From contig CBDEFY010000006.1 of assembly GCA_965237595.1 (NCBI GenBank), positions 168,671 through 232,670 on the forward strand: a DNA stretch of 64,000 nt, written 5' to 3'. A program made the position numbers and the translations under genes. The notes below the pieces were generated by a model. It saw nothing but the letters and a program-made list of their open reading frames with translations, made no database searches and had not been told where the DNA came from. This document shows, piece after piece, positions 1 to 64,000 of this stretch (position 1 is the first letter of the stretch; the number at the start of each line of letters is the position of its first letter). The DNA comes from Dehalococcoidia bacterium. Its GTDB lineage: Bacteria > Chloroflexota > Dehalococcoidia > Lucifugimonadales > UBA3495.

Positions 1-336
1 TCGAGTTCGGGCCCAATTCCTTTTGTCGTGGCAATGTCTCCGCTGTGCGCCAAGTTGTTTACACAACCCTTCATCCCATGCCCAACTATTTCCAAGGTTA
101 TTTCGTCTTGTCGTGAGATAGCCTCTCGAATCTGCGACATCCGAGCATCTCTCTTGGAACAATTCCACAACTTCGTTCAAAAGCTCGGGGCCTTCGAACC
201 ATTGAATTGTTCCATCTCGATGGTCAACAACCAAGGCCCATGTGGGCCATCATCTTCGCCCGGATGGGCCTATACGGTGAAACCAGATAGAGCCACGAAA
301 ACGGGCCAGGTGACCCTATGGGGATGTCGATGAGTT

Positions 337-927
337 GTGGGTCAGGAAAACGGCACCTTCTCCTTTAATTCTGGTATTGGTCCAATCGGAGTCTGTTTGA
401 GAAGATTTCTTGGCGGAAAGGTCCGGCTCCATGAGGGGATCATCGGCGCCAATCTCGATGATTGGGAAGGTGAGAGGTGGCTGGACATCCGGCGTATCGA
501 CCTGTTGGGGCCAATCATGGAAGCCCGGATGGACTCGTGCAAGCTCAAAGGTTTCGACGGTATTGAACCCGATAACGTGGACGGGTTCCTGAATGACACC
601 GGGTTTCCTCTGACCTACGACGACCAGCTTGAGTACAACATCTGGCTGGCCGAGACCGCCCACGAGCGCGGACTTTCCATCGGCCTCAAGAACGACATGG
701 ACCAGATCCCAGATCTACTGTCTTATTTCGATTGGGCGTTGAATGAGGAGTGCTTCCAGTACCGCGAATGCGAAACCCTGTTGCCATTCATCGAAGCCGG
801 CAAAGCGGTTTTCAATGTGGAGTACGGTCTGGAGGCCGGCCAGTACTGCGCCGAGGCCGAGAAACTGGGATTCAACTCCATGAGGAAGAACCTGGACTTA
901 GACGCCTGGCGAGAATCGTGTGACTAG
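337..927 (+). CDS. glycoside hydrolase family 114-like (endo-alpha-1,4-polygalactosaminidase-like) protein, short or possibly truncated N-terminus
   Basis: Translation contains DDWEGERWLDIR, FDGIEPDNVDGF, GLSIGLKND and NEECFQYRECE, typical of the GH114 TIM-barrel. An in-frame TGA lies at 331-333, and the upstream ORF 28-333 is not GH114-like. Confidence 0.55.
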   Translation: MGQENGTFSFNSGIGPIGVCLRRFLGGKVRLHEGIIGANLDDWEGERWLDIRRIDLLGPIMEARMDSCKLKGFDGIEPDNVDGFLNDTGFPLTYDDQLEYNIWLAETAHERGLSIGLKNDMDQIPDLLSYFDWALNEECFQYRECETLLPFIEAGKAVFNVEYGLEAGQYCAEAEKLGFNSMRKNLDLDAWRESCD

Positions 928-972
928 GTGTGTTCGACCCTTTCGTACTTCCGGCAAGGTTTTTAGGCACAA

Positions 973-1005
973 AACAAACCCCGGGGTGGTTCCCGGGGGT
1001 TTGTT
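973..1005. terminator. bidirectional hairpin terminator between convergent genes
   Basis: aacaaaccccgggg / cccgggggtttgtt forms a perfect 14-bp stem with a 5-nt loop, flanked by A/T runs, between the 3' ends of 337-927(+) and 1045-2208(-). Confidence 0.6.
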
Positions 1006-1044
1006 ATCGTCTGGGATTCGCTGTTGGGCCAGGTCCACTTGTTA

Positions 1045-2208
1045 CTACCAATAATCACTCGTTGGCCCTTCTTTACCGGTGGGGAGAGAGCGCATGATAT
1101 CGCCGTGGTTGCCGGGCAGGTAGTCGAAGAAGCATACGCCGTAGTGCCCGAATTCTTGGTCGGCGGCAAAAAGATCCGTCCAGGCCGGATTTGGCGTGAC
1201 ATTGTTCGGCGTTCGCACATCGTAAAGGCCAAAGTCGACAAAGATGTTTGAGGGGAATATCCCAACCGAAGTGCCGACGACCTCTCCTTGTTCGATCCAC
1301 ACCGGCGGATTGATAAAGCTGGATCTGCTGTCATCGGCAACGGGAGCCGGCAGGAAGCTGAGTGCGTCCGATAGTATTGGGGACACCACGCGCACGTGAT
1401 CGAACCGATAGAAAAATCCGCATGGCACCGAGAAAAACAGCAGGTACTGTTCGTCGCTGCCCTCTAGATATCGGGCTGCTTGTACCAAGTGGGAGCCGAT
1501 TGGAGCTCGGACCGTGATATTGCCGCCAGTATTCGCATCGAAGCGAAATCCGCCATGACCTTTATAGCCACCGCGCACCTGACCGGGCCACAGCGCCGAA
1601 GTTACCAAATCCATGTCCACAGGCGTCTGTAAGCCGAGGGGCTCTGAGCAATCTGGCGGCGTGCCGCTTGGCGACCAACTCGTTCCCTCGAACGACCATC
1701 TAACGCCGGATGTAGCGCCGGAAGTGACGGTATGACCGTCATTGCTTGTGGCCTGTTGCGTTTCGTTTGACCCCGCATGAGCGGCTTCGGGAGTGGGCCC
1801 TTGAATGGGTTCGGACGCTGTTGCAACAACAGAATTGGGTAGCTCTGAATTCCGCAAGAGCGTCGGTGTGATTCTTTCGGTGCGTACCCCGGTCGTAACC
1901 GTGAGGTCAAGCGCGATCGATTGGTTTGTCTCTTTAGAGGTGATGCCTTCTATGTGCCAATGCAACTTCGCCTTTTCGCCCGGATGTACGAGTAGGGTTT
2001 CTCCTTGGTAGGAAGAGGGCGGAATCATTTTGTATTCAATCCGGTCCCAACTGGCCCGAGACGGGAATTTTCCCCAGGTGCCGCTGTATTGCGCCCGCGG
2101 ACTGCCGTTCTCCGTGAACGTCATCTTTGGCGACTTAAATTCAATGACTTGGTCGCTTTCGTTGTAGGCCAAAATTTCCGTCTCGTCCGCAGAGAGATTG
2201 CTGAAATC
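1045..2208 (-). pseudogene. secreted lipoprotein, C-terminal 387 codons, separated from its 5' part by IS3 copy A
   Basis: The reading frame stays open up to the IS junction at 2208. Joining 3913..3545 to 2208..1045 and removing one ATC TSD copy gives 1533 nt, or 510 aa, in frame (..EYYWPLDFSNLSADETEILAYNES..). Confidence 0.75.
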
Positions 2209-2280
2209 TGAGGTGGACCCGGAAATTCGGACAGGTGGTTAAGTGAGAGTTCTGCTCCTAAAATAGCCACAGCTGTTGCT

Positions 2281-2583
2281 GTGAGGGAGGAGTGGGACAT
2301 GTCAAAAGAGCGGAGGAAGCACAGCCCAACATTCAAGGCCAAGGTGGCCCTGGAAGCGGTGAAGGGTGAAGAGACGGTGGCCCAACTGGCCGCCCCCTAC
2401 GAGGTCCATCCCGGGCAGATCCAGGCCTGGAAGAAGTCCTTGTTGGAAGGAGCGGTCGGCGTCTTTGGTGGGAACCAAGACAAACGCCAGAAGAGCGATG
2501 CGGTCCTTGTTGCCCGGCTCTATCAGCAGATCGGCCAACTGAAGGTTGAGCGGGATTTCTTGGCGGAGAGGCTCGGTCCATGA
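2281..2583 (+). CDS. IS3-family transposase OrfA (HTH)
   Basis: [31 protein letters not shown]...[12 protein letters not shown] is a typical IS3/IS911 OrfA HTH plus leucine-zipper region. Its stop overlaps the orfB ATG (ATGA). Confidence 0.9.
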   Translation: MREEWDMSKERRKHSPTFKAKVALEAVKGEETVAQLAAPYEVHPGQIQAWKKSLLEGAVGVFGGNQDKRQKSDAVLVARLYQQIGQLKVERDFLAERLGP

Positions 2584-3527
2584 GCCGGGAGCGGCGGCGG
2601 GAGATGGTGGACCGGCGGCACCCAGCCTTGTCCACAGTGAGACAGTGCGCCTTACTGAGCATCAGCAGGTCCAGCCTAAACTACCGGCGCAAGGGGACTT
2701 GCTCGGAGAACCTGACCGTGATGAAGGCGATGGACCACCAGTACCTAAGTACCCCCTTCTACGGGTCGCGGCGCATGAGGGTCTGGCTGGGCACTCAAGG
2801 TCACAGGGTGAACCGGAAGCGGGTCCAGCGTCTGATGCGGACCATGGGACTACGTGCCATCTACCGGTGGCCCCGGACCAGCAAGCCGGGGCCAGGGCAC
2901 AAGGTGTATCCCTACCTCCTGAGCGGCATGGAGATCACCAGACCAAATCAGGTGTGGGCCGCCGACATCACCTACATCCCCATGGCCAAGGGTTTCTTAT
3001 ACCTGGTGGCCATCATGGATTGGTACACGCGGTACGTGGTGGCCTGGCGTCTTTCCAACACCTTGGATGCTGATTTCTGTGTCGAGACATTGGAGGAAGC
3101 GCTTGGCAAGGGGAAGCCAGAGGTCTTCAACACCGACCAGGGCAGCCAGTTCACCGGCGAAGCCTTTACCGGTCTCCTAGAGCAGCACGGAGTGAGAATC
3201 AGCATGGACGGGAAGGGACGACGCTACACCGACAACATCTTGTTGGAGCGGCTGTGGCGCACGGTTAAGTACGAGGAGGTCTACCTGAAAGCCTACTCCA
3301 ACGGGCGAGAAGCCAAGGCCGGGCTTGACGCATACTTCAGCTTCTACAACAACCAAAGACCCCACCAGGCCTTGGGCTACCGGACACCGGCTGAGGTGTT
3401 CAAAGGAGACTTGGCGCCATCAGATGAACGGTCAATCAATGGGAAACGGGCACCGAACGGAGCGTTCTCAGACCTTGGAAAGACGGCGGAACTCCCACTT
3501 AGTTTTGCACCAAACCTGTCCAACTGA
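2580..3527 (+). CDS. IS3-family transposase OrfB (DDE integrase core)
   Basis: rve-type DDE motifs: WAADITYIP, FNTDQGSQFT, ERLWRTVKYEEVY. C-terminal part reads NNQRPHQALGYRTPAEVF. Confidence 0.9.
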   Translation: MSRERRREMVDRRHPALSTVRQCALLSISRSSLNYRRKGTCSENLTVMKAMDHQYLSTPFYGSRRMRVWLGTQGHRVNRKRVQRLMRTMGLRAIYRWPRTSKPGPGHKVYPYLLSGMEITRPNQVWAADITYIPMAKGFLYLVAIMDWYTRYVVAWRLSNTLDADFCVETLEEALGKGKPEVFNTDQGSQFTGEAFTGLLEQHGVRISMDGKGRRYTDNILLERLWRTVKYEEVYLKAYSNGREAKAGLDAYFSFYNNQRPHQALGYRTPAEVFKGDLAPSDERSINGKRAPNGAFSDLGKTAELPLSFAPNLSN

Positions 3528-3541
3528 TTGGGTCCACCTCA

Positions 3542-3913
3542 ATCAAGGGGCCAATAATATTCAAGCGTCAGGCCGTTCTGTTGATAAAATACAGCGTTTT
3601 GAACTTGCGACCGGCCGGTGGATGATTGTGCTGCCGGTGCGTGTTGATTGCCGGAGTCAACTGTTGGCGCCGGCTGGGGCGCTGGGGTCGGCTGTTCAGA
3701 ATGGTTCGAAGCTGGAACTATGGTTTGTGTAGGCCGTTCTTCCGGTGCGGATGTTGCAGCGGGCACTGCCGTGGGGCTGGGCGGAAGGCCGGGCGTCGCA
3801 GCAGGAGTTGCGGTTGCCGGTGCCGGCACCTGGATAGACGGTGCTTGGCATGCGACAAGAAGAAAGGGAGTTACGGTGACCATTAGACCGAATGCCAGAC
3901 TGCGGAAGCTCAT
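3542..3913 (-). pseudogene. secreted lipoprotein, N-terminal part (signal peptide with lipobox), cut by IS3 copy A
   Basis: MSFRSLAFGLMVTVTPFLLVAC is a lipobox signal peptide, followed by a Pro/Ala/Thr-rich linker. The ORF only terminates at a stop supplied by the IS end (3539-3541). Confidence 0.75.
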
Positions 3914-4105
3914 AAATCGATACTAGCAAGAGCCGGGCGTTAATTCGAACCGGTGTATGGCCATGCGGCGTGGGCGTGAATCGAAAGACCCGTGCTCATT
4001 CGCCGGGCCCGGCATCACCGGCTGGGCGTCACCACCTAGCCGATCGACAGTGGACCGCAAGCGGAACCCCGGTCCTACGTCTAGGGCAGCCCCCAGGCCA
4101 AGGAC

Positions 4106-4531
4106 GTGGGGCCGGGCGAGGTGGCCTTGGGCAAGAACTGGCAGGTGACTGCGGGCCTAGCGGAGCACGTCCAGCCGTGGTTGGACTCCCTGGCCTACCG
4201 GGTGGACACCCCCGAGGGCAGCGTGGTCTTCACCGGCGACACCCAGCCCTGCGACACGGTGCGGGAGTTGGCCCGCGACGCCGACATGATGCTCTGCATA
4301 TGCTGGGACGACCAAGCGGTGATGAACGATGTCAACGAAGCCAACGGTCGCTGCGGCACCACCGGCGCCGCTCAACTGGCCCAAGAAGCCGGCGTGAAAA
4401 AGCTGGTCCAAGTCCACATGGGCCCCAACCTCTCATCCGAAACCCCTTTCGACCGCCATTACGAAGAGATGACCCCCATGTACCACGGGGAGATTGTCTT
4501 CTCGGAAGAATTGCTGCGGTTGGAGGTTTAG
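4106..4531 (+). pseudogene. MBL-fold metallo-hydrolase, C-terminal half only
   Basis: ..SLAYRVDTPEGSVVFTGDTQPCDTVRELARDADMMLCI..GTTGAAQLAQEAGVKKLVQVHMGP resembles the C-terminal half of MBL-fold hydrolases. There is an in-frame TAG at 4082-4084, and I found no HxHxDH-containing N-terminal half in any frame upstream. Confidence 0.4.
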
Positions 4532-4574
4532 GGTGCTAAAATGCCAACGAACCCGCCCCCCCTGGAGTCACACC

Positions 4575-5135
4575 GTGCAAGCACAGATCAAACACCTGAC
4601 CACAGCCGACCTGGAAGCGGGGCTTGATGAGATTCGTAATGCGCCCAAGGACCAGGTCATTCTGGACATGATTGTCCGGCGTCCCGAGGACGAGGCACGG
4701 GGGGTCATCGAAATCGGAGAGCTGGACACGGTGGCGGGACTGGTGGGGGACAACTGGCAGTCACGGCCCAGTTCCCGCAGCGCCGACGGAAAGGCCCATC
4801 CCGACATGCAAATCAATATCATGAACTCCAGGGTCACCGCCTTGGTGGCCCAGAACAAGGACCGCTGGCAGTTGGCCGGCGACCCGTTGTTCGTGGACTT
4901 TGATCTCAGCAAAGATAACGTGCCCCCTGGCACCAAGCTGGTAATCGGCTCGGCGGTGCTTGAGGCCACGGACCAGCCCCACACCGGCTGCCAGAAATTC
5001 TCCGGCCGTTTCGGCGTCGACGCCCTGAAGCTGATCAGTTCCCCCACCGGCAAGGAACTCCAACTACGGGGTATCTGCGCCAAGGTGGTACAGGGCGGTC
5101 AGATCAGGACTGGCGATACAGTAAGAAAACTCTAG
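4575..5135 (+). CDS. MOSC domain-containing protein
   Basis: C-terminal ..TDQPHTGCQKFSGRFG..LRGICAKVVQGGQIRTGDTV is typical of MOSC/YiiM-like proteins. GTG at 4575 is chosen as the start because the longer ORF overlaps the preceding gene. Confidence 0.6.
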   Translation: MQAQIKHLTTADLEAGLDEIRNAPKDQVILDMIVRRPEDEARGVIEIGELDTVAGLVGDNWQSRPSSRSADGKAHPDMQINIMNSRVTALVAQNKDRWQLAGDPLFVDFDLSKDNVPPGTKLVIGSAVLEATDQPHTGCQKFSGRFGVDALKLISSPTGKELQLRGICAKVVQGGQIRTGDTVRKL

Positions 5136-5185
5136 GCAAAAAGCCCTAAGCCAATCATTTAACCAACAACACCGGAGGCGACACC

Positions 5186-6295
5186 GTGGCCACATTGACC
5201 ACGCCCGACGCAGTAGCGATGGACACCCAGAAATTGGAGCAGGTCAAACAACTGTTCCAACGGCAGATCGACGAGGGCCTTCATCCGGGGGCCGGCCTGG
5301 CGGTGTACCGCTACGGCAATCTGGTGCTGGACATCCATGGCGGCTTCACCGACACCGGGTCCAGTCGGCCCGTTACGACCGATACCATGTTCGTGCTGAT
5401 GTCCTCCACCAAACCATTGACGGCATCCTGCCTCTACATGCTGAAAGAGCGCGGAAAGATCGCCTGGGACGACCTGGTGTCCAAGCACTGGCCCGAGTTC
5501 GCCCAGAACGGCAAAGAGACGGTTACAATCCGGCACATCCTGACCCACCGGGGCGGGTTCCCCCAGACCCCGGAGTCCCTGCCCTGGACCGATTGGCCCG
5601 ATTGGAGCAAAGTGACCCGGGCCATGGAACAGGCGACCCCTATCTACGCCCCCGGCGAGACGCTGGCCTACCACCCCATCAACTACGGCTGGGTCATCGC
5701 CGAACTCGTGCGGCGGGTTGACGGCCGGACCTTCGACAGGTTCATCGCGGAAGAACTGGCCGCGCCTCTTGGCATGGACAACACCTACGTGGGCCTGCCA
5801 CCGGGCTTGGAAGTCCGGGTGTCGCCAATGCATCTGATGGAAGACGACGCCGATCCCAACGGCTATAGCGCAACTTTCAGCAATCCGGTGGTGCTTCAGT
5901 CCATCGTGCCCGGCGCAGCAGGTGTCGCCACGGCGGGGGACCTGGCCCGGTACTACGCCATGATGGAGCGCAAGGGAACCCTGGATGGGTCAACGGTGAT
6001 CAAGCCGGAGATGGTGGACGAAGCGGTCGAATTGCAGGTGGAGGGCATCGACCAATCGTTGGGCCTCTTCGCCCAACGATCCCTGGGCCTGGCCCTAGCC
6101 GACGAGCGCATGGGAACCCCCACCGGAGACCCGCTGAAGACCTTCGGCCACGGCGGCGCGGGCACGTCCATCGGATGGGCCGACTTCGACTCGGGCCTGG
6201 CCGTGGGCTACATCACCAACGGCTTCCGGGGCAGTGTCACCAACAACGCCAGACTGGCCGCCGTCTCCCAAGCCGTCCGCGACGCCTGTATCTAA
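5186..6295 (+). CDS. serine hydrolase, beta-lactamase/esterase (class C-like) family
   Basis: SxxK motif (MSSTKPLTA) and the general beta-lactamase-related fold pattern. GGAGG lies upstream of the GTG start. Confidence 0.75.
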   Translation: MATLTTPDAVAMDTQKLEQVKQLFQRQIDEGLHPGAGLAVYRYGNLVLDIHGGFTDTGSSRPVTTDTMFVLMSSTKPLTASCLYMLKERGKIAWDDLVSKHWPEFAQNGKETVTIRHILTHRGGFPQTPESLPWTDWPDWSKVTRAMEQATPIYAPGETLAYHPINYGWVIAELVRRVDGRTFDRFIAEELAAPLGMDNTYVGLPPGLEVRVSPMHLMEDDADPNGYSATFSNPVVLQSIVPGAAGVATAGDLARYYAMMERKGTLDGSTVIKPEMVDEAVELQVEGIDQSLGLFAQRSLGLALADERMGTPTGDPLKTFGHGGAGTSIGWADFDSGLAVGYITNGFRGSVTNNARLAAVSQAVRDACI

Positions 6296-6439
6296 GCCGT
6301 TCACGGCGTTTTCATGGTGTCTCTGCGCCCTAGCTCGGGGATGGCCCTTGGCTGCATCCGCTTCGGTGTTTCCTTACGTATCTAATCCAGATAACCGAAC
6401 ATCGCCACTGCGGATTTGCCTATGGTTGAGGGATGAAAT

Positions 6440-7324
6440 ATGGAAACTACCAATAGATTCCTGGGTGGCAGCATGTCCCGGCGCGCCTTTCTCAGCCGGC
6501 TGGCCTTGGTCGCGGGCGGCTCGGCCGTTGCTCTGGCCTGCGGCTCTGAGGCCACGGCCATCGCTCCCACCGCCGCGCCGAGTCCGACAGCCGAGCCCAC
6601 CACGGCGCCGGCGCCCGCTGCCGGGGACTCAATCGAGGCCGGTCCAGTGGAGTTCGACGCCGAAGGAGAGAAGTTGCAGGGGTATCTGTCCAGACCAGCT
6701 CTCCCCGGACCCCATCCTGGGATCGTGGTGGTGCACGAGAACCGGGGGCTGCTGCCCCACTTCTTGGACCTGACCCGCCGGTTCGCGCGGGAAGGGTACG
6801 TCGCCCTGGCCGTGGATTTGCTCTCCCGGCAAGGGGGCGCGGATTCCTTTGCCGACGACAACGCGATGCGCGACGCTCTGCGCCTTATCCCCACCGATCA
6901 GGTCGTACACGACGGCAACGCCGCCGTGAAGTTCCTGCAAGACCAGCCCTACGTCCGGAGCGACCGGGTCGGCGCTACGGGGTTCTGTTTCGGCGGCAGC
7001 ATCGTGTGGCTGATGGCCGTTGGCAATCCGGAACTGCGCGCGGCGGTCCCTTTCTACGGCAGCGCTCCGCCCCTGGAGGACGTGGCCAACCTACAGGTAC
7101 CGACGCTGGGGATCTACGCCGAAGAGGACGCACGCATAAACGCGGGAGTGGCGGCCCTGGAAGACGTACTGAAAGCCGAAGGGAAGAACTATAAATTCGT
7201 GACCTATCCCGGGGCCAACCACGCGTTCTTCAACGATACCGGCAGCCGCTACCACCCCCAGGCCGCCGAAGGGGCCTGGATGGAAGCCCTGGACTGGTTC
7301 GAAGACCATCTGATGGATTCCTAG
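6440..7324 (+). CDS. dienelactone hydrolase family protein with Tat-type signal
   Basis: SRRAFLSRLALVAGGSAVALAC is a twin-arginine-type leader. DLH-like regions: GIVVVHENRGL, GATGFCFGG, YPGANHAFFND. Confidence 0.75.
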   Translation: METTNRFLGGSMSRRAFLSRLALVAGGSAVALACGSEATAIAPTAAPSPTAEPTTAPAPAAGDSIEAGPVEFDAEGEKLQGYLSRPALPGPHPGIVVVHENRGLLPHFLDLTRRFAREGYVALAVDLLSRQGGADSFADDNAMRDALRLIPTDQVVHDGNAAVKFLQDQPYVRSDRVGATGFCFGGSIVWLMAVGNPELRAAVPFYGSAPPLEDVANLQVPTLGIYAEEDARINAGVAALEDVLKAEGKNYKFVTYPGANHAFFNDTGSRYHPQAAEGAWMEALDWFEDHLMDS

Positions 7325-7334
7325 GAAGAAGCGG

Positions 7335-8621
7335 TCAACTGCGGTGTGGATTTCCAACGGCGCCGGCAAAGGCCTGCTCGAATGCGTCCACGCTCATGTT
7401 GGCGGCCTGGGCCATTATCGACTTGAAGTGACTGTCCTTCAAGTCCTCCGGCTCCAGCCTAATCATGTATTCCCGCGCCACCGCATAGTATTCCGAGTTA
7501 ATGTCGACCGTTCGCACCCGGATGCGGCCGGTGTCCGGGTCCCTCAGTTCATCAAAGCCTAACACTTTCCGTTCCCCGTTCACCTGGCAGATCAGGCCCC
7601 CGAAACGCAACCGCTCGTCGTCCGTATCGGATAACAGGAACCGGACCGCGCCGTAACCCAGGGTGCGAGTGTAGTCGATGTCGAACGGTATTGGTGGAGC
7701 ACACCGAAGCTCGTATCCGAGCGTAACACCCACAATCGCGATCTGCTCGCCCCTTGTGGCGAAGGCCTGTTGGACGTGCCTCCGCAAGATGATTGCCAAC
7801 GGGATGTCGTTCAAGCTGATGTGGCCGTAGGCATCATGCTCCACGGTGACACCGGGCAGGTTCGCCAATTCGTCTGCGGACAGCTTTTCGGCAATCCCCT
7901 CCGCAATCACGGCAACGCCATGATTATTCCCCATCACCCGCCGCTTCAAGATTGCGCCTTCCAAGACCTTGGAGACTTCGTCTAGACGCGGCCCGTCTTA
8001 AGGGAACTCCTCCGGAATCAGGACCAGCGTGGCTCCCGCGGCTTTGCCGATTCCCAAAGCTAGGTGGCCCGCCTCCCGCCCCATCACCACTACGAAATAC
8101 CACCGGTTGGTGGTCCGGGCTTCTTCCATCAGGTTGAGCACCGCTTCAGTCCCGACCTCACGCACGGTCTCAAACCCGAACGTGGGCTACCCTCCTGGCA
8201 GGGGCAGATCGTTGTCGATGGTCTTGGGTACGTGGGCAACTTTGAGTCTACCATCGGCAGCCCTGGCGACCTCTGAGGCGCCAAATGCTGTGTCGTCGCC
8301 CCCGATGGTGACCAGGTAATTGATACCGAGTTCTTTGATGCCGTCCACGGTCCGCCGGAGGTCCTCTTCACTTCGGGCTGGATTGGTACGGGAAGTCCGG
8401 AGGATTGAGCCGCCCTGTGAGTGGATCCGGGAAACATCGGAGATTTCCAGTGACCGGACCATGTCGGTCCGGCCATCGGCCAGATGCTTCCACCCATCGA
8501 GAATGCCCACGACCGACAGGCCGGAATTCACGGCCTCGATTGTCGCGGCGCCAATGGCGCTGTTGATGCCCGGGGCAGGTCCGCCACCGACGAGAATACC
8601 CATCCGCTCTGTCTTATTCAT
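7335..8621 (-). pseudogene. 6-phosphofructokinase with two in-frame stop codons (TAG, TAA)
   Basis: One continuous frame of 1287 nt. [110 protein letters not shown]. The stops are at 8184-8186 (TAG) and 7998-8000 (TAA). No frameshift. Confidence 0.8.
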
Positions 8622-8767
8622 ACTGCTATCATCCCCAGTTAGTTGGGTTATTATCCAGCCGCATCTCTTGCAGTATGATGACCGAAGATTCGGTATCGAT
8701 CCATCGCACCATTGGTCGACGCCCTGGCAATTCCGCGCTGCCTGGGAAATGCTTCCTCAGGCCCGGG

Positions 8768-9784
8768 CTACTCCATCACAAAAACGCATTTCCCCGTCTT
8801 CGCGCCATCGAATTCCTTGAAGGCCTCCACCGCTTGGTCCAGCGGGTAGCGGTGGGTGTTGAGCTTCTTCAATGGGGCTTTGGTGTCCACGAAGAACCGT
8901 TCAATCTCGATCAACTCCGACTTGCTGAAGGTCCAAAACCCGAAGATGGTGGCCACCTTGAAGATGACGTCGCGGTTGAAGTCGATCTCCGCTGGGCCGC
9001 CGACCCCCACATAGCAGCAGCGGCCGAAGGGACGCAGACACTCCAACACCTGCTGGCGCGCGGTGGGGTTGCCCGAGGTCTCCTGGGAGGCAGTGGCGCC
9101 CAGCCCGCCGGTCAGTTCCCGGATGGCCTCCACCGGGTCGACATCCGAGCTGTTAATCACGTGGTCCGCGCCCAACTCCTTGGCAAGGTCCAAACGCTCC
9201 GGCACGATATCCACGGCGATGACTTTCGCGCCCATGGCCTTGGCCGACAATGTCCCGCTCAGTCCCACCGGACCCTGGCCGAACACCGCCACGACGTCCC
9301 GCCCCGAGATGTCCATCTTTTTGAGGCCGTTCCAGGCAGTGCCGGTGCCGCAGGAGATGGCCGCGCCCTCCTCGAAGGACAGTTCGTCATCAAGGAGCAC
9401 CAGGCTCCGCGACGGCACCAATATGTAGTCGGCGTTGGCCCAGTGGCCCGTGCCGCCGCCGAAGGTTATGCGCCCCTGTGGGCAGAGCTACTCGTAGCCC
9501 ATGGAGCAGTTCTCGTAGACCCCGCAACCGGCGTAGTGATGGCAGATGACCCGGTCACCCACCTTGATTCCCGGGGGCGCGCCGGGCGCCAGCTCCTCGA
9601 TGACCCCGCAGGGCTCGTGGCCGGTAATCATATCCGTCGGTTCCGAGCCTCGGTAACGGTGGAGGTCGGTGCCGCAGAGACCCGAGGCCCGCACCTCGAG
9701 CACCGCCTCGCCTGGCCCGGCATGGGGGTCTGGGAACTCCCGAATCTCGGCCTGCCTGTTCCCCGGAAATGTCACTCCGCGCAT
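8768..9784 (-). pseudogene. zinc-dependent alcohol dehydrogenase (MDR family) with one in-frame TAG
   Basis: One continuous frame of 1017 nt. ..GLCGTDLHRYRG..GHEPCGVIEE..CSMGYE*LCPQGRITFGGGTGHWANADYILVP..VFGQGPVGLSG. The TAG is at 9485-9487. Confidence 0.8.
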
Positions 9785-9802
9785 GTCGTTTTCTCCTGCC
9801 TG

Positions 9803-9838
9803 CCGTTCCCCCTCCCGTTTCCCCTCCCGTTCCCCCTC
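9803..9838. repeat. 3 x 12-bp tandem repeat (CCGTTCCCCCTC / CCGTTTCCCCTC / CCGTTCCCCCTC) in the ADH 5' leader
   Basis: Read directly from the sequence. It lies 19-54 nt upstream of the ADH ATG at 9784. On the coding strand it reads GAGGGGGAACGG x3, which contains SD-like purine runs. Confidence 0.9.
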
Positions 9839-9905
9839 AATAACTCGTTCCGGACATTTTAACCGCCTCGCCCACCCCGGCGCATCACCGGGTTATAATC
9901 TCCCC

Positions 9906-10225
9906 ATGGGCAATTCAAAAGGAAAAAATCAGAACGGGCCACCGCAGCAAAGATCGCCGGGCTCATCGCCGGGGCCGTGGCGCTGGCGTTGACCGGGTGC
10001 GGCGGTGAGGCGGTATCACCGCTGTTCAACAGGTCAAGCACGCCGGCTGATCTGCCGACGCCCTTATCGGCATCATCGGGCTGGACGGACATACTCGAGG
10101 TGTCGGTCACTGGAGATCCGGGGTACTATTTTCTGTTCGTGACGGTGAGGAACCCCGACACCGGATGCGGTTCCTACGCCGATTGTACACCGCACACTTT
10201 TATGGGGTGTCAAGCACTGAACTGA
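9906..10225 (+). pseudogene. small lipoprotein, out of frame at an A6 tract
   Basis: The ATG at 9906 is one frame off from ..KKSERATAAKIAGLIAGAVALALTGCGGE.. (lipobox). Adding one A to the A6 run at 9923-9928 restores a 106-aa lipoprotein precursor. Confidence 0.45.
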
Positions 10226-10507
10226 CGGTCCCCTGCTCCGTTCTAAGGGTAAAGAAAACCCTCAATTATCCCCAGGCCTCGCTCGGCAGGCCTAGTTAAT
10301 GGTCACACCACAAGTTGCTGGAAAACATCCTCCTGGCTCGGGCGTCTTTTTTGACGGCTATTCGGTAAACGGATGATGGACTAATCATACTTTTGGGTGA
10401 ATCAATATCCGTCGCTTTGCCGATGACGTACGCCTGCTGCAAGTGCAATGATGTGTCAACGAGTCGCCATGAGAGCGACAACCACTATCGAACGGAGAGT
10501 GACTTAC

Positions 10508-10987
10508 ATGAAGTACCGCGGCATAGCTGACGTAGCGTTGGTAACCAACGACATGGAGAAAACAGTCCGGTTCTATCGTGACGTGCTCGGCATGTCTGTG
10601 GCGGTGACCTATGCCCGAGACATAAACGGCCAGCGGATTCGTCATTATTTCTTTAAGCTGGGCCCGGCCAGCTGTTTGTCCTTCTTCGAATGGCCCAGCG
10701 TGGAGTTGCTGCCCCGTAAGGATGCCGGCGTGCCAGCCGCCGGCCGACAATTCGACCATGTCACCCTCGGTGTTGACTCCGAAGAGACATTGATGGACCT
10801 ACAGAAACGGGCACGTAAGGCGGGCGTCCAGGCCAGCGACATTGTAGACCATGGCTTCGCGCGAGCCATATATTTTGAGGACCCAAACGGGATTTCCTTG
10901 GGGTTTGCCCTGTGGACGGTAGACCTCGAGACGCAATCGGCGTTTTACGACACAGAGCCGGTGCCTGCTTTGCAACAAATATCCTGA
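10508..10987 (+). CDS. VOC (glyoxalase/bleomycin resistance/dioxygenase) family protein
   Basis: MKYRGIADVALVTNDMEKTVRFYRDVLGM..FDHVTLGV..AIYFEDPNGISLGF shows the paired beta-alpha-beta-beta-beta VOC pattern. Confidence 0.7.
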   Translation: MKYRGIADVALVTNDMEKTVRFYRDVLGMSVAVTYARDINGQRIRHYFFKLGPASCLSFFEWPSVELLPRKDAGVPAAGRQFDHVTLGVDSEETLMDLQKRARKAGVQASDIVDHGFARAIYFEDPNGISLGFALWTVDLETQSAFYDTEPVPALQQIS

Positions 10988-11041
10988 TTAGTTTAGTCCG
11001 CCCTTCCTTACTTCGAGACACCTGAATCTGGAGCCAGACCG

Positions 11042-11451
11042 ATGCGCGACACCAGTTGGATTGACAAAGAGGAGTACCCGTTTCAGTCTCGCTACCTGGA
11101 GCTGGAAATGGGTAGGCTGCACTACGTTGACGAGGGCGAGGGAAATCCCATCGTCATGGTTCACGGCACGCCTACTTGGTCCTTCGAGTATCGGCATCTT
11201 ATCAAAGGACTTTCGAAGCGGTACCGATGCATTGCGATGGACCACATCGGCTTTGGGCTATCCGATAAGCCGAGTGAATGGTCGTATCTGCCCGAAGCGC
11301 ACGCTCGCAACGTTGAGGCGCTGATAGAGTCGCTAGGCCTTGAGGATATTACGCTCGTAGTCCATGACTTCGGTGGCCCGATCGGGCTATCGTACGCGAT
11401 TCGGCATCCAGACAAAGTGAAGCATCTCGTAATCATGAATAGCTGGATGTG
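11042..11451 (+). pseudogene. alpha/beta hydrolase (haloalkane dehalogenase-like), 5' part, interrupted by IS3 copy B and then by an IS1595-family transposon
   Basis: HYVDEGEGNPIVMVHGTPTWSFEYRHLI..LVVHDFGGPIGL..VIMNSWM. Joining 11042-11451, 12757-12782 and 18136-18575 gives 876 nt, or 291 aa, in frame. Confidence 0.85.
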
Positions 11452-11465
11452 TGAGGTGGACCCAA

Positions 11466-12382
11466 TCAGTTGGACAGGTTTGGTGCAAAACTAAGTGGGA
11501 GTTCCGCCGTCTTTCCAAGGTCTGAGAACGCTCCGTTCGGTGCCCGTTTCCCATTGATTGACCGTTCATCTGATGGCGCCAAGTCTCCTTTGAACACCTC
11601 AGCCGGTGTCCGGTAGCCCAAGGCCTGGTGGGGTCTTTAAGCCCGGCCTTGGCTTCTCGCCCGTTGGAGTAGGCTTTCAGGTAGACCTCCTCGTACTTAA
11701 CCGTGCGCCACAGCCGCTCCAACAAGATGTTGTCGGTGTAGCGTCCCTTCCCGTCCATGCTGATTCTCACTCCGTGCTGCTCTAGGAGACCGGTGAAGGC
11801 TTCGCCGGTGAACTGGCTGCCCTGGTCGGTGTTGAAGACCTCTGGCTTCCCCTTGCCAAGCGCTTCCTCCAATGTCTCGACACAGAAATCAGCATCCAAG
11901 GTGTTGGAAAGACGCCAGGCCACCACGTACCGCGTGTACCAATCCATGATGGCCACCAGGTATAAGAAACCCTTGGCCATGGGGATGTAGGTGATGTCGG
12001 CGGCCCACACCTGATTTGGTCTGGTGATCTCCATGCCGCTCAGGAGGTAGGGATACACCTTGTGCCCTGGCCCCGGCTTGCTGGTCCGGGGCCACCGGTA
12101 GATGGCACGTAGTCCCATGGTCCGCATCAGACGCTGGACCCGCTTCCGGTTCACCCTGTGACCTTGAGTGCCCAGCCAGACCCTCATGCGCCGCGACCCG
12201 TAGAAGGGGGTACTTAGGTACTGGTGGTCCATCGCCTTCATCACGGTCAGGTTCTCCAAGCAAGTCCCCTTGCGCCGGTAGTTTAGGCTGGACCTGCTGA
12301 TGCTCAGTAAGGCGCACTGTCTCACTGTGGACAAGGCTGGGTGCCGCCGGTCTACCATCTCCCGCCGCCGCTCCCGGCTCAT
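11466..12382 (-). pseudogene. IS3 OrfB, frameshifted by the 28-bp deletion
   Basis: Translation matches copy A up to ..GREAKAGL and then leaves the frame (KDPTRPWATG..). Confidence 0.85.
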
Positions 12383-12681
12383 GGACCGAGCCTCTCCGCC
12401 AAGAAATCCCGCTCAACCTTCAGTTGGCCGATCTGCTGATAGAGCCGGGCAACAAGGACCCCATCGCTCTTCTGGCGTTTGTCTTGGTTCCCACCAAAGA
12501 CGCCGACCGCTCCTTCCAACAAGGACTTCTTCCAGGCCTGGATCTGCCCGGGATGGACCTCGTAGCGGGCGGCCAGTTGGGCCACCGTCTCTTCACCCTT
12601 CACCGCTTCCAGGGCCATCTTGGCCTTGAATGTTGGGCTGTGCTTCCTCCGCTCTTTTGACATGTCCCACTCCTCCCTCAC
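12379..12681 (-). CDS. IS3-family transposase OrfA (copy B)
   Basis: 100 aa, differing from copy C OrfA at only two positions. Confidence 0.85.
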   Translation of the reverse strand: MREEWDMSKERRKHSPTFKAKMALEAVKGEETVAQLAARYEVHPGQIQAWKKSLLEGAVGVFGGNQDKRQKSDGVLVARLYQQIGQLKVERDFLAERLGP

Positions 12682-12869
12682 AGCAACAGCTGTGGCTATT
12701 TTAGGAGCAGAACTCTCACTTAACCACCTGTCCGAATTTCCGGGTCCACCTCAGTGGTCGCTCAAAGACCAGCCAAAATTTAGGGAATTATACGGAATTC
12801 TAGCCGAAACCCTTGACATCGACAACCCTTTCGGCTAAAATAATGACATAAATCAAACGGCAATCAAGA

Positions 12870-13850
12870 GTGGTTATGGTTACTAAGTCCGGCCCTGGCA
12901 AGTCCTACCGCAAGGGAATAACCTTGCTGGAAATCTGCGAACGCTTCAGCACCGTGGAGAAAGCCGAAGCGTGGTTCATCGAACAGCGCTGGCCCAACGG
13001 GATAGCCTGCCCGTTCTGCGGGAGCCTCAACATCGCCAACATCGCCAGTCGCAAGCCCCAACCCTTCCGGTGTCGGGAGAAAGAGTGCCGCAAGCATTTC
13101 AGCGTCAAGACCAAGACGGTACTGCATAGCTCCAACATCCCGCTCAATAAGTGGGCCATCGGGTTCTACCTATACATGACCAGCTTGAAGGGTGTCTCCA
13201 GCATGAAGCTCCACCGGGACCTAGGCATCCGGCAATCGTCGGCATGGCACATGGCCCACAGAATCAGGGAAACGCTGGCCGTCACGGGTGGCACGTTCAC
13301 CGGCCCCGTCGAAGTTGATGAGACCTACATCGGGGGACTGGAGAAGAACAAACACGCCAACAAACGCCTCAAAGCGGGGAGAGGGCCAGTCGGGAAGACC
13401 ACCGTGGTAGGCATGAAGGACCGGGAAACTGGACAGATTACTAGCCGGGTTGTAGAGTCCACCGACGCAGGCACGCTCCAAGGGTTCGTGAAAGAGCACA
13501 CCGAGGACAACACGATGGTCTACACCGACGAAGCCGCCGCCTATCGTGGTCTACCCCGGCCCCATGAGAGCGTCAAGCACAGCGTTTCCGAGTTCGTCCG
13601 AGGGATGGCCCACACAAACGGGATAGAGAGCCACTGGGCAGCTCTCAAGCGAGGCTACGACGGGGTTTACCACCATATGTCGGCCAAGCACCTACAAAGG
13701 TATGTCGTGGAGTTCGAGGGGCGGCACAACAACCGCCCGATGGACACCGCCGACATGATGAGCAAGCTGGCGAAGGGCACCGAGGGCAAGCGGTTGACCT
13801 ACGCCACGCTGATAGGGCCGAAGGAAACAGCCGAGGACGGTCTAAGCTAA
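12870..13850 (+). CDS. IS1595-family (ISXO2-like) DDE transposase with N-terminal zinc ribbon
   Basis: CPFCGS..FRCREKECRKHFS zinc ribbon. VEVDETYIGG, MVYTDEAAAY and HTNGIESHWAALKR are the IS1595 DDE(N/H)K-type motifs. Its stop overlaps the next gene's ATG (TAATG at 13848-13852). Confidence 0.9.
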   Translation: MVMVTKSGPGKSYRKGITLLEICERFSTVEKAEAWFIEQRWPNGIACPFCGSLNIANIASRKPQPFRCREKECRKHFSVKTKTVLHSSNIPLNKWAIGFYLYMTSLKGVSSMKLHRDLGIRQSSAWHMAHRIRETLAVTGGTFTGPVEVDETYIGGLEKNKHANKRLKAGRGPVGKTTVVGMKDRETGQITSRVVESTDAGTLQGFVKEHTEDNTMVYTDEAAAYRGLPRPHESVKHSVSEFVRGMAHTNGIESHWAALKRGYDGVYHHMSAKHLQRYVVEFEGRHNNRPMDTADMMSKLAKGTEGKRLTYATLIGPKETAEDGLS

Positions 13851-16146
13851 TGGCCACTGAAATGACTACGGTCATCAAGAAGATTGTCCCCTATCTTCAA
13901 CGGCGTGGCTACTCACTAGATGACAATATGTTCTTCGGTGAGCGTGCTGAGAACGAGCAAGAACGTATAGGGTTCGTTGATATTCTTGTAAAGCGGAGTG
14001 ATCGGGCAACCCAGCCGTTGTTTGTAATTGAAGCTAAGAGAGATAGCGCGAAGCTCAACGCCTCCCACCGGAAACAGGCCATCGATTATGGCAAAGTCCT
14101 CAAGTGCTCACTAGTTGTGGTCACCAATGGCGAGGATTTTGAGCTCCACAATGTAACTACAGGTAAAAGACTTAAAGTTAACGGGTCCGTCATCGGCAAG
14201 GTTCCGTTGTACAGCCGTACAGATGCCGTGTTAAGGCAACTTAGAGACAACCCCTTTCTCGACAACATTGACCTTACTGCAGACAATAGCCTTCCATACC
14301 GGCCTGGACTAAATCTGCCGCAGTTGCAGGCATTGATTAGAAGATGCCATAACACTATCCGTAACGTCGAAAAAGACGAAGAGAATGTGTTTTCAGATGT
14401 GTCCAAACTCTTGTTTCTCAAACTGTTGGAGGAAAAGCAAGATCGTGGTGAATTAGGCTTTGACCTGCCCTACACATATCGATTTCATGAACTAGCAAAA
14501 CTAGGCACTTCACCTGATCAGGTTAGAGACGCTGTAATAAGCATGATGGGACAAGTGGTCAAACTACCGAGTTATGGCGATGTCATGACGCCGACTCTTT
14601 TCATGGAGAAACCCGCGACGTTCCTGAAAGTGGTCTCCGAATTGGCCAAGGCAGATTTTAGTGACTCGGAATTAGACGTACGCGGTTCGGTGTTCGAGTA
14701 TTTTGTCAGATTGAGCCTGAGGGGGCGACGGCTCGGACAGTTTTTTACACCACGCCCGTTGGTTAGGTTTATGCTCTCAATTTTACCGATTGAGCAGGCA
14801 ATTCCTGACCTGCTTGATCCTGATACACACCCAATGATTATAGATCCTGCCTGCGGCTCGGGCGGATTCCTGTTGGCGGCGATGAATACTCTCTTGGATA
14901 AGGTTGACTCCGAGACAGGGACTACATACTCGGCTGATCGGGCCGACTCGTTGAAACAACGGATCAAACGGGATGTGTTCTGGGGTGCCGATGCAAATCA
15001 GCGTATTGCATCTACGGCAAAGATGAACATGATTATTGCTGGTGATGGCTTTGCGAACATCCGCCATGGAGATAGCCTTACGGAGGAAGTGGACTTCTTG
15101 AATGTTCGAAATCGGTCTGTGACCCTTGCCGATTTTGTTCTGACCAACCCCCCCTTCGGTATGTCGGAGACAGATACCCTACTGCCTGAGGATTTGGCTA
15201 TCTTTCCGAATCCTACCCCGAAAACACAAGCACTGTTCCTCCAGAAAATGGTTCTTCTCACCAAAGCAAATGGGCAGATTTGCACTGTGATAGACGAGGG
15301 AATGCTGAACACCGCTGCTGTCTCAACCATACGTCGGTATCTTATCAAGGAGTGTTTTATAGATGCGGTAATTCGGCTACCTGATGTGACTTTTAGCCCA
15401 AACAAGATAAATGTTCGGTCCAGCGTCCTCTTGATGACCCGGAAACCCGACGAGGATGCGGAGCAAGATTATCCGATACGTATGATTGAGCTAAACCAGG
15501 TGGGGTACAACGCGATGGGCGAAGAAGACACTGATACCCCGATAGATGGAATCATTGACCTAGTACGAGCCCGTTGGAACGACATAGGGAGACTCCCATT
15601 GGGATTGGCCGAGACTGGCGGTATATTCAAATCTTATCCCTTGGAGCTCGCTGATGTGGTCGCCTTGGATGACACTAGGCTGGACGTAAAGTATTACGAT
15701 CCTGGCACCTTGGAGTTTATAGAACAGTTGAAGGATGCCGGAGCCAAAAGCTTAAGGCAACTCTCTCGGCAGTCCATTCATCGAGGCAAGTCGCCCTCCA
15801 AAGCCGAATACAACGTAGACCTTGACAGCAATATTCGGGTAGTTAAAGCGGGGAACATAGGACGTGTTGGGCTAACGGGAGAATTTGATCTAATCAACGA
15901 GAATGTTTACTTGCGGTTGGCCAACGCCCAGATTCACGAAAACGACGTCTTGTTGGCCTCGACCGGTGAAGGCACCCTCGGAAAGGCCACCGTTTATGAT
16001 TCTAGTACTCCCGCAGTTGCGGATGGCCACGTTTCCATCATCCGGCTCAACAATGGCGTGCTGCCCGAATACGCAATGTGGTTTCTCCGCAGTGAATATG
16101 GGCAAAGACAGATCACTAGACTGTTCACTGGAGCCACAGGGCTTAT
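13850..16146 (+). pseudogene. single-chain type IIG R-M-S enzyme (PD-(D/E)xK nuclease + gamma-class N6-adenine methyltransferase + specificity domain), 5' part, interrupted by IS3 copy C
   Basis: N-terminal HsdR-N-like nuclease motif (FVDILV..VIEAKR). QFFTPRPLV, IIDPACGSGGFLL (motif I), LTNPPFG (motif IV). C-terminal HsdS-like target-recognition domain. Joining 13850-16146 to 17481-17688 gives 2505 nt, or 834 aa, in frame. Confidence 0.85.
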
Positions 16147-16218
16147 TGAGGTGGACCCGGAAATTCGGACAGGTGGTTAAGTGAGAGTTCTGCTCCTAAA
16201 ATAGCCACAGCTGTTGCT

Positions 16219-16521
16219 GTGAGGGAGGAGTGGGACATGTCAAAAGAGCGGAGGAAGCACAGCCCAACATTCAAGGCCAAGGTGGCCCTGGAAGCGGTGA
16301 AGGGTGAAGAGACGGTGGCCCAACTGGCCGCCCGCTACGAGGTCCATCCCGGGCAGATCCAGGCCTGGAAGAAGTCCTTGTTGGAAGGAGCGGTCGGCGT
16401 CTTTGGTGGGAACCAAGACAAACGCCAGAAGAGCGATGCGGTCCTTGTTGCCCGGCTCTATCAGCAGATCGGCCAACTGAAGGTTGAGCGGGATTTCTTG
16501 GCGGAGAGGCTCGGTCCATGA
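16219..16521 (+). CDS. IS3-family transposase OrfA (copy C)
   Basis: 100 aa. Best consensus version of OrfA ([10 protein letters not shown]). Confidence 0.9.
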
Positions 16522-16542
16522 GCCGGGAGCGGCGGCAGGACG

Positions 16543-17463
16543 ATGGTGGACCGGCGGCACCCAGCCTTGTCCACAGTGAGACAGTGCGCCTTACTGAGCA
16601 TCAGCAGGTCCAGCCTAAACTACCGGCGCAAGGGGACTTGCTTGGAGAACCTGACGGTGATGAAGGCGATGGACCACCAGTACCTAAGTACCCCCTTCTA
16701 CGGGTCGCGGCGCATGAGGGTCTGGCTGGGCACTCAAGGTCACAGGGTGAACCGGAAGCGGGTCCAGCGTCTGATGCGGACCATGGGACTACGTGCCATC
16801 TACCGGTGGCCCCGGACCAACAAGCCGGGGCCAGGGCACAAGGTGTATCCCTACCTCCTGAGCGGCATGGAGATCACCAGACCAAATCAGGTGTGGGCCG
16901 CCGACATCACCTACATCCCCATGGCCAAGGGTTTCTTATACCTGGTGGCCATCATGGATTGGTACACGCGGTACGTGGTGGCCTGGCGTCTTTCCAACAC
17001 CTTGGATGCTGATTTCTGTGTCGAGACATTGGAGGAAGCGCTTGGCAAGGGGAAGCCAGAGGTCTTCAACACCGACCAGGGCAGCCAGTTCACCGGCGAA
17101 GCCTTTACCGGTCTCCTAGAGCAGCACGGAGTGAGAATCAGCATGGACGGGAAGGGACGCTACACCGACAACATCTTGTTGGAGCGGCTGTGGCGCACGG
17201 TTAAGTACGAGGAGGTCTACCTGAAAGCCTACTCCAACGGGCGAGAAGCCAAGGCCGGGCTTGACGCATACTTCAGCTTCTACAACAACCAAAGACCCCA
17301 CCAGGCCTTGGGCTACCGGACACCGGCTGAGGTGTTCAAAGGAGACTTGGCGCCATCAGATGAACGGTCAATCAATGGGAAACGGGCACCGAACGGAGCG
17401 TTCTCAGACCTTGGAAAGACGGCGGAACTCTCACTTAGTTTTGCACCAAACCTGTCCAACTGA
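16543..17463 (+). CDS. IS3-family transposase OrfB (copy C), N-terminus disturbed by a frameshift; ORF restarts at an internal Met
   Basis: The canonical ATG at 16518 runs out of frame after 6 codons. An intact 306-aa DDE ORF starts at MVDRRHPALS. Confidence 0.75.
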   Translation: MVDRRHPALSTVRQCALLSISRSSLNYRRKGTCLENLTVMKAMDHQYLSTPFYGSRRMRVWLGTQGHRVNRKRVQRLMRTMGLRAIYRWPRTNKPGPGHKVYPYLLSGMEITRPNQVWAADITYIPMAKGFLYLVAIMDWYTRYVVAWRLSNTLDADFCVETLEEALGKGKPEVFNTDQGSQFTGEAFTGLLEQHGVRISMDGKGRYTDNILLERLWRTVKYEEVYLKAYSNGREAKAGLDAYFSFYNNQRPHQALGYRTPAEVFKGDLAPSDERSINGKRAPNGAFSDLGKTAELSLSFAPNLSN

Positions 17464-17480
17464 TTGGGTCCACCTCATAT

Positions 17481-17688
17481 TGAGTTGCCAGAGGATGCCG
17501 CAAATCGCATCTTGGTTTTAGTTCCTAGTGATGAAGGGAAGCAACAGTCTTTGGTCAGAGAATGGATCACGCAAGTTAGAGAAGCTGAAGCCTTGGAGAA
17601 CGAGGCCCGGGCCAAACGACAAGAAGCGCATGATCAATTTATCGAGAAGCTCCAACCATATATCAAACGCCCTTTATCGATGGAATGA
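17481..17688 (+). pseudogene. type IIG R-M-S enzyme, 3' part (end of the specificity domain and coiled coil)
   Basis: ELPEDAANRILVLVPSDEGKQQSLVREWITQVREAEALENEA.. continues ..FTGATGLI from 16146 in frame, matching the typical HsdS TRD end and conserved helical spacer. Confidence 0.8.
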
Positions 17689-17800
17689 GAATTATCTGAT
17701 GCCCCAGCCAGACACTTATAAACCGGCTAGCTGAGGGCCGCAAACAGAACGTAGACCGGTCAGCTAACGACCTTCTAGACTAAGAGTCAGGAGTGTAGCC

Positions 17801-18088
17801 ATGCCGCGAACACGGGGAAAAACGGCGAAGCAAAGTGCGACCAAGGCGAAGACTAAGGTGGCGCGGGGCCGTCCAGTTGAGAAGAAGTTGCCGCCTCGGA
17901 TAGATGCTACCCCAGAGCAAATGGCACAGGCTATGTTCGCCCTTCCCGCAGACTACAAGTGGCAGTACGACCAAGGCGGGGCTCGGAAGGTCTACAAATG
18001 TGTGGACTGCGGAGAGGCAGCTTACTACCCGGAGACCCTGTACCGGGATGGGCGATGCAAGGCTTGCAAGAAGGCCATGGCCGGGTAG
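17801..18088 (+). CDS. small basic zinc-ribbon protein, last gene of the transposon (function unknown)
   Basis: Lys/Arg-rich N-terminus. CVDCG..(14)..CKACKK is a four-Cys ribbon. The ORF ends 12 nt before the right IR. Confidence 0.5.
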   Translation: MPRTRGKTAKQSATKAKTKVARGRPVEKKLPPRIDATPEQMAQAMFALPADYKWQYDQGGARKVYKCVDCGEAAYYPETLYRDGRCKACKKAMAG

Positions 18089-18135
18089 CTGGAACAGGGC
18101 TTTCGGCTAGAATTCCGTATAATTCCCAAAATTTA

Positions 18136-18575
18136 AGTGGACCAGCCGCTTTCTTGGAGGGCCGGTTGGTCGGCTCCTGTACCGCCAGATGAACTTCTCT
18201 CCGAGGATCTTGATGAAAATGATAGTTGGGGACAAGTCAAAGCTGCCCAAACACATCCACGACCACTACCTGAAAGCTCTCCCCACACCGCGCGAGCGAA
18301 AAGGGACATGGGTATTCGCCAAGGAGCTTGTGGCCTCAGGCGACTGGTATGACAGCTTGTGGAGCGAGCGAGGAAATATAGATGGCATTCCGGCCCTGTT
18401 TATCTGGGGCATGAAGGACAGCGCCTTCACTCAAAGAGAACTTGAGCAGTGGGAAAACTTCCTCACAAGCGCGCAAGCGATTCAGTTGGACACCATCGGA
18501 CACTTCGTTGCCGAGGAGATGGGAGACGCGCTACCCCCATTAGTCGCCGAATTCTTGGAGGCACAGAGCGCATGA
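18136..18575 (+). pseudogene. alpha/beta hydrolase (haloalkane dehalogenase-like), 3' part
   Basis: (K)WTSRFLGGPVGRLLYRQMNFSPRILMK..ALFIWGMKDSAF..IGHFVAEE includes the catalytic His region and is in frame with the 5' part once both insertions are removed. Confidence 0.85.
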
Positions 18576-18853
18576 GCAATAATAACCGCCAAGCGCATGG
18601 TCGCCCGCGCAGCCAGAAAACAGACCGAGCCCTACTTGCCGTATCGAAGCAACTGACTGCTTCAATGAATCCAGGAGGGCCTCAGGGTTTCCAGTTACTC
18701 GCGTCTCAGAGTACAGAAAACGCTCGTTTTCATTACTGCTGATCAAATTATTTCCGGTCTCTGGTGGGCAAAGAGTAAAGAACCTTGGTAAATCTATCGG
18801 AGGAAGGCAACCCAAGACCCCTGCCGACAGTTTGCCTTTCAATTCGATGAGCA

Positions 18854-19261
18854 TCAACCTTCAGGAGTAAATGTGTAGCACCAGGCTTCGCCTTCCAGCA
18901 CGGTCTCCCCGGTCTGCCGGGTGATAGTCATCTTGAGCTTGGTGACGGGCTTGGTGGCGTGGACCTCCAGTATCTCGGCCTCGGCGGTGATGGTGTCTCC
19001 GATGAAGACCGGCGCCGTGTAGTTGAAGTTCTGGCTCATGAACACAGTACCCGGACCCGGCATGTCCATGGCCACCAGGGCATTCAGTATCCCAGAGGTC
19101 AGCCCTCCCTGCACCACCAGTTCCTTGAACTTGGTCTTCGCGGCGAAGCCCTCATCGAAATGAAGGGGATTATAGTCGCCGGTTATCTCGGCGTAGGTCT
19201 TAACGTTGTCAAAAGTCAGGGTGCTGCTGCGGGTGGCTTTCTGGCCGACTTCGAGTTTCAT
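18854..19261 (-). CDS. MaoC-like (R)-specific enoyl-CoA hydratase / dehydratase
   Basis: ITGDYNPLHFDEGFA hot-dog hydratase motif. Start chosen at MKLEVGQ with GAGGAAA upstream. Confidence 0.75.
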   Translation of the reverse strand: MKLEVGQKATRSSTLTFDNVKTYAEITGDYNPLHFDEGFAAKTKFKELVVQGGLTSGILNALVAMDMPGPGTVFMSQNFNYTAPVFIGDTITAEAEILEVHATKPVTKLKMTITRQTGETVLEGEAWCYTFTPEG

Positions 19262-19394
19262 TGATTTCCTCGTTGTTGGCGTGGGCGCTGGCGGCTCCGG
19301 CGTCAATCTTACCAACTTTCCCCTTTGGAACGTCGACCATCAATCTGCCATAATGGGCCGCACCTAGACCAGCTAAGACCTGAATGTAGGGGTC

Positions 19395-20138
19395 ATGACG
19401 CAGAAGACGATCCACGACAGATTTTATAACGCGCGCAACGACCCTTCACTGGTGGTGATAGAAGGATTCCACCCGCTGAAACACGCCATCCGGTTTGGCG
19501 CGGAAGTGCTGGAAGTCGTCAGTCCCAGCCCTCAGGAACTGGCGGAGTTGCAATCCCAGTACGCGCCGGACATCGCCCACGCCACAAATGACCTGGTCAC
19601 CGCAGTCACCGACGACGAATTCGACAAACTGGCTCCGGTGAGTCCCCCCACCCGCGTGATTGCCATCGCCCGGCGTCCGGATGTGGACCTTGCCGGTCTA
19701 CTGGACAACCCGTCCCCGGCTCCGGTGGTCTTGCTGGAGAACCCGAGGAACCTGTTCAACATCGGCGCTGCCGTCCGTGCCGCCGCCGCTGCCGGGGCCG
19801 CCGGAGTGGTGAACACCGGGAACCTGGACCCCTGGAAGCCGGCGGCCTTAACCAGCGGAGTGGGACTTCAGTTCGCCCTGCCGGTGGCCCGCTCCGGTGT
19901 CCGGCCCAGTTGCGGCCGTCCCTTGGTGGCCGTCGACCTTGGCGGCCAGCCTCTATCTGACTTCCGCGTGCCGGACCGGGCATTGCTGGCCTTTGGCACC
20001 GAGCGCCAGGGGCTCACCCGCGAGCTGCTGGACGCCGCAGACCACCGGGTATCCATTCCCATGGAGAACGGGGTTTCCAGTCTGAACTTGGCCTGCTCGG
20101 TAGCGGTGGTCCTGTATCACTGGAAACTTCGGAAGTAA
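19395..20138 (+). CDS. TrmH/SpoU family RNA 2'-O-methyltransferase
   Basis: NPRNLFNIGAAVRAA, AFGTERQGL and IPMENGVSSLNLACSVAVVLY are the SpoU motifs. Confidence 0.8.
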   Translation: MTQKTIHDRFYNARNDPSLVVIEGFHPLKHAIRFGAEVLEVVSPSPQELAELQSQYAPDIAHATNDLVTAVTDDEFDKLAPVSPPTRVIAIARRPDVDLAGLLDNPSPAPVVLLENPRNLFNIGAAVRAAAAAGAAGVVNTGNLDPWKPAALTSGVGLQFALPVARSGVRPSCGRPLVAVDLGGQPLSDFRVPDRALLAFGTERQGLTRELLDAADHRVSIPMENGVSSLNLACSVAVVLYHWKLRK

Positions 20139-20169
20139 CACCAGACATCGAAGCAGAGAGGTATCCACC

Positions 20170-21060
20170 ATGAGCACTAGAGACTTGGTCGGCTACGGCG
20201 CCAATCCCCCGGCGGTCAATTGGCCCGATGAAGCCAGGATCGCCGTCTCGGTGGTGGTCAACTACGAAGAGGGCTCCGAATATTCGATCTTGGACGGAGA
20301 CCCCCAGGGCGAGACCGGAGGCGAGTCGCCGTCTCCCGCCGGGCCCGGAGAGCGGGACTTGGCCAACGAGTCTTTCTACGAGTACGGCAGCCGGGTCGGC
20401 GTCTGGCGGCTGATGAACGTCTTGGACAAGCACAACGTCAAAGGCACCTTCTTCGCCTGCGCCCTGGCCCTGGAACGAAACCCGGAGGTGGGTCCGGAGA
20501 TTGTGCGCCGGGGTCACGAGGTCATGGGCCACGGCAACCGCTGGGAAGAGTATTACAAGATGGACCGGGACTCGGAACGGGAGGCCATCCGCCAGGCGGT
20601 GGAATCCATGACCAAGACCACCGGTCAGCGTCCCATCGGCTGGTACACCCGCTACGGACCCAGCGTCAACACCAGGGAATTGGTGGTCGAAGAGGGCGGT
20701 TTCGAGTATGACTGCAACGCCTACAACGACGACCTGCCCTACTACACAATGGTCCACGGCAAACCCTGGCTGGTGGTGCCCTACTCCCTGGAGGTCAACG
20801 ACTACAAGTTCTGGCGCGGCGATTTGATCACGCCCAGCGATTTCTTCGAAGCGGCCAAGTCCTGCTTCGACATGCTCTACGAGGAGGGGGCCACCCACCC
20901 CAAGATGATGTCGGTGGGCCTCCACTGCCGGATAATCGGCAAGCCCTCACGGGCCTACGCGCTGGACCAATTCCTGAAATACGCCTCGGAGAAAGAAGGG
21001 GTCTGGTTCGCTCGGCGGGACGAGATCGCCCGCTGGTGGAAAGAGCGGTACCCAGCTTAG
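20170..21060 (+). CDS. polysaccharide deacetylase family protein, PuuE-type allantoinase-like
   Basis: VVNYEEGSE..YEYGSRVGVWRL..GTFFACALALERNPE..GHEVMGHGNRW..SVGLHCRIIGKPSR matches the PuuE/urate-catabolism deacetylase pattern. Confidence 0.7.
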   Translation: MSTRDLVGYGANPPAVNWPDEARIAVSVVVNYEEGSEYSILDGDPQGETGGESPSPAGPGERDLANESFYEYGSRVGVWRLMNVLDKHNVKGTFFACALALERNPEVGPEIVRRGHEVMGHGNRWEEYYKMDRDSEREAIRQAVESMTKTTGQRPIGWYTRYGPSVNTRELVVEEGGFEYDCNAYNDDLPYYTMVHGKPWLVVPYSLEVNDYKFWRGDLITPSDFFEAAKSCFDMLYEEGATHPKMMSVGLHCRIIGKPSRAYALDQFLKYASEKEGVWFARRDEIARWWKERYPA

Positions 21061-21115
21061 CCCAGCGGCCAATGCCCAAAACGAAGGAACGACACCAGAA
21101 CGAAGGAGGCGGAAT

Positions 21116-21550
21116 TTGATAAAGCTGACCGACGATATGCGCGACCTGGTGAACAACGCCCGGGAAAGCGGCAACCCGTGCATCGTCGCCACGGCCTCCC
21201 CCGACGGGACACCCAACTGCGGATACATCGGGACGGTCTTGGCCCTGGACGAAAGCTCATTCGTCTACCGGGACCGGACCGGGCGCACACCCCTTGAGCA
21301 TATCGAGGACAACGCCAAGGTGTTGCTGCTGTTCCGCCACTCCGAACAGCAGCTGGGCTGGAAGTTCCGATGCACCGCCTCGGTGCACCGGGAAGGCCCG
21401 GTCTACGACGACTCCATCAACCGTCTCTTCGAGTCTGGACTGATTACCGACCCTGAATCAAAGACCGCTGCGGTGGTGTTGCAGGTCGACCAGGTGCTGA
21501 CCCTGTTCGGTGAGGTGCTGCAGGAAAGGGAACCCGGGCTCCGCTGGTAG
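21116..21550 (+). CDS. pyridoxamine 5'-phosphate oxidase family (FMN-binding split-barrel) protein
   Basis: NPCIVATASPDGTPNCGYIG..FVYRDRTGR..LLFRH pattern. TTG start with GAAGGAGG upstream. Confidence 0.6.
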   Translation: MIKLTDDMRDLVNNARESGNPCIVATASPDGTPNCGYIGTVLALDESSFVYRDRTGRTPLEHIEDNAKVLLLFRHSEQQLGWKFRCTASVHREGPVYDDSINRLFESGLITDPESKTAAVVLQVDQVLTLFGEVLQEREPGLRW

Positions 21551-21556
21551 GGCGGA

Positions 21557-22327
21557 CTACCGGTCCCCAAACTCAGGCGTCCGTTTCTCCAAGAAGGCCG
21601 ACATTCCCTCATGGGGGACCGGGGTGGTGAAGATGCGGGCGAATTCCTTGATGGTGAACTCGGCGGACTCCTCTTCCCCCAACTCCAACCACTTGGCGAC
21701 GATATTCTTCTGGGACGCCAGCACGTCCCGGCTCATGCCCAGAAACTGGTTGGCCGTTTCATGGGCCGCGTCCATCAATGAGCCGGCAGGCACGACCCGG
21801 TCCACCAGCCCCATGGCCAAGGCTTCCGACGCGTCCACGGTCTCGCCGGTGAGCAGCAGGCGGCGGGCCCGGCCCAGTCCAATGGTCGGCGGCAGCAGCG
21901 ACGCCTCAATCACCGACGGGATACCCACCCGTACCTCGGGCAACCCCAACACTGCATCCTCTGCAGCGATACGTATGTCGCAGGCCAGGACCAGTTCCAG
22001 CGCCCCGCCTAGACACGGGCCCCTGATGGCGGCGATGGCGGGAACGGCCATGGTGAGCAGCTTTCTGGCCGGTCCGTGCAAGGCCGTGATGAACGACTCG
22101 GCGTCCGCCGGGTCTAGGTCTTTCATCTGATGGAGGTCCACTCCGGCGGAGAAGGCGCGGTCGCCGGACCCGGTGAGGATAACGGCCCGGACGCTCCGGT
22201 CCCGCTCCAGCCGGTCCAACTCAGCCTTCAAAGTTAGAAAGGTTTTTTCGCCCAGCAGGTTCAGCGGTCCTCGACCCTCCAGCTTGGTGACTGCCACCCC
22301 TGGTTGTGCTCCGTTGGTGTCGGTCAT
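21557..22327 (-). CDS. enoyl-CoA hydratase/isomerase (crotonase) family protein
   Basis: VRAVILTGSGDRAFSAGVDL..AIAAIRGPCLGGALELVLACDIRIAAEDAVLGLPEVRVGI. Start at MTDTNG with GGAGGA upstream. Confidence 0.85.
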   Translation of the reverse strand: MTDTNGAQPGVAVTKLEGRGPLNLLGEKTFLTLKAELDRLERDRSVRAVILTGSGDRAFSAGVDLHQMKDLDPADAESFITALHGPARKLLTMAVPAIAAIRGPCLGGALELVLACDIRIAAEDAVLGLPEVRVGIPSVIEASLLPPTIGLGRARRLLLTGETVDASEALAMGLVDRVVPAGSLMDAAHETANQFLGMSRDVLASQKNIVAKWLELGEEESAEFTIKEFARIFTTPVPHEGMSAFLEKRTPEFGDR

Positions 22328-22400
22328 CAGTCCTCCGGCCGGGTTCCGGCCCAGCGACGCCGCATATTTTGCTTTGACGTATAATACCGCCCGTATCATA

Positions 22401-22430
22401 CAGACGCGGGCAGACGCGGGCAGACGCGGG
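22401..22430. repeat. 3 x 10-bp perfect tandem repeat (CAGACGCGGG) in the divergent promoter region
   Basis: Read directly from the sequence. It lies between the crotonase gene start (22327, -) and the ThuA-like gene start (22470, +). Confidence 0.9.
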
Positions 22431-22469
22431 AACGCCAATTACACAAATCAACAACCGGAGGCAACAGAA

Positions 22470-23165
22470 GTGAAGCTGCTTGTAATCACCGGCGGAAGGC
22501 ACCCCTACGAAGAGTCCACCCCCATACTTGAGAGTTTCCTTAAGTCGGCAGGACATGACGTGACCGTTTCCGAAGACGCCTGGGTGCTGGGCGACACAGC
22601 GGGCATGGGCGCCTACGACGCCCTGGTGTTCAACACCCGGCGGGAGAACGCCGCCGACTTCGCGGAGATGAAACTATCCTTGGCCGAGCAGAATGGAATA
22701 AAAGATTTCGTCAAGTCCGGTAAGGGATTCGTCTGCCTGCACATCTCGGGCTGCGGGGCCGATTACTGGTCCGAGTTCGCCGAGATCACCGGAGGCGGCT
22801 GGGTCACCGGCACCAGCTACCATCCCCCCTACGGAAACTTTGGTGTTCACGTCAGCAATACCGGCCACGTGGGCGTCGCCGGTGTCTCCGACTTCAGCAC
22901 CGACGACGAGTTGTACATGGGCATCGACTACAAAGACGGGAACGACATCTTCCTAACCGGGACCTCCGAAGAGGGCACCTGGCCCTGGGGACCGGACCGC
23001 GCCCCCACCCACATGCCGGGCGGGACGTTCCCCCTGGGCTGGACCCGCACCTACGGCCAGGGCAAGGTCTTCACCCTACTGCTGGGCCACGACGGGAAGA
23101 GCTTCCAGTCGCCGGAGTTCCAGAAGATGGTGCTCAACGGCGTCCAGTGGGCTACCGCCGCCTAG
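22470..23165 (+). CDS. ThuA domain-containing protein
   Basis: LLVITGGRHPYE..GKGFVCLH..GWTRTYGQGKVFTLLLGHD..NGVQWA. GTG start with GGAGG upstream. Confidence 0.7.
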   Translation: MKLLVITGGRHPYEESTPILESFLKSAGHDVTVSEDAWVLGDTAGMGAYDALVFNTRRENAADFAEMKLSLAEQNGIKDFVKSGKGFVCLHISGCGADYWSEFAEITGGGWVTGTSYHPPYGNFGVHVSNTGHVGVAGVSDFSTDDELYMGIDYKDGNDIFLTGTSEEGTWPWGPDRAPTHMPGGTFPLGWTRTYGQGKVFTLLLGHDGKSFQSPEFQKMVLNGVQWATAA

Positions 23166-23350
23166 ATGATATTCAAGCTTTTCAGGTTGGTGACCTTGCC
23201 GTTAAGCCTCGCCATGAAGCTGGCGCGGCTCCCACTCACCATCATGAGTTGCATCACCAAGCTGGGTCGCCTCTTGGTGGTTATCGGCATCCCGGCGGGA
23301 ATCGTGGTGTTGTACGTTGATCTGACTTAACAACTCCCACCGGCCCAATC

Positions 23351-23473
23351 GAATAAAAACATGACTCATCCCGGGATTTGCCAGGGATGGCGAACTCAAG
23401 CGCATTGGCAGCACGCGGGCGGCGCCCAGGTGGGTTCATCCGAGTGAAATCCGGGATGGTTCATGTTTAGTTC
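23351..23473. repeat. about 120-bp element bounded by about 24-30-bp imperfect inverted repeats (MITE-like or structured RNA)
   Basis: AAACATGACTCATCCCGGGATTT (23357-23379) pairs with AAATCCGGGATGGTTCATGTTT (23447-23468). A GC-rich 67-nt core sits between the arms, in an intergenic region between convergent genes. Confidence 0.5.
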
Positions 23474-23520
23474 ACCTAGCGAACCGCCTTAGTCAGGTGT
23501 AAGAAACCTAAATTGTCCGC

Positions 23521-24471
23521 TTAATTGGGAACTAGGTTGGGAGTAGGCTCGATAGGCAACCCTGGATGACCGGTTAACGTCTCTCCTAAATCTTGCATCT
23601 CACGCGCCCTCTTTTTCACCTCAGGGAGAACAGATTCAATCTTATCGATGTCCAAGTCGGCCGCAACACCAGGGTAGCCGGCGCGCTCGATCATCGGTCC
23701 CAGTTTTTTGCCGTCGATCTGTTCCATGACCCAAGCGAGAGGGTCGGTTACCAGCGTCCTGTCCCAATAGATCCGATGGTTCTTATTCCTGGGGCCATAG
23801 TGGTAATGGGGGCCATCCCAGAAAAGGTCGAAGGCCATTATCTCGGTCTCTTCCACGTAGGTCTTTCCGGGGGTACCGGCCAAGTCGGCCAGTACATGGA
23901 TCGCAAGGCCGCCGTCTCCAACCGGAAGCCGCCGCATCTCCAAACCGAACCGGATATTCCCCGCTTCGAAGATGTCCGTGCCCCGATTGTGCTTAACCGT
24001 ATTCCGCTTGGTGGCGAAAAGGTCCCTGGCGCATGCATCCAAATCAGGAAGGACGTCCATTAGCTCTTCAAGGTCGACCTTCTCGGCAATCTCCGGATAT
24101 CCTGCTCTTACCAGCATGTCCGGTAGCTTCTTCTCCAGGGTCTTGATGGTCCAACCTATCGGATTGCCATCAGCTATCGGGTCCATCCGGTACATTTTCC
24201 CCATGCCTGTGGGGAGGACTGCCTGGCCCGCAAGCATCATGGGCCCCTCAGTTTTCAGATCGGGATTCTCCGGACCATAGATATAGCTTCTTTCAATGTC
24301 GAAGCAATTGAACCGAAGAAGGGCTGTCTCCTTACCATCGACATCGCCTGCAACCACGATCGATACCCCTTGGTCCGCGTGGTCTTGGATATTGCCGTCC
24401 CACAGTTCATGCCTGGCTATGAACGTCACGGGACCGGTCACGAATCTGGTCTTTTTCTCTGCTTGAACCAT
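23521..24471 (-). CDS. hypothetical protein with internal two-fold repeat
   Basis: Two homologous halves: ..FNCFDIERSYIYGPENP..VRAGYPEIAEKVDLEELMDVLPDL.. and ..AFDLFWDGPHYHYGPRNK..ERAGYPGVAADLDIDKIESVLPEV... I recognise no family. Confidence 0.5.
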   Translation of the reverse strand: MVQAEKKTRFVTGPVTFIARHELWDGNIQDHADQGVSIVVAGDVDGKETALLRFNCFDIERSYIYGPENPDLKTEGPMMLAGQAVLPTGMGKMYRMDPIADGNPIGWTIKTLEKKLPDMLVRAGYPEIAEKVDLEELMDVLPDLDACARDLFATKRNTVKHNRGTDIFEAGNIRFGLEMRRLPVGDGGLAIHVLADLAGTPGKTYVEETEIMAFDLFWDGPHYHYGPRNKNHRIYWDRTLVTDPLAWVMEQIDGKKLGPMIERAGYPGVAADLDIDKIESVLPEVKKRAREMQDLGETLTGHPGLPIEPTPNLVPN

Positions 24472-24584
24472 TTCCTAGAACACCTCTTTAAGATTTTAGT
24501 TGGGGTTATCTTGAACCGCTGCAGACGGAGACGAAGCGGTATTAGCGCCCACCCAAGCAGCTGGGTAACTGCGGGGCCGCCCCG

Positions 24585-24836
24585 TCAGCCACCGGCGGGT
24601 TTTATCAGATCAAACTGGTCTGCGGTCAAGTTGAAGGTACGCCCCTCGAGCCGGTCCCATTTGATTACCAGCCACTGAAGTTTCCCGGCCTTTCGCTTGA
24701 TCGTCACCTCACCAAGGTCTCCAGCCTCTATCGTGAAGGCGGGGCCGCCGATGGGGGCCCCTCCCATGTCATTTTTGACCGCGAAAGACTCGACGGCTTC
24801 AACCCGCGACCCGGCTTCAAGAATGTCCCAACTCAT
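24585..24836 (-). CDS. small hypothetical protein (83 aa)
   Basis: ORF placed 8 nt downstream of the LLM monooxygenase gene on the same strand. No recognisable motif. Confidence 0.35.
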   Translation of the reverse strand: MSWDILEAGSRVEAVESFAVKNDMGGAPIGGPAFTIEAGDLGEVTIKRKAGKLQWLVIKWDRLEGRTFNLTADQFDLIKPAGG

Positions 24837-24846
24837 ATTTCCTCTG

Positions 24847-25890
24847 CTACCCCAGGTTCGGGGTCACCTTTTCCATTATCATGCGCAAGCTGTTCAGCTG
24901 GTTCTTCAAGGGAAACTGGTTGCCGTAGTTGACCTCGAACATTATCTGGTCCAGGCCCAGTTCTTCGGTCAGTGTCTGCAGCTTCTCGGTCACCGCTTCC
25001 GGGGTGCCGAAGGCCACTTTGTCCCGTACCCAGTCGTCGTAGGACATATTCTTAACGGTCTCGGCCTCTTGGCCCCAGTTGCCGGTGGTGCCTCCGTACT
25101 CGGCGTAGCTGGCCACCCGGTCCGACAGCCGCCCCATGGAGAATAGAGCGCTTTCCTTGGGTTCGTCGTGGGCCTTCTGCGCGTCCTGCGAGAGGTAGAT
25201 GGGCACCCTCAGTCCGACCTTGCCTCTGCCCTTGTGGCCGGCGTCTTTCCAGGCCTGATGGTATTCCCCTATCTGGGGCTTTAGCCCGGTCAGAGTGAAT
25301 ACTCGGGAGGGATTAATCAAGATGTCGTAGCCCATGCGGCCGGTAGTCGGGAAACTCTCGGCGGAAGTTACCCCCACCCGCACCGGGGGGTGGGGCTCCT
25401 GATAAGGCTTGGGGGTTACCGTTAGGTCCTTTAGATTGTAGTACTCCCCTTCAAATGAGAACGTCTCGTTGGTCCAGGCCTTGAGTATGATTTCCAGGCT
25501 CTCTTCGAAGCGGCCCCGGCTCTCGAAGAAGGGGGAATTGAAACCTTCGTGGACGTTGGGGAATGTGCCGCGCCCGATGCCAAATTCCACCCGGCCTCCG
25601 CTGACCAAGTCGAGGGTGGCAATCTCCTCGGCCACCTTCACCGGGTTGGCCAAAGGCAGCAAGACCACCGCAGTGCCCAGCCGGATGCGCTCGGTCCGGG
25701 CTGCGATATTGCTCAAGATGGTGATGGGCGAGGCCAACACTCGTCCGGGACTGAAGTGGTATTCGGCCAACCATAGGGAGTCGACTCCCAGTTTCTCGGC
25801 CTCGTTGACCAAGACGAAGGAATCGTCGAAGGCCTCCCTTTCCGTTCCCCCTTCCCGTATTGGGAATTCCAGGAACATACCAAATTCCAC
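24847..25890 (-). CDS. LLM-class (luciferase-like) flavin-dependent oxidoreductase
   Basis: LWLAEYHFSP..LGTAVVLLPLANPVKVAEEIATLDLVSGGRVEFGIGRG.. is the typical bacterial luciferase-like TIM-barrel pattern. Confidence 0.85.
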   Translation of the reverse strand: MEFGMFLEFPIREGGTEREAFDDSFVLVNEAEKLGVDSLWLAEYHFSPGRVLASPITILSNIAARTERIRLGTAVVLLPLANPVKVAEEIATLDLVSGGRVEFGIGRGTFPNVHEGFNSPFFESRGRFEESLEIILKAWTNETFSFEGEYYNLKDLTVTPKPYQEPHPPVRVGVTSAESFPTTGRMGYDILINPSRVFTLTGLKPQIGEYHQAWKDAGHKGRGKVGLRVPIYLSQDAQKAHDEPKESALFSMGRLSDRVASYAEYGGTTGNWGQEAETVKNMSYDDWVRDKVAFGTPEAVTEKLQTLTEELGLDQIMFEVNYGNQFPLKNQLNSLRMIMEKVTPNLG

Positions 25891-26016
25891 GGCGGGCCTC
25901 CCTGTCTGGGGCGCGGTTTAGTGACCAGAACCGGCGCCCATCTACTTTCCAAAGGTGTAAATCGGCATTTCAAAGGGAATGTCGGCGTTATGATAGTACA
26001 GTCCGGTGGGTGGCCG

Positions 26017-26493
26017 TCAAGGAGAAGCCGGGTATCTCAGTCTCAACCGGCGTGGGGCGGGGTTCAAGCTAATCAGCAATTCCCGCACCTGTTTGGCGTT
26101 GTTTAACCGCACCAAGTGAGAACGGCACCGACAATCCGACGAGCCAAATCCCGGCGCGGGTAGCGACACCTCGTTTCTGGCGGCGCCGCCGCGGGCCCAA
26201 ACACACTCCCAACGCTGTCCGTCCGCCAACTGCCAGGCCTGGGTCCAGGGTACTTCCGCGCCGAGGTAGTCGGCATGCCAGTGGAGTTTCTTCTCGCGGC
26301 TCAGATGCCGGGCCACCCGCGCCCGCAAGCCACCCAAAGCGCTGCCGAAATAGATGTAGTGGCCCCGGGGAAACTTGACCAAGCCCAGCTTGCCGACAAT
26401 TACCTTGCGACGGGAAGGAAGACGCAGAACCAGGGCGTAGCTGCCTGTCTGGCGGGTCTTTGCCTTTACAGGTTTGGAAGCAGTGTCTGCCAT
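26017..26493 (-). CDS. DUF123 / GIY-YIG-superfamily (Uri-like) domain protein
   Basis: GSYALVLRL..GHYIYFGSALGGLRARVARHL..KKLHWHADYL matches the DUF123 pattern. Confidence 0.6.
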   Translation of the reverse strand: MADTASKPVKAKTRQTGSYALVLRLPSRRKVIVGKLGLVKFPRGHYIYFGSALGGLRARVARHLSREKKLHWHADYLGAEVPWTQAWQLADGQRWECVWARGGAARNEVSLPAPGFGSSDCRCRSHLVRLNNAKQVRELLISLNPAPRRLRLRYPASP

Positions 26494-26532
26494 TAGACCA
26501 CCCAGGCGTAGGGGCACGGCAATGCCGTGCCC

Positions 26533-27561
26533 CTACGCCTGGGGTTGGATTATCACCTTTAGGGATGACTGGGCCTCGGCGGTGAGCTTGAACCCCAAGG
26601 CCGCTTCTTTCAGTCCCAACCGGTGGCTGATCATCGGTCCCACTTGGACCCGGCCGGAACCAATCATATCCAGTGCCGTGGCCAGATCGGCTGGAGCGCC
26701 GGCGTAGGTGGTGGTCAGGGTGGCGTCGTTGCGGAAGAATAGATCGTTCACCGGTACCGAGATGTTTACTCCCGGTTCGGTGGGGGCGAAGAACAACACC
26801 GTGCCGCCCCGGTCCACCGAGTCCAACCCCTGCTGCAACGCCGGCGGCGCTCCGGTGCAGACGATGACCAAGTCGGCCAGACGGCCGTCGTTCACCTCGC
26901 GGAGCCGGGCCGGAACGTCCTCGGTGGCCAGAAATGTGAAATCGGCCCCCAGGTTCTTGGCAGCCTCCAACCGGGCCGGGACCATGTCGGTGGCCACGAT
27001 GCGGCCGGCGCCCAAGGCCCTGGCCAGATTGATGTGCAGCAGTCCGGCCAGGCCGCTGCCCAGAACGATGACGGTCTGTCCGGGCTGGATGTTGGCCCGG
27101 CGCTGGCCCCGGTAAACGCAGGCCAACGGCTCGGCAAACGACGCTTCATCAAAAGATAGGCCGTTGGGCATGGTGAACACGCCCCGGTCGACGTTGATGG
27201 CCGGGACCCGCAGGTACTCGGAGAACCCGCCGGGGTCGAAGGTGGTCTCCCGGAGGGTGTCGCAGACGGTGTGATGACCGCTCAGGCAGTAGTGGCAGGC
27301 GTTGCAGGGTACGTGATGGGTAACGACCATCCGGTCGCCCTCTTTGAACCGGTCAACCCCGGCCCCTGCCTGGACCACGGTCCCGGCCACCTCGTGCCCC
27401 AGGACCATGGGAGCTTTCTGGATGCGGTACCACTCCATGACGTCGCTGCCGCAGATGCCGCTGGCCTCCACCTTCACCAGCAACTCGCCGGGGCCGATCT
27501 TCGGCACCGGCATCTCTTCCACCCGAACGTCGTGGTTGTTGTAGTACATGGCGACACGCAT
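26533..27561 (-). CDS. zinc-dependent alcohol/polyol dehydrogenase (MDR family)
   Basis: VEASGICGSDVMEW..GHEVAGTVV..C..CHYCLSGHHTVC..VLGSGLAGLL show the catalytic and structural Zn ligands and the Rossmann GxGxxG. Confidence 0.85.
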   Translation of the reverse strand: MRVAMYYNNHDVRVEEMPVPKIGPGELLVKVEASGICGSDVMEWYRIQKAPMVLGHEVAGTVVQAGAGVDRFKEGDRMVVTHHVPCNACHYCLSGHHTVCDTLRETTFDPGGFSEYLRVPAINVDRGVFTMPNGLSFDEASFAEPLACVYRGQRRANIQPGQTVIVLGSGLAGLLHINLARALGAGRIVATDMVPARLEAAKNLGADFTFLATEDVPARLREVNDGRLADLVIVCTGAPPALQQGLDSVDRGGTVLFFAPTEPGVNISVPVNDLFFRNDATLTTTYAGAPADLATALDMIGSGRVQVGPMISHRLGLKEAALGFKLTAEAQSSLKVIIQPQA

Positions 27562-27750
27562 TTCAGTTAACACTTCCTAATCGATAATCGGCGATGCCAT
27601 CACCGTTCGTGGTGTCCTTCCTAGGAAAGGCGTCGAACCATGAACGCGCCGAAGTCAGAGTCCTTCGACGGAGCTCAGGACGAACGGATAACCTAAACGG
27701 GAACGTCCAAACTGGTCACTACGACTCTGAACAATCGCGAATAAAGGGAC

Positions 27751-28572
27751 CTATGCCGGCAGCGAAGCGACCCGGCCGTTGCCGGCCTTGACGCTGTCGA
27801 AGACCTCTTGGGCCTCCGCCACCGTGCCGTTCTCGTGGACGATGTGGCGCAGCGCCCGGATCATGGGCACCGGGAGCTCGCTCTGCCAGATGTTCCGGCC
27901 CAGGTTGATGCCGATGGAGCCGTTGTCCATGCCGTCCTTGACGAACTCCAAGACCTCCTGCTCCGTGTCGGCCTGGGGTCCGCCGGCCATCATGACCGGC
28001 ACCGGGCAACCGGCAACCACCTTGTCGAAGTCTTCGCACCAATAGGTCTTGACCACCTTGGCGCCCAACTCGGCGCAGATGCGGCAGCAGAGGGCCAGGT
28101 ACCGGGAGTCCCGCTTCTCCAGTTCTTTGCCCACGGCGGTTACAGCCATCACCGGGATGCCGTATTTCTCACCCTCGTCCACCAGCTTGCCCAGGTTGAG
28201 CAGGGATTCCTTTTCATACTCGGTGCCGATGAAGATCGAGATGCCCACCGCGGCCACGTTTAGGCGTACAGCATCTTCCATGGACGTGGTGATTCCCTCG
28301 TTGGCTAGGTCGGCGCCCACCATGCTGGTGCCGCCGGATGCCCTTAGAATCACCGGCTTGTCCATCGCCGGGTCGACTACGGCCCGCAACACCCCGCGGG
28401 TTACGAAGAGGGCGTCGGCATAGGGAAGCAGGGGTTTGATAGTCTCGCCCGGTTGCTCCAGCATCCGGGTTGGGCCCTGAAAATACCCATGGTCGATGGG
28501 CAAGAACATGCAATGGCCGTCGGGTTGAATCAATCGCGCCATTCGGTTCGCCATTCCCCAGTCCATATCCAT
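27751..28572 (-). CDS. class I aldolase, DhnA/LsrF (DeoC/LacD) family
   Basis: FLPIDHGYFQGP..ILRASGG..AVGISIFIG..KVVKTYW..MAGGP matches the LsrF/DhnA-type aldolase pattern, with a Schiff-base Lys context in VVKTY. Confidence 0.7.
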   Translation of the reverse strand: MDMDWGMANRMARLIQPDGHCMFLPIDHGYFQGPTRMLEQPGETIKPLLPYADALFVTRGVLRAVVDPAMDKPVILRASGGTSMVGADLANEGITTSMEDAVRLNVAAVGISIFIGTEYEKESLLNLGKLVDEGEKYGIPVMAVTAVGKELEKRDSRYLALCCRICAELGAKVVKTYWCEDFDKVVAGCPVPVMMAGGPQADTEQEVLEFVKDGMDNGSIGINLGRNIWQSELPVPMIRALRHIVHENGTVAEAQEVFDSVKAGNGRVASLPA

Positions 28573-28689
28573 ACCTCTCCGTTGTTTGAATCTCCTGGGC
28601 TTTGTGTCTGCCGGGTTTTTAACCACTCGAGCCCTTGGCCCCGGTCAGTCCAATCTTATGTTGACTGGGCTCCGGGGATATTATCTCCG

Positions 28690-29604
28690 CTACCGGGCCG
28701 GGTAACAAGATGGAAACGAGACGTGGCTACCCGGTGTTGTCCCCTTTTTTCTGGGTTCCCAGGTGATGAGCACCTGACGGACGTCCGGCAGCCACTGCGG
28801 GACGAAACCATCCGCACCCTCCTCAAACAATTCTTGGAAGTGCTCCCGCACCACCGCTCCTCCTCGGTCCCGATGATGGGGCGCGAGCCAACTGCCCGAC
28901 AACGCCACCTCCATGGCGTCCTCCTTGGTCTGCGGATAGGAGGGGGGCTGGGGCGTGCCGTTCACTAACGTCGCCTGGTGGAGAAACCTGATGTCGGGGA
29001 GGATACCCATCTCCCAAAGGGCCGGCAGCAAGTGGGTATGGCCGGGGACCACGGCCTGTTCCTCGCCATAGACCATCTCGAACAATCTGGCGTTGTGTAT
29101 CGGGTTGGGCACGCTCCAATTTGCGATGATGACCCGGCGGTGAGCGGCCGCTTCGAGATTGCCAACGAAGCGGCCGATTTCGCGGACAAAATAGGTCACG
29201 TTGGCCGCATGTACTACGTCGCCCTGCACGCCGTCTTGCGTCACGTCTACATCCAGCCAGTCGGATAGCACAAACTTGGCATTTGAGATCCCAGCCTCGG
29301 CCATGGACTCCTGGAACTCATGGCCCATCCCGGGGGAGGGGTCAACGTTCATTACCTGGCGGCAACGAAGCGCCATGGGCAGAGAGAGCCTTCCCGCCCC
29401 TCCACCGGCGTCCACGAACACGTCGTCCGGCCTTACAAATGAAGCAAGGACCTGGAATTTGTCGTCCATCTCCCGCTTGGGGTCGTCCCGAAACCGCTTG
29501 GCGGTCACCCCGCCCCAAATATCCGGAAGAAGCGGGCTTTGAAGCCGCTCCCGCTGGGAATCTACGGCGTCTATCAAGGCTGCGTAATCTTCGACCGCGC
29601 CCAT
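28690..29604 (-). CDS. class I SAM-dependent methyltransferase
   Basis: VFVDAGGGAGRLSLPMA is motif I; a downstream acidic residue follows in NVDPSPGM. Confidence 0.65.
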   Translation of the reverse strand: MGAVEDYAALIDAVDSQRERLQSPLLPDIWGGVTAKRFRDDPKREMDDKFQVLASFVRPDDVFVDAGGGAGRLSLPMALRCRQVMNVDPSPGMGHEFQESMAEAGISNAKFVLSDWLDVDVTQDGVQGDVVHAANVTYFVREIGRFVGNLEAAAHRRVIIANWSVPNPIHNARLFEMVYGEEQAVVPGHTHLLPALWEMGILPDIRFLHQATLVNGTPQPPSYPQTKEDAMEVALSGSWLAPHHRDRGGAVVREHFQELFEEGADGFVPQWLPDVRQVLITWEPRKKGTTPGSHVSFPSCYPAR

Positions 29605-29830
29605 CTATCCTCCACGTGGTCAACTTTAGGCGGTATTATCGCCTCGTCCCCCTCACAGGACATGCCAGGACCGGTTGTGCGATTCCGTCGGCATATTCGG
29701 CATCGGCGCCGTTTGCTGCGTAAGAACTCTCTATATTCTTGACACTACCATCGCCCTCTGCTACAACCAAACGAAATCCCGATACTAAACATCAGGTAAT
29801 AGCCGTTAGGCACCCATCAGGAGGCCGACC

Positions 29831-30895
29831 ATGGGCGAGATTCTAGGAGCCGGCATCACTCATTACCCGCCGCTAATCATCCCGGACGAGGACCGGGCCT
29901 TCCCACTGACCCGCACCCTGCAGCACAATGACAAGGTCCCCGAGGAGATGAAGATTCCCACGAACTGGCCCGTGCCCATGCGGGTGGAGTACGGCGAAGA
30001 CGAAGGCTTTAAGTCGGCCCAGAAACACCGCGAACGGCTGCTCAAAGGGTTCCTGGAGATACGCACGGCCATTGACGACTTCAGTCCCGATGTCATTCTC
30101 ATCTGGGGCGACGACCAGTACGAGAACTTCAAAGAGGACATCATCCCGGCCTTCTGCGTGCTGGCTTACGACCAGTTCGAGGGAGCTCCCTTCAACAACC
30201 GCGACGGCAGTTACCGCCGCAACGTGTGGGACGAGCCCCAAGAAAAGACCTTCGTGTACCAGGGGGCTCCTCAGGCGGGCCGTGCCCTGGCCGGCGGTCT
30301 GATCGATGAGGGCTTCGACATTGCCTATGCCTACCAGCCCCTCCACGAAAAAGGCCTGGGCCACGCCTTCCTGAACACCCTGCTGTACTTGGACTACGAC
30401 CGAAAGGGCTTCGACCTTCCTGTCTTGCCCATAGCCGTGAACTGCTACGGCAGCAGCGTAATCCGCAACCGGGGTGGCGCCATCACCCAGAAAGTAAATG
30501 GCGTCGAACTGCCCTTCGACCCTCCAGGCCCTTCGCCCAAGCGGTGTATGGAGCTTGGCGCCGCCACCGCCAGGGTGCTGAAAGACAGCCCGTACCGGGT
30601 AGCCTTGGTGGCTTCATCTAGTTGGTCCCACGCCTTCCTCACCCCCAAGAACCATTACCTGTGGCCCGACATGGATTCGGACCGCAGCCGCTTCGAGGAA
30701 CTGCGCGACGGGGACTACGGCGCCTGGAAACGGATCTCCACCGACCAGATAGAGGACGCCGGCCAGCAGGAGTTGTTGAACTGGATGTGCCTGGCCGGGG
30801 CCATGCAGGAGATGGGCCGGAAGCCCGAGATTTTGGACTATGTGGAAACCTACGTCTTCAACTCCAACAAATGCCTGGCGCTGTTCCAGCCGTAG
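29831..30895 (+). CDS. LigB-family (class III) extradiol ring-cleavage dioxygenase-like protein, paralog 1
   Basis: ILIWGDDQYENF..GLGHAFLNTLLYL..SSSWSHAF pattern. Strongly similar to 33332-34393. Confidence 0.6.
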   Translation: MGEILGAGITHYPPLIIPDEDRAFPLTRTLQHNDKVPEEMKIPTNWPVPMRVEYGEDEGFKSAQKHRERLLKGFLEIRTAIDDFSPDVILIWGDDQYENFKEDIIPAFCVLAYDQFEGAPFNNRDGSYRRNVWDEPQEKTFVYQGAPQAGRALAGGLIDEGFDIAYAYQPLHEKGLGHAFLNTLLYLDYDRKGFDLPVLPIAVNCYGSSVIRNRGGAITQKVNGVELPFDPPGPSPKRCMELGAATARVLKDSPYRVALVASSSWSHAFLTPKNHYLWPDMDSDRSRFEELRDGDYGAWKRISTDQIEDAGQQELLNWMCLAGAMQEMGRKPEILDYVETYVFNSNKCLALFQP

Positions 30896-30910
30896 CATCG
30901 ACACAATGTC

Positions 30911-30935
30911 CCTTCCCCCGCATCGGGGGAAGGTT
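30911..30935. repeat. GC-rich hairpin repeat, copy 1 (left part; its remainder is at 33243-33274, split by the IS4-family transposon)
   Basis: CCTTCCCCCG-CAT-CGGGGGAAGG followed by TT. The same hairpin followed by TTAGG recurs at 50806 and 60004. Confidence 0.8.
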
Positions 30936-30953
30936 GGCTTTGCACCAAAAGTC

Positions 30954-31880
30954 TTATTCCCAGGACACTTTTGGAACAACTGGCTCTTCTGTTCCAAAAG
31001 TCTCGGTGTCAAATGCCGGCTCGATGCCCAATTCGAACATGCTCGAAACGAGCACGACGATATTATGACACAAGATTTTAGCCAGCACTTCGTTGACTTG
31101 GGCCACTGGCGTCTTGGAGCGAACCGCCCCACCGAACTTGGCCTTAATCATCGAAAACGTAGTCTCCACGTTGCTGCGCTTGTGATACCTAGCCGAAAAT
31201 TCGGCTCGGTTCAAGTTGTAGAAGTGGAAGGCCCGTTCCCACAGGCCGTCACGCTTATGATGGCCGCTGTGGGCCACGGAGTTGGTCTTGAAAGGGATGT
31301 AAGCTGTTCCGCCAACTGCCTGGACTTCTCGGAGGTTCTGCCTGCTCAGATAAGCCTTGTCGCCGGAGACTTCATTGACCGTGAAGTTCTGCGCGGTGGT
31401 TTTAACGAACGGAGCCAGGTAGGGCGAGTCCGCGCTCATGGTGGTGGTCGCTTCACACGAAGTGATGATATTCGTGGAAACACCGCACATTACATGTACC
31501 TTGACCCACTGGGCTTCCTTAATCATCTTGGCCCATTTGTTGTCGAACCACCGGTGGTAGACGGATGTAGCAAAGCCGCTGGAGTCAACGGCAAAGTCTG
31601 TTTCCACAGACTTGAGCGGAAGTGCACTCTGTTCAATCAGGGATTTCAGCAAAGGGGCCAGGTCGGGATTCTCCAGATGCCGGAATGTGCTGGTGAACGA
31701 CGGGACGTTGTCCAAAAGTCCTTTGTCATGGGCGTTTCGGAAATCCGTCATCGCCCGTCTACCCGACATGGTGGAATAGACCTTAAGACCGATGCCAAAA
31801 ACTACGTCGGAGAGAGGGAGCCGGGGACGGCCAAAGGTTTGTGGCGGTTGCTCGATGGTATCGCAGAGATCACGAAGCAA
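30954..31880 (-). CDS. IS4-family DDE transposase (start uncertain; homology continues upstream to about 31960)
   Basis: DDE residues in FAVDSSGF, VSGDKAYL and NVETTF. The IS4 signature Y-(2)-R-(3)-E-(6)-K is seen in YHKRSNVETTFSMIK. The in-frame upstream sequence ..RKTYSQDWPAYNAAQTHEEERF has no canonical start codon. Confidence 0.8.
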   Translation of the reverse strand: MLRDLCDTIEQPPQTFGRPRLPLSDVVFGIGLKVYSTMSGRRAMTDFRNAHDKGLLDNVPSFTSTFRHLENPDLAPLLKSLIEQSALPLKSVETDFAVDSSGFATSVYHRWFDNKWAKMIKEAQWVKVHVMCGVSTNIITSCEATTTMSADSPYLAPFVKTTAQNFTVNEVSGDKAYLSRQNLREVQAVGGTAYIPFKTNSVAHSGHHKRDGLWERAFHFYNLNRAEFSARYHKRSNVETTFSMIKAKFGGAVRSKTPVAQVNEVLAKILCHNIVVLVSSMFELGIEPAFDTETFGTEEPVVPKVSWE

Positions 31881-32230
31881 AGCGACGAATCGTTCTTCTT
31901 CGTGCGTCTGTGCCGCGTTGTAAGCTGGCCAATCCTGGGAATAAGTCTTCCGTGGTTGGGGGAGTGTAGCCGTGGTACTATGAATGAGCGATAGTCATGG
32001 TGGAGTTACAGCCTCCATCTTGATTAGGGAGCGGCGGTGTTTCGGCACCGTTTGCTCCCGACGTGACTATATTATCGCCGATTTCAGCGAAAAAATCAAG
32101 CTGAATCGCGTCATTTCGGTGCCAATTAGGTGCGTGTTCTGGAGGATTTCGACGTACAGCGGCTCTGCTGCACATAAAATAGTTAACTCCCGCCGCCCTA
32201 TGGCGCAAGTCGTCGGGCTGCGTGGCGTTA

Positions 32231-32319
32231 TGGTGCCGAGGGCGGGGCTTGAACCCGCAAGGCGGAAAACCGCCGGTGGTTTTCAAGACCACTGCGTTTA
32301 CCAATTTCGCCACCCCGGC
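32231..32319 (-). tRNA. tRNA with anticodon UGA (Ser by anticodon) but tRNA-Leu-like body; encoded CCA
   Basis: GCCGGGG-TG-GCG-AAATTGGTAAA-CGC-A-GTGGT-CTTGAAA-ACCAC-CGGCGGTTTTCCGCCTT-GCGGG-TTCAAGC-CCCGC-CCTCGGC-A-CCA. Full class II cloverleaf with a long variable arm, A73 discriminator, and a Leu-type D arm (TGGCGAAATTGGTAAACGC). Confidence 0.85.
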
Positions 32320-32370
32320 ATGCATCAGCGGCGCGGTTATGTCTTTGCGGGCTGGCCGCGCCGTTTCTTA

Positions 32371-32826
32371 TCAAAAGGGCAGGTCATCAGCTTTGTACTC
32401 GAAGGTGTTACGAGCAATCTTTGTAAAACGGTCCGCACTGGAAAGGACCGTTCCGATAACCGCAAAGGGTTGTTTTACGCCAAGGTCAAGCCCCTGGCTG
32501 TGCAGTTCCTCAAGCACACACTGTACCTTAACCAATTCGTTGCTAGGCGGAAGGCGTCGCCAAACAGCCAGTGCAGCTTCAACTATCAATCTAGGGCGCT
32601 CGGACGTTTCAACAGTATCGAAATGTGGATCGTGGTTAAGGTCACTGGCCTCTACATTAGCGGTATCTTGCAGATAAGTACCAAGCGCAGTGATGGCCGA
32701 GAGCTGGTTTTTCAGCCTATCGAACTCGGCGTCTATCTCTTGCAACAGTTCACCGCCAAGGTCGTAAGCTGCTTGCTCACCCTCCATAGTCCAGGTGTTC
32801 ATCATTTCCTTTACATAGTCACGCAT
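32371..32826 (-). CDS. hypothetical protein (151 aa), transposon cargo
   Basis: Lower-GC ORF inside the transposon. No recognisable motif. Confidence 0.4.
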   Translation of the reverse strand: MRDYVKEMMNTWTMEGEQAAYDLGGELLQEIDAEFDRLKNQLSAITALGTYLQDTANVEASDLNHDPHFDTVETSERPRLIVEAALAVWRRLPPSNELVKVQCVLEELHSQGLDLGVKQPFAVIGTVLSSADRFTKIARNTFEYKADDLPF

Positions 32827-32909
32827 GTGTCATATCTCCGCACTGATAGTTACAGTACCCAGTGCCAACTGCGTGAGTATACTACATTACTGTCAGTAGT
32901 ATCACCACT

Positions 32910-33113
32910 ATGATAAGAGAGTACGTCTACACGATCCAAGAGGCAGCAGATGTTCTTGCGGTCAATCGGGAGACAGTGAGGCGGTGGATGGTGGCCGGAA
33001 AACTCGCAGGAGAGAATATTGGTGGTGCCGTGCTATTGCCTCGGTGGGCCGTTGAAATGATTAAGCAAGAACGACAAACGAGAAGCCAAAAGCAACGCCG
33101 GGGTAAGAAATAA
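32910..33113 (+). CDS. helix-turn-helix DNA-binding protein, excisionase/MerR-like family
   Basis: YTIQEAADVLAVNRETVRRWMVAGKL is a typical excisionase-family HTH. Basic C-terminal tail. Confidence 0.6.
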   Translation: MIREYVYTIQEAADVLAVNRETVRRWMVAGKLAGENIGGAVLLPRWAVEMIKQERQTRSQKQRRGKK

Positions 33114-33331
33114 CGTGGCTCTTACTTTTGATTCAACATGGACTTTAGGTGCAAAGCCCGTGGGAGATATAAAGTAGGGGTTCGTGACCTTTTGGAACAA
33201 CCGACCGACTTTAGGAACAGATGCTACTTATGGAGCAAAGCCGGGGAAGGTTAGGATGGGGGCCACCCCTCACCTAAGCCGTCTCAGAGCAGGAACCAAA
33301 ATCCAAAAATTCCTACCTTCGGAGCAATAAA

Positions 33332-34393
33332 ATGGCAGAGATACTAGGAGTCGGCGTAACCCACTCCCCTTCGCTCATCACGCCCGATGAGCTGAAGCAG
33401 TACTCCCTCACCAGGGCGTTAAACGGCAACGACCGCATCCCGTCCGAGCAAAAGGACCCAGAGTCCTGGCCCGAGGCCATGCGCGCCGAGTGGGGGGACG
33501 ACCAAGGGTACACCTCCGCCAAGTACCAGCGTGAGAAGCTGGCCGATGGATTCCGAAAGGTGCGGGCCGAGATCGACGCCTTCAAGCCCGACGTGGTCTT
33601 GGTCTGGGGCGACGACCAATACGAGAACTTCAAAGAGGACATCATCCCTGCCTTCTGCATCCTGGCCTACGATTCATTCGAGGCCCAGCCCATGTCGGGC
33701 CGGGACGGCGGCCAGCGCCCCAACGTCTGGGACGAGCCCGCCGACAAGATTTTCCGATATAAAGGCCACGAGGCCAGCCGCTATCTGGCCGGCGCGCTCT
33801 TAGAAGACGGCTTCGACATCGCCTACGCCTACGAGCCCCTCCACGAGCCGGGCCTGGGCCACGCGTTCTTGAACACCCTGCTCTACCTGGACTATGACCG
33901 CAAGGGCTTCGACTATCCGGTGATCCCATTTGCCGTGAACTGCTACGGCAGCAGCATCATCCGCAACCGTGGCGGGGCCATCACCCAGACGATTAACGGT
34001 GTCGATCTACCTTTGGACCCGCCCGGTCCATCGCCCAAACGGTGCATGGAACTCGGCGCGGCCACGGCCCGGGCACTCCAAGCCAGCCCTTGGCGGGTGG
34101 CCCTGATAGCGTCGTCCAGTTGGTCCCACGCTTTCCTAACCCCCAAGAACTGGTGGCTCTACCCCGACGTGGAGTCGGACTTAGCCCGTTTCGAGGAACT
34201 TAAGGCTGGGAACTACGAGGCTTGGCGCAACATCACCAATAGGCAGATCGAGGACGCCGGCCAACAGGAGATGCTGAACTGGATGTGTCTGGCCGGGGCC
34301 ATGTCCGAGTTGAACCGCCCGCCGGAGATAATCGAGTTCCTGCAGACCTACATCTTCAATTCCAGCAAGTGCCTGGCGGTGATGAAGCCGTAG
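33332..34393 (+). CDS. LigB-family (class III) extradiol ring-cleavage dioxygenase-like protein, paralog 2
   Basis: Collinear with 29831-30895 over its full length, with the same conserved blocks (VWGDDQYENF, GLGHAFLNTLLYLDYDRKGFD, SSSWSHAFLTPKN). Confidence 0.6.
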   Translation: MAEILGVGVTHSPSLITPDELKQYSLTRALNGNDRIPSEQKDPESWPEAMRAEWGDDQGYTSAKYQREKLADGFRKVRAEIDAFKPDVVLVWGDDQYENFKEDIIPAFCILAYDSFEAQPMSGRDGGQRPNVWDEPADKIFRYKGHEASRYLAGALLEDGFDIAYAYEPLHEPGLGHAFLNTLLYLDYDRKGFDYPVIPFAVNCYGSSIIRNRGGAITQTINGVDLPLDPPGPSPKRCMELGAATARALQASPWRVALIASSSWSHAFLTPKNWWLYPDVESDLARFEELKAGNYEAWRNITNRQIEDAGQQEMLNWMCLAGAMSELNRPPEIIEFLQTYIFNSSKCLAVMKP

Positions 34394-34448
34394 CAGGGGA
34401 TAGCTCCCTAGACCGTCCAGTTCCGGCCCAGACGGCGGTGAACTAAGC

Positions 34449-34664
34449 GTGGAAGAAGGCTATGGGGAATACAGCTACACTCTGGTTCGGTGGCTACTTG
34501 TTACCGTCTTCAACAAGGCCGCGGCTCTTTTTCGGTCGGTAATCAAGAACCATTCACTTATGGGTGGCAACAAGAGATTGGCCCTGACCTCCGTCGCGGT
34601 GTTCTTGAACCTCAATGAATATCTCCCAGATAATCCGGCCAGCCAAGCGGTCCACCTAAACTAA
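34449..34664 (+). pseudogene. Doc (Fic/DOC family) toxin-like fragment with degenerate active-site motif
   Basis: ..AAALFRSVIKNHSLMGGNKRLALTSVAVFLNLNEY. The HxFx(D/N)GNKR motif is degenerate (HSLMGGNKR), and the N-terminal half is missing or unrelated. Confidence 0.5.
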
Positions 34665-34791
34665 CCAGAACGCTCGAGCAGCGAGATGGATTAGTAGAGG
34701 TCTACGCTCGACTTAACTTTTGAACCTGCTACAAAGAAATAGAGCCTGGAAAAATTAAACCCTTAAAATCAGCGTCCGGAGGAGCGGAAAG

Positions 34792-35037
34792 GTGAAAACC
34801 TACATGTTCCGTGTCGTAGTGGAACCCGACGATGACCGGTGGGTTGTGTACTGTCCAGCTTTGGAAAAATACGCGGCCACCACATGGGGCAACACTAGAG
34901 AGGAAGCCCTGCAGCACATCCAAGAAGTAATACATATGGTGCTCCAGGAATTAGTGGACGATCAAGAAGCAATCCCAGAGGAACCTTTGGAAGAAGTCAT
35001 TGTTACTTCTGAGCCCCGAGTGGCAGTCACCATCTGA
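34792..35037 (+). CDS. HicB-family antitoxin-like protein (UPF0150), orphan
   Basis: YMFRVVVEPDDDRWVVYCPALEKYAATTWGNTREEALQHIQEVIHMVLQ is a typical HicB N-terminal domain. GTG start with GGAGGAG upstream. No hicA is visible, and IS3 copy D begins 11 nt downstream. Confidence 0.7.
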   Translation: MKTYMFRVVVEPDDDRWVVYCPALEKYAATTWGNTREEALQHIQEVIHMVLQELVDDQEAIPEEPLEEVIVTSEPRVAVTI

Positions 35038-35061
35038 TCTATCACGGTGAGGTGGACCCAA

Positions 35062-36008
35062 TTAGTTGGACAGGTTTGGTGCAAAACTAAGTGGGAGTTC
35101 CGCCGTCTTTCCAAGGTCTGAGAACGCTCCGTTCGGTGCCCGTTTCCCATTGATTGACCGTTCATCTGATGGCGCCAAGTCTCCTTTGAACACCTCAGCC
35201 GGTGTCCGGTAGCCCAAGGCCTGGTGGGGTCTTTGGTTGTTGTAGAAGCTGAAGTATGCGTCAAGCCCGGCCTTGGCTTCTCGCCCGTTGGAGTAGGCTT
35301 TCAGGTAGACCTCCTCGTACTTAACCGTGCGCCACAGCCGCTCCAACAAGATGTTGTCGGTGTAGCGTCCCTTCCCGTCCATGCTGATTCTCACTCCGTG
35401 CTGCTCTAGGAGACCGGTAAAGGCTTCGCCGGTGAACTGGCTGCCCTGGTCGGTGTTGAAGACCTCTGGCTTCCCCTTGCCAAGCGCTTCCTCCAATGTC
35501 TCGACACAGAAATCAGCATCCAAGGTGTTGGAAAGACGCCAGGCCACCACGTACCGCGTGTACCAATCCATGATGGCCACCAGGTATAAGAAACCCTTGG
35601 CCATGGGGATGTAGGTGATGTCGGCGGCCCACACCTGATTTGGTCTGGTGATCTCCATGCCGCTCAGGAGGTAGGGATACACCTTGTGCCCTGGCCCCGG
35701 CTTGCTGGTCCGGGGCCACCGGTAGATGGCACGTAGTCCCATGGTCCGCATCAGACACGCTGGACCCGCTTCCGGTTCACCCTGTGACCTTGAGTGCCCA
35801 GCCAGACCCTCATGCGCCGCGACCCGTAGAAGGGGGTACTTAGGTACTGGTGGTCCATCGCCTTCATCACGGTCAGGTTCTCCGAGCAAGTCCCCTTGCG
35901 CCGGTAGTTTAGGCTGGACCTGCTGATGCTCAGTAAGGCGCACTGTCTCACTGTGGACAAGGCTGGGTGCCGCCGGTCCACCATCTCCCGCCGCCGCTCC
36001 CGGCTCAT
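35062..36008 (-). pseudogene. IS3 OrfB (copy D), frameshifted
   Basis: The N-terminal 85 codons (35751-36008) and the remaining DDE core are in different frames because of the 2-nt insertion. Confidence 0.85.
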
Positions 36009-36307
36009 GGACCGAGCCTCTCCGCCAAGAAATCCCGCTCAACCTTCAGTTGGCCGATCTGCTGATAGAGCCGGGCAACAAGGACCCCATCGCTCTTCTG
36101 GCGTTTGTCTTGGTTCCCACCAAAGACGCCGACCGCTCCTTCCAACAAGGACTTCTTCCAGGCCTGGATCTGCCCGGGATGGACCTCGTAGCGGGCGGCC
36201 AGTTGGGCCACCGTCTCTTCACCCTTCACCGCTTCCAGGGCCACCTTGGCCTTGAATGTTGGGCTGTGCTTCCTCCGCTCTTTTGACATGTCCCACTCCT
36301 CCCTCAC
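36005..36307 (-). CDS. IS3-family transposase OrfA (copy D)
   Basis: Intact 100-aa OrfA. Confidence 0.85.
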
Positions 36308-36460
36308 AGCAACAGCTGTGGCTATTTTAGGAGCAGAACTCTCACTTAACCACCTGTCCGAATTTCCGGGTCCACCTCAGTCTTCCAAGAAGAAAGCTCA
36401 TCAGAACGGCGCCGCCGATAATCGAAACGCACGGGACACTTACAAGTACCACCTTAGAGA

Positions 36461-38142
36461 TGAGCCTGTCTCAGAAGTCTGAACTGGCCATGGGTATGTC
36501 GTTGGGTGTATTTTCGAGGCGACATAAATTGGGGAGATGTTGAGATGCCGTTTCGAGAGATGGGCCGAGAGCAGATATGGATGTTGCCGCCGACGCTTGA
36601 CGAACTGTTGCCGTTGGACCATCCAGCGCGATTCGTGGCCGAGTTCGTTGACGCTTTGGACCGGGAGGACTGGGCGGAGCTTGGGGTAAAGATAGACGGG
36701 GAGGTGCTGGGAACGCCAGCCTACCATCCACGTGCGCTGTTGAGCGTGTGGCTGTACGGCTTCATGACCGGGGTGCGCTCGTGCCGGAAGCTGGAGGCGG
36801 CCTGCCGGGACCAGATACCATACCTGTGGCTGACCGGGTGGCAGCATCCTGACCACAACACCCTGTGGAGGTTCTACAAAGGGCATCGGCAGGCCATGAG
36901 GAAGCTGTTCGAGCGGACGGTGCGTATGGCAGTGACGATGAAGTTGGTGGACCTGGCGGTTCAGGCGGTGGATGGTACGAAGGTGGTCGCCAACGCGTCG
37001 CTGAACAGGAGCTACGACGCCGAGGGACTGCGTGGTCTGTTGGAGCGGCTGGAGCGTGCGATAGCCGACCTTGAGGCTCAGAACGAAGCGGGAGAAGACA
37101 CTGCTGTTGCCCATCTGCCTGAGGAGTTGGCTGACAAGGAGGTCTTGAGAGAGCAGGTGAGGCAGGCGATGGACGATCTCACGAGTCAGAAGCGCCACAA
37201 GCGCATCAACCTGACCGACCCAGACGCCAGGCTGATGAAGGGTAGGCAAGGCATCGTGGCTGGCTACAACGCTCAGGCTATGGTCTCACCCACAGAGACG
37301 GATGGGGGAGCGACCGGCATGTTGGTCACCGCCGTGGACGTGGTGGATGCAGCCAATGACAATGCCCTGCTGGTGCCGATGGTCGAGCAGGCCGAGGAGA
37401 CTATGGGGACGAAGTCGCAGATGACGTTGGCCGATGCCGGATACTTCGCCGCGAGTCACTTGGAAGAATGCGCCCGTCGAGATCAGCAGGTGGTAGTGTC
37501 GGAGTCGCGGCAACGGTTCCTCAAAGACCCATATCACAAGGACCGATTCACCTACGACGAGCAGAGCGACAGCTTTACGTGTCCGCAGGGACAGACGCTC
37601 AAGTTCGTTCGTATCCAACATACGCATGGAGTCCCGTTGCGTCTGTACCGGGCCTCCGGGGTCGTCTGCCAAGTGTGCCCAGCCTTCGGAGTCTGCACGA
37701 AGGCCAAAGAGATTGGGCGGAGCCTGGCGATAGGTCCGCATGACGCAGTGCTGCGCCGTCATCGTGCCTGGATGTCCACCTCAGCAGCTAGAGAGGCGTA
37801 CAAGCTGAGAAAGCAACTGGTCGAGCCTGTCTTCGGAATCATCAAGGAACAACAGGGGGCACGGAGATTCCTGCTGCGCGGCCTCGTTAACGTGGCGGCC
37901 GAGTGGACAATGCTGGCCACAGCCTTCAACCTGCGCACTCTCTGGCGGGTGTGGCGCTCAGCCCCTTCATCGGTCTATTTAATGGCCCGGAGCCTTGTCC
38001 CGTCTCCTGACCTGCAGTGATGACAGCAGCTGACCCATCGCTCCGTCGCCTGTCCTACCCGCTCAGGCCAGGGCCTTTCAGCGAACCCTTTGACCTCTAT
38101 CTGCTCCCCCTATCCGCAATTTCCACTTCTGGGACAGGCTCA
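36461..38142 (+). mobile_element. IS1182-family insertion sequence (1682 bp)
   Basis: 18-bp IR TGAGCCTGTCTCAGAAGT (36461-36478) versus reverse complement TGAGCCTGTCCCAGAAGT (38125-38142). Only a 2-bp GA duplication flanks it. It splits a GIY-YIG-like ORF that rejoins in frame. Confidence 0.8.
36545..38020 (+). CDS. IS1182-family DDE transposase
   Basis: LPPTLDELLPLDHPARFV..AYHPRALL.. is the DUF772-type N-terminus. DPDARLMKG, GYNAQAMV, LADAGY. C-terminal VEPVFGIIKEQQGARRFLLRGLVNVAAEW. Confidence 0.85.
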   Translation: MPFREMGREQIWMLPPTLDELLPLDHPARFVAEFVDALDREDWAELGVKIDGEVLGTPAYHPRALLSVWLYGFMTGVRSCRKLEAACRDQIPYLWLTGWQHPDHNTLWRFYKGHRQAMRKLFERTVRMAVTMKLVDLAVQAVDGTKVVANASLNRSYDAEGLRGLLERLERAIADLEAQNEAGEDTAVAHLPEELADKEVLREQVRQAMDDLTSQKRHKRINLTDPDARLMKGRQGIVAGYNAQAMVSPTETDGGATGMLVTAVDVVDAANDNALLVPMVEQAEETMGTKSQMTLADAGYFAASHLEECARRDQQVVVSESRQRFLKDPYHKDRFTYDEQSDSFTCPQGQTLKFVRIQHTHGVPLRLYRASGVVCQVCPAFGVCTKAKEIGRSLAIGPHDAVLRRHRAWMSTSAAREAYKLRKQLVEPVFGIIKEQQGARRFLLRGLVNVAAEWTMLATAFNLRTLWRVWRSAPSSVYLMARSLVPSPDLQ

Positions 38143-38310
38143 GATGTGAACAAAGTGATATTTCGTGGCGTCACTGACAACCTAGAACGGCGGGAGAAAG
38201 AACACCAAAAGACCTCGCCTGGCTCTCACATCGTGCAAGTTGGCCGCAGGACAACCAAGGCCGCCGCTCTAAGATGGGAGAAAGCGGTCACGTCCCGTCA
38301 AGTGGTGTAA
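38143..38310 (+). pseudogene. GIY-YIG nuclease-like small protein remnant (other piece at 36381-36460), hemmed in by IS3-D, IS1182 and IS256
   Basis: The rejoined sequence ..DTYKYHLRDVNKVIFRGVTDNLERREKEHQ.. resembles the GIY-YIG (YxY..G.T.NL.RR..EH) core. The 5' end is lost at the IS3-D junction, and the stop codon lies inside the IS256 IR. Confidence 0.5.
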
Positions 38311-39632
38311 GAGTGCGGCATCCTGTTGATGTTGTTTAGGTGGGTGTCGCCTCCGCGAGATCGGCCTCTGGAAGAGCTTCGTTGAAGGTCAGCACGACAG
38401 GTGTGATGTATCGACGGCCAACGGCCCATTCGTCGTGCTGCTCAGCCAGGACGGCGCCAACGAGGCGGCGCACGGCCGGCCGGTTAGGGAAGATGCCCAC
38501 CACATCGGTGCGTCGCCGGATCTCCTTGTTGAGACGCTCCTGTGGGTTGTTGGACCAGACCTTCTTCCAGTGGGCGAGTGGGAAGTTGGAGAAGGCCAGG
38601 AAGTCGGGTCCGGCCTCGTCCAGTAGAGAGGCGACCTGAGGGAACCGGTCCTGGAGTTGATCGGTCACCCTGTCGAGCTGGGCGTGTACCTCATCGGGGG
38701 AGGGTTGCTGGTAGATGGTGCGCACCATGGTGACTACCCATGGCTGGGCGCGCCTGGGGACCCGAGTGAGCAGGTTGGTCATGAAGTGGGTGCGGCACCG
38801 TTGCCAGCTGGCTCCGCCGAAGACTGCGGCGATGGCGCCTCGGAGTCCTTGATGAGCGTCCGATACCACCAGCTCCACCCCGCCGAGGCCCCTGGCGGAC
38901 AGCGAGCGTAGGAAGGCCAGCCAGAAGGCGCCGTCTTCACTCGTACCCACGTCCATCCCGATGATCTCCCGCTTGCCCTCGCCATTGACCGCCGTTGCCA
39001 CCACCACGCTGACGTTGACGATCCTGCCGGCCTCCCTGACCTTCTGGGTCAGTGCGTCCAGCCACAGGTAGGGGTAGGGTCCACCGCCCAGCGGACGGCC
39101 CATGAAGCCATCCACCACCACGTCCAGTTCCTGACAGATGCGCGACACCTGGCTCTTGGAGATACCCTCACACCCCAGGGCCTTGACCAGATCGTCCACC
39201 CGCCTTGTGGATACCCCTTCCACGTAGGCCTGCTGGATCACAGCCAGCAGAGCTCGCTCGCTGCGACGCCGTGGCTCCAGCAGGCTCGGGAAGTAGCTCC
39301 CTTCTCTGAGCTTCGGGATGTGCAGATCCATCGTCCCTACACGGGTATCCCACGCCCGGGACCGATACCCGTTGTGCTGGGTCACCCGCTCAGGGCTGCG
39401 TTCTCCATACTCAGCACCGATCCTCGATGACACCTCCGCATCCATGATCCCCTCTACCAGCACTCTCAGTGCCTCCCGTAGGAAGTCCACGTCGCGCAAT
39501 AGCTCCAGCAGGTCCATCCTTTCCTTGACCACTGTTGTCCTCCTTTCTCGAGCTTTCTTCTTTGCCCGCTAAGGATGACGCGGTGGTCTCTCTTTCTCCA
39601 GACCCTCTCCCTCTTACACCACTTCCTGGGAC
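38292..39632 (-). mobile_element. IS256-family insertion sequence (about 1341 bp; boundaries approximate, no TSD found)
   Basis: Imperfect IR GTCCCgtcAAGTGGTGTAAGAG (38292-38313) versus reverse complement GTCCCaggAAGTGGTGTAAGAG (39611-39632). The flanking 8-9-mers do not match. Confidence 0.65.
38336..39532 (-). CDS. IS256-family (Mutator-like) transposase
   Basis: RSRAWDTRVGTMDLHIPKLREGSYFPSLLEPRRR..YLWLDALTQKVRE..VSDAHQGLRGAI..WQRCRTHFMTNLL..NPQERLNKEIRRRT. Confidence 0.9.
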   Translation of the reverse strand: MVKERMDLLELLRDVDFLREALRVLVEGIMDAEVSSRIGAEYGERSPERVTQHNGYRSRAWDTRVGTMDLHIPKLREGSYFPSLLEPRRRSERALLAVIQQAYVEGVSTRRVDDLVKALGCEGISKSQVSRICQELDVVVDGFMGRPLGGGPYPYLWLDALTQKVREAGRIVNVSVVVATAVNGEGKREIIGMDVGTSEDGAFWLAFLRSLSARGLGGVELVVSDAHQGLRGAIAAVFGGASWQRCRTHFMTNLLTRVPRRAQPWVVTMVRTIYQQPSPDEVHAQLDRVTDQLQDRFPQVASLLDEAGPDFLAFSNFPLAHWKKVWSNNPQERLNKEIRRRTDVVGIFPNRPAVRRLVGAVLAEQHDEWAVGRRYITPVVLTFNEALPEADLAEATPT

Positions 39633-39769
39633 TCTACTACACCCGGCTGGTTCTCCAAGCGGTTGGGACGTACGGAGGGCTACCAAACGGGCTATTGGAA
39701 TGAACCGAGAAGCCCTGAAGGAGTTGGGGCGTCACTAGACGTAGCTACCGATTCCTCACTGCATATGAA

Positions 39770-40150
39770 GTGGAATCGGTAATTTTTGACCTGGCGTCCG
39801 AGGTTTACGCGGATTACCCTGACCCGATGCCCGCCTTTCAATACTTCGGCGGCGACTACGGCAGGGGCTTCTCGAATCCGCTCTTAGCGCGCCCGCGCAA
39901 ACGTATCAGGGCCGCTGGCTACGTCGAACCATCTTCGACAAAGCCGCAGATCTTTTTCGCTCGATAATCAAGAACCAATCTCTTGTCGATGGCAACAAGA
40001 GATTGGCCCTCACCTCCGTCGCGGTGTTCTTGAACCTCAATGGATATCTTCTAAATGTCCCAACCAACCAAGCGGTCGAATTCTCACTACAAAGTAGCCG
40101 CAACTCCAGGAAATTTCGATTTGGCGGAAATTTCCAGGTGGATTAGGTGA
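39770..40150 (+). pseudogene. Doc (Fic/DOC family) toxin-like pseudogene with at least two frameshifts
   Basis: Pieces lie in three frames: ..GGDYGRGFSNPLLARP.., ..IFDKAADLFRSIIKNQSLVDGNKRLALTSVAVFLNLNGY.., ..KVAATPGNFDLAEISRWIR*. About 150 bp is a close paralog of 34510-34660. Confidence 0.6.
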
Positions 40151-40251
40151 TATTCTGATCGGAGTTAACTCAACTCCGCGAGACCCTCTAATTCTGCCCG
40201 GGGTTGGCAATTCATCGTAGACTACGTTGGCTCCACCATACCTCTCAGTCA

Positions 40252-40959
40252 CTACCCAGCTACCCCAATAAACAGCCACGACCCGTACCCGCCCTCGTTG
40301 GGCGGCAGGGGCCGCAGTTCCACGGAGAACCCCGCCGCTTCCATGAGGCTGGTCCAGGTGTTGATGGCGAATAGACCCGTTACATGGGTGTCTACCTCCA
40401 CCGTGACTTTGCCGCTCCTCTTGATGGTGTAGGTGTAGGTCGATTCCACCTGGGTGTCCGATGGGTCCGGATCCACCATGACCTCTTCAATCTTGACCTC
40501 CATGTCGCCCCGCTGCCGGTCCCAGGTGTAGACCCATCCGTCGGGGAAGGTCTCCTCAACCCAGTCGGGGGCCACCATCAACACACCGCGGGGCCGCAGG
40601 TGGCACGCCGCCGTCTCAAATGTCCCTTGTAGGTCTTGCTCGGTCAGCAGATAGGAGGCCGCGTCGTGGATCAACACGGCGTCGAAGGTCTGCCCCAGAC
40701 GCACGTTTCGCATGTCTCCCAGGTGGTGTTCTATTCCTGGGTTGAGACCCTGGGATAGCGCCAGCATGTCCGGCGACAGGTCCACGGCGGTGCATCCAAA
40801 ATCTGCGGTCAGATGAGAAAGGGTGTGGCCGCCGCCTACCCCCAACTCCAGCAACCTGTGCCGTCCTGGTCCCAGCTTCTCCCGGATGGCGTCACGAAAA
40901 TGACCGGCCTCGCTGGCGTACTCTTCGGGCGGACTGATGATTGGCCAGAGATAGGCCAA
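40252..40959 (-). CDS. class I SAM-dependent methyltransferase
   Basis: RLLELGVGGGHTLSHL (motif I), AVDLSPDML, FDAVLIHDA. Confidence 0.7.
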   Translation of the reverse strand: MAYLWPIISPPEEYASEAGHFRDAIREKLGPGRHRLLELGVGGGHTLSHLTADFGCTAVDLSPDMLALSQGLNPGIEHHLGDMRNVRLGQTFDAVLIHDAASYLLTEQDLQGTFETAACHLRPRGVLMVAPDWVEETFPDGWVYTWDRQRGDMEVKIEEVMVDPDPSDTQVESTYTYTIKRSGKVTVEVDTHVTGLFAINTWTSLMEAAGFSVELRPLPPNEGGYGSWLFIGVAG

Positions 40960-41018
40960 TTCATAATAGAGTCGGATGGTTCTTGCCCCCGGACGGATTT
41001 AGCCTATATGGAGTCAAC

Positions 41019-41372
41019 TTATTGGGGTGTGAGGCCATCCAGCAGCCGGAGGACCGCGTCGCCGACGGTAAAGAAACTGAACCCCGCTTGAACGGCCACA
41101 CGGCGGTCTGTCTCGGTGTCGCCAACGTGGAAATACTCCTCGGCTGGGAACTGTTCTTTGACCTCATTAAGCCGGTGCTTCAGGACCGTGAACTCCACCG
41201 CGATGCCGTGGTCCTGCCAGATGCGCTGCTGTTCGCTCACGGTGCGGTCGGAGCAACTGCCAATCAGGTAGCCCAGGCTCTTCGCCTGCCGCACCATCTC
41301 CATGGTTATACCGCCGGGCGGGTCGCCCACCTCGAGTGTCCCGTCGATGTCGAAACTGATTAGTTTGGCCAA
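41019..41372 (-). CDS. small HAD-superfamily hydrolase
   Basis: LISFDIDGTL is HAD motif I (DxDGT); VGDTETD is motif IV. Confidence 0.65.
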   Translation of the reverse strand: MAKLISFDIDGTLEVGDPPGGITMEMVRQAKSLGYLIGSCSDRTVSEQQRIWQDHGIAVEFTVLKHRLNEVKEQFPAEEYFHVGDTETDRRVAVQAGFSFFTVGDAVLRLLDGLTPQ

Positions 41373-41385
41373 TTGCCCGCCCCGG

Positions 41386-41429
41386 TTTAGCCCGCGTCTG
41401 TTTTACCCGCGTTTGTTTACCCGCGTTTG
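41386..41429. repeat. tandem repeat, about 14-bp unit (TTTACCCGCGTTTG x2 plus a degenerate third copy)
   Basis: tttagcccgcgtctgt / tttacccgcgtttg / tttacccgcgtttg, filling the 58-bp spacer between the HAD gene start and the upstream DUF35 gene stop. Confidence 0.85.
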
Positions 41430-41430
41430 T

Positions 41431-41934
41431 TTAAATGGAGTGCTGCCAGGTTTCGCCCTGGGGCGGTTCGCCAGACAACTTGAACTGGGGGATGCTGATG
41501 CCGTCCGGCTCGTCGTCGAAGATTACCTCCACCCGCTTGCCGATGGCCACATTCTCCTCTTTCTCCGGCTTTAGGTCGCCGTCCAGCAGATTGGCGGTGA
41601 TTCGGAGGCCGTCGTCAGGAGTGGGCTGGCCGCTCTGTTCGTCCAGTTCCACCAGCACGATGGCAAAGGGGGCCATGTCACGGAAACTGGGAATAACGGT
41701 GTGGGCGACTACCTGATAGCTATAGATGGTCCCCTTGCCGCTCACTTCCTGCCAGTCCCATTCCAGGGAGGGACACCAGGGGCAGCCGGGCCCGGGTTCG
41801 CCGCGCAGCAGACCGCAGGCGCGGCATTTCTTGACCACCAGCTTGTGCTCGGCGGCGGCCTCGAAGTAGCCGCGGTACTCGCTGTCGTTGTCGGGAATAT
41901 CCAGGCGTTGGCCCCTATATTCGTAAACAGCCAT
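41431..41934 (-). CDS. Zn-ribbon/OB-fold protein (DUF35 family), thiolase partner
   Basis: CRACGLL..CPWCPS rubredoxin-like ribbon followed by GKGTIYSYQVV..PFAIVLVELDE OB fold. GAGGAGG upstream of MAVYEY. It sits directly downstream of an SCP-x-type thiolase. Confidence 0.75.
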   Translation of the reverse strand: MAVYEYRGQRLDIPDNDSEYRGYFEAAAEHKLVVKKCRACGLLRGEPGPGCPWCPSLEWDWQEVSGKGTIYSYQVVAHTVIPSFRDMAPFAIVLVELDEQSGQPTPDDGLRITANLLDGDLKPEKEENVAIGKRVEVIFDDEPDGISIPQFKLSGEPPQGETWQHSI

Positions 41935-41977
41935 GACAGCTACCTCCTCATCCAATCTTCGTACACTGCCATAACGG

Positions 41978-43198
41978 TTACCTCCTCATGATGAGGGCGC
42001 TGCCCACGGCAGGCGTGCCCCATCCCATGTTCATGCTAATCTCGGCATCCTTCACCTGCCGGCAGCCGCCCTCCGAGTAGTCATAGGTGTGCTCTCCGGA
42101 AGCGGCGTTGGGGCAATAATCGTCAGCCGTGCCCCGGAGTTGCCGCACGTTCTCGATGACCATGTTCATCCCGTGGGTGTAGCCCTCGCAGAGGTGGCCC
42201 CCGCTGGTGTTGTTGGGACGTTTGCCACCCAGGTTGATAACCCCACTGGTTACGTAGTCCTTGCCCTCGCCTTTCTTGCACCAGCCGTAGTCCTCAAATT
42301 GGAGCAGAACGGTGTAGGTGAAGGCGTCGTAGCAGCCGGTGACGTCGATGTCGTCGTGGGTAACCCCGGCCAGCTCCAAGATGCGGGGGCCGACATAGTG
42401 GCCCGCCACGCGGCTTAGCGGCCCGTGTTGGAAATGGAAGTCGCCGCCGGGTTTGGTGCCCCTCCCTTGTGCTCCCAGTATGTGGACCGGGGTTTGGCGC
42501 AGGTTGGCGGCCCGCTCCGCGGAGGTGACAATCACGCAGGTGGCATTGTCGGTCTCCAGACAACAGTCCAGAAGATGGGCCACCGGACGGATAATCCAGC
42601 GGGAATCCATGACGTCTTCCACGGTCACCCTCTGTTTCATCAGGGCCTTGGGGTTGTTGCTGGCATGGTTGCTGTGGGCCACCTTGATGTGGGCTAGGTC
42701 CTCGCTCTTCACTCCGTACTCAGACATGTGCTTCGTGAAATTGAAGGCGAAGTTCTGGACGGCGCTAATCAGGCCATAGGGGCGTTTCATCAGGTCGAGG
42801 CCGGATATGCCCGAAGCAGCCCTGGCGCCGGTGCCGCCGATCCGAATATTGGAATACCCGTTCATGGACCGGAATACGGCCACGGTGTCGCACATACCGG
42901 CCTCGATGGCGCCCATGGCCAGGCCAACCAAGGCCTCGGTGCTTGAACCGCCGCCGGAACAGTCCATGTAGAAGTTGGGCCTGAGTCCCAAGTCGTACAT
43001 GATGGACGTTGACGGCGTGGAATCCCCACCGTGGTAGCTGAGCATTCCGTCCACTTCCTGGGAGTTCAACCCCGCGTCGTCCATGGCCCTCCGGATGGCT
43101 TCTGCGCCCATGGCCCTGGTGCTCCGTCCGGAGCCGCGGCTGTACTCTGTCTCGCCGATACCGGCGATGGCGTATTTACCCCTAAGCCTGGTCTCCAA
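41978..43198 (-). CDS. thiolase-like protein (SCP-x / lipid-transfer type)
   Basis: Thiolase fold pattern (..DCSGGGSS.., ..GGHLCEGYTHGMN..) and pairing with the DUF35 gene. Confidence 0.75.
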   Translation of the reverse strand: METRLRGKYAIAGIGETEYSRGSGRSTRAMGAEAIRRAMDDAGLNSQEVDGMLSYHGGDSTPSTSIMYDLGLRPNFYMDCSGGGSSTEALVGLAMGAIEAGMCDTVAVFRSMNGYSNIRIGGTGARAASGISGLDLMKRPYGLISAVQNFAFNFTKHMSEYGVKSEDLAHIKVAHSNHASNNPKALMKQRVTVEDVMDSRWIIRPVAHLLDCCLETDNATCVIVTSAERAANLRQTPVHILGAQGRGTKPGGDFHFQHGPLSRVAGHYVGPRILELAGVTHDDIDVTGCYDAFTYTVLLQFEDYGWCKKGEGKDYVTSGVINLGGKRPNNTSGGHLCEGYTHGMNMVIENVRQLRGTADDYCPNAASGEHTYDYSEGGCRQVKDAEISMNMGWGTPAVGSALIMRR

Positions 43199-43309
43199 TA
43201 TGTCTCCTAATCACTGGCGTCTCCAACCGAAAATCAAGGCTGGGAAAGCGAGCCGTATTATGGGTCTTGGGCCCTTTTTTGACAATTGCCGTGGTGGCTG
43301 CAGTACTGT

Positions 43310-44536
43310 TTAATCAAAGGCCCCCGCGATGGCCATCTCCGCCAGTTCTTCGTCGTCCATGCCGAGTACTTCCCTGAGCACATAGGTCTGGTCCGCGCCA
43401 AAGTCCGGGGCTCCCTTGGTCACCTTTCCCGGCGTGCGGGACAACTTGTGAGGCGCCCTCTCGATGGTTCGCAGCACGCCGGCGGCGTCCGGGACCTTCT
43501 GGAACAACTGCCGCTCTCTCAACTGCGGGTCATTCTCGGCCAAGTCCTGGCCGGTCTGCACCACTCCGGCGGCAACTCCGGCCGCTTGCAAGAGGTGCAT
43601 CGCTTCTTCGGCGTTCTGCTCCACGGTCCATGAACCAACCAATTCGTCCAGCTCGTCGGCATGGCTTAGCCGCAATTCCGCGGTTGCGAAGCGTTGGTCC
43701 GAAGCCCATCCGGGAGAGCCTATTGCGCAGACGAATGCGTACCAATCGTCGTCGGTGAAAACGGTGATGGTCAACCAGCGGTCCTCTCCCTGGCAGCGGT
43801 AGGCCCCGTGGGGAGCGCCGCCGCCGTGGGGCAACCGGTTGCCCGTGCGCTGCACTTGGGCTTTATTGGCGCTCAGTTCCAGGACAAGGGGTCCCAGCAA
43901 CGAAGATAGGGCCTCCATCTGGGAGAGGTCGATCCATTGGCCCTGTCCCGTGCGCGCCCGGTGGATCAGCGCCAGCAAGACTGCCTGGGCGCCGGCCATG
44001 CCGGCCACCGCGTCGCTATAGGCGCTGGCCGGCCCGCTTGGCCTGGTGTCGGGAAATCCTGTCAGGTCGGTCAACCCGGACCAGGCTTGGAGTGTCTGGC
44101 CGTAGCTGACCCGGTCTTTCCAGGGCCCGGTGCGTCCGAATCCCGACATGCTCAACATGATGATTTCTGGCCTGATTTTGCGTAGGCTCTCGAAGTCCAA
44201 GCCCCAGCCCGGCATCACCCGGCCGCTGAAGTTCTCGGCGACCACGTCGGAAACGGCCACCAATCGTGTGGCCAGTTCTTTTCCGGCGTCGGTCTTCATG
44301 TTAAGCGAGATGGACAGTTTTCCGGCGTTCCAGTTGTGACGCTGTCCCAGGCCCCGGTCGGTGTTGGACGCGGGGCCGCCCACCACCGAGAGGGCCTGGT
44401 TGGACTCCACCTTGATTACCTGGGCCCCTTGGTCGGCCAGTATCCTCGTAGCCGAGGGACCGGCATGTATCCAGGTAAAGTCCAAGACCCGGATGCCGTT
44501 CAATGCTAGAGCGCCATCTTCCGGATGTGCGTCCAT
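43310..44536 (-). CDS. family III CoA-transferase (CaiB/BaiF)
   Basis: LNGIRVLDFTWIHAGPSATRILADQGAQVIKVE.. Start at MDAHPEDG, 1 nt after the upstream stop. Confidence 0.85.
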   Translation of the reverse strand: MDAHPEDGALALNGIRVLDFTWIHAGPSATRILADQGAQVIKVESNQALSVVGGPASNTDRGLGQRHNWNAGKLSISLNMKTDAGKELATRLVAVSDVVAENFSGRVMPGWGLDFESLRKIRPEIIMLSMSGFGRTGPWKDRVSYGQTLQAWSGLTDLTGFPDTRPSGPASAYSDAVAGMAGAQAVLLALIHRARTGQGQWIDLSQMEALSSLLGPLVLELSANKAQVQRTGNRLPHGGGAPHGAYRCQGEDRWLTITVFTDDDWYAFVCAIGSPGWASDQRFATAELRLSHADELDELVGSWTVEQNAEEAMHLLQAAGVAAGVVQTGQDLAENDPQLRERQLFQKVPDAAGVLRTIERAPHKLSRTPGKVTKGAPDFGADQTYVLREVLGMDDEELAEMAIAGAFD

Positions 44537-44537
44537 G

Positions 44538-45767
44538 TCAGATGGTCCCGACCTTTGCCAAGTCCTGTAATTCTTCTTCCGACAACCCCAATTCATCGCA
44601 GTAGACCTGGCGGTTGTGCTGGCCCACCTGAGGCGCAGACGAGACGAACCGCCAACCCGATTCACTCAGCTTGTAAGGAGCGCCGGGATACACCACTTTT
44701 CCGCCATTTTGACGGTCTTCCACTTCAAAGAAGAACCCGCGGTCCCAGAGCTGCTCGTTGTCCAGCAGTTCGTTGGCAGTCGCCACCGGACCCCAAGGAT
44801 GATGATTGGCCTGTCCCCACTCGGTAATCTCTTGGCGGGTATGGGTCAGCGTCCAGGCCTCAATCAGCTCCTCGATATGAGAGGAATGTTCCCCTCGGAG
44901 GATGAACCGGTCACCGTATTTTTCGTCCATCAGGTCGCCGCCCATGCCGTCACGGTCCATCCAAGCCCGCAGGTCGTGCCACGCTTGCTGGGTGTTGGTG
45001 GTGATGCTCACGTAACCGTCGCGGCACTGCCAGGTTGCCACGAACTGGCCGCCGTGGCGGAAACCACAGCGGACGGCGGACTCTCCGGTGTAGTTATAGG
45101 TGGTGTTCACGTGCTCGGTGGTCGTGGCCACGGCTTCCTGCATGGACACGTCCACATGCTGGCCTTGCCCGGTGGCCAAGCGGTGGTATAGGCCGATTAG
45201 GATACCGATGAACGCCCGGTTGGAGGTGGTGTGATATGCCTGGGAGCCCCAGAGTTTGTTGGGCGGAGTGTGCGGCCACCCGGTGACATACATATAGCCG
45301 CCCATGGCAAACCCAACCAGGTCGCTGGCCCGGTATTCCCGGTATGGGCCGGTCTGCCCAAAGGGGGTCAGGGAGGCGTAGACCAACCCCGGGTTATTCT
45401 CGCTGAGATTGGCGTACCCCAAACCAAGGGAGTCCAGGTATCCCGGTTGAAAAGTCTCCAGAAATACGTCGGTGTTTCCGGCTAGTCGCCGGAGCAAGGC
45501 GTTGCCGGAGTCGGATGCGATATCCAGGGTGACACTGCGCTTGTTGGTGTTGTAGTGCCGCCAGTGGATGCTGTTTTCAGGCGGCTCGGCATGATCGACA
45601 AAAGGCCCGGTGCGGCGCATGGGGTCGCCGCCGGGAGGCTCCACTTTGATTACGTCCGCACCCACGTCGGCCAGCAGCTTGCCGCAGTAAACGCCCATCT
45701 CGCCGGACAGGTCCAAGACCCGGATCCCGGTCAGAGGTTGGGCGTCGCCCCCGCCCGGTTCCAGCAA
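44538..45767 (-). CDS. family III CoA-transferase (CaiB/BaiF)
   Basis: LTGIRVLDLSGEMGVYCGKLLADVGADVIKVEPPGGDPMR. Confidence 0.85.
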   Translation of the reverse strand: MLEPGGGDAQPLTGIRVLDLSGEMGVYCGKLLADVGADVIKVEPPGGDPMRRTGPFVDHAEPPENSIHWRHYNTNKRSVTLDIASDSGNALLRRLAGNTDVFLETFQPGYLDSLGLGYANLSENNPGLVYASLTPFGQTGPYREYRASDLVGFAMGGYMYVTGWPHTPPNKLWGSQAYHTTSNRAFIGILIGLYHRLATGQGQHVDVSMQEAVATTTEHVNTTYNYTGESAVRCGFRHGGQFVATWQCRDGYVSITTNTQQAWHDLRAWMDRDGMGGDLMDEKYGDRFILRGEHSSHIEELIEAWTLTHTRQEITEWGQANHHPWGPVATANELLDNEQLWDRGFFFEVEDRQNGGKVVYPGAPYKLSESGWRFVSSAPQVGQHNRQVYCDELGLSEEELQDLAKVGTI

Positions 45768-45771
45768 GACA

Positions 45772-45888
45772 CTACCGCCGAGGCCCCAGGTCTTTCTGCA
45801 AGTCTGCGATGGTCTGGTGCCTGGTCTTCTTCTGCCAGTGGACCCGCTGATTGATGGGCACGTTCTCGATCTCGGGCGTTACCTTCAT
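45772..45888 (-). pseudogene. orphan 3'-end remnant (38 codons) of a TPP-decarboxylase beta-subunit gene
   Basis: MKVTPEIENVPINQRVHWQKKTRHQTIADLQKDLGPRR* aligns with the C-terminus of 49526-50116 (MKVVPEIENVPINQRVRWQKKTRDQTIADLQKDLGPRKS*). 111 bp align without gaps, with about 10 mismatches. Confidence 0.8.
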
Positions 45889-46097
45889 ATCGGCACTCTC
45901 GTCTCGGTGTATTGACAGCAAACCGTACCTAAGCTAGACTCAAAGTATCACCATGAGGGGGCACGCCTAAGGTTCGTCCGAAGGATACTCCCTCTTTTTT
46001 TGTCACCCAAGTTTCTGCCTCAGCCCGTCAAGATAGTCGATATACCTTGTTCTGAATCTCCGCAACAATGCGGAGTATTTTTCTACGGAATAAGTAG

Positions 46098-46391
46098 TTA
46101 GGGGCTTGGAGGTTCTAATGGCGGCATTTGATACCAGAGACGCTCGGCTTCAGCGATGGTGGTTTCCAATTTTTGAATCAACGACCGAGCATCAGACAGA
46201 AGTAAAGGCAATACAATGGGGATATGTAATCTGCCTGCCCCCTTCCCAACTTGCAAATCTATCTTACCCCTCAGAGCTACCATGGGCTCAGACTCCAGCG
46301 CCAGATAGCCCTGACGATGCACAAACATGACCTCAACATCCTGTAGGATTTCAGATAAGAGATCGTTGAACTCTGGACCTTGTTCGTTCAT
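46098..46391 (-). CDS. small hypothetical protein (97 aa), last gene of the transposon operon
   Basis: Its start overlaps the methyltransferase stop (ATGA). The ORF ends inside the left IR. No recognisable motif. Confidence 0.45.
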   Translation of the reverse strand: MNEQGPEFNDLLSEILQDVEVMFVHRQGYLALESEPMVALRGKIDLQVGKGAGRLHIPIVLPLLLSDARSLIQKLETTIAEAERLWYQMPPLEPPSP

Positions 46392-48070
46392 GCGGGAATC
46401 CCCGGCATCCGAGGTTCCAACATGTGCCTCCCCGACACGGTAGGCGTCTGAAACCGCTTGCCCTCTAGTATCTCTCCCACGGTGAGTATCTGCATCCTAG
46501 GGTAGTCAATGCCTAGGATGTTCGCTGGCTTCAGGTCCGCCGCCTCGCGGCTGAAGTTGCGGGTCTTGCCCCCGCCTAACGACTCCATGATAATCAGACC
46601 GGCTAACATAGCCTCATCACGTGACAGCACACCCTTTAAGGCCCGCCAGTCCACCACATTGACGTTAGCGCCGCACTTGACTTCCACCACCATTGATTGA
46701 AGGTCACGTTCACCAGGTACAGCGAAGTAGACACGCCCATCGATGCCACCATCCGCCGACTTCTTGGTCGTAACGAATCCCTCCACCTGTTCTACCGCCC
46801 ACTTTTGGAAGTGGTACTTATCCCGCCGCCACAAGTCTTGTGCGCCTTCCACGGTCCTAGGAACGCCTTCTACGGTGAAATCTTGGCCTTCCACCAACCC
46901 CAGGCGGTCTTGTAGCCGCATACGCGCTACGCGCTTGACGGCGTGAATGGCTATGTCTATTCCTATCCATTGGCGTTCTAGACTATGGGCCGCCTCAAGA
47001 GTTGTGGCGCATCCACAGAACGGGTCAATCACCACGTCTCCCTCGTTGCTGCTGGCCTTGATGATACGCTCCATAAGAGCAAGCGGCTTTTGGGTAGCAA
47101 ATCCCATGCGTTCGTGTGCTTGGGCGGCAATAGGTGGAATGTCCCATACCACGTCCTGTATAGGGACACCAGGGGATACGCTCAAATATTGCTTAGGCTG
47201 GGGAATGTCTCCGCGAGGTGGCCAATAGATAAGCCCAGATGCGTCCAGCACATCAAGGCGCTCCTGGACGTTCATATCAGCATAGTTAGGCGGATGCTTG
47301 AAGTGGGGCGGCAGTATCCGGTCTGGCGGTACTTCCCAATGGCGACCTTTCATTCTTGGGTCAACCCCGCGCCAAGGCTGCCCGGAGCTACCTTGGCGCG
47401 TTCCCGGTCCGGTCAAGTTGCCTATCCTGTACCTTCCATGTTCGTCCTCATGCCGAAAGAACTGGTCGATGTAAGTCTTGTCATAGTTTTGAAACACCCG
47501 GTTCCAAGTGAAATTGTCGGACTTGGTGTAAAAAAGCAGGGTGTCGTGGATCGGCCCCCAACGCTTCGCACGACTGTGAGCGGCCGTCCGTCGCCATATG
47601 ATTTCATTCTGGAAATGTCCGTGCCCAAAGATGGCATCCAAAAGGGACTTGACATAGTGGCTGGCCGTCGGGTCGCAGTGGAAGTACAGGCTCCCCGTGG
47701 GCTTGAGAATCCGATGCATTATCAGCAGGCGCTCAGCCATGTAGGACAGATAGGCCAAGAGGCGTGGTTGTGTGTTCCTCAAGGCGGTCATCCACAGTCG
47801 CCAAAACTCTGCGGTAGCGTCATCTATCCCGTTTTCCCGCATAAGAACAGGCATAGTACGTATGGCACGCTCTCGCTCCTGATCAAGTTCCCACATATCA
47901 CAGAACGCCTCTATCTGATCCGGTAGTGGGCGGCCCGTCTCGTCCCTATAGATGGCGTTGTACTGGCGGTTCGAGTTGAAAGGCGGGTCTAGGTAAATCA
48001 GGTCCACGCAAGCGGAGGGCCATTCCGACATGATGGTTAGGCAATCGCCGTAGTAGAGTTTCCCAATCAT
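46388..48070 (-). CDS. beta-class N4/N6 DNA methyltransferase fused to a C-terminal Mrr-like PD-(D/E)xK endonuclease domain
   Basis: DLIYLDPPFNSN (motif IV first), VIDPFCGCATTLEAA (motif I). The C-terminus has ..SADGGIDGRVYF..QSMVVEVKCG.., which is restriction-endonuclease-like. Its start overlaps the transposase stop (ATGA). Confidence 0.8.
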   Translation of the reverse strand: MIGKLYYGDCLTIMSEWPSACVDLIYLDPPFNSNRQYNAIYRDETGRPLPDQIEAFCDMWELDQERERAIRTMPVLMRENGIDDATAEFWRLWMTALRNTQPRLLAYLSYMAERLLIMHRILKPTGSLYFHCDPTASHYVKSLLDAIFGHGHFQNEIIWRRTAAHSRAKRWGPIHDTLLFYTKSDNFTWNRVFQNYDKTYIDQFFRHEDEHGRYRIGNLTGPGTRQGSSGQPWRGVDPRMKGRHWEVPPDRILPPHFKHPPNYADMNVQERLDVLDASGLIYWPPRGDIPQPKQYLSVSPGVPIQDVVWDIPPIAAQAHERMGFATQKPLALMERIIKASSNEGDVVIDPFCGCATTLEAAHSLERQWIGIDIAIHAVKRVARMRLQDRLGLVEGQDFTVEGVPRTVEGAQDLWRRDKYHFQKWAVEQVEGFVTTKKSADGGIDGRVYFAVPGERDLQSMVVEVKCGANVNVVDWRALKGVLSRDEAMLAGLIIMESLGGGKTRNFSREAADLKPANILGIDYPRMQILTVGEILEGKRFQTPTVSGRHMLEPRMPGIPA

Positions 48071-48942
48071 GCCGACACCGCCGCCCGAATGAAGCTCTCG
48101 AAGACGTTGGATTTACCTCTGTTGTTGTACTTGAAGCAGGCTTCCACCGCGTAGGCCAAGGCGAAGCCCTTGGTGTAGTGGTGGTGCGTCCCATACCAGG
48201 CCCGCTTTAGCAAGCTCCAAAAGCCCTCTATAGTGTTGGTGTGCTTGAGGCCGTCGGCGTACTGTTTGGCGTGTACTATCGTGGCGTGTTGGACCTTCCG
48301 GCCCATTCGACGATAGGCCGGGTATTCGTCGGTAATCAACAGGGAGTTGGCGGTGTCAATATTCCGGGTCAAAAAGGTTTCCAAGGCCAGCCCATCCACC
48401 TTTGCAGACGGTTGGGCAACTACCCGCCCATGCCGCTCAACCGCTCCAATGATAGGGAGCTTATCGGTCCCGCGGCCCCTAGGGGAAGGAGTGTTGTCGC
48501 CATGATTGTTGTGCTTCCTAGGCTTGCCGCCGATATAGGCTTCATCCGCCTCAACGATGCCGGAGAGCAACTCGCCATCGGCTACCATAGCCCGCCGGAT
48601 TCGCATCACCATGTACCAAGCGGTTTTCTGGTTAAGGTCTAGGTCGCGTGCCAACTGGTGCGAGGATAGGCTTTTCTTGGCATTGAGGACCAGAGAGACC
48701 GCCAAGAACCACTTCTGAAGTTGGATTTTGGTCTTCTCGAATATGGTACCGGACAGGACATTGAAGCTAGAATGACAACCGTGACAGTTCCAGCGACCAA
48801 TCCGGTCACCGTCGGCTTTCCGCCCCACATTGACGCTGCCACAAAGTGGGCAGGCGGGTTTGTGGGTCCAGCGGGTGCGTTCAAGGTGTTCAATACAGGC
48901 TTCGTGGTCGGGGAACCTTTGGAAGATTTGAATCAGGTCCAT
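48067..48942 (-). CDS. IS1595-family DDE transposase with N-terminal zinc ribbon
   Basis: CPLCGS..WNCHGCHSSF ribbon. VEADEAYIGG, LITDEYPAY, HTNTIEGFWSLLKR. Confidence 0.9.
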   Translation of the reverse strand: MDLIQIFQRFPDHEACIEHLERTRWTHKPACPLCGSVNVGRKADGDRIGRWNCHGCHSSFNVLSGTIFEKTKIQLQKWFLAVSLVLNAKKSLSSHQLARDLDLNQKTAWYMVMRIRRAMVADGELLSGIVEADEAYIGGKPRKHNNHGDNTPSPRGRGTDKLPIIGAVERHGRVVAQPSAKVDGLALETFLTRNIDTANSLLITDEYPAYRRMGRKVQHATIVHAKQYADGLKHTNTIEGFWSLLKRAWYGTHHHYTKGFALAYAVEACFKYNNRGKSNVFESFIRAAVSA

Positions 48943-49012
48943 TGGGCTTGCTCCTCTTGGCGTCTACGACTATTGTAGCCGTGGCCACTGGATTTATCAA
49001 GCCCCTAACTAC

Positions 49013-49465
49013 TTATTCCGTTTTTCTATTCGGTATTAACACCCGGGCGAGTTTCCCTCGCGCCTCGAGATATTCAACGAGGCAGTGAAAGTCTCCGTCG
49101 CCGGAGACGACGATTGCCTTGTCATAGCTCGGGTATTCAATCATGGCGTGCAAGACTAGCTCGGCATCTACATTTCCTTTTGGCTTAGCGCCAACTCCTG
49201 GGATAGTCGGTTTGAAAATGACGACGTACCCCGCCTGCTGCAAGTATGTGTACAAAGCCTCACGTCCAGGGACGTACCCAATGAACAGGTACGCCTTGGT
49301 AACGCGGTACTTATCCTTGAGGTAGACACGAAACCTCCCAAAATCCAACTTCCATCCACTGTCGAGTATCCCTAGGTTTAGGTTTTGACTGTCGATAAAT
49401 GCATAGGTGTTTTCGGCCTCCCGCCGTTCTTGGCCTCTTCTAACCATCGATGTTTTGTACCACAC
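49013..49465 (-). CDS. NYN (LabA/DUF88-like) domain protein, native C-terminal 16 codons displaced by the transposon
   Basis: YAFIDSQNLN..VVSGDGDFHCLVEYL is the NYN pattern. The current end ..LIPNRKTE* uses a stop inside the transposon IR. The native end ..NRKILRIVAEIQNKVYRLS* lies at 46028-46077. Confidence 0.75.
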   Translation of the reverse strand: MWYKTSMVRRGQERREAENTYAFIDSQNLNLGILDSGWKLDFGRFRVYLKDKYRVTKAYLFIGYVPGREALYTYLQQAGYVVIFKPTIPGVGAKPKGNVDAELVLHAMIEYPSYDKAIVVSGDGDFHCLVEYLEARGKLARVLIPNRKTE

Positions 49466-49525
49466 TCCCCGTGAACGTCAACGCCGGCCCGTTGTAGTTG
49501 CAAGGAAATTACTCGCGAGTTCCGC

Positions 49526-50116
49526 CTACGACTTCCGAGGCCCAAGGTCTTTCTGTAAATCTGCGATGGTCTGGTCCCTGGTCTTCTTCTGCCAGCGGAC
49601 CCGCTGATTGATGGGCACGTTCTCGATCTCAGGTACAACCTTCATGGTCACGAAGACCGGACCGGGCTTGCTGAGTATCTCTTGTATCTTGTTGGTGAAG
49701 TCTTCCAGGTTGTCGAAGGCGTAGGTGGACGGGTATCCCGAGCCCTTGGCGATGACATCATATTGGACCTTCTCGGCGTTGGGGACCGGTTGGCCGCCCG
49801 TGGTGGCGTACACCCCGTTGTCCAACACGAAATGGTAGAAATTCTTGGGGTTTTTCTCGGCGATGGTGGGCAGCGCGCCCAGGTTCATCAGGATGTCGCC
49901 CTCCGAGTCGAACAGAATAATCTTCTCATTGGGCCTGGCCAGGGCCAGACCCAGGGCGAAGGAAGCGTGGCCGCCCATCGCCGGGTCGCCCAGAGGAACG
50001 TCCCGGTCGGGCTTGTCGCTGATATTGATCCAGTGACGGCCGCCCCGGCCGGGAATCACCACGGCGTTGCCCCGGAAAGGCGCGAAGGCCTTGAACATAT
50101 CTGCTGTCTGGAACAT
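49526..50116 (-). CDS. TPP-dependent decarboxylase beta subunit (sulfopyruvate/phosphonopyruvate decarboxylase-like)
   Basis: GDPAMGGHASFALGLALA..LFDSEGDILMNLGAL..LDNGVYATTGGQ is the TPP-binding C-terminal module. Confidence 0.75.
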   Translation of the reverse strand: MFQTADMFKAFAPFRGNAVVIPGRGGRHWINISDKPDRDVPLGDPAMGGHASFALGLALARPNEKIILFDSEGDILMNLGALPTIAEKNPKNFYHFVLDNGVYATTGGQPVPNAEKVQYDVIAKGSGYPSTYAFDNLEDFTNKIQEILSKPGPVFVTMKVVPEIENVPINQRVRWQKKTRDQTIADLQKDLGPRKS

Positions 50117-50166
50117 TTATCCTCTGTAAGAATGCAGCGTTCGGAATCTCGTTGCCGGAGTGTCTG

Positions 50167-50736
50167 CTATCTGGCCCCTTGAACAAACCCGTGATACTCG
50201 TCGCCAATCAACACCGCCACCGGCTGTTTCGTCTTTTCGGCCTGCTCGAAGGCCACCGAGATCCGGTCGGCGTCGGCGTCGCTCTCCACGAGGTAGTACT
50301 TGATGCCGAAGGCGTGGAGGAAATGCTCGGTATAGGTGGCCGCGGAATCGGTGTTCACGCCGTGGCGCGTCCAGCCCCGGTATCCCACCATCAACACCAC
50401 GGGGATGTTCATGCCCATGGCCCAGCCGCGCAGGGAGTCTCCCGACTCCATCAGGCCGGTGTTCTGGATCAAGATGACCGGCTTGGCCCCGCCGACCGAC
50501 AGACCGGAGGCGGTGGAGAACGCCTGACCCTCCCGGCTGACCGTTATCAGGTCCAGTGAGGGCTCATCCTGCATCAACACATACAGGAAATTGGTCTCGC
50601 TGTCGGGCAGCCAGACCACGTGGGTAACATTGTTGGCTTTCAGATGCGTAAGGACTGTCTCCGGGCTGAATCCGCCTTGTTGCTCGGCCAATGTCTGTAC
50701 CTCGTTAGCTTTTTCCGATTTGACCTCGTGCCGCAT
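50167..50736 (-). CDS. TPP-dependent decarboxylase alpha subunit (sulfopyruvate decarboxylase-like, PYR domain)
   Basis: VTHVVWLPDSE..VSREGQAFSTASGL..ILIQNTGLMESGD. Confidence 0.75.
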   Translation of the reverse strand: MRHEVKSEKANEVQTLAEQQGGFSPETVLTHLKANNVTHVVWLPDSETNFLYVLMQDEPSLDLITVSREGQAFSTASGLSVGGAKPVILIQNTGLMESGDSLRGWAMGMNIPVVLMVGYRGWTRHGVNTDSAATYTEHFLHAFGIKYYLVESDADADRISVAFEQAEKTKQPVAVLIGDEYHGFVQGAR

Positions 50737-50805
50737 CTCACTGAAATTGACGCCTACGATTTCACCCCCAATCTAACTGTCCCCCTGAAAGGGGCGAGAA
50801 CTAGT

Positions 50806-50897
50806 CCCTTCCCGCGCTGGGGGAAGGTTAGGTCCCCCGATGTCCCGATACCATCGGGAGGGAGACTCTCGACCTTGTCGGAGATGGGGCGTTGCCC
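50806..50897. repeat. GC-rich hairpin repeat, copy 2 (long form)
   Basis: CCTTCCC-GCGCT-GGGGGAAGG, then TTAGGTCC, then an about 50-nt insert with its own hairpins (CCCGATACCATCGGG), then GGAGATGGGGCGTTGCCC. Intergenic. Confidence 0.75.
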
Positions 50898-50925
50898 AGA
50901 GTTTCAATTCCATCTGGTCATGGTA

Positions 50926-51780
50926 CTAGGGCTGGTCAATATAATTTCGTATCTCTTTCAGAACCAGCGCCGGATGCTCCATGGGCACGAAGTGGGACCC
51001 TGCGCCCAGTTCCTTGACCCGGAACCCCTTGGTCTCTCGAGTCAGGTGCTGCACGGCAGCGTCCTGGGGAGTCTGGGCGCCTTCATAGTCGCCCACCAGG
51101 AGCAGGTATTCCCCTCCCAGGCCCCGGAGCACCTTGGAGGTGTCCAACTCGACCCGGTTCTGGTAGAAAGTCTCTTCCACCTGGGGATGACACTTCAACT
51201 CGGCCCGGCCGTCGCCCAGAAGCCGGGTGGCGCCCTGTATGTAATCGGCAAAGACCTCGTCGGTCCAAGGCTTGAACACCCGCCGGTCCCGGTAGGCAGT
51301 GTACATCGTCTCCCGGCTCTCCCAGATTGACCGCTTCTGAAGGGTGCGCTCGATGCGTTGTTCCTGTTCCTGGGGAGTGAGCAACGTCATAGGGCTCTCT
51401 CCCACCCGGGTGTCCACCAGCACCCCCTTGCCGATGATTCCCGGAGCCAGTGAATCGGCAATCAGCATGGACATCCCGCCCGCGGAATGACCCACTCCGA
51501 TGGACCCCTCCAGACCAAGGGTCTGGATGACCGAGGCCACATCTTCCCCTATCTGTTCGAAGGTGTATCCGCCGCCTGGATGTTCGGTATCCCCGTGCCC
51601 TCTAAAGTCGAATGACAACACGTCGTAGTCCTGGGCCAAGTCCCGGGCGGTGGAATTCCATATCTGGGAACACATGCCAACGGCATGAAACATCACAATG
51701 TTTGGGTTATCGGGGTTGCCCCATTCCAAGTAGTGGTGATTGACCCCGTTGGACTGCACGAATCTGCTTTCCGGTTGCAA
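50926..51780 (-). CDS. alpha/beta hydrolase fold protein
   Basis: IVMFHAVGMC..GVGHSAGG (GxSxG nucleophile elbow)..GSHFVPMEHP. Confidence 0.8.
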   Translation of the reverse strand: MQPESRFVQSNGVNHHYLEWGNPDNPNIVMFHAVGMCSQIWNSTARDLAQDYDVLSFDFRGHGDTEHPGGGYTFEQIGEDVASVIQTLGLEGSIGVGHSAGGMSMLIADSLAPGIIGKGVLVDTRVGESPMTLLTPQEQEQRIERTLQKRSIWESRETMYTAYRDRRVFKPWTDEVFADYIQGATRLLGDGRAELKCHPQVEETFYQNRVELDTSKVLRGLGGEYLLLVGDYEGAQTPQDAAVQHLTRETKGFRVKELGAGSHFVPMEHPALVLKEIRNYIDQP

Positions 51781-51832
51781 CGACTACTCCTGACTCAGCG
51801 CTCTACTTGCGATGTCCGGTGGTCACAGATGG

Positions 51833-52223
51833 TCAATCTACCACCGCAATAACTTCCAACTGCACCAACACCCCTGGGGGAAAGGCGTCGTACTCCATGG
51901 CGTGGCGGGCCGGCCGGTCGTCCTCGTCGGGGAACATCTCCAGCCAGGGGCGGTTGACCGCCTCGCGCTGGGACCGTTCCTTGCATGTAGACCTTGATGG
52001 AGCCAATATTCTGGACCTTGCCGTCAGCATTTTCCACCATCGTCTTCATGTTGGCAAAGGCAAACACGCACTGGCTATCCAGGTCTGCCGGAACAGTCCC
52101 GGTGGATGGGTCGGTGCCCATGATGCCGCTGGAGAAAATCATGTTGCCCACCCGCGCGCCCATGGGGATCGGCGCTCCGTGCTGCACCCCTTCGACATGG
52201 ATCGAACGTCCCTTTCCAGCCAT
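51833..52223 (-). pseudogene. RidA/YjgF family protein with a +1 frameshift
   Basis: The N-terminal 80 codons (..NIGSIKVYM) and the C-terminal part (KERSQREAVNRPWLEMFPDEDDRPARHAMEYDAFPPGVLVQLEVIAVVD*) are in different frames. One extra C near 51981-51984 (tacatgCaagg) explains it. Confidence 0.75.
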
Positions 52224-52411
52224 TATGTCTCCTCGGCTATGCCCTTAAGTGTTGTACGCGCCATCGGTCCGTTTCGCCGCCCGCAATTATACCTGGCTTA
52301 CCCGAGTCTTCAACAAGGGCGCCCCACCATGGCCCAATTACAGGCACAGTTGATTCAATTTTTGGGCGTGCTATCATTGGGCGTCAAATTTGATGATACG
52401 GAGGCGCCATC

Positions 52412-53437
52412 ATGCCATTCGGAGGCAATGACTGGTTAGCGTTGACCCCAGAAGCCACCCTGGAGCCCGACCTGCCCATCTGCGACCCTCATCACCACTT
52501 CTGGGACTACCGGGACGCCAGAGTCCCTTACCAACGGTACCTGCTCCACGAGTTGGCCGACGACATCAACAGCGGCCACAACGTGCGCTCCACAGTCTTC
52601 GTCGAGGCCCGGTCCATGTACCGCATCGATGGGCCGGAGGAGATGAAACCGGTGGGCGAAGTGGAATTCGTCCAAGGCCTGGCCGCCGCCAGCGCCACCG
52701 GGCTCTACGGGCCAGGCCGCGCCGCCGCCGCCATCGTCGGCCACGCCAACCTGAACCTGGGCGACCAGGTAAAGCCGGTGTTGGAGGCACTGCAGGCCAC
52801 CAGCGCCAACCGCTTCCGCGGCATCCGCCACTCAGTCACCTGGGACCCGAATCCGGCGGTCGAGAACACCGCCGCCCATGCTGCCGCAGGACAGATGTCC
52901 AGCGACAAATTCCGGGCCGGAGCCAAGGTGTTGGCGGGCATGGGCCTCTCCCTGGAAGGCTGGATGTTCTTCCCCCAGATGCCTGAACTGGCCCAGTTCG
53001 CCAAAGCGGTGCCAGACCTGACCATCATCCTCAACCACATCGGCGGGCTGCTGAGGGACGGCCCCTACGCCAACCGCGACGAAGAGGTGATGGCCACTTG
53101 GCGGAAGGGCATCGCCGCCGCCGCTGGGTGCCCCAACGTGGTCATCAAACTGGGCGGCATCGGCATGCCCCGCACCGGGTTCGATTGGCACCTCCGGGAC
53201 CAGCCCATCGGCTCGGAAGAACTGGCGGGAGATATGGCCCCATTGATGAACTACTGCATCGAGCAGTTCGGCCCCAACCGCTGCATGTTCGAGAGCAACT
53301 TCCCAGTGGACAAAGTCTCCTACTCCTACAATGTGATGTACAACGCCTTCAAGCGCCTATCCAAGGACTATTCGGCCACGGAGCGGGCCGACATGTTCCA
53401 CGACACCGCCGCGCGGGTGTACCGGATAGACGTTTAG
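52412..53437 (+). CDS. amidohydrolase-2 (PF04909-like) family protein
   Basis: ICDPHHHFWD is the N-terminal metal-binding HxH; ..ILNHIGG.., ..FESNFPVDK. Confidence 0.8.
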   Translation: MPFGGNDWLALTPEATLEPDLPICDPHHHFWDYRDARVPYQRYLLHELADDINSGHNVRSTVFVEARSMYRIDGPEEMKPVGEVEFVQGLAAASATGLYGPGRAAAAIVGHANLNLGDQVKPVLEALQATSANRFRGIRHSVTWDPNPAVENTAAHAAAGQMSSDKFRAGAKVLAGMGLSLEGWMFFPQMPELAQFAKAVPDLTIILNHIGGLLRDGPYANRDEEVMATWRKGIAAAAGCPNVVIKLGGIGMPRTGFDWHLRDQPIGSEELAGDMAPLMNYCIEQFGPNRCMFESNFPVDKVSYSYNVMYNAFKRLSKDYSATERADMFHDTAARVYRIDV

Positions 53438-54100
53438 CCCCTGACCGGGCCGGGCCGCTCCCATCTTGATGTCTATGTGCTAACGGCCCTCGGTTACGAC
53501 GGGGGCCGTATTCTTTGAGCGAGGCATAGCTCTGTCTGGGTCGGAGGCGGCTTCCGATGAAGAGGCCGCGGCGCTGCTGTTCGGCATGGCCGTGCCCTAA
53601 CTATAGCTCAGCGTGAGGGGGATACCGCGCTGGAGATTCGCACTCTGATCTACACCGGCCGCTTGGTCCGACACCTCTACCGGCATCAGTAGGGCCTGGA
53701 GATGCTCCTGCAGGCTATCGTTCTGGCCCGGCGCATCAATGACCTCCACCAGTCCCCAGCGTCAGCCGGGTCACGGGCATGGGTATTGAGTCCCTGTCCG
53801 CAAATTACTATGACCTTCAGTTCCCAGCGTGAGGCAGGCTACCCTTAAGGTAATAGCCCCCGAAGGAGACCTCGTCTAGTACGCGGGTTTTGCCTCGACG
53901 CCGCGTGTGTACGCCCCGGCCCTTGTGGCCGAGGCCATTTTTTTTGCCGCCAGCCGAAAGGTGTGGCGTCCATCTCATCGTCTGTGGCTGTTAATTCCGC
54001 AATTGCGGTATAATATCGGGAACAAACTCCCTGCGTTTATCCCACTCCGTAGTTCCCCCGAATTCCTGTGTCCGAGCGTAACCCAAAGAGAGCGGAGTCC

Positions 54101-55471
54101 ATGGCCACCAAGACCAAGCCAGGCACCTTTGGCCGCATTGTCGACGTGGACGCCGGCGCCATCAGCCGCGAGATCTTCGTCAACGAAGACATCTATCAGC
54201 AAGAGCAGGAACAAGTATTCGCCCAGGCGTGGCTGTTCGTGGGTCACGAGAGCCAGATAACTAAGCCTGGAGATTACTTCGTTTCATCCATGGGCGAAGA
54301 ATCGGTGATCCTCTGCCGCGACCGTCAGAATGAGATTCACGTTTTCCTCAACTCCTGCGCCCACCGGGGCATGAAGGTCTGCCGCTACGACGAGGGCAAC
54401 ACTCCGGTGTTCAGTTGTCCCTACCACGGCTGGAGCTACGCCACCGACGGCAAGCTGGTGGAGGTTCCCTACTTCAAGGACGCCTACAAGGAGACCTTGG
54501 ACAAGTCCAAATGGGGCCTGATTAACGTGCCCCAGTTGTATAACTACAAGGGGAGCATCTGGGCCAACTGGGATAAGAAAGCGCCGCCGTTCCTGGACTA
54601 CCTGGGCGGAATGAAGATGTTCTTGGACCTGGCCCTAGACGGCCGCGACGGGAGGGAGGGACGTTCGGAGATTCTGAGCGGCGTCCAGAAGTGGACCATG
54701 CCCAGCAACTGGAAGTTCGCCGCCGAGAATTTCGCCGGCGACAACTACCACAACATCAGCCACCGCTCCGTGGACATGGTGGGCATCGGCCCCAGCGGCC
54801 GGGGGCGGCGGGACAACGATGAGTCTTTGGCCGGCCGCCGCCTGAACGTCTCCTTCCCCGATCTGGGCCACGCGGCGGTGTTCGATATGCTACCCGACAA
54901 CCTGCCACAGGTCGCCACCTACACCGACACACAGGTGGTGGAAGAATACTTCCGGGAGCAGGAAGCCAAGAGGCGCGCCAGCCTGGGAGACCGCCCCAAC
55001 CTCATCGGCATGGTGGGCACGGTGTTCCCCAACATGTCCTATCTGGCCCGCCAGCCCCGCTCCATCGCCATGTGGCATCCCAGGGGGCCCCACATGACCG
55101 AGGCCTGGCGGTGGTTCTTGATTAACAAGGACACACCGGACGAAGTCAAGGAGGTCCTGCGGCACTACTACATCCGCTACTCCGGCCCCGGCGGCATGAC
55201 CGAGCAGGACGACATGGAGAACTGGAACTACGCCCATAAAGCCAGCAAGGGGGTCATCGCTCGACGGCGCCCCTACAATTACGAGATGGGCATCGGCTAT
55301 ATCGAGGAGGACACCGGATTGCCGGGCGTGGTCACCGAGGGCATCTGCGAGGAGAACGCGCGGGGCTTCTACCGCCGCTGGGCCGCCATGATGGACGCCA
55401 AAGATTGGGATGACCTGGCCCCCTTGGTCAAAGCCAAATTAAATGGCAACGGACGCGGCAAGAAGAGGTAA
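54101..55471 (+). CDS. aromatic ring-hydroxylating (Rieske) dioxygenase alpha subunit, paralog 1
   Basis: Rieske CxH..CxxH (NSCAHRG..SCPYHGW). Catalytic domain with NYHNISHRSVD and downstream D. Confidence 0.9.
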   Translation: MATKTKPGTFGRIVDVDAGAISREIFVNEDIYQQEQEQVFAQAWLFVGHESQITKPGDYFVSSMGEESVILCRDRQNEIHVFLNSCAHRGMKVCRYDEGNTPVFSCPYHGWSYATDGKLVEVPYFKDAYKETLDKSKWGLINVPQLYNYKGSIWANWDKKAPPFLDYLGGMKMFLDLALDGRDGREGRSEILSGVQKWTMPSNWKFAAENFAGDNYHNISHRSVDMVGIGPSGRGRRDNDESLAGRRLNVSFPDLGHAAVFDMLPDNLPQVATYTDTQVVEEYFREQEAKRRASLGDRPNLIGMVGTVFPNMSYLARQPRSIAMWHPRGPHMTEAWRWFLINKDTPDEVKEVLRHYYIRYSGPGGMTEQDDMENWNYAHKASKGVIARRRPYNYEMGIGYIEEDTGLPGVVTEGICEENARGFYRRWAAMMDAKDWDDLAPLVKAKLNGNGRGKKR

Positions 55472-55537
55472 CCCGACCCCATCTAACCGAATCTAATCCG
55501 GGCGGCACCGAATCATCCAACTTCTGGAGAGAGCATT

Positions 55538-56407
55538 ATGGCCAGCGTAACGCAACTGGGATACGTGGGACTGAGTGTAAGCAACGTGGAGGAGTGGGAG
55601 CACTTCGCCACTGAGGTCTTGGGACTACAGAGCAACGGCATAGATTCCGACGGCAATCTCTCGCTGCGGATGGACGAATACAGCCACCGGTTCATCATCC
55701 AGCCCACCGGCAAGGACGATGTCGATTTCGTTGGCTGGCAGGTCACCGACGAGCCCGCCCTCAGGGAGATGGGGGAACAACTACGCGAAGCCGGCATCGA
55801 GGTCACCGAGGGCACCGACGACGAAGCCAAGTCGCGCCGGGTCGAAGGCTTCATCAAGTTTGATGACCCCGAGGGCACGGCCACAGAGGTCTTCTACGGA
55901 CCCCCCATCAGCTTCGAGCGGCCCTTCAATTCACCCCGCGCCATCTCCGGTTTTGTGACTAGCGAACAGGGCCTGGGCCACGTGGTCCTTTACGTTGAAG
56001 ACTTGGACCGTACGGTAAAATTCTACCGCGACGTGTTGGGCTTGAAAATCAGCGACTTTATCCGCAACCTGACCTTCTTCCACTGCAACCCTCGCCACCA
56101 CTCGCTGGCGTTGATCGAGGCCAAAGCGCCCAAGAGGCTGAACCACTTCATGATCCAGACGCAGTCCATGAACGACGTGGGCTCCACCTACGACCTGGTG
56201 CTGGACCAAGAAATTCCCCTGACCCGGGGGCTGGGCCGGCACACCAACGACCATATGACGTCCTTCTACATGAAGACCCCTTCGGGCTTCGATGTCGAGT
56301 TCGGCTGGGGCGCCCGCACCGTAGACGACACCACCTGGCAGGTGCAGCGCCACGAGAAAGGCAGCATCTGGGGCCACCGCCCCGTAGCCCAAGCAGGCGC
56401 CAAATAG
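55538..56407 (+). CDS. type I extradiol dioxygenase (VOC superfamily, 2,3-dihydroxybiphenyl 1,2-dioxygenase-like)
   Basis: Two VOC modules. LGHVVLYVEDLDRTVKFYRDVLGLK, HHSLAL, LNHFMIQ, GRHTNDHMTSFYMKTPSGFDVE. Confidence 0.85.
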   Translation: MASVTQLGYVGLSVSNVEEWEHFATEVLGLQSNGIDSDGNLSLRMDEYSHRFIIQPTGKDDVDFVGWQVTDEPALREMGEQLREAGIEVTEGTDDEAKSRRVEGFIKFDDPEGTATEVFYGPPISFERPFNSPRAISGFVTSEQGLGHVVLYVEDLDRTVKFYRDVLGLKISDFIRNLTFFHCNPRHHSLALIEAKAPKRLNHFMIQTQSMNDVGSTYDLVLDQEIPLTRGLGRHTNDHMTSFYMKTPSGFDVEFGWGARTVDDTTWQVQRHEKGSIWGHRPVAQAGAK

Positions 56408-56443
56408 CCCCACGGAGCGCGAATTCGCCCTACGGAGCGTTAG

Positions 56444-57328
56444 ATGCAACTCGGTTATATCGGCACCGGCACCATGGGCAATCCCATGGCCAAGGCTCTC
56501 ATCGAGGCGGGACATGCGGTCACCGTCTATGACCTGCGCCGCGAGTCGGCCACCAACCTGTGCGAGATGGGCGCCAACTGGGCCACCGGTCCCCGCGAGC
56601 TGGCTCAGGCCAGCGAAGTGGTGTTGACCTCCCTTCCCGGCCCGGTGGAAGCCGAGCAGGTGCTGACCGACCCAGAGAACGGCATATTGGCGGGTCTGAA
56701 GCGGGGCGCCGCATGGATCGACACCACCACCAACTCGCCCACGGTGATCCGCCGGTTGGCCGAAATCTGCAAGCAACGCGGCATCGAGATGCTGGATTCC
56801 CCGGTCAGCGGCCGGATACCCAACATGACCATGATGGTCGGCGGCGACCCCGCCGTATTCGAGAAGCACCGGCCGGTGCTGGAGACCATGGGCGAAAATG
56901 TCATCTACGTGGGAGAGACTGCCTCAGGCTGCACAGCCAAGCTGGTTACCCAATATCTGGGATACTCAAACTTCGTGGCCGGCGTTGAAGGCATGCTCAT
57001 TGGGGCCAAGGCCGGGCTGGACATGGACATCCTGGCCAAACTTATCCCCATCAGCGCGTCGGCCAGCAGCACCATGAACCGTTCCGTTGACGTCCTGCTC
57101 GACGGCACCTTCGGCTCCAACGGATCGTTGGATATCGTAGCCAAAGACCTGCACCTGGCCTGCCAGTTGGCCCGGGATGTGCAGGCGCCGTCCCGCATCG
57201 GCGACATCGTAGACGACGTATTCCAGCGCGCCCAGGCCCAGGGTTGGGGTAAGGATGGGTACCCCGCCGTCGCGCGGGTCCTGGAACAGATGGCTGGTAT
57301 GGACATCCGCTCCAAGTCAAAGGAATAA
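56444..57328 (+). CDS. NAD(P)-dependent 3-hydroxyisobutyrate dehydrogenase-family oxidoreductase
   Basis: LGYIGTGTMGNPMAKAL Rossmann motif. DSPVSG, GSGCTAKLVTQ-like block. Confidence 0.8.
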   Translation: MQLGYIGTGTMGNPMAKALIEAGHAVTVYDLRRESATNLCEMGANWATGPRELAQASEVVLTSLPGPVEAEQVLTDPENGILAGLKRGAAWIDTTTNSPTVIRRLAEICKQRGIEMLDSPVSGRIPNMTMMVGGDPAVFEKHRPVLETMGENVIYVGETASGCTAKLVTQYLGYSNFVAGVEGMLIGAKAGLDMDILAKLIPISASASSTMNRSVDVLLDGTFGSNGSLDIVAKDLHLACQLARDVQAPSRIGDIVDDVFQRAQAQGWGKDGYPAVARVLEQMAGMDIRSKSKE

Positions 57329-57383
57329 TCGGAAAAAGAGCTTCGCCCAGATCCAAAGCCCTGGAACAGGGAGGCGATCCAGC

Positions 57384-58772
57384 ATGGCAACCGCCCGCAA
57401 GAGCAGCCACAGGAACGGCCAATTCAATGGGATGGTCGACTTGGACGCCGGCACCATCAGCCGTGAGGTCTTCGTGAGCCCGGAGATCTACGCCCAAGAA
57501 CAGGAGCAGCTATTTGCCCGGGCCTGGCTGTTCATCGGACACGAGAGCCAGGTCGCCAAGCCCGGTGACTTCTTCGTCTCTTCCATGGGCGAAGAATCGG
57601 TGATCCTCTGCCGCGACCGTCAGAACGGGATTCACGTTTTCCTCAACTCCTGCGCCCACCGGGGCATGAAGGTCTGCCGCTACGACGAAGGCAACACCCC
57701 CGTTTTCTCCTGCCCGTACCACGGCTGGAGTTACGCCACCGACGGCAAGCTGGTGGGGGTCCCCTACTTCAAGGACGCCTACAAAGAGAAACTGGACAAG
57801 TCCAAGTGGGGACTGGCGGAGGTAGCCCAGATTTGCAACTACAGGGGCGCCATCTGGGCCACGTGGGATAAAACCGCTCCCTCCTTCCTAGAATACATCG
57901 GCGGATACCACACCTACCTGGATTTCCTGCTGGACACCTGGGACGGGGCCGGCGGAGAGACGGAGGTCTTCGGCGGCGTCGAGAAATGGGTAATACCTTG
58001 CAACTGGAAGTTCCCCTCGGAGAACTTCATCGGCGACCGCTATCACAACATCAGCCACCGCTCGGTGGACATGGTGGGCGTGGGCCCCAGCGGCAGCGGA
58101 CGCCGCGACAACCAAGAACGGGAGGGGGCCACTGCCCTGGACATCTCCTTCCCGGAACGAGGCCACGGGACCATCACCTTCCTGCGGCCCGACGATCAGG
58201 TGATTTCCGGTTATCAACACTCCAAGATTGTCTCGGAGTATTTCGCTCACTGCGAAGCCGAGCGCCGCAAGAACTACGGACAGTGGTCCCGCTTGGTCCC
58301 CGGACCCGGCACCCTGTTCCCCAACATGTCCTATCTGCCGCGCCAGCCCCGCACCATCTCGGTCTGGCACCCCCGCGGCCCCAACAGCCACGAGGCCTGG
58401 CGCTGGTTCCTGGTCGACAAGAACGCCCCAGCCGAAGTCAAAGAGTTCCTGCGCCACTATTACATCAGCTACTCCGGCCCCGCCGGACTCACCGAGCAGG
58501 ACGACATGGAGAACTGGAACTACGCCCATAACGCCAGCCACGGGGTGATTGCCCGGCGGCGCCCCTACAACTATCAAATGGGAATGGGCTTCGACGGCCC
58601 GCCGGTGGACACCGACGGCCTGGATATGCCCGGCCAGATCCGGAACGTGACAGCCGCCAAGGCTACCGAGCAGAACCAGCGCGGCTTCTACCAGCGGTGG
58701 TCCGAGTTCATGCACGCCTCAGACTGGGACACCCTGGCCACCTGGCGCAACGGCAACGTGAGGGGGCACTAG
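57384..58772 (+). CDS. aromatic ring-hydroxylating (Rieske) dioxygenase alpha subunit, paralog 2
   Basis: Same motifs as paralog 1. ATG at 57384 is preceded by GGGAGG. Confidence 0.9.
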   Translation: MATARKSSHRNGQFNGMVDLDAGTISREVFVSPEIYAQEQEQLFARAWLFIGHESQVAKPGDFFVSSMGEESVILCRDRQNGIHVFLNSCAHRGMKVCRYDEGNTPVFSCPYHGWSYATDGKLVGVPYFKDAYKEKLDKSKWGLAEVAQICNYRGAIWATWDKTAPSFLEYIGGYHTYLDFLLDTWDGAGGETEVFGGVEKWVIPCNWKFPSENFIGDRYHNISHRSVDMVGVGPSGSGRRDNQEREGATALDISFPERGHGTITFLRPDDQVISGYQHSKIVSEYFAHCEAERRKNYGQWSRLVPGPGTLFPNMSYLPRQPRTISVWHPRGPNSHEAWRWFLVDKNAPAEVKEFLRHYYISYSGPAGLTEQDDMENWNYAHNASHGVIARRRPYNYQMGMGFDGPPVDTDGLDMPGQIRNVTAAKATEQNQRGFYQRWSEFMHASDWDTLATWRNGNVRGH

Positions 58773-58824
58773 GGGTTCCATGACTTTAGCGCTCCTTCGG
58801 CGGGCTCAGCAACTGTCTTGGATG

Positions 58825-59773
<949 letters not shown>

Positions 59774-59791
59774 CCATCTACCTCCCATCAC

Positions 59792-59995
59792 TGGTTCCCC
59801 TCATTGGTCCCCCGGCACCGGCCCAGCCTTGCTTGATACGGGCTGCCGCCCAGTCAACTGTTCGGGCTCTGGGCGGGGAGGACGTGGCGGCCTCGCTGAG
59901 CCTCGGCCTAAAAAGCCTAGGACGATTCGGCCTGCCACGTCCTGGTTTAAGATACAAGGACGAACGGTTGTAGGAAGGATATCCCTGGGATAGTA
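59792..59995 (-). ncRNA. candidate IS110 bridge (guide) RNA in the 5' non-coding end
   Basis: On the transposase strand there are two strong helices: AGGACGUGGC...GCCACGUCCU (10 bp) enclosing GC-rich internal stems, then CCGCCCAG...CUGGGCGG (8 bp). Position and length match bridge RNAs described for IS110 elements. Confidence 0.3.
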
Positions 59996-60003
59996 TATTG
60001 ATT

Positions 60004-60080
60004 CCTTCCCCCGCTGGGGGAAGGTTAGGTCCGACGAAGTCGAGACTCACGACGAAGTCGGAGACGGGGGCAACCCCTCA
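60004..60080. repeat. GC-rich hairpin repeat, copy 3 (long form)
   Basis: CCTTCCCCC-GCT-GGGGGAAGG, then TTAGGTCC, then GACGAAGTCGAGAC-TCAC-GACGAAGTCGGAGAC, then GGGGGCAACCCCTCA. Confidence 0.75.
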
Positions 60081-60108
60081 ACCCAGTCCATCACTGAGGC
60101 CCAGCGTT

Positions 60109-60654
60109 ATGACAACCACCGAGTCGCACATCGCCCAACTCCTGCTCAAGAACGAGATTGAGGAGTTCCTCTATCAGGAAGCCGAGTTACTGGACGAGCG
60201 GAGCTTCGAGGAGTGGCTGGACCTGCTCACCGACGACATCCGTTACTGGATGCCCATGCGGCGCAACGTCAAGTTCGGCGAGCTGGACCGGGAGTTTACC
60301 CGCGAGGGCCAGGACATCAACTGGTTCGATGAGGGCAAGGATACACTGGAGCGCCGGGTGAAACAGATACTCACCGGCGTCCACTGGGCAGAAGAGCCCC
60401 TCTCCCGCATCTGCCATTTCGTCACCAATGTGCAGGTCCTAAACGCGGTTCCGTCGACCTCGGACCCCACCGAAGTTTCGGTGAAGTGCCGGTTCCTGGT
60501 CTACCGCAACCGGGTGGAGACGGAGACCGATTTCCTGATTGGCAAGCGGGAAGACACCCTCAGGAAGGTGAACGGGACCTGGAAGATTGCCGGGCGCAAA
60601 ATCATCTTAGACCAGAATGTGCTCCTGGCCAAAAACTTGTCGTTCTTCTTCTAG
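60109..60654 (+). CDS. aromatic ring-hydroxylating dioxygenase beta subunit (NTF2-like)
   Basis: EIEEFLYQEAELLDERSFEEWLDLLTDDIRYWMP..RVKQILTGVHWAEEPLSR..FLVYRNR is the typical small-subunit pattern. Confidence 0.85.
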   Translation: MTTTESHIAQLLLKNEIEEFLYQEAELLDERSFEEWLDLLTDDIRYWMPMRRNVKFGELDREFTREGQDINWFDEGKDTLERRVKQILTGVHWAEEPLSRICHFVTNVQVLNAVPSTSDPTEVSVKCRFLVYRNRVETETDFLIGKREDTLRKVNGTWKIAGRKIILDQNVLLAKNLSFFF

Positions 60655-60747
60655 GAGCCCACACTGAAAGGAATAACCAGAAAGCGTCCGAAGGCATTCT
60701 TGCCCAGTAACGGCCTCTCGGGCGCATTTATACAGTTCGATTCCGCA

Positions 60748-61206
60748 CTACCGGCGCATCATCGGTGGGAATCGGCTCTGAGGCCGCAAACGGTTCGGGA
60801 GGGCTAGATCCCTGGGACCGCCGAAGATGGAGTCAATCTGGTCCTCACTGAAACAAGGGAGTATCAGTGCCATCTCAACCTCGGGGTCATAGCCCTCTGA
60901 ATTCTCAATCAGACTGAGAATACTCATTGAAATCCTCAGGCAACCGCTAAGCTCTGGAGAGCTCATCACCTCTTGGATCAACTCGTCCAGATCGACGTCC
61001 TCAAAGCTCCCCAGGCCCAGTCCAAGCTCGGCCGTCGCCGCCGGCTCAGGAGCCGCCGTGGGTTCTCCAGTCGGCGTTGGGACCGCAGTGGCGGTCGGGT
61101 CAGGTGAGTTTACCTGAGCCACCGATAGGGTATCCCCGCCGGAGCAGGCCACGAACATAAATGTTATTATCGCCAATACTGGAAACAAAAGGTTGCGCGT
61201 ACTCAT
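60748..61206 (-). CDS. lipoprotein (152 aa), function unknown
   Basis: MSTRNLLFPVLAIITFMFVACSGG lipobox. Pro/Thr/Ala linker. Shares the motif ..VM(S/N)SPEL..C..PCF.. with 61789-63174. Confidence 0.6.
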   Translation of the reverse strand: MSTRNLLFPVLAIITFMFVACSGGDTLSVAQVNSPDPTATAVPTPTGEPTAAPEPAATAELGLGLGSFEDVDLDELIQEVMSSPELSGCLRISMSILSLIENSEGYDPEVEMALILPCFSEDQIDSIFGGPRDLALPNRLRPQSRFPPMMRR

Positions 61207-61307
61207 GCTTTGATTCTAGGCACGGTTTTTCCTACAATCTAGCCGCATGAGAATATCGGTTGTGTTCGGCGAGTCCGCCCTGCACCGATACGACGGGAGG
61301 CACTGAG

Positions 61308-61508
61308 ATGGCTGAGGTAGTAAACCTGATGCTCTTGGAAGCCGGCGTCAAAATCGCCGTAACCTCTGGGGCCACGGTGGAGGTGGTCGAAAACCCCAAA
61401 GACGGCGTCTGGGTTTTCGCCAAGTACCTGACCTCTCCCGAAGACCCCTCTTTGGAAGGGACCGAAGACATGTTCTTCGCTCAAGACATCTTGGAAGTGC
61501 TGGACTGA
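61308..61508 (+). CDS. small hypothetical protein (66 aa)
   Basis: MAEVVNLMLLEAGVKIAVTSG... Its stop overlaps the next ORF's ATG (ATGA-type overlap at 61508). Confidence 0.4.
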   Translation: MAEVVNLMLLEAGVKIAVTSGATVEVVENPKDGVWVFAKYLTSPEDPSLEGTEDMFFAQDILEVLD

Positions 61509-61723
61509 TGGTCAACTCCGTATCCGAGCGGCCGAACTACAACCAACTGCGAGAGGCCTTCCAGGCCGGTTTCGATTCCATCGACGACGGCGATGGCTTC
61601 TATCTCGGATTTCACTCCTACCTGGAGTCCCACGGCTTCAGGAAACGGGAGGAAATCGCCTGCACCTGCTCGGACAACGGCGCCCACGGCCACCAACCGG
61701 AGTGCCGGTGGGTCAAATCCTGA
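61508..61723 (+). CDS. small hypothetical protein (71 aa), Cys/His-rich C-terminus
   Basis: ..IACTCSDNGAHGHQPECRWVKS. Followed 14 nt later by a strong terminator. Confidence 0.4.
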   Translation: MVNSVSERPNYNQLREAFQAGFDSIDDGDGFYLGFHSYLESHGFRKREEIACTCSDNGAHGHQPECRWVKS

Positions 61724-61736
61724 GCGCTGAGTAACG

Positions 61737-61769
61737 AAAAAAGAGGGGCCAAATTGGCCCCTCTTTTTT
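61737..61769. terminator. strong bidirectional rho-independent terminator
   Basis: AAAAAAGAGGGGCC-AAAT-TGGCCCCTCTTTTTT, between convergent genes. Confidence 0.85.
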
Positions 61770-61788
61770 CGTTTGCTTGCCGGCATAT

Positions 61789-63174
61789 CTAGTCAAGATA
61801 GCTGCTGAAGTTGTCCCAAGCGTTGGAGAATGCGAATTTCTCTTGTATTTCCGGGGGCAGCATGGCGATGAACCGGCGCGAGAAATCGACCAACATGTCT
61901 ATCGCCGCATCCTCAAAATGCCATGAATTGATGACATCCGTTCCCCACAGCGTTTTGTCAGGATGGTCGAGGATGATTTGGCCGTATTCCTCAAACGCGA
62001 GCCGGGCCAAGTCCTGTACACCCAGGGAATTCATTATTTCCACGAACTTTTCCGTGCTTTCCGGATCCATCTGTAGAGTCCCTGGGTATTGCGGGCTCCC
62101 TAGTATACTGGCCGTGTCCAGGCTGTAGTACACGTTGTCGAAGTCGTAATCGTTGAGCAGCCCCAAGATTGGTATGCCTTCCCCTTCTTTGTCATACCTG
62201 CCGTTCGTACCGTGGAAGAGGAACTTGATCCCGGGGTTGTCTCTAATTACCGACGCGTATTCGTCGGCGGTCTGGCCGGTCCGAGGGTGAATCATAATGA
62301 CACCGTCCGATTGGGCCACCATGGGATAAACGTCGTCCATCTCCGGGCCACCCGGCCCCAGGGAACTGAAGTGGTCGGTGTAAAACGCTATCTCGCCAAA
62401 CCCGTCCAGGGTGCCCTCGGGGGGATATAGCGGTCCGAGCAGAGACCGGGTATAGGTGCCATCGGCAAATCCCATGAACCCGGCATCGAGTCCGAAATCG
62501 AAGGGCGGGGGCAACCATAGGGCAACCAACCGGCCCTCCAAGCCATCCACGTAACCTAGCAGTTCATCCACCTCCGACTGCCGGGCTGTAACGGGCGGCA
62601 TGAAGAACCCCACACCAGCGCGAATGTCGTTCCGGTCCATCATGTGCAAGACATCGGAGGTGGTGAACCTTTCTCCGTAAAAAGGATTGCTCAACCCCAT
62701 CACGTGCATGTGGGAGTCGAATAGGGGGCCGTCATACCAAGGGACTCCCTCGGGGGCGGTCAACTTCGGAGCTTGCGCCTGCGTAGGGCCATCTTTTCCA
62801 TCTGAGTCGGTGACGGATTCGGCTTGAATGAAGCAAGGCACCATCTGGTTGATCTCGTCTTCCGTGGGTGGCCGCTCAGTGAACTCAACCATGGTGGCAA
62901 ACCCAACGCTTTCGGCGATACAGGCCATTAGTTCAGGTGAGTTCATTACCTGTTCTGTTAGCTTCTCGGGACCGAGGGCCAGGAGATCGTCCGCCAGCGT
63001 TCCTCCCGGTGCTACAGCGGCCGGGGTTGGGGAGGGTTGTGCCGGGGCTGGCGTGGGCGCCGCCACCGGTATCGATGTAGGAGCCTGTATAGCCGGTTCG
63101 GCGCCGCCACATGCCACGATGGCAATAGACACCGCAGCAAGCATGGCCGTCAGCAAATAAATATTCTTCGCCAT
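61789..63174 (-). CDS. lipoprotein with C-terminal amidohydrolase-like domain
   Basis: MAKNIYLLTAMLAAVSIAIVACGG lipobox. Pro/Ala-rich linker. ..LFDSHMHVMG.. metal-binding motif, and a TIM-barrel hydrolase-like remainder. Confidence 0.6.
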   Translation of the reverse strand: MAKNIYLLTAMLAAVSIAIVACGGAEPAIQAPTSIPVAAPTPAPAQPSPTPAAVAPGGTLADDLLALGPEKLTEQVMNSPELMACIAESVGFATMVEFTERPPTEDEINQMVPCFIQAESVTDSDGKDGPTQAQAPKLTAPEGVPWYDGPLFDSHMHVMGLSNPFYGERFTTSDVLHMMDRNDIRAGVGFFMPPVTARQSEVDELLGYVDGLEGRLVALWLPPPFDFGLDAGFMGFADGTYTRSLLGPLYPPEGTLDGFGEIAFYTDHFSSLGPGGPEMDDVYPMVAQSDGVIMIHPRTGQTADEYASVIRDNPGIKFLFHGTNGRYDKEGEGIPILGLLNDYDFDNVYYSLDTASILGSPQYPGTLQMDPESTEKFVEIMNSLGVQDLARLAFEEYGQIILDHPDKTLWGTDVINSWHFEDAAIDMLVDFSRRFIAMLPPEIQEKFAFSNAWDNFSSYLD

Positions 63175-63328
63175 TCACTTAATGCTATGCAGGGTCTCCG
63201 CTTAAGGCAATGTCTTTGCACGGCCCAGGCACCATTCCGGCATGACGGACTTCAGACTTGGGAAAACCGGCCAAGGACGTAGGGGCACGGCAGTGCCGTG
63301 CCCCATTCGCATCACGGCAACCCGCCGT

Positions 63329-64000
63329 TCATCCCCCGAACAACTCCAGGGCATTCTGGCGGCATATGCGGTCCTTACCCGCTTGGTCCAAGCCGATGTG
63401 GTCTACGGCGTCCATCAGGCCGCCGCTCATGGGCGCCCAGACCCAGTCCGAGCCCAAAAGCACGTGTTCCGGCCCAGCCAGGTCCAGCAGCAACCGCAGC
63501 GAGCGTGGGTTAACCGTCACGGTGTCGTAGTAGAGCATGGGCATGTAATCTTCCGGCCCGGCCCGCTCCAGTTCCGTTACCTTTTCCATTCCCCTGCGGT
63601 AGGCCACGTCCAGCCGGCCAATTTGGTAGGGCAGAAACCCTCCACCGTGGCACAGCATCAACTTCAACTTGGGGTGGCGGTCCAGCAACCCGGAGTGAAT
63701 CAGCTTGGCCGCCAAGATAGTGGTGTCCAAAGTCCTTCCCAGGCGGAAGGCCATATAGCTGGGCCCGGCCAAGGGCCATTTGCTGTGGGAAGCCCCGTGG
63801 AGCATCACCGGCGCGTCCAACTCCTCCGCCGCAGCCCACAGAGGCTCCAGGCTGGGGTCGGCCACGTCCACGTCGGCGGGGTCGCTGGGCAGCATCGTGC
63901 CCAGCATTCCCAGGGTCTTCACGGCGTACTCCAACTCCCGGGCCGCTCGCTCGCCGTCGCGCATGGGCACGGCGGCGATGGTCCGGAAGGCCCCGCCACT
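63329..64000 (-). CDS. amidohydrolase-2 family protein (ACMSD-like), 5' end beyond the window
   Basis: ..APVMLHG..LMLCHGGGFLPYQIGR..LLGSDWVWAP... The reading frame is open to position 64000. Confidence 0.75.
   Translation of the reverse strand, partial: SGGAFRTIAAVPMRDGERAARELEYAVKTLGMLGTMLPSDPADVDVADPSLEPLWAAAEELDAPVMLHGASHSKWPLAGPSYMAFRLGRTLDTTILAAKLIHSGLLDRHPKLKLMLCHGGGFLPYQIGRLDVAYRRGMEKVTELERAGPEDYMPMLYYDTVTVNPRSLRLLLDLAGPEHVLLGSDWVWAPMSGGLMDAVDHIGLDQAGKDRICRQNALELFGG

Follow-up and report, generated by a model that had tools for sequence, protein, structure and literature searches.

A locus in the 64-kb window (the whole stretch of DNA analyzed here) raises the question of whether a restriction-modification (RM) gene that adjoins an IS1595-family transposase gene is carried by the transposon or merely lies beside it. 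The segment is very probably best explained as a transporter IS (tIS) with a single-chain RM cargo, an exchangeable cargo slot and a conserved tail gene; that is, it would be a unit transposon of the IS1595 family with a single DDE transposase.

The perfect 27-bp inverted repeats (IRs) and 8-bp target duplication (TSD) claimed in a preliminary description were recovered at base resolution, with AAAATTTA on both sides (Table 1). The left and right repeats (IRL and IRR) are reverse complements at 27 of 27 positions and, when extended, at 29 of 30, a match for which 100 shuffles gave a chance expectation of none. The pair occurs once within the window, and its terminus type (GGGAATTATA...) is common to about 50 related elements. 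The cargo region had also appeared AT-richer by eye, and the GC content of the RM gene is indeed 0.489 (GC3 0.53), as against 0.591 (GC3 0.78) for the transposase gene and 0.61-0.63 for the flanking chromosome. The insertion target of the element was a hydrolase gene. Excision of the element with one TSD copy, and of IS3 copy B with its GTG, restored a 291-aa alpha/beta hydrolase that aligned to PDB 8ooh_A without gaps over both junctions (E 8e-87). The in-frame host gene predicted on removal of the transposon was therefore obtained, but only when IS3 copy B was excised as well. The latter is a separate insertion into the same hydrolase gene, outside the transposon.

Table 1. Positions of the features of the locus within the window.
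Feature	Position	Strand	Remarks
Host hydrolase gene, 5' part	11042-11451	+	haloalkane-dehalogenase-like alpha/beta hydrolase
IS3 copy B	11452-12753	-	3-bp duplication GTG; 29 bp from IRL
Host hydrolase gene, middle part	12754-12782		between IS3 copy B and IRL
Left TSD copy, AAAATTTA	12775-12782	none	matches 18128-18135 exactly
IS1595-family transposon (whole element)	12783-18127		defined by IRs and TSD
IRL, GGGAATTATACGGAATTCTAGCCGAAA	12783-12809	+	perfect 27-bp reverse complement of IRR
Putative sigma-70-like promoter	12813-12841	+	TTGACA, 17 nt, TAAAAT; 11/12 consensus matches
Transposase gene, IS1595-family DDE	12870-13850	+	326 aa; Pfam and NCBIfam matches
Recombinant block	13662-17744	+	breakpoints ~13662-13682 and 17710-17744
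RM gene 5' part, codons 1-766	13850-16146	+	nuclease, methyltransferase, most of HsdS-like domain
IS3 copy C, within RM gene	16147-17477	+	TAT duplication 16144-16146 / 17478-17480
RM gene 3' part, codons 767-834 and stop	17481-17688	+	end of recognition domain and long C-terminal helix
Tail gene	17801-18088	+	95 aa; ends 12 bp before IRR
IRR	18101-18127	-	perfect 27-bp reverse complement of IRL
Right TSD copy, AAAATTTA	18128-18135	none	8-bp direct repeat
Host hydrolase gene, 3' part	18136-18575	+

The transposase matched Pfam DDE_Tnp_IS1595 (PF12762; 1e-36) and Zn_ribbon_IS1595 (PF12760; 2.4e-7) and exceeded the cut-off of NCBIfam transpos_IS1595 (NF033547; 3.6e-51), so that both collections agree with the ISXO2-like assignment made from the sequence at the outset. 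Across 44 relatives, its N-terminal zinc ribbon (C47, C50, C68, C73) and the residues D150, D220 and E253 are kept in 95% or more. The transposase, the repeats and the tail gene of the window element look intact, and the transposase would bind the inverted repeats and mobilize the entire segment. A putative promoter lies between IRL and the transposase gene, close to the repeat; relatives carry a TTGACA...TAxAAT motif at the equivalent place, and the candidate would drive transposase and cargo as one transcript. The TAA stop of the transposase gene and the ATG of the RM gene have one base in common (TAATG). This overlap, noted previously, is present in the window but is not conserved, a second copy of the element (L001, see below) having a 4-nt gap; close transposase-cargo junctions are frequent among relatives, and the cargo usually starts a few bases from the transposase stop.

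When IS3 copy C is excised, the two parts of the RM gene form a single 834-aa ORF. Profile searches with this protein bore out the proposed combination of a nuclease, an NPPF methyltransferase and a specificity domain, returning HSDR_N_2 (PD-(D/E)xK nuclease; D44, E61, K63), N6_Mtase with the DPACGSGGFL and NPPF motifs of a gamma-class N6-adenine methyltransferase, and an HsdS-like domain. PADLOC gave a full-length family match (5.5e-183) and an S-subunit match at residues 608-822. The predicted structure (pLDDT 87.9) has a C-terminal helix at residues 784-819, by which the protein would probably dimerize and address a bipartite symmetric target site. In function the cargo protein would be a type IIG enzyme of the single-chain, BpuSI/BcgI-like sort. 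IS3 copy C removes the final 68 residues and, because both activities share the truncated recognition domain, restriction and methylation are probably both lost in the window.

The transposase gene, RM gene and tail ORF have inserted as a unit at no fewer than two other sites in other genomes. L089 and L001 come from two other assemblies. L089 is 3806 bp long, is flanked by the TSD TAATTATG and is 97.6-99.5% identical to the window element, and L001 (4016 bp; TSD ATAAATAA), whose RM gene is intact, shows 93.5% identity along its entire 4.0 kb; the neighbors of both differ from those of the window element. The search for further IR-bounded copies thus recovered two with their own 8-bp duplications, which upholds the earlier view that the RM gene is cargo and not a neighbor. 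A decayed third version (L086) has its RM gene split by another element, and a fragment of the unit (L090) is without IS3. The site of IS3 copy C is unbroken in L001, L089 and L090, and therefore the IS3 knock-out of the RM gene came later, as had been supposed. Most copies of the window-type transposon have a damaged RM gene (by IS3 in the window, by a 205-bp deletion that removed the nuclease catalytic residues in L089 and by the split in L086), and RM cargo could be costly or only transiently useful. In the metagenome and viral collections of JGI the IR pattern had no exact match, so that copies of the exact element are few in available data. Members of the RM family were also found without an IS1595 transposase (L002, L083-L085, L087 and L088), and none of 80 metagenome loci had this transposase beside the RM family; the association is therefore one of capture and not a fixed operon.

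Transposases 52-79% identical to that of the window were found at 80 loci. Boundaries were recognizable for 53 elements, including the window copy and L001, with perfect 8-bp duplications in at least 42. These related elements range from 1.7 to 8.3 kb, the TSDs of the lineage are 80% AT as against 40% in the flanks, and identical paralogous copies within single genomes stop exactly at the repeats. All 53 bounded elements contain DNA beyond the transposase gene. Their backbone consists of the transposase gene and the small tail gene at IRR, with the cargo slot in between. The preliminary description had correctly placed a small basic CxxC...CxxC ORF just inside IRR, but this is a conserved backbone gene of the IS lineage and not an RM-associated cargo gene: it is present at the right end of relatives with very different cargo, and L003 and L004 keep it with no RM cargo between it and the transposase gene. 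The tail protein combines an AT-hook-like core, RGRP, with the motif PPRIDATPEE and a zinc ribbon of the form CxxC-x15-CxxC. It had no match in Pfam, NCBIfam or PADLOC, and its AF2 model (pLDDT 70.9) gave no significant fold match; it would aid end binding or the choice of AT-rich targets.

In 19 of the 53 bounded elements the cargo slot was occupied by RM or methyltransferase modules, which fall into at least five kinds unrelated to one another. Three unrelated single-chain N6_Mtase enzymes, an N6_N4 methyltransferase-HNH fusion, a methyltransferase with a BglII-like endonuclease, another with an IceA-like endonuclease and a Dam-like methyltransferase with a NotI-like endonuclease were found, and these cargo types are dispersed over the transposase tree. 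The window element itself contains a recombinant block, comprising the RM gene and the final ~170-190 bp of the transposase gene, in whose 3' end the left breakpoint lies. Divergence from L001 is 2% inside this block versus 16% in the rest of the element, and dS is 0.04 for the RM gene, 0.85 for transposase codons 1-265 and 0.54 for the tail ORF. These values show that the RM block was recently exchanged between backbones differing by ~16%.

Carriage of an RM module would help the transposon through phage protection of the host or through a penalty on loss of the element. With the same anatomy, the modules might be mainly selfish addiction modules that stabilize the transposon and do not serve host phage defense, which we consider possible but rather unlikely. 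Such a role is consistent with the occurrence of RM cargo in unrelated forms, as compact one- or two-gene modules adjoining the transposase gene, and it is established that type II RM systems cause post-segregational killing (work of Kobayashi and colleagues, taken up in PMC2853133). However, the single recognition domain would serve both activities, so that both would be lost together and addiction would therefore be weaker than with separate R and M proteins; moreover, the element persists though several copies have inactivated RM genes.

Less probable still, and in our judgment improbable, is a cargo that is only a DNA methyltransferase (orphan, epigenetic or anti-restriction), with a PD-ExK-like domain that is non-catalytic or has another role; the element would then spread a methylation pattern and not a restriction barrier. 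The label on the full-length PADLOC family model, MTase_II, says only 'type II methyltransferase', relatives bear the public names 'N-6 DNA methylase' and 'type I restriction enzyme M protein', the orphan methyltransferase CamA is among the structural neighbors, and L089 keeps its methyltransferase and recognition part despite the loss of the nuclease residues. Nevertheless, D44, E61 and K63 are kept in 108-109 of 109 homologs (41-98% identity), which is unexpected for a dead domain, and the HSDR_N_2 match exceeds the Pfam gathering threshold; DPACGxGGFL and NPPF are conserved in the 109 homologs. A Foldseek search with the model matched the type IIG endonuclease BpuSI over its entire length (5.2e-22), together with the StySJI M protein (1.9e-22) and BsaXI (1.4e-19), and phmmer matched the methyltransferase region to BsaXI (2.9e-25). 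Sister elements, in addition, pair methyltransferases with BglII-, NotI- and IceA-like and HNH endonucleases. The type IIG label given at first fits the domain architecture, conserved catalytic residues and fold, although PADLOC does not go so far, and we infer cleavage activity from conserved residues only. A chance position of an unmobilized chromosomal RM gene between a copy of IS1595 and a stray IR, or mis-assembly of the region, is scarcely credible and already contradicted, since, for all that the window holds one IR pair and same-family RM genes occur elsewhere without any transposase, L001 and L089 are the same unit with the same repeats but different 8-bp duplications and neighbors, excision restores the host hydrolase exactly, and dozens of relatives share the architecture, with identical paralogs ending at the repeats.

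A tIS with an exchangeable RM cargo has partial counterparts. Siguier, Gagnevin and Chandler reportedly described tIS of the IS1595 family in Research in Microbiology in 2009 (160:232); the corresponding ISfinder groups are ISNwi1+ and ISPna2+. The consensus 'ggnnatTAT' of the ISNwi1 group would accommodate the window termini GGGAATTAT, and the transposase presumably also has the DDE-K spacing of that group. The window element resembles these tIS in having a single transposase, an ISXO2-like DDE enzyme whose N terminus carries a zinc ribbon, together with terminal inverted repeats that are short and a target duplication of 8 bp; its passenger genes likewise lie within the repeats and downstream of the transposase. 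It differs in carrying an entire single-chain RM enzyme as its passenger, in having at the right end a second, small and conserved backbone gene whose product has an AT-hook-like part and a zinc ribbon, in the recurrence of at least five kinds of RM modules in one slot across the lineage and in the exchange of cassettes between backbones, for which there is direct evidence; in the searchable literature we found no description of an RM passenger, tail gene, recurrent RM slot or cassette exchange in IS1595 tIS. Passenger genes as such, which the preliminary description knew from some IS1595 subgroups, form a known class, transporter ISs being a recognized feature of the family (bioRxiv 10.1101/2021.05.26.445724; also described in PMC3129680), and RM units with IRs and 8-bp duplications are not unprecedented either. 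Furuta, Abe and Kobayashi (2010; PMC2853133, Fig. 11) described transposon-like RM units with terminal IRs (26-65 bp), 8-bp duplications and a related genome in which the site is unoccupied, namely a type II unit of Xanthomonas oryzae and a Neisseria gonorrhoeae unit with a type IIG gene, an S-subunit homolog and a transposase-like remnant. Those units were without an intact transposase, and the authors left undecided whether RM products or a transposase in trans moved them. The window element shares the RM genes bounded by IRs with 8-bp duplications outside and, with the Neisseria unit, a type IIG gene together with a transposase-related ORF, but its transposase is intact and assigned to a family, the unit has inserted independently several times, and its whole lineage has exchangeable RM cargo.

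The RM protein shares with BpuSI (PDB 3s1s) and the BcgI/BsaXI family (PDB 8w0p) the order of PD-(D/E)xK nuclease, gamma-class NPPF methyltransferase and recognition domain, though sequence identity to them is only 13-20%. HaeIV and AloI are further single-chain type IIG/IIB restriction-modification enzymes. For target recognition the chain carries one fused HsdS-type half-subunit, which sets it apart from the BpuSI/MmeI type and from BcgI and BsaXI, whose S subunit is a separate protein. Tn7-like elements and other larger transposons with defense cargo are reportedly treated by Benler and colleagues (mBio, 2021). Tn7-like elements and the window lineage are both DDE transposons that carry defense genes, RM systems included, in one particular region; but whereas the former are multi-gene, site-specific and tens of kilobases long, the window-type element has one transposase gene and, at 4 kb, approaches the smallest size at which an element could carry an RM system. 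Taken as a whole, the results describe an element family of sponge-symbiont-type bacteria that repeatedly picks up and swaps RM genes, and provide a concrete case of how RM defense genes travel between genomes.

The transposon in the window is bounded by 27-bp inverted repeats that are perfect reverse complements (27/27 bp), a match for which shuffled sequence gave a chance expectation of none, and it is flanked by an 8-bp direct repeat, AAAATTTA. These ends were therefore confirmed as previously proposed. Three genes, all on the plus strand, lie between the repeats: a transposase gene, a restriction-modification (RM) gene whose start codon overlaps the transposase stop, and a small tail gene. 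The transposase, earlier described as ISXO2-like, matched Pfam PF12762 (1e-36, 126.7 bits; cut-off 27) and NCBIfam NF033547 (3.6e-51, 174 bits; cut-off 75), and its N-terminal zinc ribbon matched PF12760 (31 bits; cut-off 25.4). Residues D150, D220 and E253 were kept across 44 relatives, and C47, C50, C68 and C73 were likewise conserved. The element thus combines an ISXO2-like DDE domain, an N-terminal zinc ribbon, short inverted repeats and an 8-bp target site duplication (TSD), the features by which the IS1595 family is recognized. In ISfinder, the ISNwi1 subgroup of this family is characterized by termini of the consensus ggnnatTAT and by DDEK as its catalytic signature. The element is presumably compatible with both, as its termini read GGGAATTAT and D150/D220/E253 is followed by K260 at a distance of seven residues. 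Among plasmid records, no close relative of the transposase was found (the closest were at most 43% identical and labeled just 'IS1595 family'), and the two best matches inspected had no adjoining RM cargo.

Features of the transposon, of the IS3-family copies in the window and of further copies of the element or of the RM gene (window coordinates unless a locus is named)
Feature	Position	Strand	Remarks
Host hydrolase gene	start 11042		291 aa when repaired
IS3 copy A	2209-3541		3-bp duplication ATC
IS3 copy B	11452-12753		3-bp duplication GTG
IS3 copy C	16147-17477		3-bp duplication TAT
IS3 copy D	35048-36379		flanks unmatched, CGG and GTC
Element	12783-18127		
TSD AAAATTTA	12775-12782, 18128-18135		8 bp
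Left inverted repeat (IRL)	12783-12809		
Right inverted repeat (IRR)	18101-18127		
IRL inner part TAGCCGAAA	12801-12809		
Promoter spacer TTTCGGCTA	12830-12838		
Transposase gene	12870-13850	+	326 aa; Pfam DDE_Tnp_IS1595, Zn_ribbon_IS1595; NCBIfam transpos_IS1595
RM gene	start 13850, interrupted 16147-17477	+	split by IS3; one base shared with transposase stop (TAATG)
Tail gene (small basic ORF)	17801-18088	+	95 aa; stops 12 bp short of right repeat
Block shared with L001	13662-17744		
L001 element	L001:8929-12944		4016 bp; RM gene intact
L089 element	L089:6522-10327		3806 bp
Deletion in L089 RM gene	L089:7620-7650, equivalent to 13894-14098		205 bp; D44/E61/K63 gone
L086 RM gene	L086:1569-6862 (ENA ERZ21829562 ctg187437l)		split after codon ~101 by a different IS1595-family transporter IS
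L083/84 RM gene			split into two ORFs

According to the preliminary description, the host gene reads in frame once the element is removed. A 291-aa haloalkane-dehalogenase-like hydrolase was indeed restored, but two excisions were needed, that of the element with one AAAATTTA and that of IS3 copy B, 29 bp to its left, with one GTG. The repaired hydrolase aligned with PDB entry 8ooh_A without gaps over both junctions (E 8e-87). The IS3-family copy in the RM gene has its own 3-bp duplication, and without this copy and one TAT the RM gene reads as an 834-aa protein. Four near-identical IS3-family copies occur in the window, and the unmatched flanks of copy D suggest that it was rearranged through recombination with a copy beyond the window. 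The impression that the cargo is more AT-rich than the chromosome was borne out, as the RM gene has a GC content of 0.489 (GC3, 0.53) vs. ~0.61-0.63 in the adjoining chromosome; the values for the transposase gene are 0.591 and 0.78. The inner part of the IRL is complementary to the spacer of a near-consensus promoter (12813-12841) that lies immediately internal to the repeat, and comparable pairing with altered bases (TTAGCCAA / TTGGCTAA) was seen in the relative L020. This pairing may form a hairpin with a regulatory role or provide the transposase with a second binding site.

Profile searches bore out the three parts assigned earlier to the RM protein, with a PD-(D/E)xK nuclease (HSDR_N_2) at residues 37-106, an N6-adenine methyltransferase (N6_Mtase) at residues 276-555 and an HsdS-like recognition domain at ~606-822 that aligns to just one half of S-subunit profiles. 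Residues D44, E61 and K63 of the nuclease and the methyltransferase motifs I and IV (DPACGxGGFL and NPPFG) were kept in 108-109 of the 109 full-length homologs (41-98% identity). An AlphaFold model of the intact protein encoded by L001, a copy of the element in another assembly, had a pLDDT of 87.9 and a pTM of 0.80, and its Foldseek matches were BpuSI, a type IIG endonuclease aligned along the entire length (5.2e-22), the M subunit of the type I system StySJI (1.9e-22) and BsaXI, a type IIB enzyme (1.4e-19). By phmmer, the BsaXI match was confined to the methyltransferase region. A type IIB enzyme of the BcgI/BsaXI kind, in which a separate S subunit goes with cleavage on either side of a bipartite site, was rejected because the recognition domain is fused and a separate S gene is absent from the element. 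Assignment to a type I system, where an HsdR subunit with helicase/translocase domains accompanies HsdM and HsdS, was likewise dismissed: the element has no HsdR-like or helicase gene, of HsdR-type proteins just the N-terminal nuclease portion was matched, and the hsdM equivalog scored 58.6 bits (cut-off 242.75). Assignment to MADS as MAD2 was dismissed on an NF047738 score of 172 bits (cut-off 720) and the absence of other mad genes from the element. With endonuclease and methyltransferase domains on one polypeptide, as in type IIG enzymes, the predicted protein fits a single-chain type IIG enzyme to which a half-S recognition domain is fused. The full-length family model of PADLOC (5.5e-183) is labeled merely 'type II methyltransferase' (MTase_II). 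Judging from its conserved motifs, the protein is probably an active restriction enzyme when intact.

Pairing of half-size S subunits is mediated by a long C-terminal helix, and the RM protein has such a helix at residues 784-819. By analogy with type I and type IIB enzymes, we infer that, as a homodimer, it may act on a symmetric bipartite site. IS3 breaks the gene after codon 766 and so removes this helix. Restriction and methylation were probably both lost in the window copy, since a single recognition domain serves the two activities.

The question of whether the RM gene is cargo or simply a neighbor of the transposase gene was settled by further copies, all of which surfaced through protein-based searches. 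A search with the restored RM protein yielded an uninterrupted gene, 98% identical, on a 553-kb contig (L001), where the transposase, RM and tail genes occur in the same order and each bounding repeat is the same but for two mismatches. Aligned end to end with the window element minus IS3, the L001 element shows 93.5% identity; it is flanked by its own 8-bp TSD (ATAAATAA) and has unrelated neighbors (a thiolase and a PNPOx-like gene). An even closer copy, L089, was found via the tail protein; it is 97.6-99.5% identical to the window element and occupies yet another site, with the TSD TAATTATG. The same search produced a short contig (L090) that spans the IS3 site and lacks IS3. L086 is an older, decayed version, ~78% identical; of its transposase gene just the 3′ end survives, followed by the RM gene and a remnant of the tail gene. 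The repeat pattern GGGRATTATACGGAATTYTAGCCGAA had no exact counterpart in the metagenome and viral collections of JGI, and the 95-aa tail protein of the window, queried for exact identity, matched no record. Comparison of L001, L089, L090 and L086 indicates that the same transposase-RM-tail unit was inserted independently three times and that disruption by IS3 copy C was, as already suspected, a later event private to the window copy. A composite transposon would have its cargo flanked by two copies of an insertion sequence, but here the IS1595 transposase gene is single, as is the pair of 27-bp repeats, and the IS3 copies, which lie outside the element or within its cargo, do not bound the unit. 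Chance proximity or misassembly was rejected as the reason for the RM gene lying within the repeats. Since the passenger genes inside the repeats travel as a unit and the TSDs differ in the window, L001 and L089, we consider it very likely that the element is an IS1595 transporter IS (tIS) that mobilizes an RM-type gene as a unit.

The RM gene family itself is ordinary and widespread (>7800 matches in the protein search), and relatives with 64-82% protein identity exist without an IS1595 transposase (L002, L083-85, L087/88). That the whole family resides on IS1595 elements is refuted by metagenome loci of RM relatives (≤72% identity), 0 of 80 of which had an IS1595 transposase; only the clade with ≥83% identity is so associated. 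One branch of the family has evidently been captured by the transposon.

Comparison of the window element with L001 revealed a mosaic. Element positions 1 to ~880 and ~3600 to the end each differ by 16%, but the interval ~900-3590, comprising the 3′-terminal ~170 bp of the transposase gene and the RM gene, differs by 2%. Correspondingly, dS fell from 0.85 in transposase codons 1-265 to 0.17 in the last 61 codons and 0.04 in the RM gene, and rose again to 0.54 in the tail gene. Because protein selection cannot yield this pattern, it indicates recent transfer of the RM block between diverged backbones. L089 has the opposite pattern, sharing the window backbone at 99.4-100% with an RM gene that is 97.6% identical. 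The left boundary of what remains in L086 is identical to that of the exchanged block (i.e., transposase 3′ end plus RM gene). Together with the mosaic pattern, this makes it plausible that cargo is swapped when elements recombine within the conserved 3′ portion of their transposase genes.

The RM gene was found in different states among the copies (see table). After the deletion in L089, an ORF for a 745-aa methyltransferase with recognition domain is left, and the enzyme may have been naturally converted into an orphan methylase. The tIS that split the L086 gene encodes a transposase 32% identical to that of the window element and its own N6_N4 methyltransferase; a transposon bearing a modification gene had thus landed within the RM cargo of another. 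The frequent inactivation of the RM gene suggests that this cargo is costly or only transiently selected, and it makes a simple addiction model less likely.

A search for transposase relatives, with one genome per species, returned 80 loci with 52-79% identity, nearly all from Dehalococcoidia/SAR202, Caldilineaceae, Poribacteria, Bryobacterales and similar MAGs. Several of these MAGs presumably derive from metagenome studies of marine sponges. Element boundaries were recognizable in 53 cases (repeat type GGGAATTATATAC...), the window copy and L001 included, with perfect 8-bp TSDs in at least 42 and three more by eye. These elements measure 1.7-8.3 kb, so all 53 hold DNA beyond the ~1.05 kb of leader and transposase gene. 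Identical paralogs in the same genome, cargo included, stop exactly at the repeats and have different TSDs. The TSDs consist of 80% A+T vs. 40% in the 3-kb flanks (42 elements among L001-L082 and the window).

Cargo is located downstream of the transposase gene and often starts no more than a few bases from its stop codon. RM or methyltransferase genes were present in 19 of the 53 bounded elements. They comprised three mutually unrelated (25-29% identity) single-chain N6_Mtase enzymes (window/L001, L070, L082), N6_N4 methyltransferase-HNH nuclease fusions (L014, L023, L036, L062, L066, L080 and others), and methyltransferases accompanied by a BglII-like endonuclease (L008) or an IceA/NlaIII-like endonuclease (L039-41), as well as a Dam-like methyltransferase with a NotI-like endonuclease (L018). 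These types are dispersed over the transposase tree, and the nearest relatives of the window element carry a methyltransferase plus BglII, an unknown protein, or no RM gene between transposase and tail genes. The remaining cargos are nested IS elements or uncharacterized proteins, many of them Pro/Thr-rich and secreted-looking. In L011, L022, L042/L043, L055, L065 and L070, a signal-peptide- or lipoprotein-like N-terminus is followed by long Pro/Thr-rich linkers. One secreted-looking non-RM protein has a CAP/SCP domain, none matched a defense family, and PADLOC gave no match for six non-RM cargo proteins. The secreted-looking proteins are a second, unexplained class of passenger in this lineage.

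The small zinc-ribbon ORF does lie just inside the right repeat, as first described, but it does not belong to the cargo. By tblastn and blastp, many elements have a homolog of the 95-aa protein at their right end, irrespective of cargo, and in L003/L004 the gene directly follows the transposase gene, placing it by comparison in the transposon backbone. The last ORFs of the elements have in common the N-terminal signature (K/R)xRGRP...PPRIDATPEE.A, which persists even without the C-terminal CxxC-x15-CxxC ribbon. In an alignment of 70 homologs, G23, P25, P32, D35 and YPxTL were invariant; of the four ribbon cysteines, C70 and C86 were invariant and C67 and C89 occurred in at least 90%. RGRP is the core of the AT-hook and, taken with the AT-rich targets and termini, leads us to conjecture that the tail protein is a DNA-binding accessory for end recognition or target choice. 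It matched no family in Pfam, NCBIfam or PADLOC, and Foldseek searches with an AF2 model of moderate confidence (pLDDT 70.9) gave no significant match, merely generic zinc-binding folds. In ENA contigs from four samples (L091-L096), a tail gene with 77% identity follows a Methylase_S remnant, with the transposase absent and genes for an OLD-like ATPase, a PemK toxin, an Mrr-like protein and a resolvase in the region. This looks like a fossil RM-carrying element in a defense/mobile island conserved over several assemblies.

The IS1595 family is known to include transporter IS (bioRxiv 10.1101/2021.05.26.445724; PMC3129680; PMC8496243), for which all three sources cite Siguier et al. 2009. RM units within inverted repeats and 8-bp duplications were described by Furuta et al., 2010 (PMC2853133), one of them, in Neisseria, pairing a transposase-like remnant with a type IIG gene, and the IS1595 paper was credited there for IS-linked RM and methyltransferase genes. 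The authors did not determine the mover of their units, which had no identifiable active transposase (PMC2853133), whereas the window element encodes a DDE transposase. In the literature searched, where subscription journals are thinly covered and a negative is weak, no account turned up of an IS1595 lineage in which RM cargo recurs, of its conserved tail gene or of cassette exchange. The window element is a bona fide IS1595-family tIS; what makes it interesting is its RM cargo, its modular slot and the pattern seen across the lineage, not a new principle.

A broader proposal, which we advance tentatively and hold somewhat short of probable, is that this IS1595 sublineage is a dedicated, self-mobile vehicle for RM modules. 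Cargo would occupy a slot between the transposase gene and the conserved AT-hook/zinc-ribbon accessory gene, RM cassettes would be swapped among backbones through recombination in the 3′ end of the transposase gene, and the elements would then integrate at AT-rich octamers in genomes that are GC-rich.

The practical importance is modest, as tIS of IS1595 are a known class and activity is predicted, but the ~1.4 kb backbone offers a compact natural scaffold for moving genes to AT-rich sites. Movement of RM systems between genomes has mostly been inferred from neighboring genes. Here, a minimal autonomous DDE transposon demonstrably takes a whole RM enzyme to new sites, and its relatives show that RM carriage is a repeated strategy with interchangeable modules. 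RM spread is thereby given a concrete vehicle: its ends are defined, and it comprises a transposase, an accessory gene and a cargo slot. Enrichment of transposases and of RM genes in sponge-symbiont genomes has long been noted, and the elements are a possible explanation for their joint abundance. If the proposal is true, the sublineage would be a main route by which RM systems pass between unrelated phyla of sponge symbionts (Chloroflexota, Poribacteria, Acidobacteriota and others), and the two enrichments would become linked.

Follow-up and report, generated by a model that had tools for sequence, protein, structure and literature searches.

At positions 30936-33242 of the window, by which we mean the whole 64,000-nucleotide stretch of DNA analysed here, lies an element of 2,307 bp with 17-nt terminal inverted repeats (IRs) and a perfect 10-bp target-site duplication (TSD). 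Read in the direction of its transposase gene, it consists of a cargo-side IR with subterminal repeats, a divergent gene for a 67-aa helix-turn-helix (HTH) protein, a 151-aa gene (ORF151), a stem-loop, a tRNA slot, a leader, the transposase and the second IR. The three cargo genes named in a first, sequence-only reading of this DNA, a tRNA, an unknown 151-aa ORF and an excisionase-type HTH gene, are all present. G+C content is 0.47-0.58 within the element, compared with about 0.60-0.64 in its flanks.

The 67-aa protein (32910-33113, plus strand) is predicted to be a DNA-binding protein of the HTH_17/excisionase family. ORF151 (32371-32826, minus strand) encodes a protein that begins with a long helical hairpin, continues with a winged-helix domain and has DDLPF as a conserved C-terminal motif; it had no match in Pfam, NCBIfam, PADLOC or PHROG, and a Foldseek search against PDB returned only generic winged-helix matches with E values of at least 0.03. 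Directly after its stop codon comes a conserved stem-loop (CGGCGCGG..CCGCGCCG, 32329-32363, minus strand), which ends 9 nt 5' of the tRNA gene (32231-32319, minus strand). A conserved leader of about 230 nt (31999-32230, minus strand) runs from the tRNA to the transposase, with a stem GGGAGC..GCTCCC and a GGAGG ahead of the ATG. Within it a sigma-70-like site, TTGATT-17-GATAAT (32099-32071, minus strand), may serve as a promoter, and a second promoter-like match to consensus, GTGATA-18-TATACT (32876-32905, minus strand), lies 5' of ORF151 in the divergent intergenic region; two such sites against 1.6 expected from shuffled sequence are no excess. The element contains no match to an Rfam ribozyme.

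Ends, target site and movement of the element

The transposase-proximal IR (30936-30952, plus strand) reads GGCTTTGCACCAAAAGT, and the cargo-side IR (33226-33242) reads GGCTTTGCTCCATAAGT on the minus strand; they match at 15 of 17 positions. A degenerate pattern of the IR occurred four times in the 64 kb against 0.31 expected, a count that none of 100 shuffles reached. The 10-bp direct repeat reported earlier on both sides was found as described, GGGGAAGGTT standing at 30926-30935 and again at 33243-33252 (both plus strand). The two ends also bear the repeats that had been noted before: at up to two mismatches, the 13-bp motif TGYWCCWAAAGTC has three copies on the left (30941-31002; starts 30941+, 30966- and 30990+) and four on the right (33141-33237, minus strand; starts 33141, 33187, 33207 and 33225), and at up to one mismatch five matches remain against 0.32 expected. 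The near-perfect internal duplicate of the left IR at 33141-33158 likewise held, with 17 of 18 positions matching. Such multi-copy subterminal repeats are a feature of the family.

Both genes flanking the insertion match PF02900 (LigB), which bears out its placement between two LigB-like paralogs. The first TSD copy forms the final 10 nt of the left part of a REP-like hairpin (CCTTCCCCC-GCATC-GGGGGAAGG, 30911-30935, plus strand), and the second runs on into the AGG.. tail of the repeat. Removing the element together with one copy of the duplication restored the hairpin CCTTCCCCCGCATCGGGGGAAGGTTAGG. This hairpin had been described as present intact elsewhere in the window, which is true of the repeat family, since two related hairpins that likewise run into a GGTTAGG tail lie at 50810-50832 and 60004-60029, but not of the identical sequence, whose exact 28-mer does not recur in the window. 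Exact-protein look-ups with the transposase and the second LigB protein, made in search of an uninterrupted LigB-LigB spacer, gave no match and no empty site.

A second copy of the element, 2,307 bp long and 100% identical, was found in another context (L090) with a TSD matching at 9 of 10 positions, and an independent assembly (L091) reproduced the window locus. The window and L090 insertions lie in intergenic hairpins of one repeat family, each at the identical point of the 5' arm. Two independent insertions of this kind resemble those of the REP- or hairpin-targeting insertion sequences IS1397 and ISKpn1, which belong to a different family, IS3. The TSD sequences of relatives are unrelated, so the preference for hairpins may be limited to this clone.

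Among relatives whose transposases are 80-99% identical the gene order was unchanged, although they sit at unrelated sites and have 9-10-bp duplications of their own. The same architecture accompanied a 99% identical transposase in L001 (TSD ACCCCAGCCA) and an 80% identical one in L003 (TSD CCCTTTTGTT), both at unrelated sites, and an 84% identical one in L002. A metagenome scan with the leader pattern added one further element, split over L088 and L089, besides two chance matches; it too has this architecture at an unrelated site (TSD CCCTGAGGG). Because an identical copy exists elsewhere and the gene order recurs at unrelated sites with their own TSDs, the tRNA moves as cargo, and the earlier view was borne out: the tRNA, the 151-aa ORF and the HTH gene all lie between the IRs of one transposon. 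On these sequence comparisons, and as the core of an explanation that we regard as likely when all of its parts are taken together, 30936-33242 is an IS903-like insertion sequence of the IS5 family that carries passengers and moved as one 2,307-bp unit.

The opposite reading, that the tRNA, ORF151 and the HTH gene are ancestral chromosome beside a real insertion sequence of about 1 kb (30936 to about 31965), with the outer IR at 33226-33242 explained as a chance match or a solo end, can point to a 17-nt inverted match joining 30949-30965 to 31933-31949 and to the internal IR copy, which shows that IR-like sequence can occur away from termini, but it is refuted by L090 and by L001/L003 and keeps a negligible probability: the perfect TSD brackets the full unit, the whole of which is repeated at L090, relatives sit in unrelated contexts, no TSD-delimited family member is shorter than 2.2 kb, and the match at 31933-31949, a candidate for the shorter transposon end near 32000 with its own TSD that had been envisaged, lies within conserved N-terminal transposase codons (PRKTYSQDW) and has neither a GGCTTTGC terminus nor a TSD.

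Family and state of the transposase

The transposase gene occupies 30954-31998 on the minus strand, and its intact form, starting at ATG 31998-31996, would encode 347 aa; most relatives have transposases of about 435 aa with an N-terminal SWIM finger. The element had first been assigned to the IS4 family on the signature Y-(2)-R-(3)-E-(6)-K. This signature is indeed present (YHKRSNVETTFSMIK), but it is common to IS4 and IS903/IS5-type transposases and does not separate the families. PF01609 (DDE_Tnp_1) matched above its cut-off (7.7e-17). The best NCBIfam model was transpos_IS5_2, at 118 bits (cut-off 140), while transpos_IS4_1 reached 22.2 bits (cut-off 115) and none of its stretches passed alone. 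Against plasmids, tblastn returned only transposases annotated "IS5 family" or "IS5-like", at about 25% identity. The window element and its delimited relatives have GGCTTTG termini; their TSDs measure 10 bp within the window clade, but 9 bp in more distant members. The terminus is shared with the IS903B end GGCTTTGTTGAATAAATCG, whose presence under IS903B annotations we verified in over 5,000 plasmids. By model scores, annotated relatives and termini, the transposase is best described as IS5/IS903-like and not IS4.

An extra base at 31982 turns the start of the gene into ATG ACT ATC GCT CAT TCA TAG, and the longest uninterrupted ORF has 308 aa, from TTG 31880. This 1-nt insertion, at codon 6-7, is common to the window and L090 copies. 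This copy is probably weak in activity or unable to move on its own, since its transposase would have to be made by a +1 shift at UCA-UAG or from a start farther downstream, or else be replaced by a related enzyme acting in trans.

The tRNA and its slot

The tRNA gene is 89 nt long and of class II, with the anticodon UGA, A73 and an encoded CCA (ARAGORN; Rfam tRNA model, 58.3 bits). Both programs gave a 5-bp variable stem and a standard 7-bp acceptor and 5-bp T stem. In blastn against 5,426 E. coli genomes it matched one locus per genome, and every listed match was annotated tRNA-Leu; the one examined (H17) stands third in a tRNA-Gly/tRNA-Cys/tRNA-Leu gene cluster, and we take it to be leuZ. 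To this gene the window tRNA is about 71% identical over its full length, with the same D arm and variable-arm format, and its UGA is one substitution from the leuZ-type anticodon UAA. Annotated phage matches were likewise all tRNA-Leu (blastn at E <= 10 in both searches). A Ser-type body would be expected to have the discriminator G73; we found A73, and only tRNA-Leu among the annotated matches. The leucine anticodons NAG and NAA are absent, UGA standing in their place. In alignment A3 the same body recurred with other anticodons, UGC (L100) and UUA (L058 and L034), and between the window tRNA and L100 the anticodon arm differs at 6 of 17 positions compared with 4 of 55 elsewhere. Judged by similarity to E. 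coli and phage tRNAs, rather than by isotype-specific models or the host tRNA set, the window tRNA is a tRNA-Leu body (leuZ-like, A73) with the serine anticodon UGA. The class II cargo tRNA claimed at first is there, its long variable arm included, but it is not an ordinary tRNA-Ser.

tRNA genes are known as integration targets, not as transposon cargo, and our search of the literature found no description of a tRNA passenger in a dedicated, conserved slot of an insertion sequence. In close relatives of the window element (alignment A1, ARAGORN, Rfam) this slot holds different tRNAs (UGA, ACU, CUA, CCC), a degenerate cloverleaf (L092) or nothing (L022/L023), and at least five different tRNA bodies lie in exactly the same place between conserved flanks. 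Over the 85 family loci, tRNAs cluster just 5' of the transposase on the same strand, at least 12 of 27 lying within 1.6 kb upstream against 1.8 expected (p = 4e-8), a lower bound that misses six SWIM-less cases; the enrichment holds across phyla. Among the 16 elements delimited by IRs and a perfect TSD, six carry a tRNA.

In most of the clustered tRNAs the anticodon conflicts with the body, nonsense anticodons and loops of 6 or 8 nt included. The bodies comprise Leu and Ser types, a Leu body with a Ser or Ala anticodon among them; by BLAST, the L001 body was ambiguous between Lys and Arg, and those of L005 and L003 had no informative match. Slot tRNAs score 49-73 bits in Rfam (that of L005 is sub-threshold) and have kept their D arms and anticodon stems, along with U33 and 7-nt loops. 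Change is faster in the anticodon arm than in the rest of the molecule, and its stem shows compensatory substitutions.

The surroundings of these tRNAs are also alike. Nearly all adjoin a gene of about 150 aa with a coiled-coil/winged-helix pattern and have a strong hairpin in front. Searches with jackhmmer and hmmsearch linked these ORFs only among the window, L001 and L022/L023; those of L002, L003, L005 and L058 had no detectable sequence similarity, and are alike in size, position and coiled-coil plus winged-helix-like pattern. In at least 14 of 18 cases the tRNA follows the end of a stem-loop at a distance of 3-14 nt; these stem-loops are unrelated in sequence, and none stands ahead of five ordinary-looking tRNAs in the same loci. 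Within the window clade the stem-loop shows a compensatory C:G/T:A change. The set of winged-helix gene, hairpin and tRNA occurs outside insertion sequences as well (L096-L100), and a scan of viral contigs with the ORF151 profile gave one homolog, with no adjacent tRNA.

Several direct uses of the anticodon were considered and fell away. Supplementation of the element's own codons was rejected, as UCA accounts for none of the 34 Ser codons in its three genes; in the host, whose G+C is 62%, UCA is rare (8% of Ser codons, 4.6 per 1000). Suppression of the element's own stops was rejected too: tblastn found no in-frame stops in the transposases of the suppressor-bearing loci L003 (CUA), L058 and L034 (UUA) and L030 (UCA), and the stops in L033, L079 and others mismatch their tRNAs. 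No consistent covariation was seen by eye in A1 between a T-box-like specifier in the leader and the carried anticodon. From the empty slot in L022/L023, the degenerate L092, the sub-threshold L005 and the 6- and 8-nt anticodon loops, it follows that a decoding-competent tRNA is dispensable for the element, and decoding may not be the selected property.

Possible function and comparison with known systems

We propose that the tRNA would be co-transcribed with ORF151 and freed by RNase P and 3' processing, that after its release the conserved stem-loop would cap the 3' end of the ORF151 mRNA, and that upstream transcription would thereby be uncoupled from the transposase. We hold this scheme to be rather probable. 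In bacteria the anticodon is ignored by both LeuRS and SerRS. The mature tRNA can therefore probably be charged, Leu being the likeliest amino acid, and it would then decode UCA. That the cargo is such a recoding or missense tRNA, and not a spare housekeeping one, is a reading to which we give about even chances. A tRNA placing Leu at Ser codons is expected to be costly, which counts against this reading.

A purely structural role, less probable in our view but a serious rival, would make the tRNA an RNA-processing or insulator module that never enters translation. Any substrate of RNase P/Z would serve, the anticodon would drift freely, and cleavage would give the accessory mRNA a hairpin-capped 3' end and destroy read-through before the transposase. 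This accords with a hairpin-tRNA composite conserved across unrelated sequences, with its constant co-orientation with the winged-helix gene and the transposase, with empty or degenerate slots and loops of unusual size, and with a promoter-like site of the transposase's own 3' of the tRNA. RNase P, however, needs only the acceptor and T arms, yet the remaining cloverleaf features are kept at the Rfam scores given above, the anticodon arm evolves faster than the rest with its stem compensated, and Leu/Ser bodies, whose synthetases are anticodon-blind, fit retained chargeability.

It is improbable that the tRNA is a functionless hitch-hiker, a captured and redundant host tRNA-Leu, decaying after a chance anticodon mutation. 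The single substitution from UAA, the vacant and degenerate slots and the lack of UCA in the element's genes would suit it, but not the several bodies found in one exact slot, the enrichment across phyla with high-scoring cloverleaves, the hairpin recurring ahead of the tRNA or the occurrence of the same set outside insertion sequences. The repeated independent retention of a tRNA argues for selection. More tentatively than the processing and recoding roles that we prefer, and with considerable doubt, we suggest that the tRNA, reassigned in its anticodon, works together with the hairpin and the winged-helix gene as a functional module that is itself mobile, instead of riding along passively. 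This IS903-like family and other mobile DNA would spread tRNAs that remain chargeable through their Leu- or Ser-type bodies yet read wrong codons (rare A-ending sense codons or stops). If so, foreign DNA that arrives with a higher A+T content could have its proteins selectively corrupted by the tRNAs, and such a defence at the level of translation would suit the methylase, PIN/IrrE and HsdR-N cargo of sister elements; alternatively, the tRNA could be a toxic RNA checked by the winged-helix partner. Precise replacement of tRNA bodies between the hairpin flanks would then amount to cassette-like exchange, and the anticodon arm would be under diversifying selection.

Insertion sequences with passenger genes are known as transporter IS (tIS) in the ISfinder concept. 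Like these, the element has a single transposase and one IR pair enclosing genes dispensable for transposition, and its passengers lie inside the IRs and move with them (L090; L001, L003, L088/L089); sister elements carry an N6/N4 DNA methylase, a DUF4411/PIN and IrrE-HTH pair, or HSDR_N proteins. It differs in that the passenger is a tRNA in a dedicated, conserved slot. With the IS903 group it shares a DDE_Tnp_1 transposase of about 310-350 aa, Y-2-R-3-E-6-K, GGCTTTG termini and a TSD of 9 bp (10 in the window clade). It departs from that group in its low identity to annotated IS5 elements (about 25%, and below the IS5_2 cut-off), in the N-terminal SWIM zinc finger of most relatives, in ends with several subterminal repeats and in the 1-5 kb of passenger DNA, including a coiled-coil/winged-helix gene beside the transposase, of every delimited member. 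The likeness to the multi-site ends of Tn7 or Mu, proposed earlier, may hold for end architecture, where the three and four motif copies here and the repeated IR cores in L048, L053 and L065 would be candidate transposase-binding sites, but it does not extend to the machinery: neither of the element's other proteins, the 67-aa HTH and the 151-aa winged-helix protein, has a TnsC/MuB-type ATPase domain, and there is no second transposition protein.

In mitochondrial tRNA punctuation and in MALAT1-mascRNA, an RNase P cut at a tRNA or tRNA-like structure makes the 3' end of the upstream RNA. The analogy would be with the mechanism proposed here only, an upstream 3' end protected by an adjacent stable structure, and those examples are eukaryotic or organellar while this element is bacterial. 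Phage suppressor or supplementary tRNAs, for example those of stop-codon-recoding gut phages (PMC10879173), are also carried by a mobile element with its own tRNA, sometimes a nonsense suppressor, next to an RNA-processing structure. In contrast, our carrier is a 2.3-kb DDE transposon and not a virus, it has a plain upstream hairpin instead of a 3' ribozyme, the transposases of suppressor-bearing members lack in-frame stops and the window element has no codon-usage need.

Another parallel is with the allo-tRNAs (Mukai et al. 2017, PMC5389517), which have 8/4 or 9/3 acceptor/T branches and Ser identity and for which a loose link to TA loci and to a "transposon-related protein" was noted; allo-tRNAs with arbitrary anticodons were charged and used in E. 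coli (PMC5389517), and irregular bacterial tRNAs have been reviewed (PMC7609411). Both groups are well folded, with anticodons unmatched to the body, nonsense or missense anticodons and synthetases that ignore them. The window tRNA differs in its normal 7/5 cloverleaf and Leu-type body, and a defined IS family, a fixed slot, an upstream hairpin and a winged-helix partner are not described there (PMC5389517). What is new, as read from the genomes, is a DDE insertion-sequence family with a dedicated tRNA slot whose tRNAs systematically break the rule that joins body and anticodon. Should these tRNAs prove to be charged, then tRNAs that reassign codons are being spread by small transposons through Dehalococcoidia and other uncultured phyla, which bears on the origin of genetic-code deviations, on mistranslation as a trait open to selection and perhaps on defence. 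Should they be uncharged, bacteria would have in this family a clear case of a tRNA that serves to process or insulate mRNA. As natural anticodon-blind scaffolds they are also of interest for genetic-code engineering, and either way they give the "irregular tRNAs" of Mukai et al. a concrete genomic home and a testable partner protein.

Mobility and family of the tRNA-bearing element

The 2,307-bp element (30936-33242) opens with the terminal inverted repeat (IR) GGCTTTGCACCAAAAGT at 30936-30952, whose inverted partner at 33226-33242 matches at 15 of 17 positions, and two identical, directly repeated copies of a 10-bp target-site duplication (TSD), GGGGAAGGTT, bracket it at 30926-30935 and 33243-33252. 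A degenerate IR pattern was matched four times in the window against 0.31 expected, each time inside the element, and G+C, about 0.62 in the flanks, falls to 0.47-0.58 within. A 13-bp subterminal motif (up to two mismatches) was found in three copies at the left end and four at the right, and the left IR is copied internally at 33141-33158 (17/18). Both flanking genes belong to the LigB family. The cargo consists of a tRNA, a 151-aa ORF (ORF151) and a 67-aa ORF for an HTH_17/excisionase-type protein, as recovered by ARAGORN, Rfam and family searches. In the features that it described, the sequence-only reading agrees with our analysis. Removal of the element and one TSD copy restores the hairpin CCTTCCCCC-GCATC-GGGGGAAGG, followed by TTAGG, as had been proposed; the added statement that this hairpin stands intact elsewhere holds for two sister hairpins with the same tail, at about 50810 and 60004, but not for the identical 28-mer, which is absent from the rest of the window. 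The target hairpins form a REP-like family (CCTTCCC(C/G)CGCTGGGGGAAGGTTAGGTCC), of which the further members, at 50810-50832 and 60004-60029, are both uninterrupted. An unrelated IS3-family element (HTH_Tnp_1 and rve ORFs) is also present in several copies more than 99% identical (2208-3541, 11451-12755, 16147-17477 and about 35062-36307), and since the distance from one of them to the tRNA-bearing element is only 1.8 kb, the region is IS-rich.

Other assemblies also encode the 151-aa protein. Among the numbered loci of relatives, L091 is the window locus itself (100% identity across 6,972 bp). L090 contains the complete 2,307-bp element, 100% identical and flanked by AACCTTCCCC and AACGTTCCCC, with a short-chain dehydrogenase gene on either side and a histidine-biosynthesis cluster nearby; subtraction of this copy leaves the hairpin CCTAACCTTCCCCC-TTGCGA-GGGGGAAGG, of the same family and entered at the same position as in the window. 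Three further transposases, P0001, P0002 and P0007 (99%, 84% and 80% identical), reside in elements of 2,309, 2,231 and 2,245 bp, in unrelated contexts, with the order small ORF, ~150-aa ORF, tRNA, transposase kept. The TSDs of relatives L001 and L003 are ACCCCAGCCA and CCCTTTTGTT, and a fifth element, spread over two metagenome contigs (L088 and L089), has CCCTGAGGG. Because an identical copy and several relatives occupy other sites with duplications of their own, an assembly artefact is ruled out, as are the two objections raised beforehand, namely that the cargo is ancestral chromosome or that a shorter transposon ends near 32000 with its own TSD. The inverted match at about 31933-31949, the candidate end of such a 1-kb IS, falls within conserved N-terminal transposase codons (PRKTYSQDW) and has neither the GGCTTTGC terminus nor a duplication. 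These results show that the tRNA is part of the mobile unit of an IS5/IS903-like passenger-carrying transposon, which duplicates 10 bp on insertion and in this clone inserted into a REP-like hairpin. The main claim of the earlier reading, that a transposon carries the tRNA, is thus borne out.

Its assignment to the IS4 family was not upheld. The transposase matched DDE_Tnp_1 in Pfam (7.7e-17), and its best NCBIfam model was IS5_2 with 118 bits, below the cut-off of 140, while IS4_1 scored 22 bits against a cut-off of 115. A tblastn search of 72,556 plasmids returned solely transposases annotated as "IS5 family" or "IS5-like", at about 25% identity. The 80 genome loci recovered with the transposase have GGCTTTG termini and duplications of 9-10 bp, and the IS903 end, GGCTTTGTTGAATAAATCG, was confirmed by its presence at IS903B annotations in over 5,000 plasmids. 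Taken together, scores, annotations, termini and duplications lead us to place the element in the IS5 family, as a distant member resembling IS903. The YREK motif, from which IS4 had been deduced, is indeed present, but it is common to the IS4 and IS5 families. Most relatives are about 435 aa long with an N-terminal SWIM zinc finger (PF04434; SWIM-type), whereas the window clade has 347 aa and no SWIM domain. The closest come from Dehalococcoidia MAGs, the distant ones from Planctomycetota, Acidobacteriota, Myxococcota and DPANN/Hadesarchaea.

The tRNA slot and its contents

An alignment of four elements revealed a modular layout, with conserved blocks that every one of them shares: the cargo-side IR together with some 55 bp of subterminal sequence; a stem-loop, GGCGYGG...CCRCGCC, which starts directly after the stop of the ~150-aa ORF and shows a compensatory C:G/T:A change; a ~230-nt leader downstream of the tRNA, with TTGATT-17-GATAAT, a GGGAGC..GCTCCC stem and GGAGG before the ATG; and the transposase with the second IR. 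The slot between stem-loop and leader holds an 89-nt class II tRNA with anticodon UGA in the window, L002 and L090; a 74-nt class I tRNA (ACU) in L001, which is otherwise 97-99% identical to the window; a 76-nt amber tRNA (CUA) in L003; a 77-nt tRNA (CCC) in L088/L089; and a cloverleaf-shaped sequence with degenerate loops in L092. It is empty in L022/L023, where CCTTAAC.., found 3' of the tRNA elsewhere, follows the stem-loop almost directly. The window element appears to combine a backbone of L001 type with a patch of L002 type over tRNA and leader, which means that the slot is reshuffled when family members recombine.

ARAGORN found 27 tRNAs in 85 non-redundant loci, of which at least 12 are found upstream of the transposase, on its strand and no more than 1.6 kb away, against 1.8 expected (binomial p = 4e-8); corrected by hand, the upstream count is 18, as six SWIM-less cases had been put in the wrong place by the script. 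IRs and a perfect 9-10-bp TSD delimit sixteen elements, and since they measure 2.2-6.8 kb, all carry passengers. A tRNA is present in six of them; the other delimited elements gave no Rfam tRNA match, and the passengers of tRNA-less ones include an N6/N4 DNA methylase (L006), a DUF4411/PIN and IrrE-HTH pair (L011) and HSDR_N proteins (L021, L028). A SWIM-type element of 4,176 bp in a Dehalococcoidia MAG (OZ240207.1; L005 2160-6335, the same as L010) interrupts a gene for type IV restriction (GmrSD); its IRs are perfect over 16 nt and its TSD is CGGGCAAAAG. Besides a trypsin-like protease and two ORFs, one of 149 aa and one for a zinc ribbon, it carries a tRNA-like sequence that scores below threshold (anticodon UAG).

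The window tRNA (32231-32319, minus strand) is the sole tRNA that ARAGORN found in the 64 kb and scored 58.3 bits with Rfam; the other slot tRNAs retested, except that of L005, scored 49-73 bits, apart from L033 and L062 at about 41; on the whole, these tRNAs fold well. In 5,426 E. coli genomes, blastn matched it over its full length at essentially one locus per genome with about 71% identity, every match listed being annotated tRNA-Leu; the one inspected, which we read as leuZ, tRNA-Leu(UAA), comes third in a tRNA-Gly/tRNA-Cys/tRNA-Leu cluster. Its annotated phage matches were likewise all tRNA-Leu, and its discriminator is A73. The class II tRNA described earlier is real, although that description was incomplete: judged by sequence, it is Ser by its UGA anticodon and Leu-type by its body. 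The same Leu-type body occurs with UGC (an alanine codon) in L100 and with UUA (ochre) in L058 and L034; between window and L100, the anticodon arm accounts for 6 differences in 17 positions, its stem changes being compensated, and the rest of the tRNA for 4 in 55. L030 combines a Ser-type body, matching tRNA-Ser of phages, with UCA (opal). Overall, class II tRNAs carry the anticodons UGC, UUA (twice), UCA, GCC and GAU, and in class I the anticodons are those for Ser/Leu (ACU, GCU, GAG) and CUA. Three tRNAs have anticodon loops of 6 or 8 nt, and the three "Ala" tRNAs are without G3:U70. Bacterial LeuRS and SerRS recognise their tRNAs without using the anticodon, so tRNAs with Leu or Ser bodies can stay chargeable after an anticodon change. 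In the slot tRNA of L033 (5084-5157; 40.6 bits) the anticodon loop (CGCA) is 8 nt long, as is classic for suppressors of +1 frameshifts; at this locus the one right IR has two candidate partners on the left (3111 and 4866). The point of interest is that a widespread IS family carries, time and again and in a slot-like manner, tRNAs whose anticodons do not match their bodies; a tRNA slot in an IS family was not described in the literature searched.

ORF151 and the hairpin before the tRNA

ORF151 gave no family match, and none of its 55 homologs is annotated. Their alignment shows a conserved core, GLDLGVQQPLAVIGTVL..F.KIARNTFEY, and a conserved C-terminal DDLPF; across the family this end (32371-32388 in the window) is kept as DDLPF or DDLPW after a variable linker, and we take it to resemble the C-terminal protein-interaction tip of SSB. 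The AlphaFold model (pLDDT 86.7) predicts a long helical hairpin and a winged helix, with generic PDB matches (Rok, cullin WHB, MCM WH; all E>=0.03). Outside the IS, homologs are followed by a hairpin and then by a 92-nt class II tRNA with anticodon GCC (L096-L099) or the Leu-type UGC tRNA (L100). L022/L023 and L102 have homologs with no tRNA. The ~150-aa ORFs elsewhere in the family share size and position with ORF151 but no detectable sequence similarity, and the two that were read (L002, L005) have a coiled-coil and winged-helix-like pattern.

A strong stem-loop precedes the tRNA in at least 14 of 18 cases and stops 3-14 nt short of its 5' end, the stem-loop sequences being unrelated, while five ordinary-looking tRNAs in the same loci have none. 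Three further "control" tRNAs do have one, but are themselves suspect: those of L048 (8802-8886) and L067 (1508-1592), irregular 85-nt "Pro(UGG)" tRNAs outside the IS, and that of L032. Their strong hairpins suggest more hairpin-tRNA modules nearby. The tRNAs outside the IS at L032 7368-7440 and L040 7341-7440 are also irregular-looking, a 100-nt "Asp" being among these loci. The hairpins before the tRNAs at L034 5291-5350 (Planctomycetota) and L081 5213-5272 (Phycisphaerales) are alike (GGGCCGRGCGTCT.GTACACG.CTCGGCCC) in otherwise unrelated loci.

Proposed working and relation to known systems

We propose that ORF151 and the tRNA would be co-transcribed from the divergent promoter region, and that RNase P cleavage at the tRNA 5' end would leave an ORF151 mRNA ending in the conserved stem-loop. 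The same cut would separate upstream transcription from the transposase, which has a promoter-like site of its own. We regard this processing step as somewhat probable. The released tRNA, with its Leu-type body, A73 and encoded CCA, would probably be charged and read UCA, a rare codon in the host (4.6 per 1000 codons); whether it is active in translation we judge to be an even question. Of the two main rivals, a role in processing only, and not in translation, is rather unlikely, and a functionless hitch-hiker very improbable. Supplementation of the element's own codons was not supported, as its genes use no UCA, and neither was the reading of in-frame stops by suppressor tRNAs, as the transposases of suppressor-bearing relatives contain none.

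The transposase frame of the window element is itself broken. Relatives start with ATG ACT ATC ACT CAT TAT AGT ACC (MTITHYSTT...), and the window with ATG ACT ATC GCT CAT TCA TAG T.., with an extra base at 31982 (31978-31998, minus strand). The longest clean ORF therefore has 308 aa from a TTG at 31880 and misses 39 conserved residues of the N-terminus, QDWPAYNAAQT among them. The identical L090 copy shares this 1-base insertion; hence the element either transposed in its frameshifted state or was moved in trans. The sample that gave L091 also gave a SWIM-type transposase, 79% identical (L004). The 347-aa frame would be restored by a +1 shift at UCA-UAG. The UCA before the premature stop is the only one in the transposase gene, and it is the codon of the element's own tRNA; we consider this match a coincidence worth testing, not a finding.

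In summary, the element is a variant of two things already known, passenger-carrying insertion sequences (tIS) and irregular tRNAs. The closest literature is the report of irregular tRNAs with 8/4 or 9/3 cloverleaves (Mukai et al., 2017; PMC5389517), from which the window tRNA differs in having a 7/5 cloverleaf.

What the first reader, a model, noticed from the sequence alone, without database searches (positions are those of the whole stretch)
32231..32319. Transposon-borne tRNA with a tRNA-Leu body and a serine (UGA) anticodon
The cloverleaf is complete and well paired, with an encoded CCA.
- The D arm (TGGCGAAATTGGTAAACGC), the GCC.../...GGC acceptor stem and the A73 discriminator are hallmarks of bacterial tRNA-Leu.
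- Bacterial tRNA-Ser typically starts GGAGAG/GGTGAG, has a GCCGAG-type D loop and has G73.
- The anticodon loop CTTGAAA differs from a Leu(UAA) loop CTTAAAA by a single A35-to-G change.

Bacterial LeuRS does not read the anticodon. Such a tRNA could therefore be charged with Leu and read UCA (Ser) codons, making it a mobile mistranslating or recoding tRNA. It could equally be a decaying tRNA-Leu copy.
Basis: partly seen in the sequence, partly recalled or inferred. Interest (0 to 1): 0.7.

Follow-up and report, generated by a model that had tools for sequence, protein, structure and literature searches.

The report
Mobile leucine-type tRNA reading serine codons
An intact tRNA gene built like a leucine tRNA but carrying a serine anticodon rides on an insertion sequence, and it belongs to a previously undescribed set of small-protein-plus-"mismatched tRNA" modules that could deliberately mistranslate the genetic code.

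Summary
Window 32231-32319 (minus strand) encodes an 89-nt class II tRNA with a full cloverleaf, encoded CCA, anticodon UGA, and a leucine identity set (A73, C2-G71, A15:U48, A20a, Leu-type variable arm).

Its nearest annotated relatives are all tRNA-Leu. It scores 50.7 bits on a Leu profile against 27.3 on a Ser profile.

It is mobile. A 2.36-kb unit (Xis-like HTH gene, 151-aa winged-helix ORF, hairpin, tRNA, DDE transposase, terminal inverted repeats) recurs at 99.8% identity in an unrelated genomic context.

It is not a one-off decayed copy. Homologues of the 151-aa ORF (Chloroflexota soil metagenomes) are followed about 50 nt downstream by other mismatched tRNAs:
- Leu bodies with UGG, UGC or CGC anticodons.
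- Arg bodies with ACU or GCU.
- A Ser-like body with GCC.

An ORF 95% identical to the window's carries a completely different tRNA between conserved flanks.

Charging by LeuRS and Ser-to-Leu decoding are inferred, not shown. Some slots hold degenerate tRNAs or none.

The element's only UCA codon lies exactly at a +1 frameshift site in its transposase.

I found no prior description. I rate it a new variant of natural hybrid-identity tRNAs.

The parts
32231..32319 (-). 89-nt class II tRNA with a leucine-type body (A73, C2-G71, A15:U48, A20a), anticodon UGA and an encoded CCA
   Evidence: ARAGORN. Rfam tRNA at 58.3 bits. Alignment and pair counts against bona fide tRNA-Leu. Nearest annotated genes are all tRNA-Leu. 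Leu profile 50.7 bits against Ser profile 27.3 bits.
32329..32363 (-). Conserved hairpin or palindrome (GGCGCGG..CCGCGCC) between the ORF151 stop codon and the tRNA. Possible roles: an RNA 3'-end or processing hairpin, or an operator.
   Evidence: A stable hairpin occupies the same place in every ORF151-family module that carries a slot tRNA or tRNA-like sequence. The sequences differ but the pairing is kept (alignment A2).
32371..32826 (-). ORF151, a 151-aa protein with an N-terminal helical hairpin, a C-terminal winged-helix domain and an acidic DDLPF tail (SSB-tip-like). It is the conserved partner gene of the tRNA slot.
   Evidence: No Pfam family. 55 homologues and 109 clusters at 50% identity. 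AlphaFold2 model at pLDDT 86.4. Only weak winged-helix fold matches. Alignment A1.
32910..33113 (+). 67-aa HTH_17 (Xis/MerR-like) gene, divergent from ORF151
   Evidence: ORF listing. 98.5% identical to the gene annotated PF12728 HTH_17 in L110. Also present in L001, L101 and L104.
30954..32175 (-). DDE_Tnp_1 (IS4/IS5-type) transposase gene. It is split by one extra C near 31983, giving CAU UCA UAG. A +1 shift after the UCA restores a 406-codon frame.
   Evidence: Pfam DDE_Tnp_1. tblastn with the single-ORF 397-aa L110 homologue matches in two frames. Nucleotide comparison and codon counts.
31981..31983 (-). The only TCA (UCA) codon in the element's three protein genes. It lies immediately before the 0-frame TAG at the frameshift site.
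30936..30952 (+). Left terminal inverted repeat, GGCTTTGCACCAAAAGT
   Evidence: Pattern search: 4 matches against 0.31 expected by chance. Inverted-repeat pair I5.
33226..33242 (-). Right terminal inverted repeat, GGCTTTGCTCCATAAGT on the minus strand. A further copy lies at 33142-33158, with subterminal repeats nearby.
30908..33262 (.). The whole repeated (mobile) unit shared with an unrelated genomic context. GGGGAAGGTT lies directly outside both inverted repeats.
   Evidence: 99.8% identity to L001 9565-11920, with unrelated flanks. All 6 differences lie at 30920-30932.
32876..32905 (-). Sigma-70-like promoter match upstream of ORF151, the candidate promoter for an ORF151-tRNA transcript
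   Evidence: Consensus scan, 9 of 12 positions. Two sites were found in the region against 0.9 expected, so this is weak evidence.

Best explanation
This is a real, structurally intact tRNA gene that an insertion-sequence-like element carries as cargo. It has the complete bacterial leucine identity set but the anticodon UGA.

It occupies a conserved 'tRNA slot' about 50 nt downstream of a small winged-helix protein gene (the ORF151 family, Chloroflexota). Homologous modules carry other tRNAs in that slot whose anticodon does not fit their body. Each anticodon is changed at positions that the cognate synthetase does not read:
- Leu bodies with UGG, UGC or CGC.
- Arg bodies with ACU or GCU, keeping C35 and U36.

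**Most likely mechanism.**
1. The tRNA is transcribed with or just after ORF151.
2. RNase P releases it.
3. The host LeuRS, which is blind to the anticodon, charges it with leucine.
4. It competes with the host tRNA-Ser(UGA) at UCA (and by wobble UCG) codons, inserting Leu for Ser.
5. The two small HTH proteins of the element probably keep expression low or conditional.

**Shown:** the tRNA's structure and identity features, its mobility, the family-wide protein-tRNA linkage, and the exchange of tRNAs between conserved flanks.

**Inferred:** transcription, charging, decoding and the biological role. The role could be conditional proteome-wide missense used for addiction, defence or stress response, and/or control of the element's own frameshifted transposase.
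For: **1. Intact tRNA.**

**2. Leucine identity.**
- A73, C2-G71 (a published antideterminant against SerRS), A20a and a large variable region match the bacterial identity table in PMC9976931.
- The only E. coli matches, in 5302 genomes, are annotated tRNA-Leu. Annotated phage matches are tRNA-Leu as well.
- A Leu profile scores 50.7 bits against 27.3 for a Ser profile, even though the anticodon favours Ser.

**3. Mobility.**
- The same 2355-bp unit sits in a histidine-operon/aaRS context in L001 and in a LigB/IS context in the window.
- It has inverted repeats and a DDE transposase.

**4. Module pattern.** Of about 15 distinct ORF151-family loci, 9 have an intact tRNA 40-70 nt downstream on the same strand, and in all 9 the anticodon does not fit the body. 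Two more have degenerate tRNA-like sequences. The Arg bodies were confirmed by their nearest annotated E. coli genes.

**5. Anticodon switching on a conserved body.** L092 (UGG) and L108 (CGC) have identical acceptor, D, anticodon and T stems. They differ in the anticodon loop, the variable arm and one D-loop base, while their partner ORFs are only 56% and about 45% identical to the window's ORF151 and so diverged from each other. Compensatory stem changes occur among the module tRNAs.

**6. Cassette behaviour.** L110's ORF is 95% identical to the window's and the flanks are homologous, but the tRNA is a class I Arg-type with anticodon ACU.

**7. Not a lineage-wide Ser architecture.** Only about 15 intact Leu-D-arm/UGA tRNAs were found in 185,579 species representatives.

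**8. Similar tRNAs on other mobile DNA.**
- Three alphaproteobacterial genomes carry a promoter, a Leu-body UGA tRNA and a small ORF. An IS1595 transposase lies directly upstream in two of them.
- At least 10 viral contigs carry similar A73 class II tRNAs with NGN anticodons.
Against: - There is no expression, charging or proteomic evidence.
- Slots in L097-L100 and L111-L113 hold degenerate tRNA-like sequences, and L104, L117 and L106/L109 have none. The tRNA is therefore dispensable for the protein.
- Neighbouring ORFs neither avoid nor require the codons their tRNA would misread.
- Absence of TCA from ORF151 and the main transposase frame is not significant: about 2.8 expected, P about 0.05, and sister elements with other tRNAs also lack TCA.
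- The only promoter evidence is a weak consensus match.
- The Ser training set for the profile test was small: 5 sequences, 4 of them from one phage.
- The host's own tRNA set could not be retrieved.
- The transposase is frameshifted, so this copy could be a decaying element.
Confidence: 0.55

Rival explanations
1. The tRNA is a non-translational tRNA-like element. It would serve as an RNA processing or punctuation signal (an RNase P/Z site), or as a 3'-end stabiliser or insulator, between ORF151 and the downstream transposase. The anticodon would then be unconstrained and would simply have drifted.
For: - The tRNA always sits between the ORF and the next gene, preceded by a conserved hairpin.
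- Degenerate tRNA-like versions persist in several samples (L097-L100, L111-L113).
- The anticodons look arbitrary.
- Neighbouring ORFs do not avoid the targeted codons.
Against: - In 9 of 9 intact cases the anticodon is non-cognate. Drift from a captured cognate tRNA should leave many cognate ones.
- The changes fall exactly on positions the cognate synthetase ignores: A35 in Leu bodies and position 34 in Arg bodies, with C35 and U36 kept.
- Among the Leu-bodied tRNAs, seven-base anticodon loops with U33 and a purine at position 37, the anticodon stems, and G18, G19 and T54-C56 are all kept, with compensatory changes. Processing alone does not require these.
- The alphaproteobacterial versions have their own strong promoter directly upstream.
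Confidence: 0.2
2. It is a decaying or neutral pseudogene copy of a host tRNA-Leu(UAA) that hitch-hiked into an IS and picked up an A35G mutation.
For: - It is a single-base change away from a Leu(UAA) loop.
- Two real examples of decayed duplicates lie next to tRNA-Leu(UAA) genes in L017 and L021.
- The transposase in this copy is frameshifted.
- Some sister slots are degenerate.
Against: - Unlike L017 and L021, which have broken T arms or a truncated variable arm, every stem and conserved loop base is intact.
- The tRNA is identical in three assemblies and two genomic contexts.
- Sister modules carry different intact mismatched tRNAs, which a single accident does not explain.
Confidence: 0.1
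3. It is a genuine serine tRNA with an unusual, Leu-like architecture, charged by SerRS. Decoding would then be normal and the element would merely supply an extra tRNA-Ser(UGA).
For: - SerRS relies mainly on the long variable arm and ignores the anticodon (PMC9976931).
- C11-G24, G4-C69 and G30-C40 are present.
- A jumbo-phage contig (L123) has true G73 tRNA-Ser genes with the same D arm as its tRNA-Leu genes.
Against: - It has A73 rather than G73, and C2-G71, a documented antideterminant against E. coli SerRS.
- The variable arm is followed by two unpaired bases and sits with A15:U48, the Leu pattern.
- The Leu profile exceeds the Ser profile by 23 bits, even though the Ser set is dominated by the Leu-like phage Ser tRNAs.
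- No E. coli tRNA-Ser is matched at all.
- Sister tRNAs with Pro and Ala anticodons cannot be explained this way.
Confidence: 0.07
4. It is a dedicated recoding tRNA for the element's own transposase. It would decode the unique UCA at CAU-UCA-UAG and promote the +1 frameshift needed to make full-length transposase, coupling transposition to tRNA expression.
For: - Relative to L110 (CAT TAT AGT), the window and L001 copies carry one extra C (CAT TCA TAG T).
- A +1 shift after the UCA gives an uninterrupted 406-codon frame collinear with L110.
- That UCA is the only TCA in the roughly 624 codons of the element's three genes.
- The frameshifted element exists in at least 2 contexts with no internal differences.
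Against:
- The tRNA has a normal 7-base loop and U33 cannot pair with the fourth base, so quadruplet reading is not expected.
- There is no nearby Shine-Dalgarno-like stimulator.
- Sister elements L110 and L101 have unbroken transposase genes yet still carry odd tRNAs. Modules without any transposase also carry them. Recoding therefore cannot be the general function.
- The copies could have been mobilised in trans.
Confidence: 0.08

Closest known systems
Nematode nev-tRNAs (class II tRNAs with Gly or Ile anticodons, charged with leucine; PMC3333845, PMC4300185)
   Same: Both have a long-variable-arm, leucine-identity body combined with an anticodon for another amino acid. Both rely on LeuRS being blind to the anticodon.
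   Different: nev-tRNAs are eukaryotic, nematode-specific chromosomal genes. This tRNA is bacterial (Chloroflexota-type host), sits on an insertion sequence, is tied to a partner protein gene, and carries the anticodons UGA, UGG, UGC or CGC across the family.
Streptomyces tRNAProX with ProRSx (PMC10404621; review PMC11415595)
   Same: Both are bacterial, genome-encoded tRNAs whose body identity and anticodon disagree. tRNAProX has been shown to mistranslate.
   Different: Those tRNAs need a dedicated synthetase paralogue encoded beside them. No aaRS gene is present in this window or in most sister loci. Here the ordinary LeuRS or ArgRS should suffice, and the partner is a small winged-helix protein.
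allo-tRNAs and irregular tRNA polycistrons of Acidobacteria (Mukai et al., PMC5389517)
   Same: Both are rare tRNAs from soil metagenomes with sense-codon anticodons that do not match their identity. Both are sometimes near transposon-related genes or toxin-antitoxin genes, and some members appear inactive.
   Different: allo-tRNAs are defined by an 8/4 or 9/3 acceptor/T-stem geometry and serine identity. This tRNA has the canonical 7/5 geometry and leucine identity, and it belongs to a different gene neighbourhood.
Anticodon variants of human or yeast tRNA-Leu, tRNA-Ser and tRNA-Ala (PMC11028032, PMC10543346)
   Same: The principle is the same: a single anticodon substitution in a tRNA whose synthetase ignores the anticodon gives missense decoding.
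   Different: Those are sporadic alleles of chromosomal genes. Here the mismatch recurs across a gene family and is mobile.
Insertion sequences with passenger genes (transporter IS) of the IS4/IS5 DDE_Tnp_1 type
   Same: The element has a DDE_Tnp_1 transposase, terminal inverted repeats, identical copies in different contexts, and extra genes inside the ends.
   Different: The passengers are a tRNA and two small HTH proteins rather than resistance or metabolic genes. I found no report of an IS whose cargo is a tRNA.

Membership tests
Bacterial tRNA-Leu | Class II structure with a long variable arm | tested here: met
   The variable region is 17 nt with a 5-bp stem. It aligns with bona fide tRNA-Leu genes.
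Bacterial tRNA-Leu | Discriminator A73 | tested here: met
   A73 lies before the encoded CCA. It is listed as the bacterial Leu determinant in PMC9976931.
Bacterial tRNA-Leu | Core and tertiary set: A15:U48, G18G19 placement, A20a | tested here: met
   The D loop reads A14 A15 U16 U17 G18 G19 U20 A20a A21, and U48 follows two unpaired bases after the variable stem.
Bacterial tRNA-Leu | Leucine anticodon (NAA or NAG) | tested here: not met
   The anticodon is UGA.
Bacterial tRNA-Leu | Aminoacylated by LeuRS | not testable with these tools
   This needs in vitro charging or an acid-gel Northern blot.
Bacterial tRNA-Ser | Serine anticodon | tested here: met
   UGA reads UCA and UCG.
Bacterial tRNA-Ser | G73, with G2-C71 in the acceptor stem | tested here: not met
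   The tRNA has A73 and C2-G71. C2-G71 is listed as an antideterminant against SerRS.
Bacterial tRNA-Ser | Overall sequence profile of tRNA-Ser | tested here: not met
   The Ser HMM scores 27.3 bits against 50.7 for the Leu HMM (the Ser set was small). There is no E. coli tRNA-Ser match.
allo-tRNA | 8/4 or 9/3 acceptor/T-stem configuration | tested here: not met
   The acceptor stem is 7 bp and the T stem 5 bp. The definition is from PMC5389517.
nev-tRNA | Class II tRNA with an anticodon that is neither Leu nor Ser, specific to nematodes | tested here: not met
   This anticodon is a Ser anticodon and the host is bacterial. Sister tRNAs with Pro and Ala anticodons fit the first half of the definition only.
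tRNAProX/ProRSx-type system | A dedicated synthetase paralogue encoded next to the tRNA | tested here: not met
   No aaRS domain was found in the neighbouring genes or among 28 scanned window ORFs.
IS4/IS5-type insertion sequence with passenger genes | DDE_Tnp_1 transposase | tested here: met
   Pfam PF01609, E = 8e-17. The gene is homologous over its full length to the 397-aa L110 transposase, but is frameshifted.
IS4/IS5-type insertion sequence with passenger genes | Terminal inverted repeats | tested here: met
   The ends at 30936-30952 and 33226-33242 match at 15 of 17 positions (88% complementary). The motif is enriched, with 4 matches against 0.31 expected.
IS4/IS5-type insertion sequence with passenger genes | Target-site duplication | tested here: inconclusive
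   GGGGAAGGTT flanks both inverted repeats. However, about 20-28 nt outside the repeats are also shared between the two contexts, so this may be a repeated target sequence or part of the unit.
IS4/IS5-type insertion sequence with passenger genes | Identical copies in different genomic contexts | tested here: met
   The window and L001 copies are 99.8% identical over 2355 bp, with unrelated flanks.
Programmed +1 ribosomal frameshift | A sense codon followed by a 0-frame stop, with a collinear +1 frame | tested here: inconclusive
   CAU UCA UAG U is followed by an open +1 frame of about 340 codons. No stimulatory element was found, and frameshifting itself was not tested.

The most novel reading that the evidence does not exclude
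The tRNA is one interchangeable cassette of an undescribed class of mobile 'missense tRNA' modules. Each module pairs a small winged-helix protein (with an SSB-tip-like DDLPF tail) with a tRNA engineered by evolution to keep its synthetase identity (Leu, Arg, perhaps Ser) while reading codons for small residues (Ser, Pro, Ala, Gly).

Mobile elements would use controlled bursts of such mistranslation as a toxin, addiction or abortive-infection device, or as a stress response. In this particular IS, the tRNA would additionally gate synthesis of the transposase through the unique UCA at its +1 frameshift site.
Probability: 0.3. Interest if true: 0.9.

Novelty: new variant of a known kind. Interest (0 to 1): 0.8.

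Why it matters
Natural tRNAs that deliberately break the codon table are very rare. Known cases are nematode nev-tRNAs, Streptomyces tRNAProX and acidobacterial allo-tRNAs.

This locus would add three things:
- A bacterial leucine-identity (and arginine-identity) version that needs no special synthetase.
- A version that moves on an insertion sequence, so the ability to mistranslate could spread horizontally.
- A conserved partner protein and a cassette-like slot in which tRNAs of different identity are exchanged.

This gives a concrete, testable system for three questions: whether mobile elements use mistranslation as a weapon or a regulatory device, how cells tolerate such tRNAs, and whether a tRNA can control its own transposon through a recoding site. 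The tRNAs could also serve as natural starting points for genetic-code engineering.

Tried and rejected
1. **Plasmid searches.** A near-identity search with 4 kb around the tRNA found nothing. Protein searches with ORF151, the transposase and the alphaproteobacterial ORF also found nothing. The lineage is not represented there.

2. **GTDB pattern scan** (Leu D arm + N6 + CTTGAAA). Most of the 89 hits were not Ser-anticodon tRNAs. They were tRNA-Leu(UAA) genes interrupted after U34 by what looks like a group I intron. The exact window tRNA is absent from the species representatives, and none of those loci encodes an ORF151 homologue.

3. **JGI metagenome scan with the ORF151 alignment.** It gave only 3 loci. 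The family is almost confined to ENA long-read soil assemblies.

4. **Self-recoding hypothesis.** The idea was that the partner ORF needs the odd tRNA. It is rejected: the targeted codons sit at positions where the family consensus is the standard residue.

5. **Codon avoidance.** The result is not significant.

6. **Host codon reassignment (UCA = Leu).** There is no sign of it. TCA codons in window paralogue pairs align with Ser, Gln or Lys, never Leu.

7. **Function of ORF151.** No Pfam, PDB-fold or profile link was found beyond a generic winged helix and very weak HARE-HTH hits. There is no detectable homology to the alphaproteobacterial partner ORF.

9. **tRNAscan-SE isotype models.** They were not available. 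A crude Leu/Ser profile-HMM comparison was used instead.
Full report
**1. The observation**

ARAGORN finds exactly one tRNA in the 64-kb window, at 32231-32319 on the minus strand, with anticodon UGA. Rfam's tRNA model matches it end to end at 58.3 bits, against a gathering score of 29.

The RNA reads GCCGGGGUGGCGAAAUUGGUAAACGCAGUGGUCUUGAAAACCACCGGCGGUUUUCCGCCUUGCGGGUUCAAGCCCCGCCCUCGGCACCA. Its features are:
- a 7-bp acceptor stem with G5.U68
- U8
- a 3-bp D stem with an A13.A22 mismatch
- D loop AAUUGGUAA
- a 5-bp anticodon stem with loop CUUGAAA
- a 5-bp variable stem with a UUUU loop, followed by two unpaired U
- T arm GCGGG-UUCAAGC-CCCGC
- A73 and an encoded CCA

The free minimum-energy fold is not a cloverleaf. 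When the tRNA is aligned with eleven class II tRNAs, 98.8% of cells pair in the cloverleaf, against 37-51% when the partners are slid. The description in the finding is therefore correct.

**2. Leucine or serine body?**

The published bacterial identity sets (Giege and Eriani, PMC9976931) list the following.
- For Leu: A73, tertiary interactions, A20a and the large variable region, with no anticodon element.
- For Ser: G73, C72, G2-C71, R4-Y69, C11-G24, the large variable region and G30-C40.
- C2-G71 of tRNA-Leu is an antideterminant against SerRS.
- G73 of tRNA-Ser is an antideterminant against LeuRS.

The window tRNA has A73, C2-G71, A15 with U48, A20a and a Leu-type junction after the variable stem.

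Similarity searches agree:
- BLAST against 5,426 complete E. coli genomes hits only genes annotated tRNA-Leu, in 5,302 genomes, and no tRNA-Ser.
- Annotated phage hits are tRNA-Leu.

They score the window tRNA at 50.7 bits (Leu) against 27.3 bits (Ser). All 14 Leu tRNAs classify correctly in leave-one-out.

Two caveats apply. The Ser set is small. The acceptor-end features are.

**3. No lineage uses this as its normal tRNA-Ser**

I scanned one genome from each of 185,579 species for a Leu-type D arm followed by CTTGAAA. The scan returned 89 loci.

Most are tRNA-Leu(UAA) genes interrupted after U34 by what looks like a group I intron. Only about 15 are intact tRNAs with a UGA anticodon, and they are scattered over several phyla. 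If any lineage used this architecture for its standard tRNA-Ser(UGA), that lineage would have appeared en masse.

**4. The tRNA is on a mobile unit**

The neighbouring 151-aa ORF occurs on other contigs. L002 is the same genome as the window (100% identity over 30855-42826).

L001 shares only window 30908-33262, at 99.8% identity. There the unit lies among histidine-biosynthesis, aaRS and biotin-ligase genes, rather than between LigB dioxygenase paralogues.

Read on the minus strand, the unit contains in order:
- the right inverted repeat (33242-33226)
- an HTH_17 gene on the opposite strand (32910-33113)
- ORF151 (32826-32371)
- a hairpin
- the tRNA
- a DDE_Tnp_1 transposase (32175-30954)
- the left inverted repeat (30952-30936)

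The motif GGGGAAGGTT abuts both repeats, but some further flanking sequence is also shared, so the exact ends are uncertain. All six differences between the two copies lie outside the left repeat. 'Transposon-borne' is therefore supported.

**5. The key new result: a protein-linked slot for mismatched tRNAs**

ORF151 has no Pfam family. It has 55 homologues down to 38% identity and 109 clusters at 50% identity among 1.84 billion proteins. A housekeeping neighbour, DnaJ of L102, places at least that host in the Chloroflexota.

Looking up the contigs of diverged homologues showed the same arrangement again and again: ORF, hairpin, then a tRNA 40-70 nt downstream on the same strand. In every intact case the tRNA's anticodon does not fit its body.

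| Locus | ORF identity to window | tRNA body | Anticodon |
|---|---|---|---|
| window, L001 | 100% | Leu | UGA |
| L092 | 56% | Leu | UGG |
| L105 | 46% | Leu | UGC |
| L108, L114-116 | about 45% | Leu | CGC |
| L110 | 95% | class I, Arg-type | ACU |
| L102/103 | 61% | class I, Arg-type | GCU |
| L101 | 69% | class I | GCC |
| L093-096 | 50% | Ser-like, class II | GCC |

Other slots are less clear:
- L097-100 and L111-113 hold degenerate tRNA-like sequences.
- L104, L117 and L106/109 hold none.
- L107 has two tRNAs about 340-415 nt downstream of the ORF.

The Arg assignment rests on the nearest annotated E. coli genes and on A20, C35 and U36, the bacterial ArgRS determinants.

The rule that emerges is this. 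Each anticodon is one or two substitutions away from a cognate anticodon for its body, and the substitutions fall at positions the cognate synthetase does not read. In Leu bodies that is position 35 (and 36). In Arg bodies it is position 34.

**6. Evidence of selection rather than decay**
- The Leu-bodied slot tRNAs keep every stem. Compensatory changes occur in the anticodon stem (GUGGU/ACCAC, GGGGA/UCCCC, GUGGA/UCCAC) and the T stem.
- L092 and L108 have identical stems. They differ in the anticodon loop, the variable arm and one D-loop base, while their partner proteins are only 56% and about 45% identical to the window's ORF151.
- Real decayed duplicates of tRNA-Leu(UAA), in L017 and L021, look different, with broken T arms and a truncated variable arm.
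- L110 shows cassette behaviour. Its ORF is 95% identical to the window's, and the hairpin and the downstream region are homologous. The tRNA between them is of a different class.

**7. What argues for caution**
- Nothing shows that the tRNA is transcribed, charged or used. The only promoter evidence is a weak consensus match upstream of ORF151.
- Several slots are degenerate or empty.
- The partner ORFs neither avoid nor depend on the targeted codons.
- TCA makes up about 8.6% of Ser codons in window ORFs. Its absence from ORF151 and the main transposase frame is only marginal.
- Host TCA codons align with Ser, Gln or Lys in paralogues, not Leu, so there is no sign of reassignment.
- ORF151's fold is a helical hairpin plus a generic winged helix (pLDDT 86). 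Its conserved C-terminal DDLPF/W resembles the SSB C-terminal tip (the resemblance is my own knowledge). Its role as a regulator is a guess.

**8. An unexpected link to the transposase**

Compared with the single 397-aa ORF of L110 (...CAT TAT AGT ACC...), the window and L001 copies have one extra C (...CAT TCA TAG TAC C...). The result is a 65-codon first frame that ends in TAG. A +1 frame then continues collinearly for about 340 codons.

The TCA at the junction is the only TCA in the element's three genes, about 624 codons in total. It is the codon the element's own tRNA reads. The frameshifted element is present in at least two contexts without internal differences.

This could be programmed recoding tied to the tRNA, or a plain inactivating mutation with mobilisation in trans. 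The tRNA's normal 7-base loop gives no obvious mechanism. I treat it as a lead.

**9. Wider occurrence**
- Three alphaproteobacterial genomes (Nitratireductor pacificus, Jiella pelagia and a Methylocystis MAG) carry a strong promoter followed by a Leu-body UGA tRNA and then a small ORF. In L057 and L085 this is a complete ORF of about 135 aa that reads like a coiled coil plus winged helix. In L050 only its first 14 codons lie within the locus.
- An IS1595 transposase lies directly upstream in two of them. A second, Arg-like GCU tRNA follows in Jiella.
- That ORF shows no detectable homology to ORF151.
- A scan of viral contigs found at least ten distinct A73 class II tRNAs with intact acceptor stems and NGN anticodons: UGA, UGG, AGG, UGC, GGC and UGU.

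Leu-type tRNAs with anticodons for Ser, Pro, Ala and Thr thus recur on mobile DNA.

**10. Comparison with what is known**
- In mode of action, the closest analogues are the nematode nev-tRNAs, which have a Leu-charged class II body with Gly or Ile anticodons (PMC3333845).
- Among bacterial precedents, the closest are tRNAProX with ProRSx (PMC10404621) and the allo-tRNAs (PMC5389517).

The membership tests fail for each. The geometry is 7/5 rather than 8/4 or 9/3. No dedicated synthetase is present. The host is not a nematode.

Searches of 8 million papers for allo-tRNA, mistranslating bacterial tRNAs, anticodon shifts and tRNA passengers in insertion sequences turned up no description of this module.

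**11. Verdict**

Function in translation remains inferred.

I rate it a new variant of the known kind 'natural hybrid-identity tRNA', and of high interest.

Noticed in passing
L003-L091 (for example L003 928-1030, L014, L034, L074): About 65 species representatives carry tRNA-Leu(UAA) genes interrupted right after U34 by what looks like a group I intron (CTT|GAAA..TTGAGC..GGAAAC..TCAAATTCGG). The taxa include Cupriavidus, Kerstersia, Methylibium, Achromobacter, Steroidobacteraceae, Sphingobium and Accumulibacter. This is the position of the classic cyanobacterial/plastid intron, but here it occurs in Proteobacteria.
   Followed up: no
L057 (rc 5725-6500), L085 2900-3600, L050 7780-8000: Alphaproteobacterial module. 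A consensus sigma-70 promoter is followed by a Leu-body tRNA with UGA anticodon and CCA, then a small ORF. In L057 and L085 this is a complete ~135-aa coiled-coil/winged-helix-looking ORF followed by a terminator. L050 is cut off 14 codons into its ORF. An IS1595 transposase lies directly upstream in L085 and L050. In Jiella, a second Arg-like tRNA (GCU) follows. An 18-20-nt copy of the tRNA's variable-arm region recurs after the ORF.
   Followed up: partly
L121, L124, L125, L128, L134, L139/141, L143, L148, L152/154, L158 (viral contigs): IMG/VR contigs carry class II, A73 tRNAs with intact acceptor stems and anticodons for Thr (UGU), Pro (UGG, AGG), Ala (UGC, GGC) and Ser (UGA). L144, L146 and L151 have a 4-base 'UGGA' loop.
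   Followed up: partly
L123 (505-kb viral contig): This jumbo-phage tRNA cluster has four G73 tRNA-Ser and four A73 tRNA-Leu genes that share the same Leu-like D arm. D-arm type alone therefore cannot assign isotype.
   Followed up: yes
L081 3784-3870, L089, L045 (Chloroflexia MAGs): Leu-type tRNAs with an eight-base anticodon loop, CUUGAAAA, identical in L081 and L089 (two Chloroflexia species representatives). L045 shares the CUUGAAAA string, but its 3' anticodon-stem strand does not pair.
   Followed up: no
window 31978-31986 (minus strand): One extra C relative to L110 turns CAT TAT AGT into CAT TCA TAG T. This is the element's only TCA codon, at a potential +1 frameshift site of its transposase. 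The same change is present in the L001 copy.
   Followed up: partly
window 32371-32388 (C-terminus of ORF151) and alignment A1: The ORF151 family ends in a conserved acidic DDLPF/DDLPW motif that resembles the C-terminal protein-interaction tip of bacterial SSB.
   Followed up: no
window 2208-3541, 11451-12755, 16147-17477, 35048-36380: Four copies (99.2-99.5% identical) of a 1.33-kb IS3-family element. The window also holds IS1595, IS256/Mutator and IS1182-like transposases, so this is an IS-saturated region.
   Followed up: partly
window 29831-30895 and 33332-34393: Two LigB-type extradiol dioxygenase paralogues (76.6% nucleotide identity) flank the tRNA-bearing element. Two Rieske dioxygenase paralogues lie at 54068-55471 and 57255-58772. 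Together they suggest a duplicated aromatic-catabolism island.
   Followed up: no
window 59801-59957: Rfam match to sX15, a Xanthomonadaceae sRNA family, at 59.1 bits against a gathering score of 55. This is odd for a host that is probably Chloroflexota. It lies just downstream of a Rieske dioxygenase gene.
   Followed up: no
L107 3773-3920: About 340 nt downstream of an ORF151 homologue, a promoter-like TATACT precedes two tandem class I tRNAs (anticodons CAU and GAA). The GAA tRNA has G37 and a U1-A72 acceptor pair, which is not a standard bacterial tRNA-Phe.
   Followed up: no
L084 4516-4560 and 5431-5515 (Gemmatimonadales): A 5' half of a tRNA-Leu, ending at CTT|GAAAGG, lies 900 nt upstream of an intact tRNA-Leu(UAA). 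That intact tRNA's acceptor and T arms closely resemble the window tRNA.
   Followed up: no
L109 (IMGVR_UViG_3300028835_001182) and L106: An ORF151-family homologue (51% identity) lies on a contig classed as viral. It has no tRNA in the downstream slot.
   Followed up: partly
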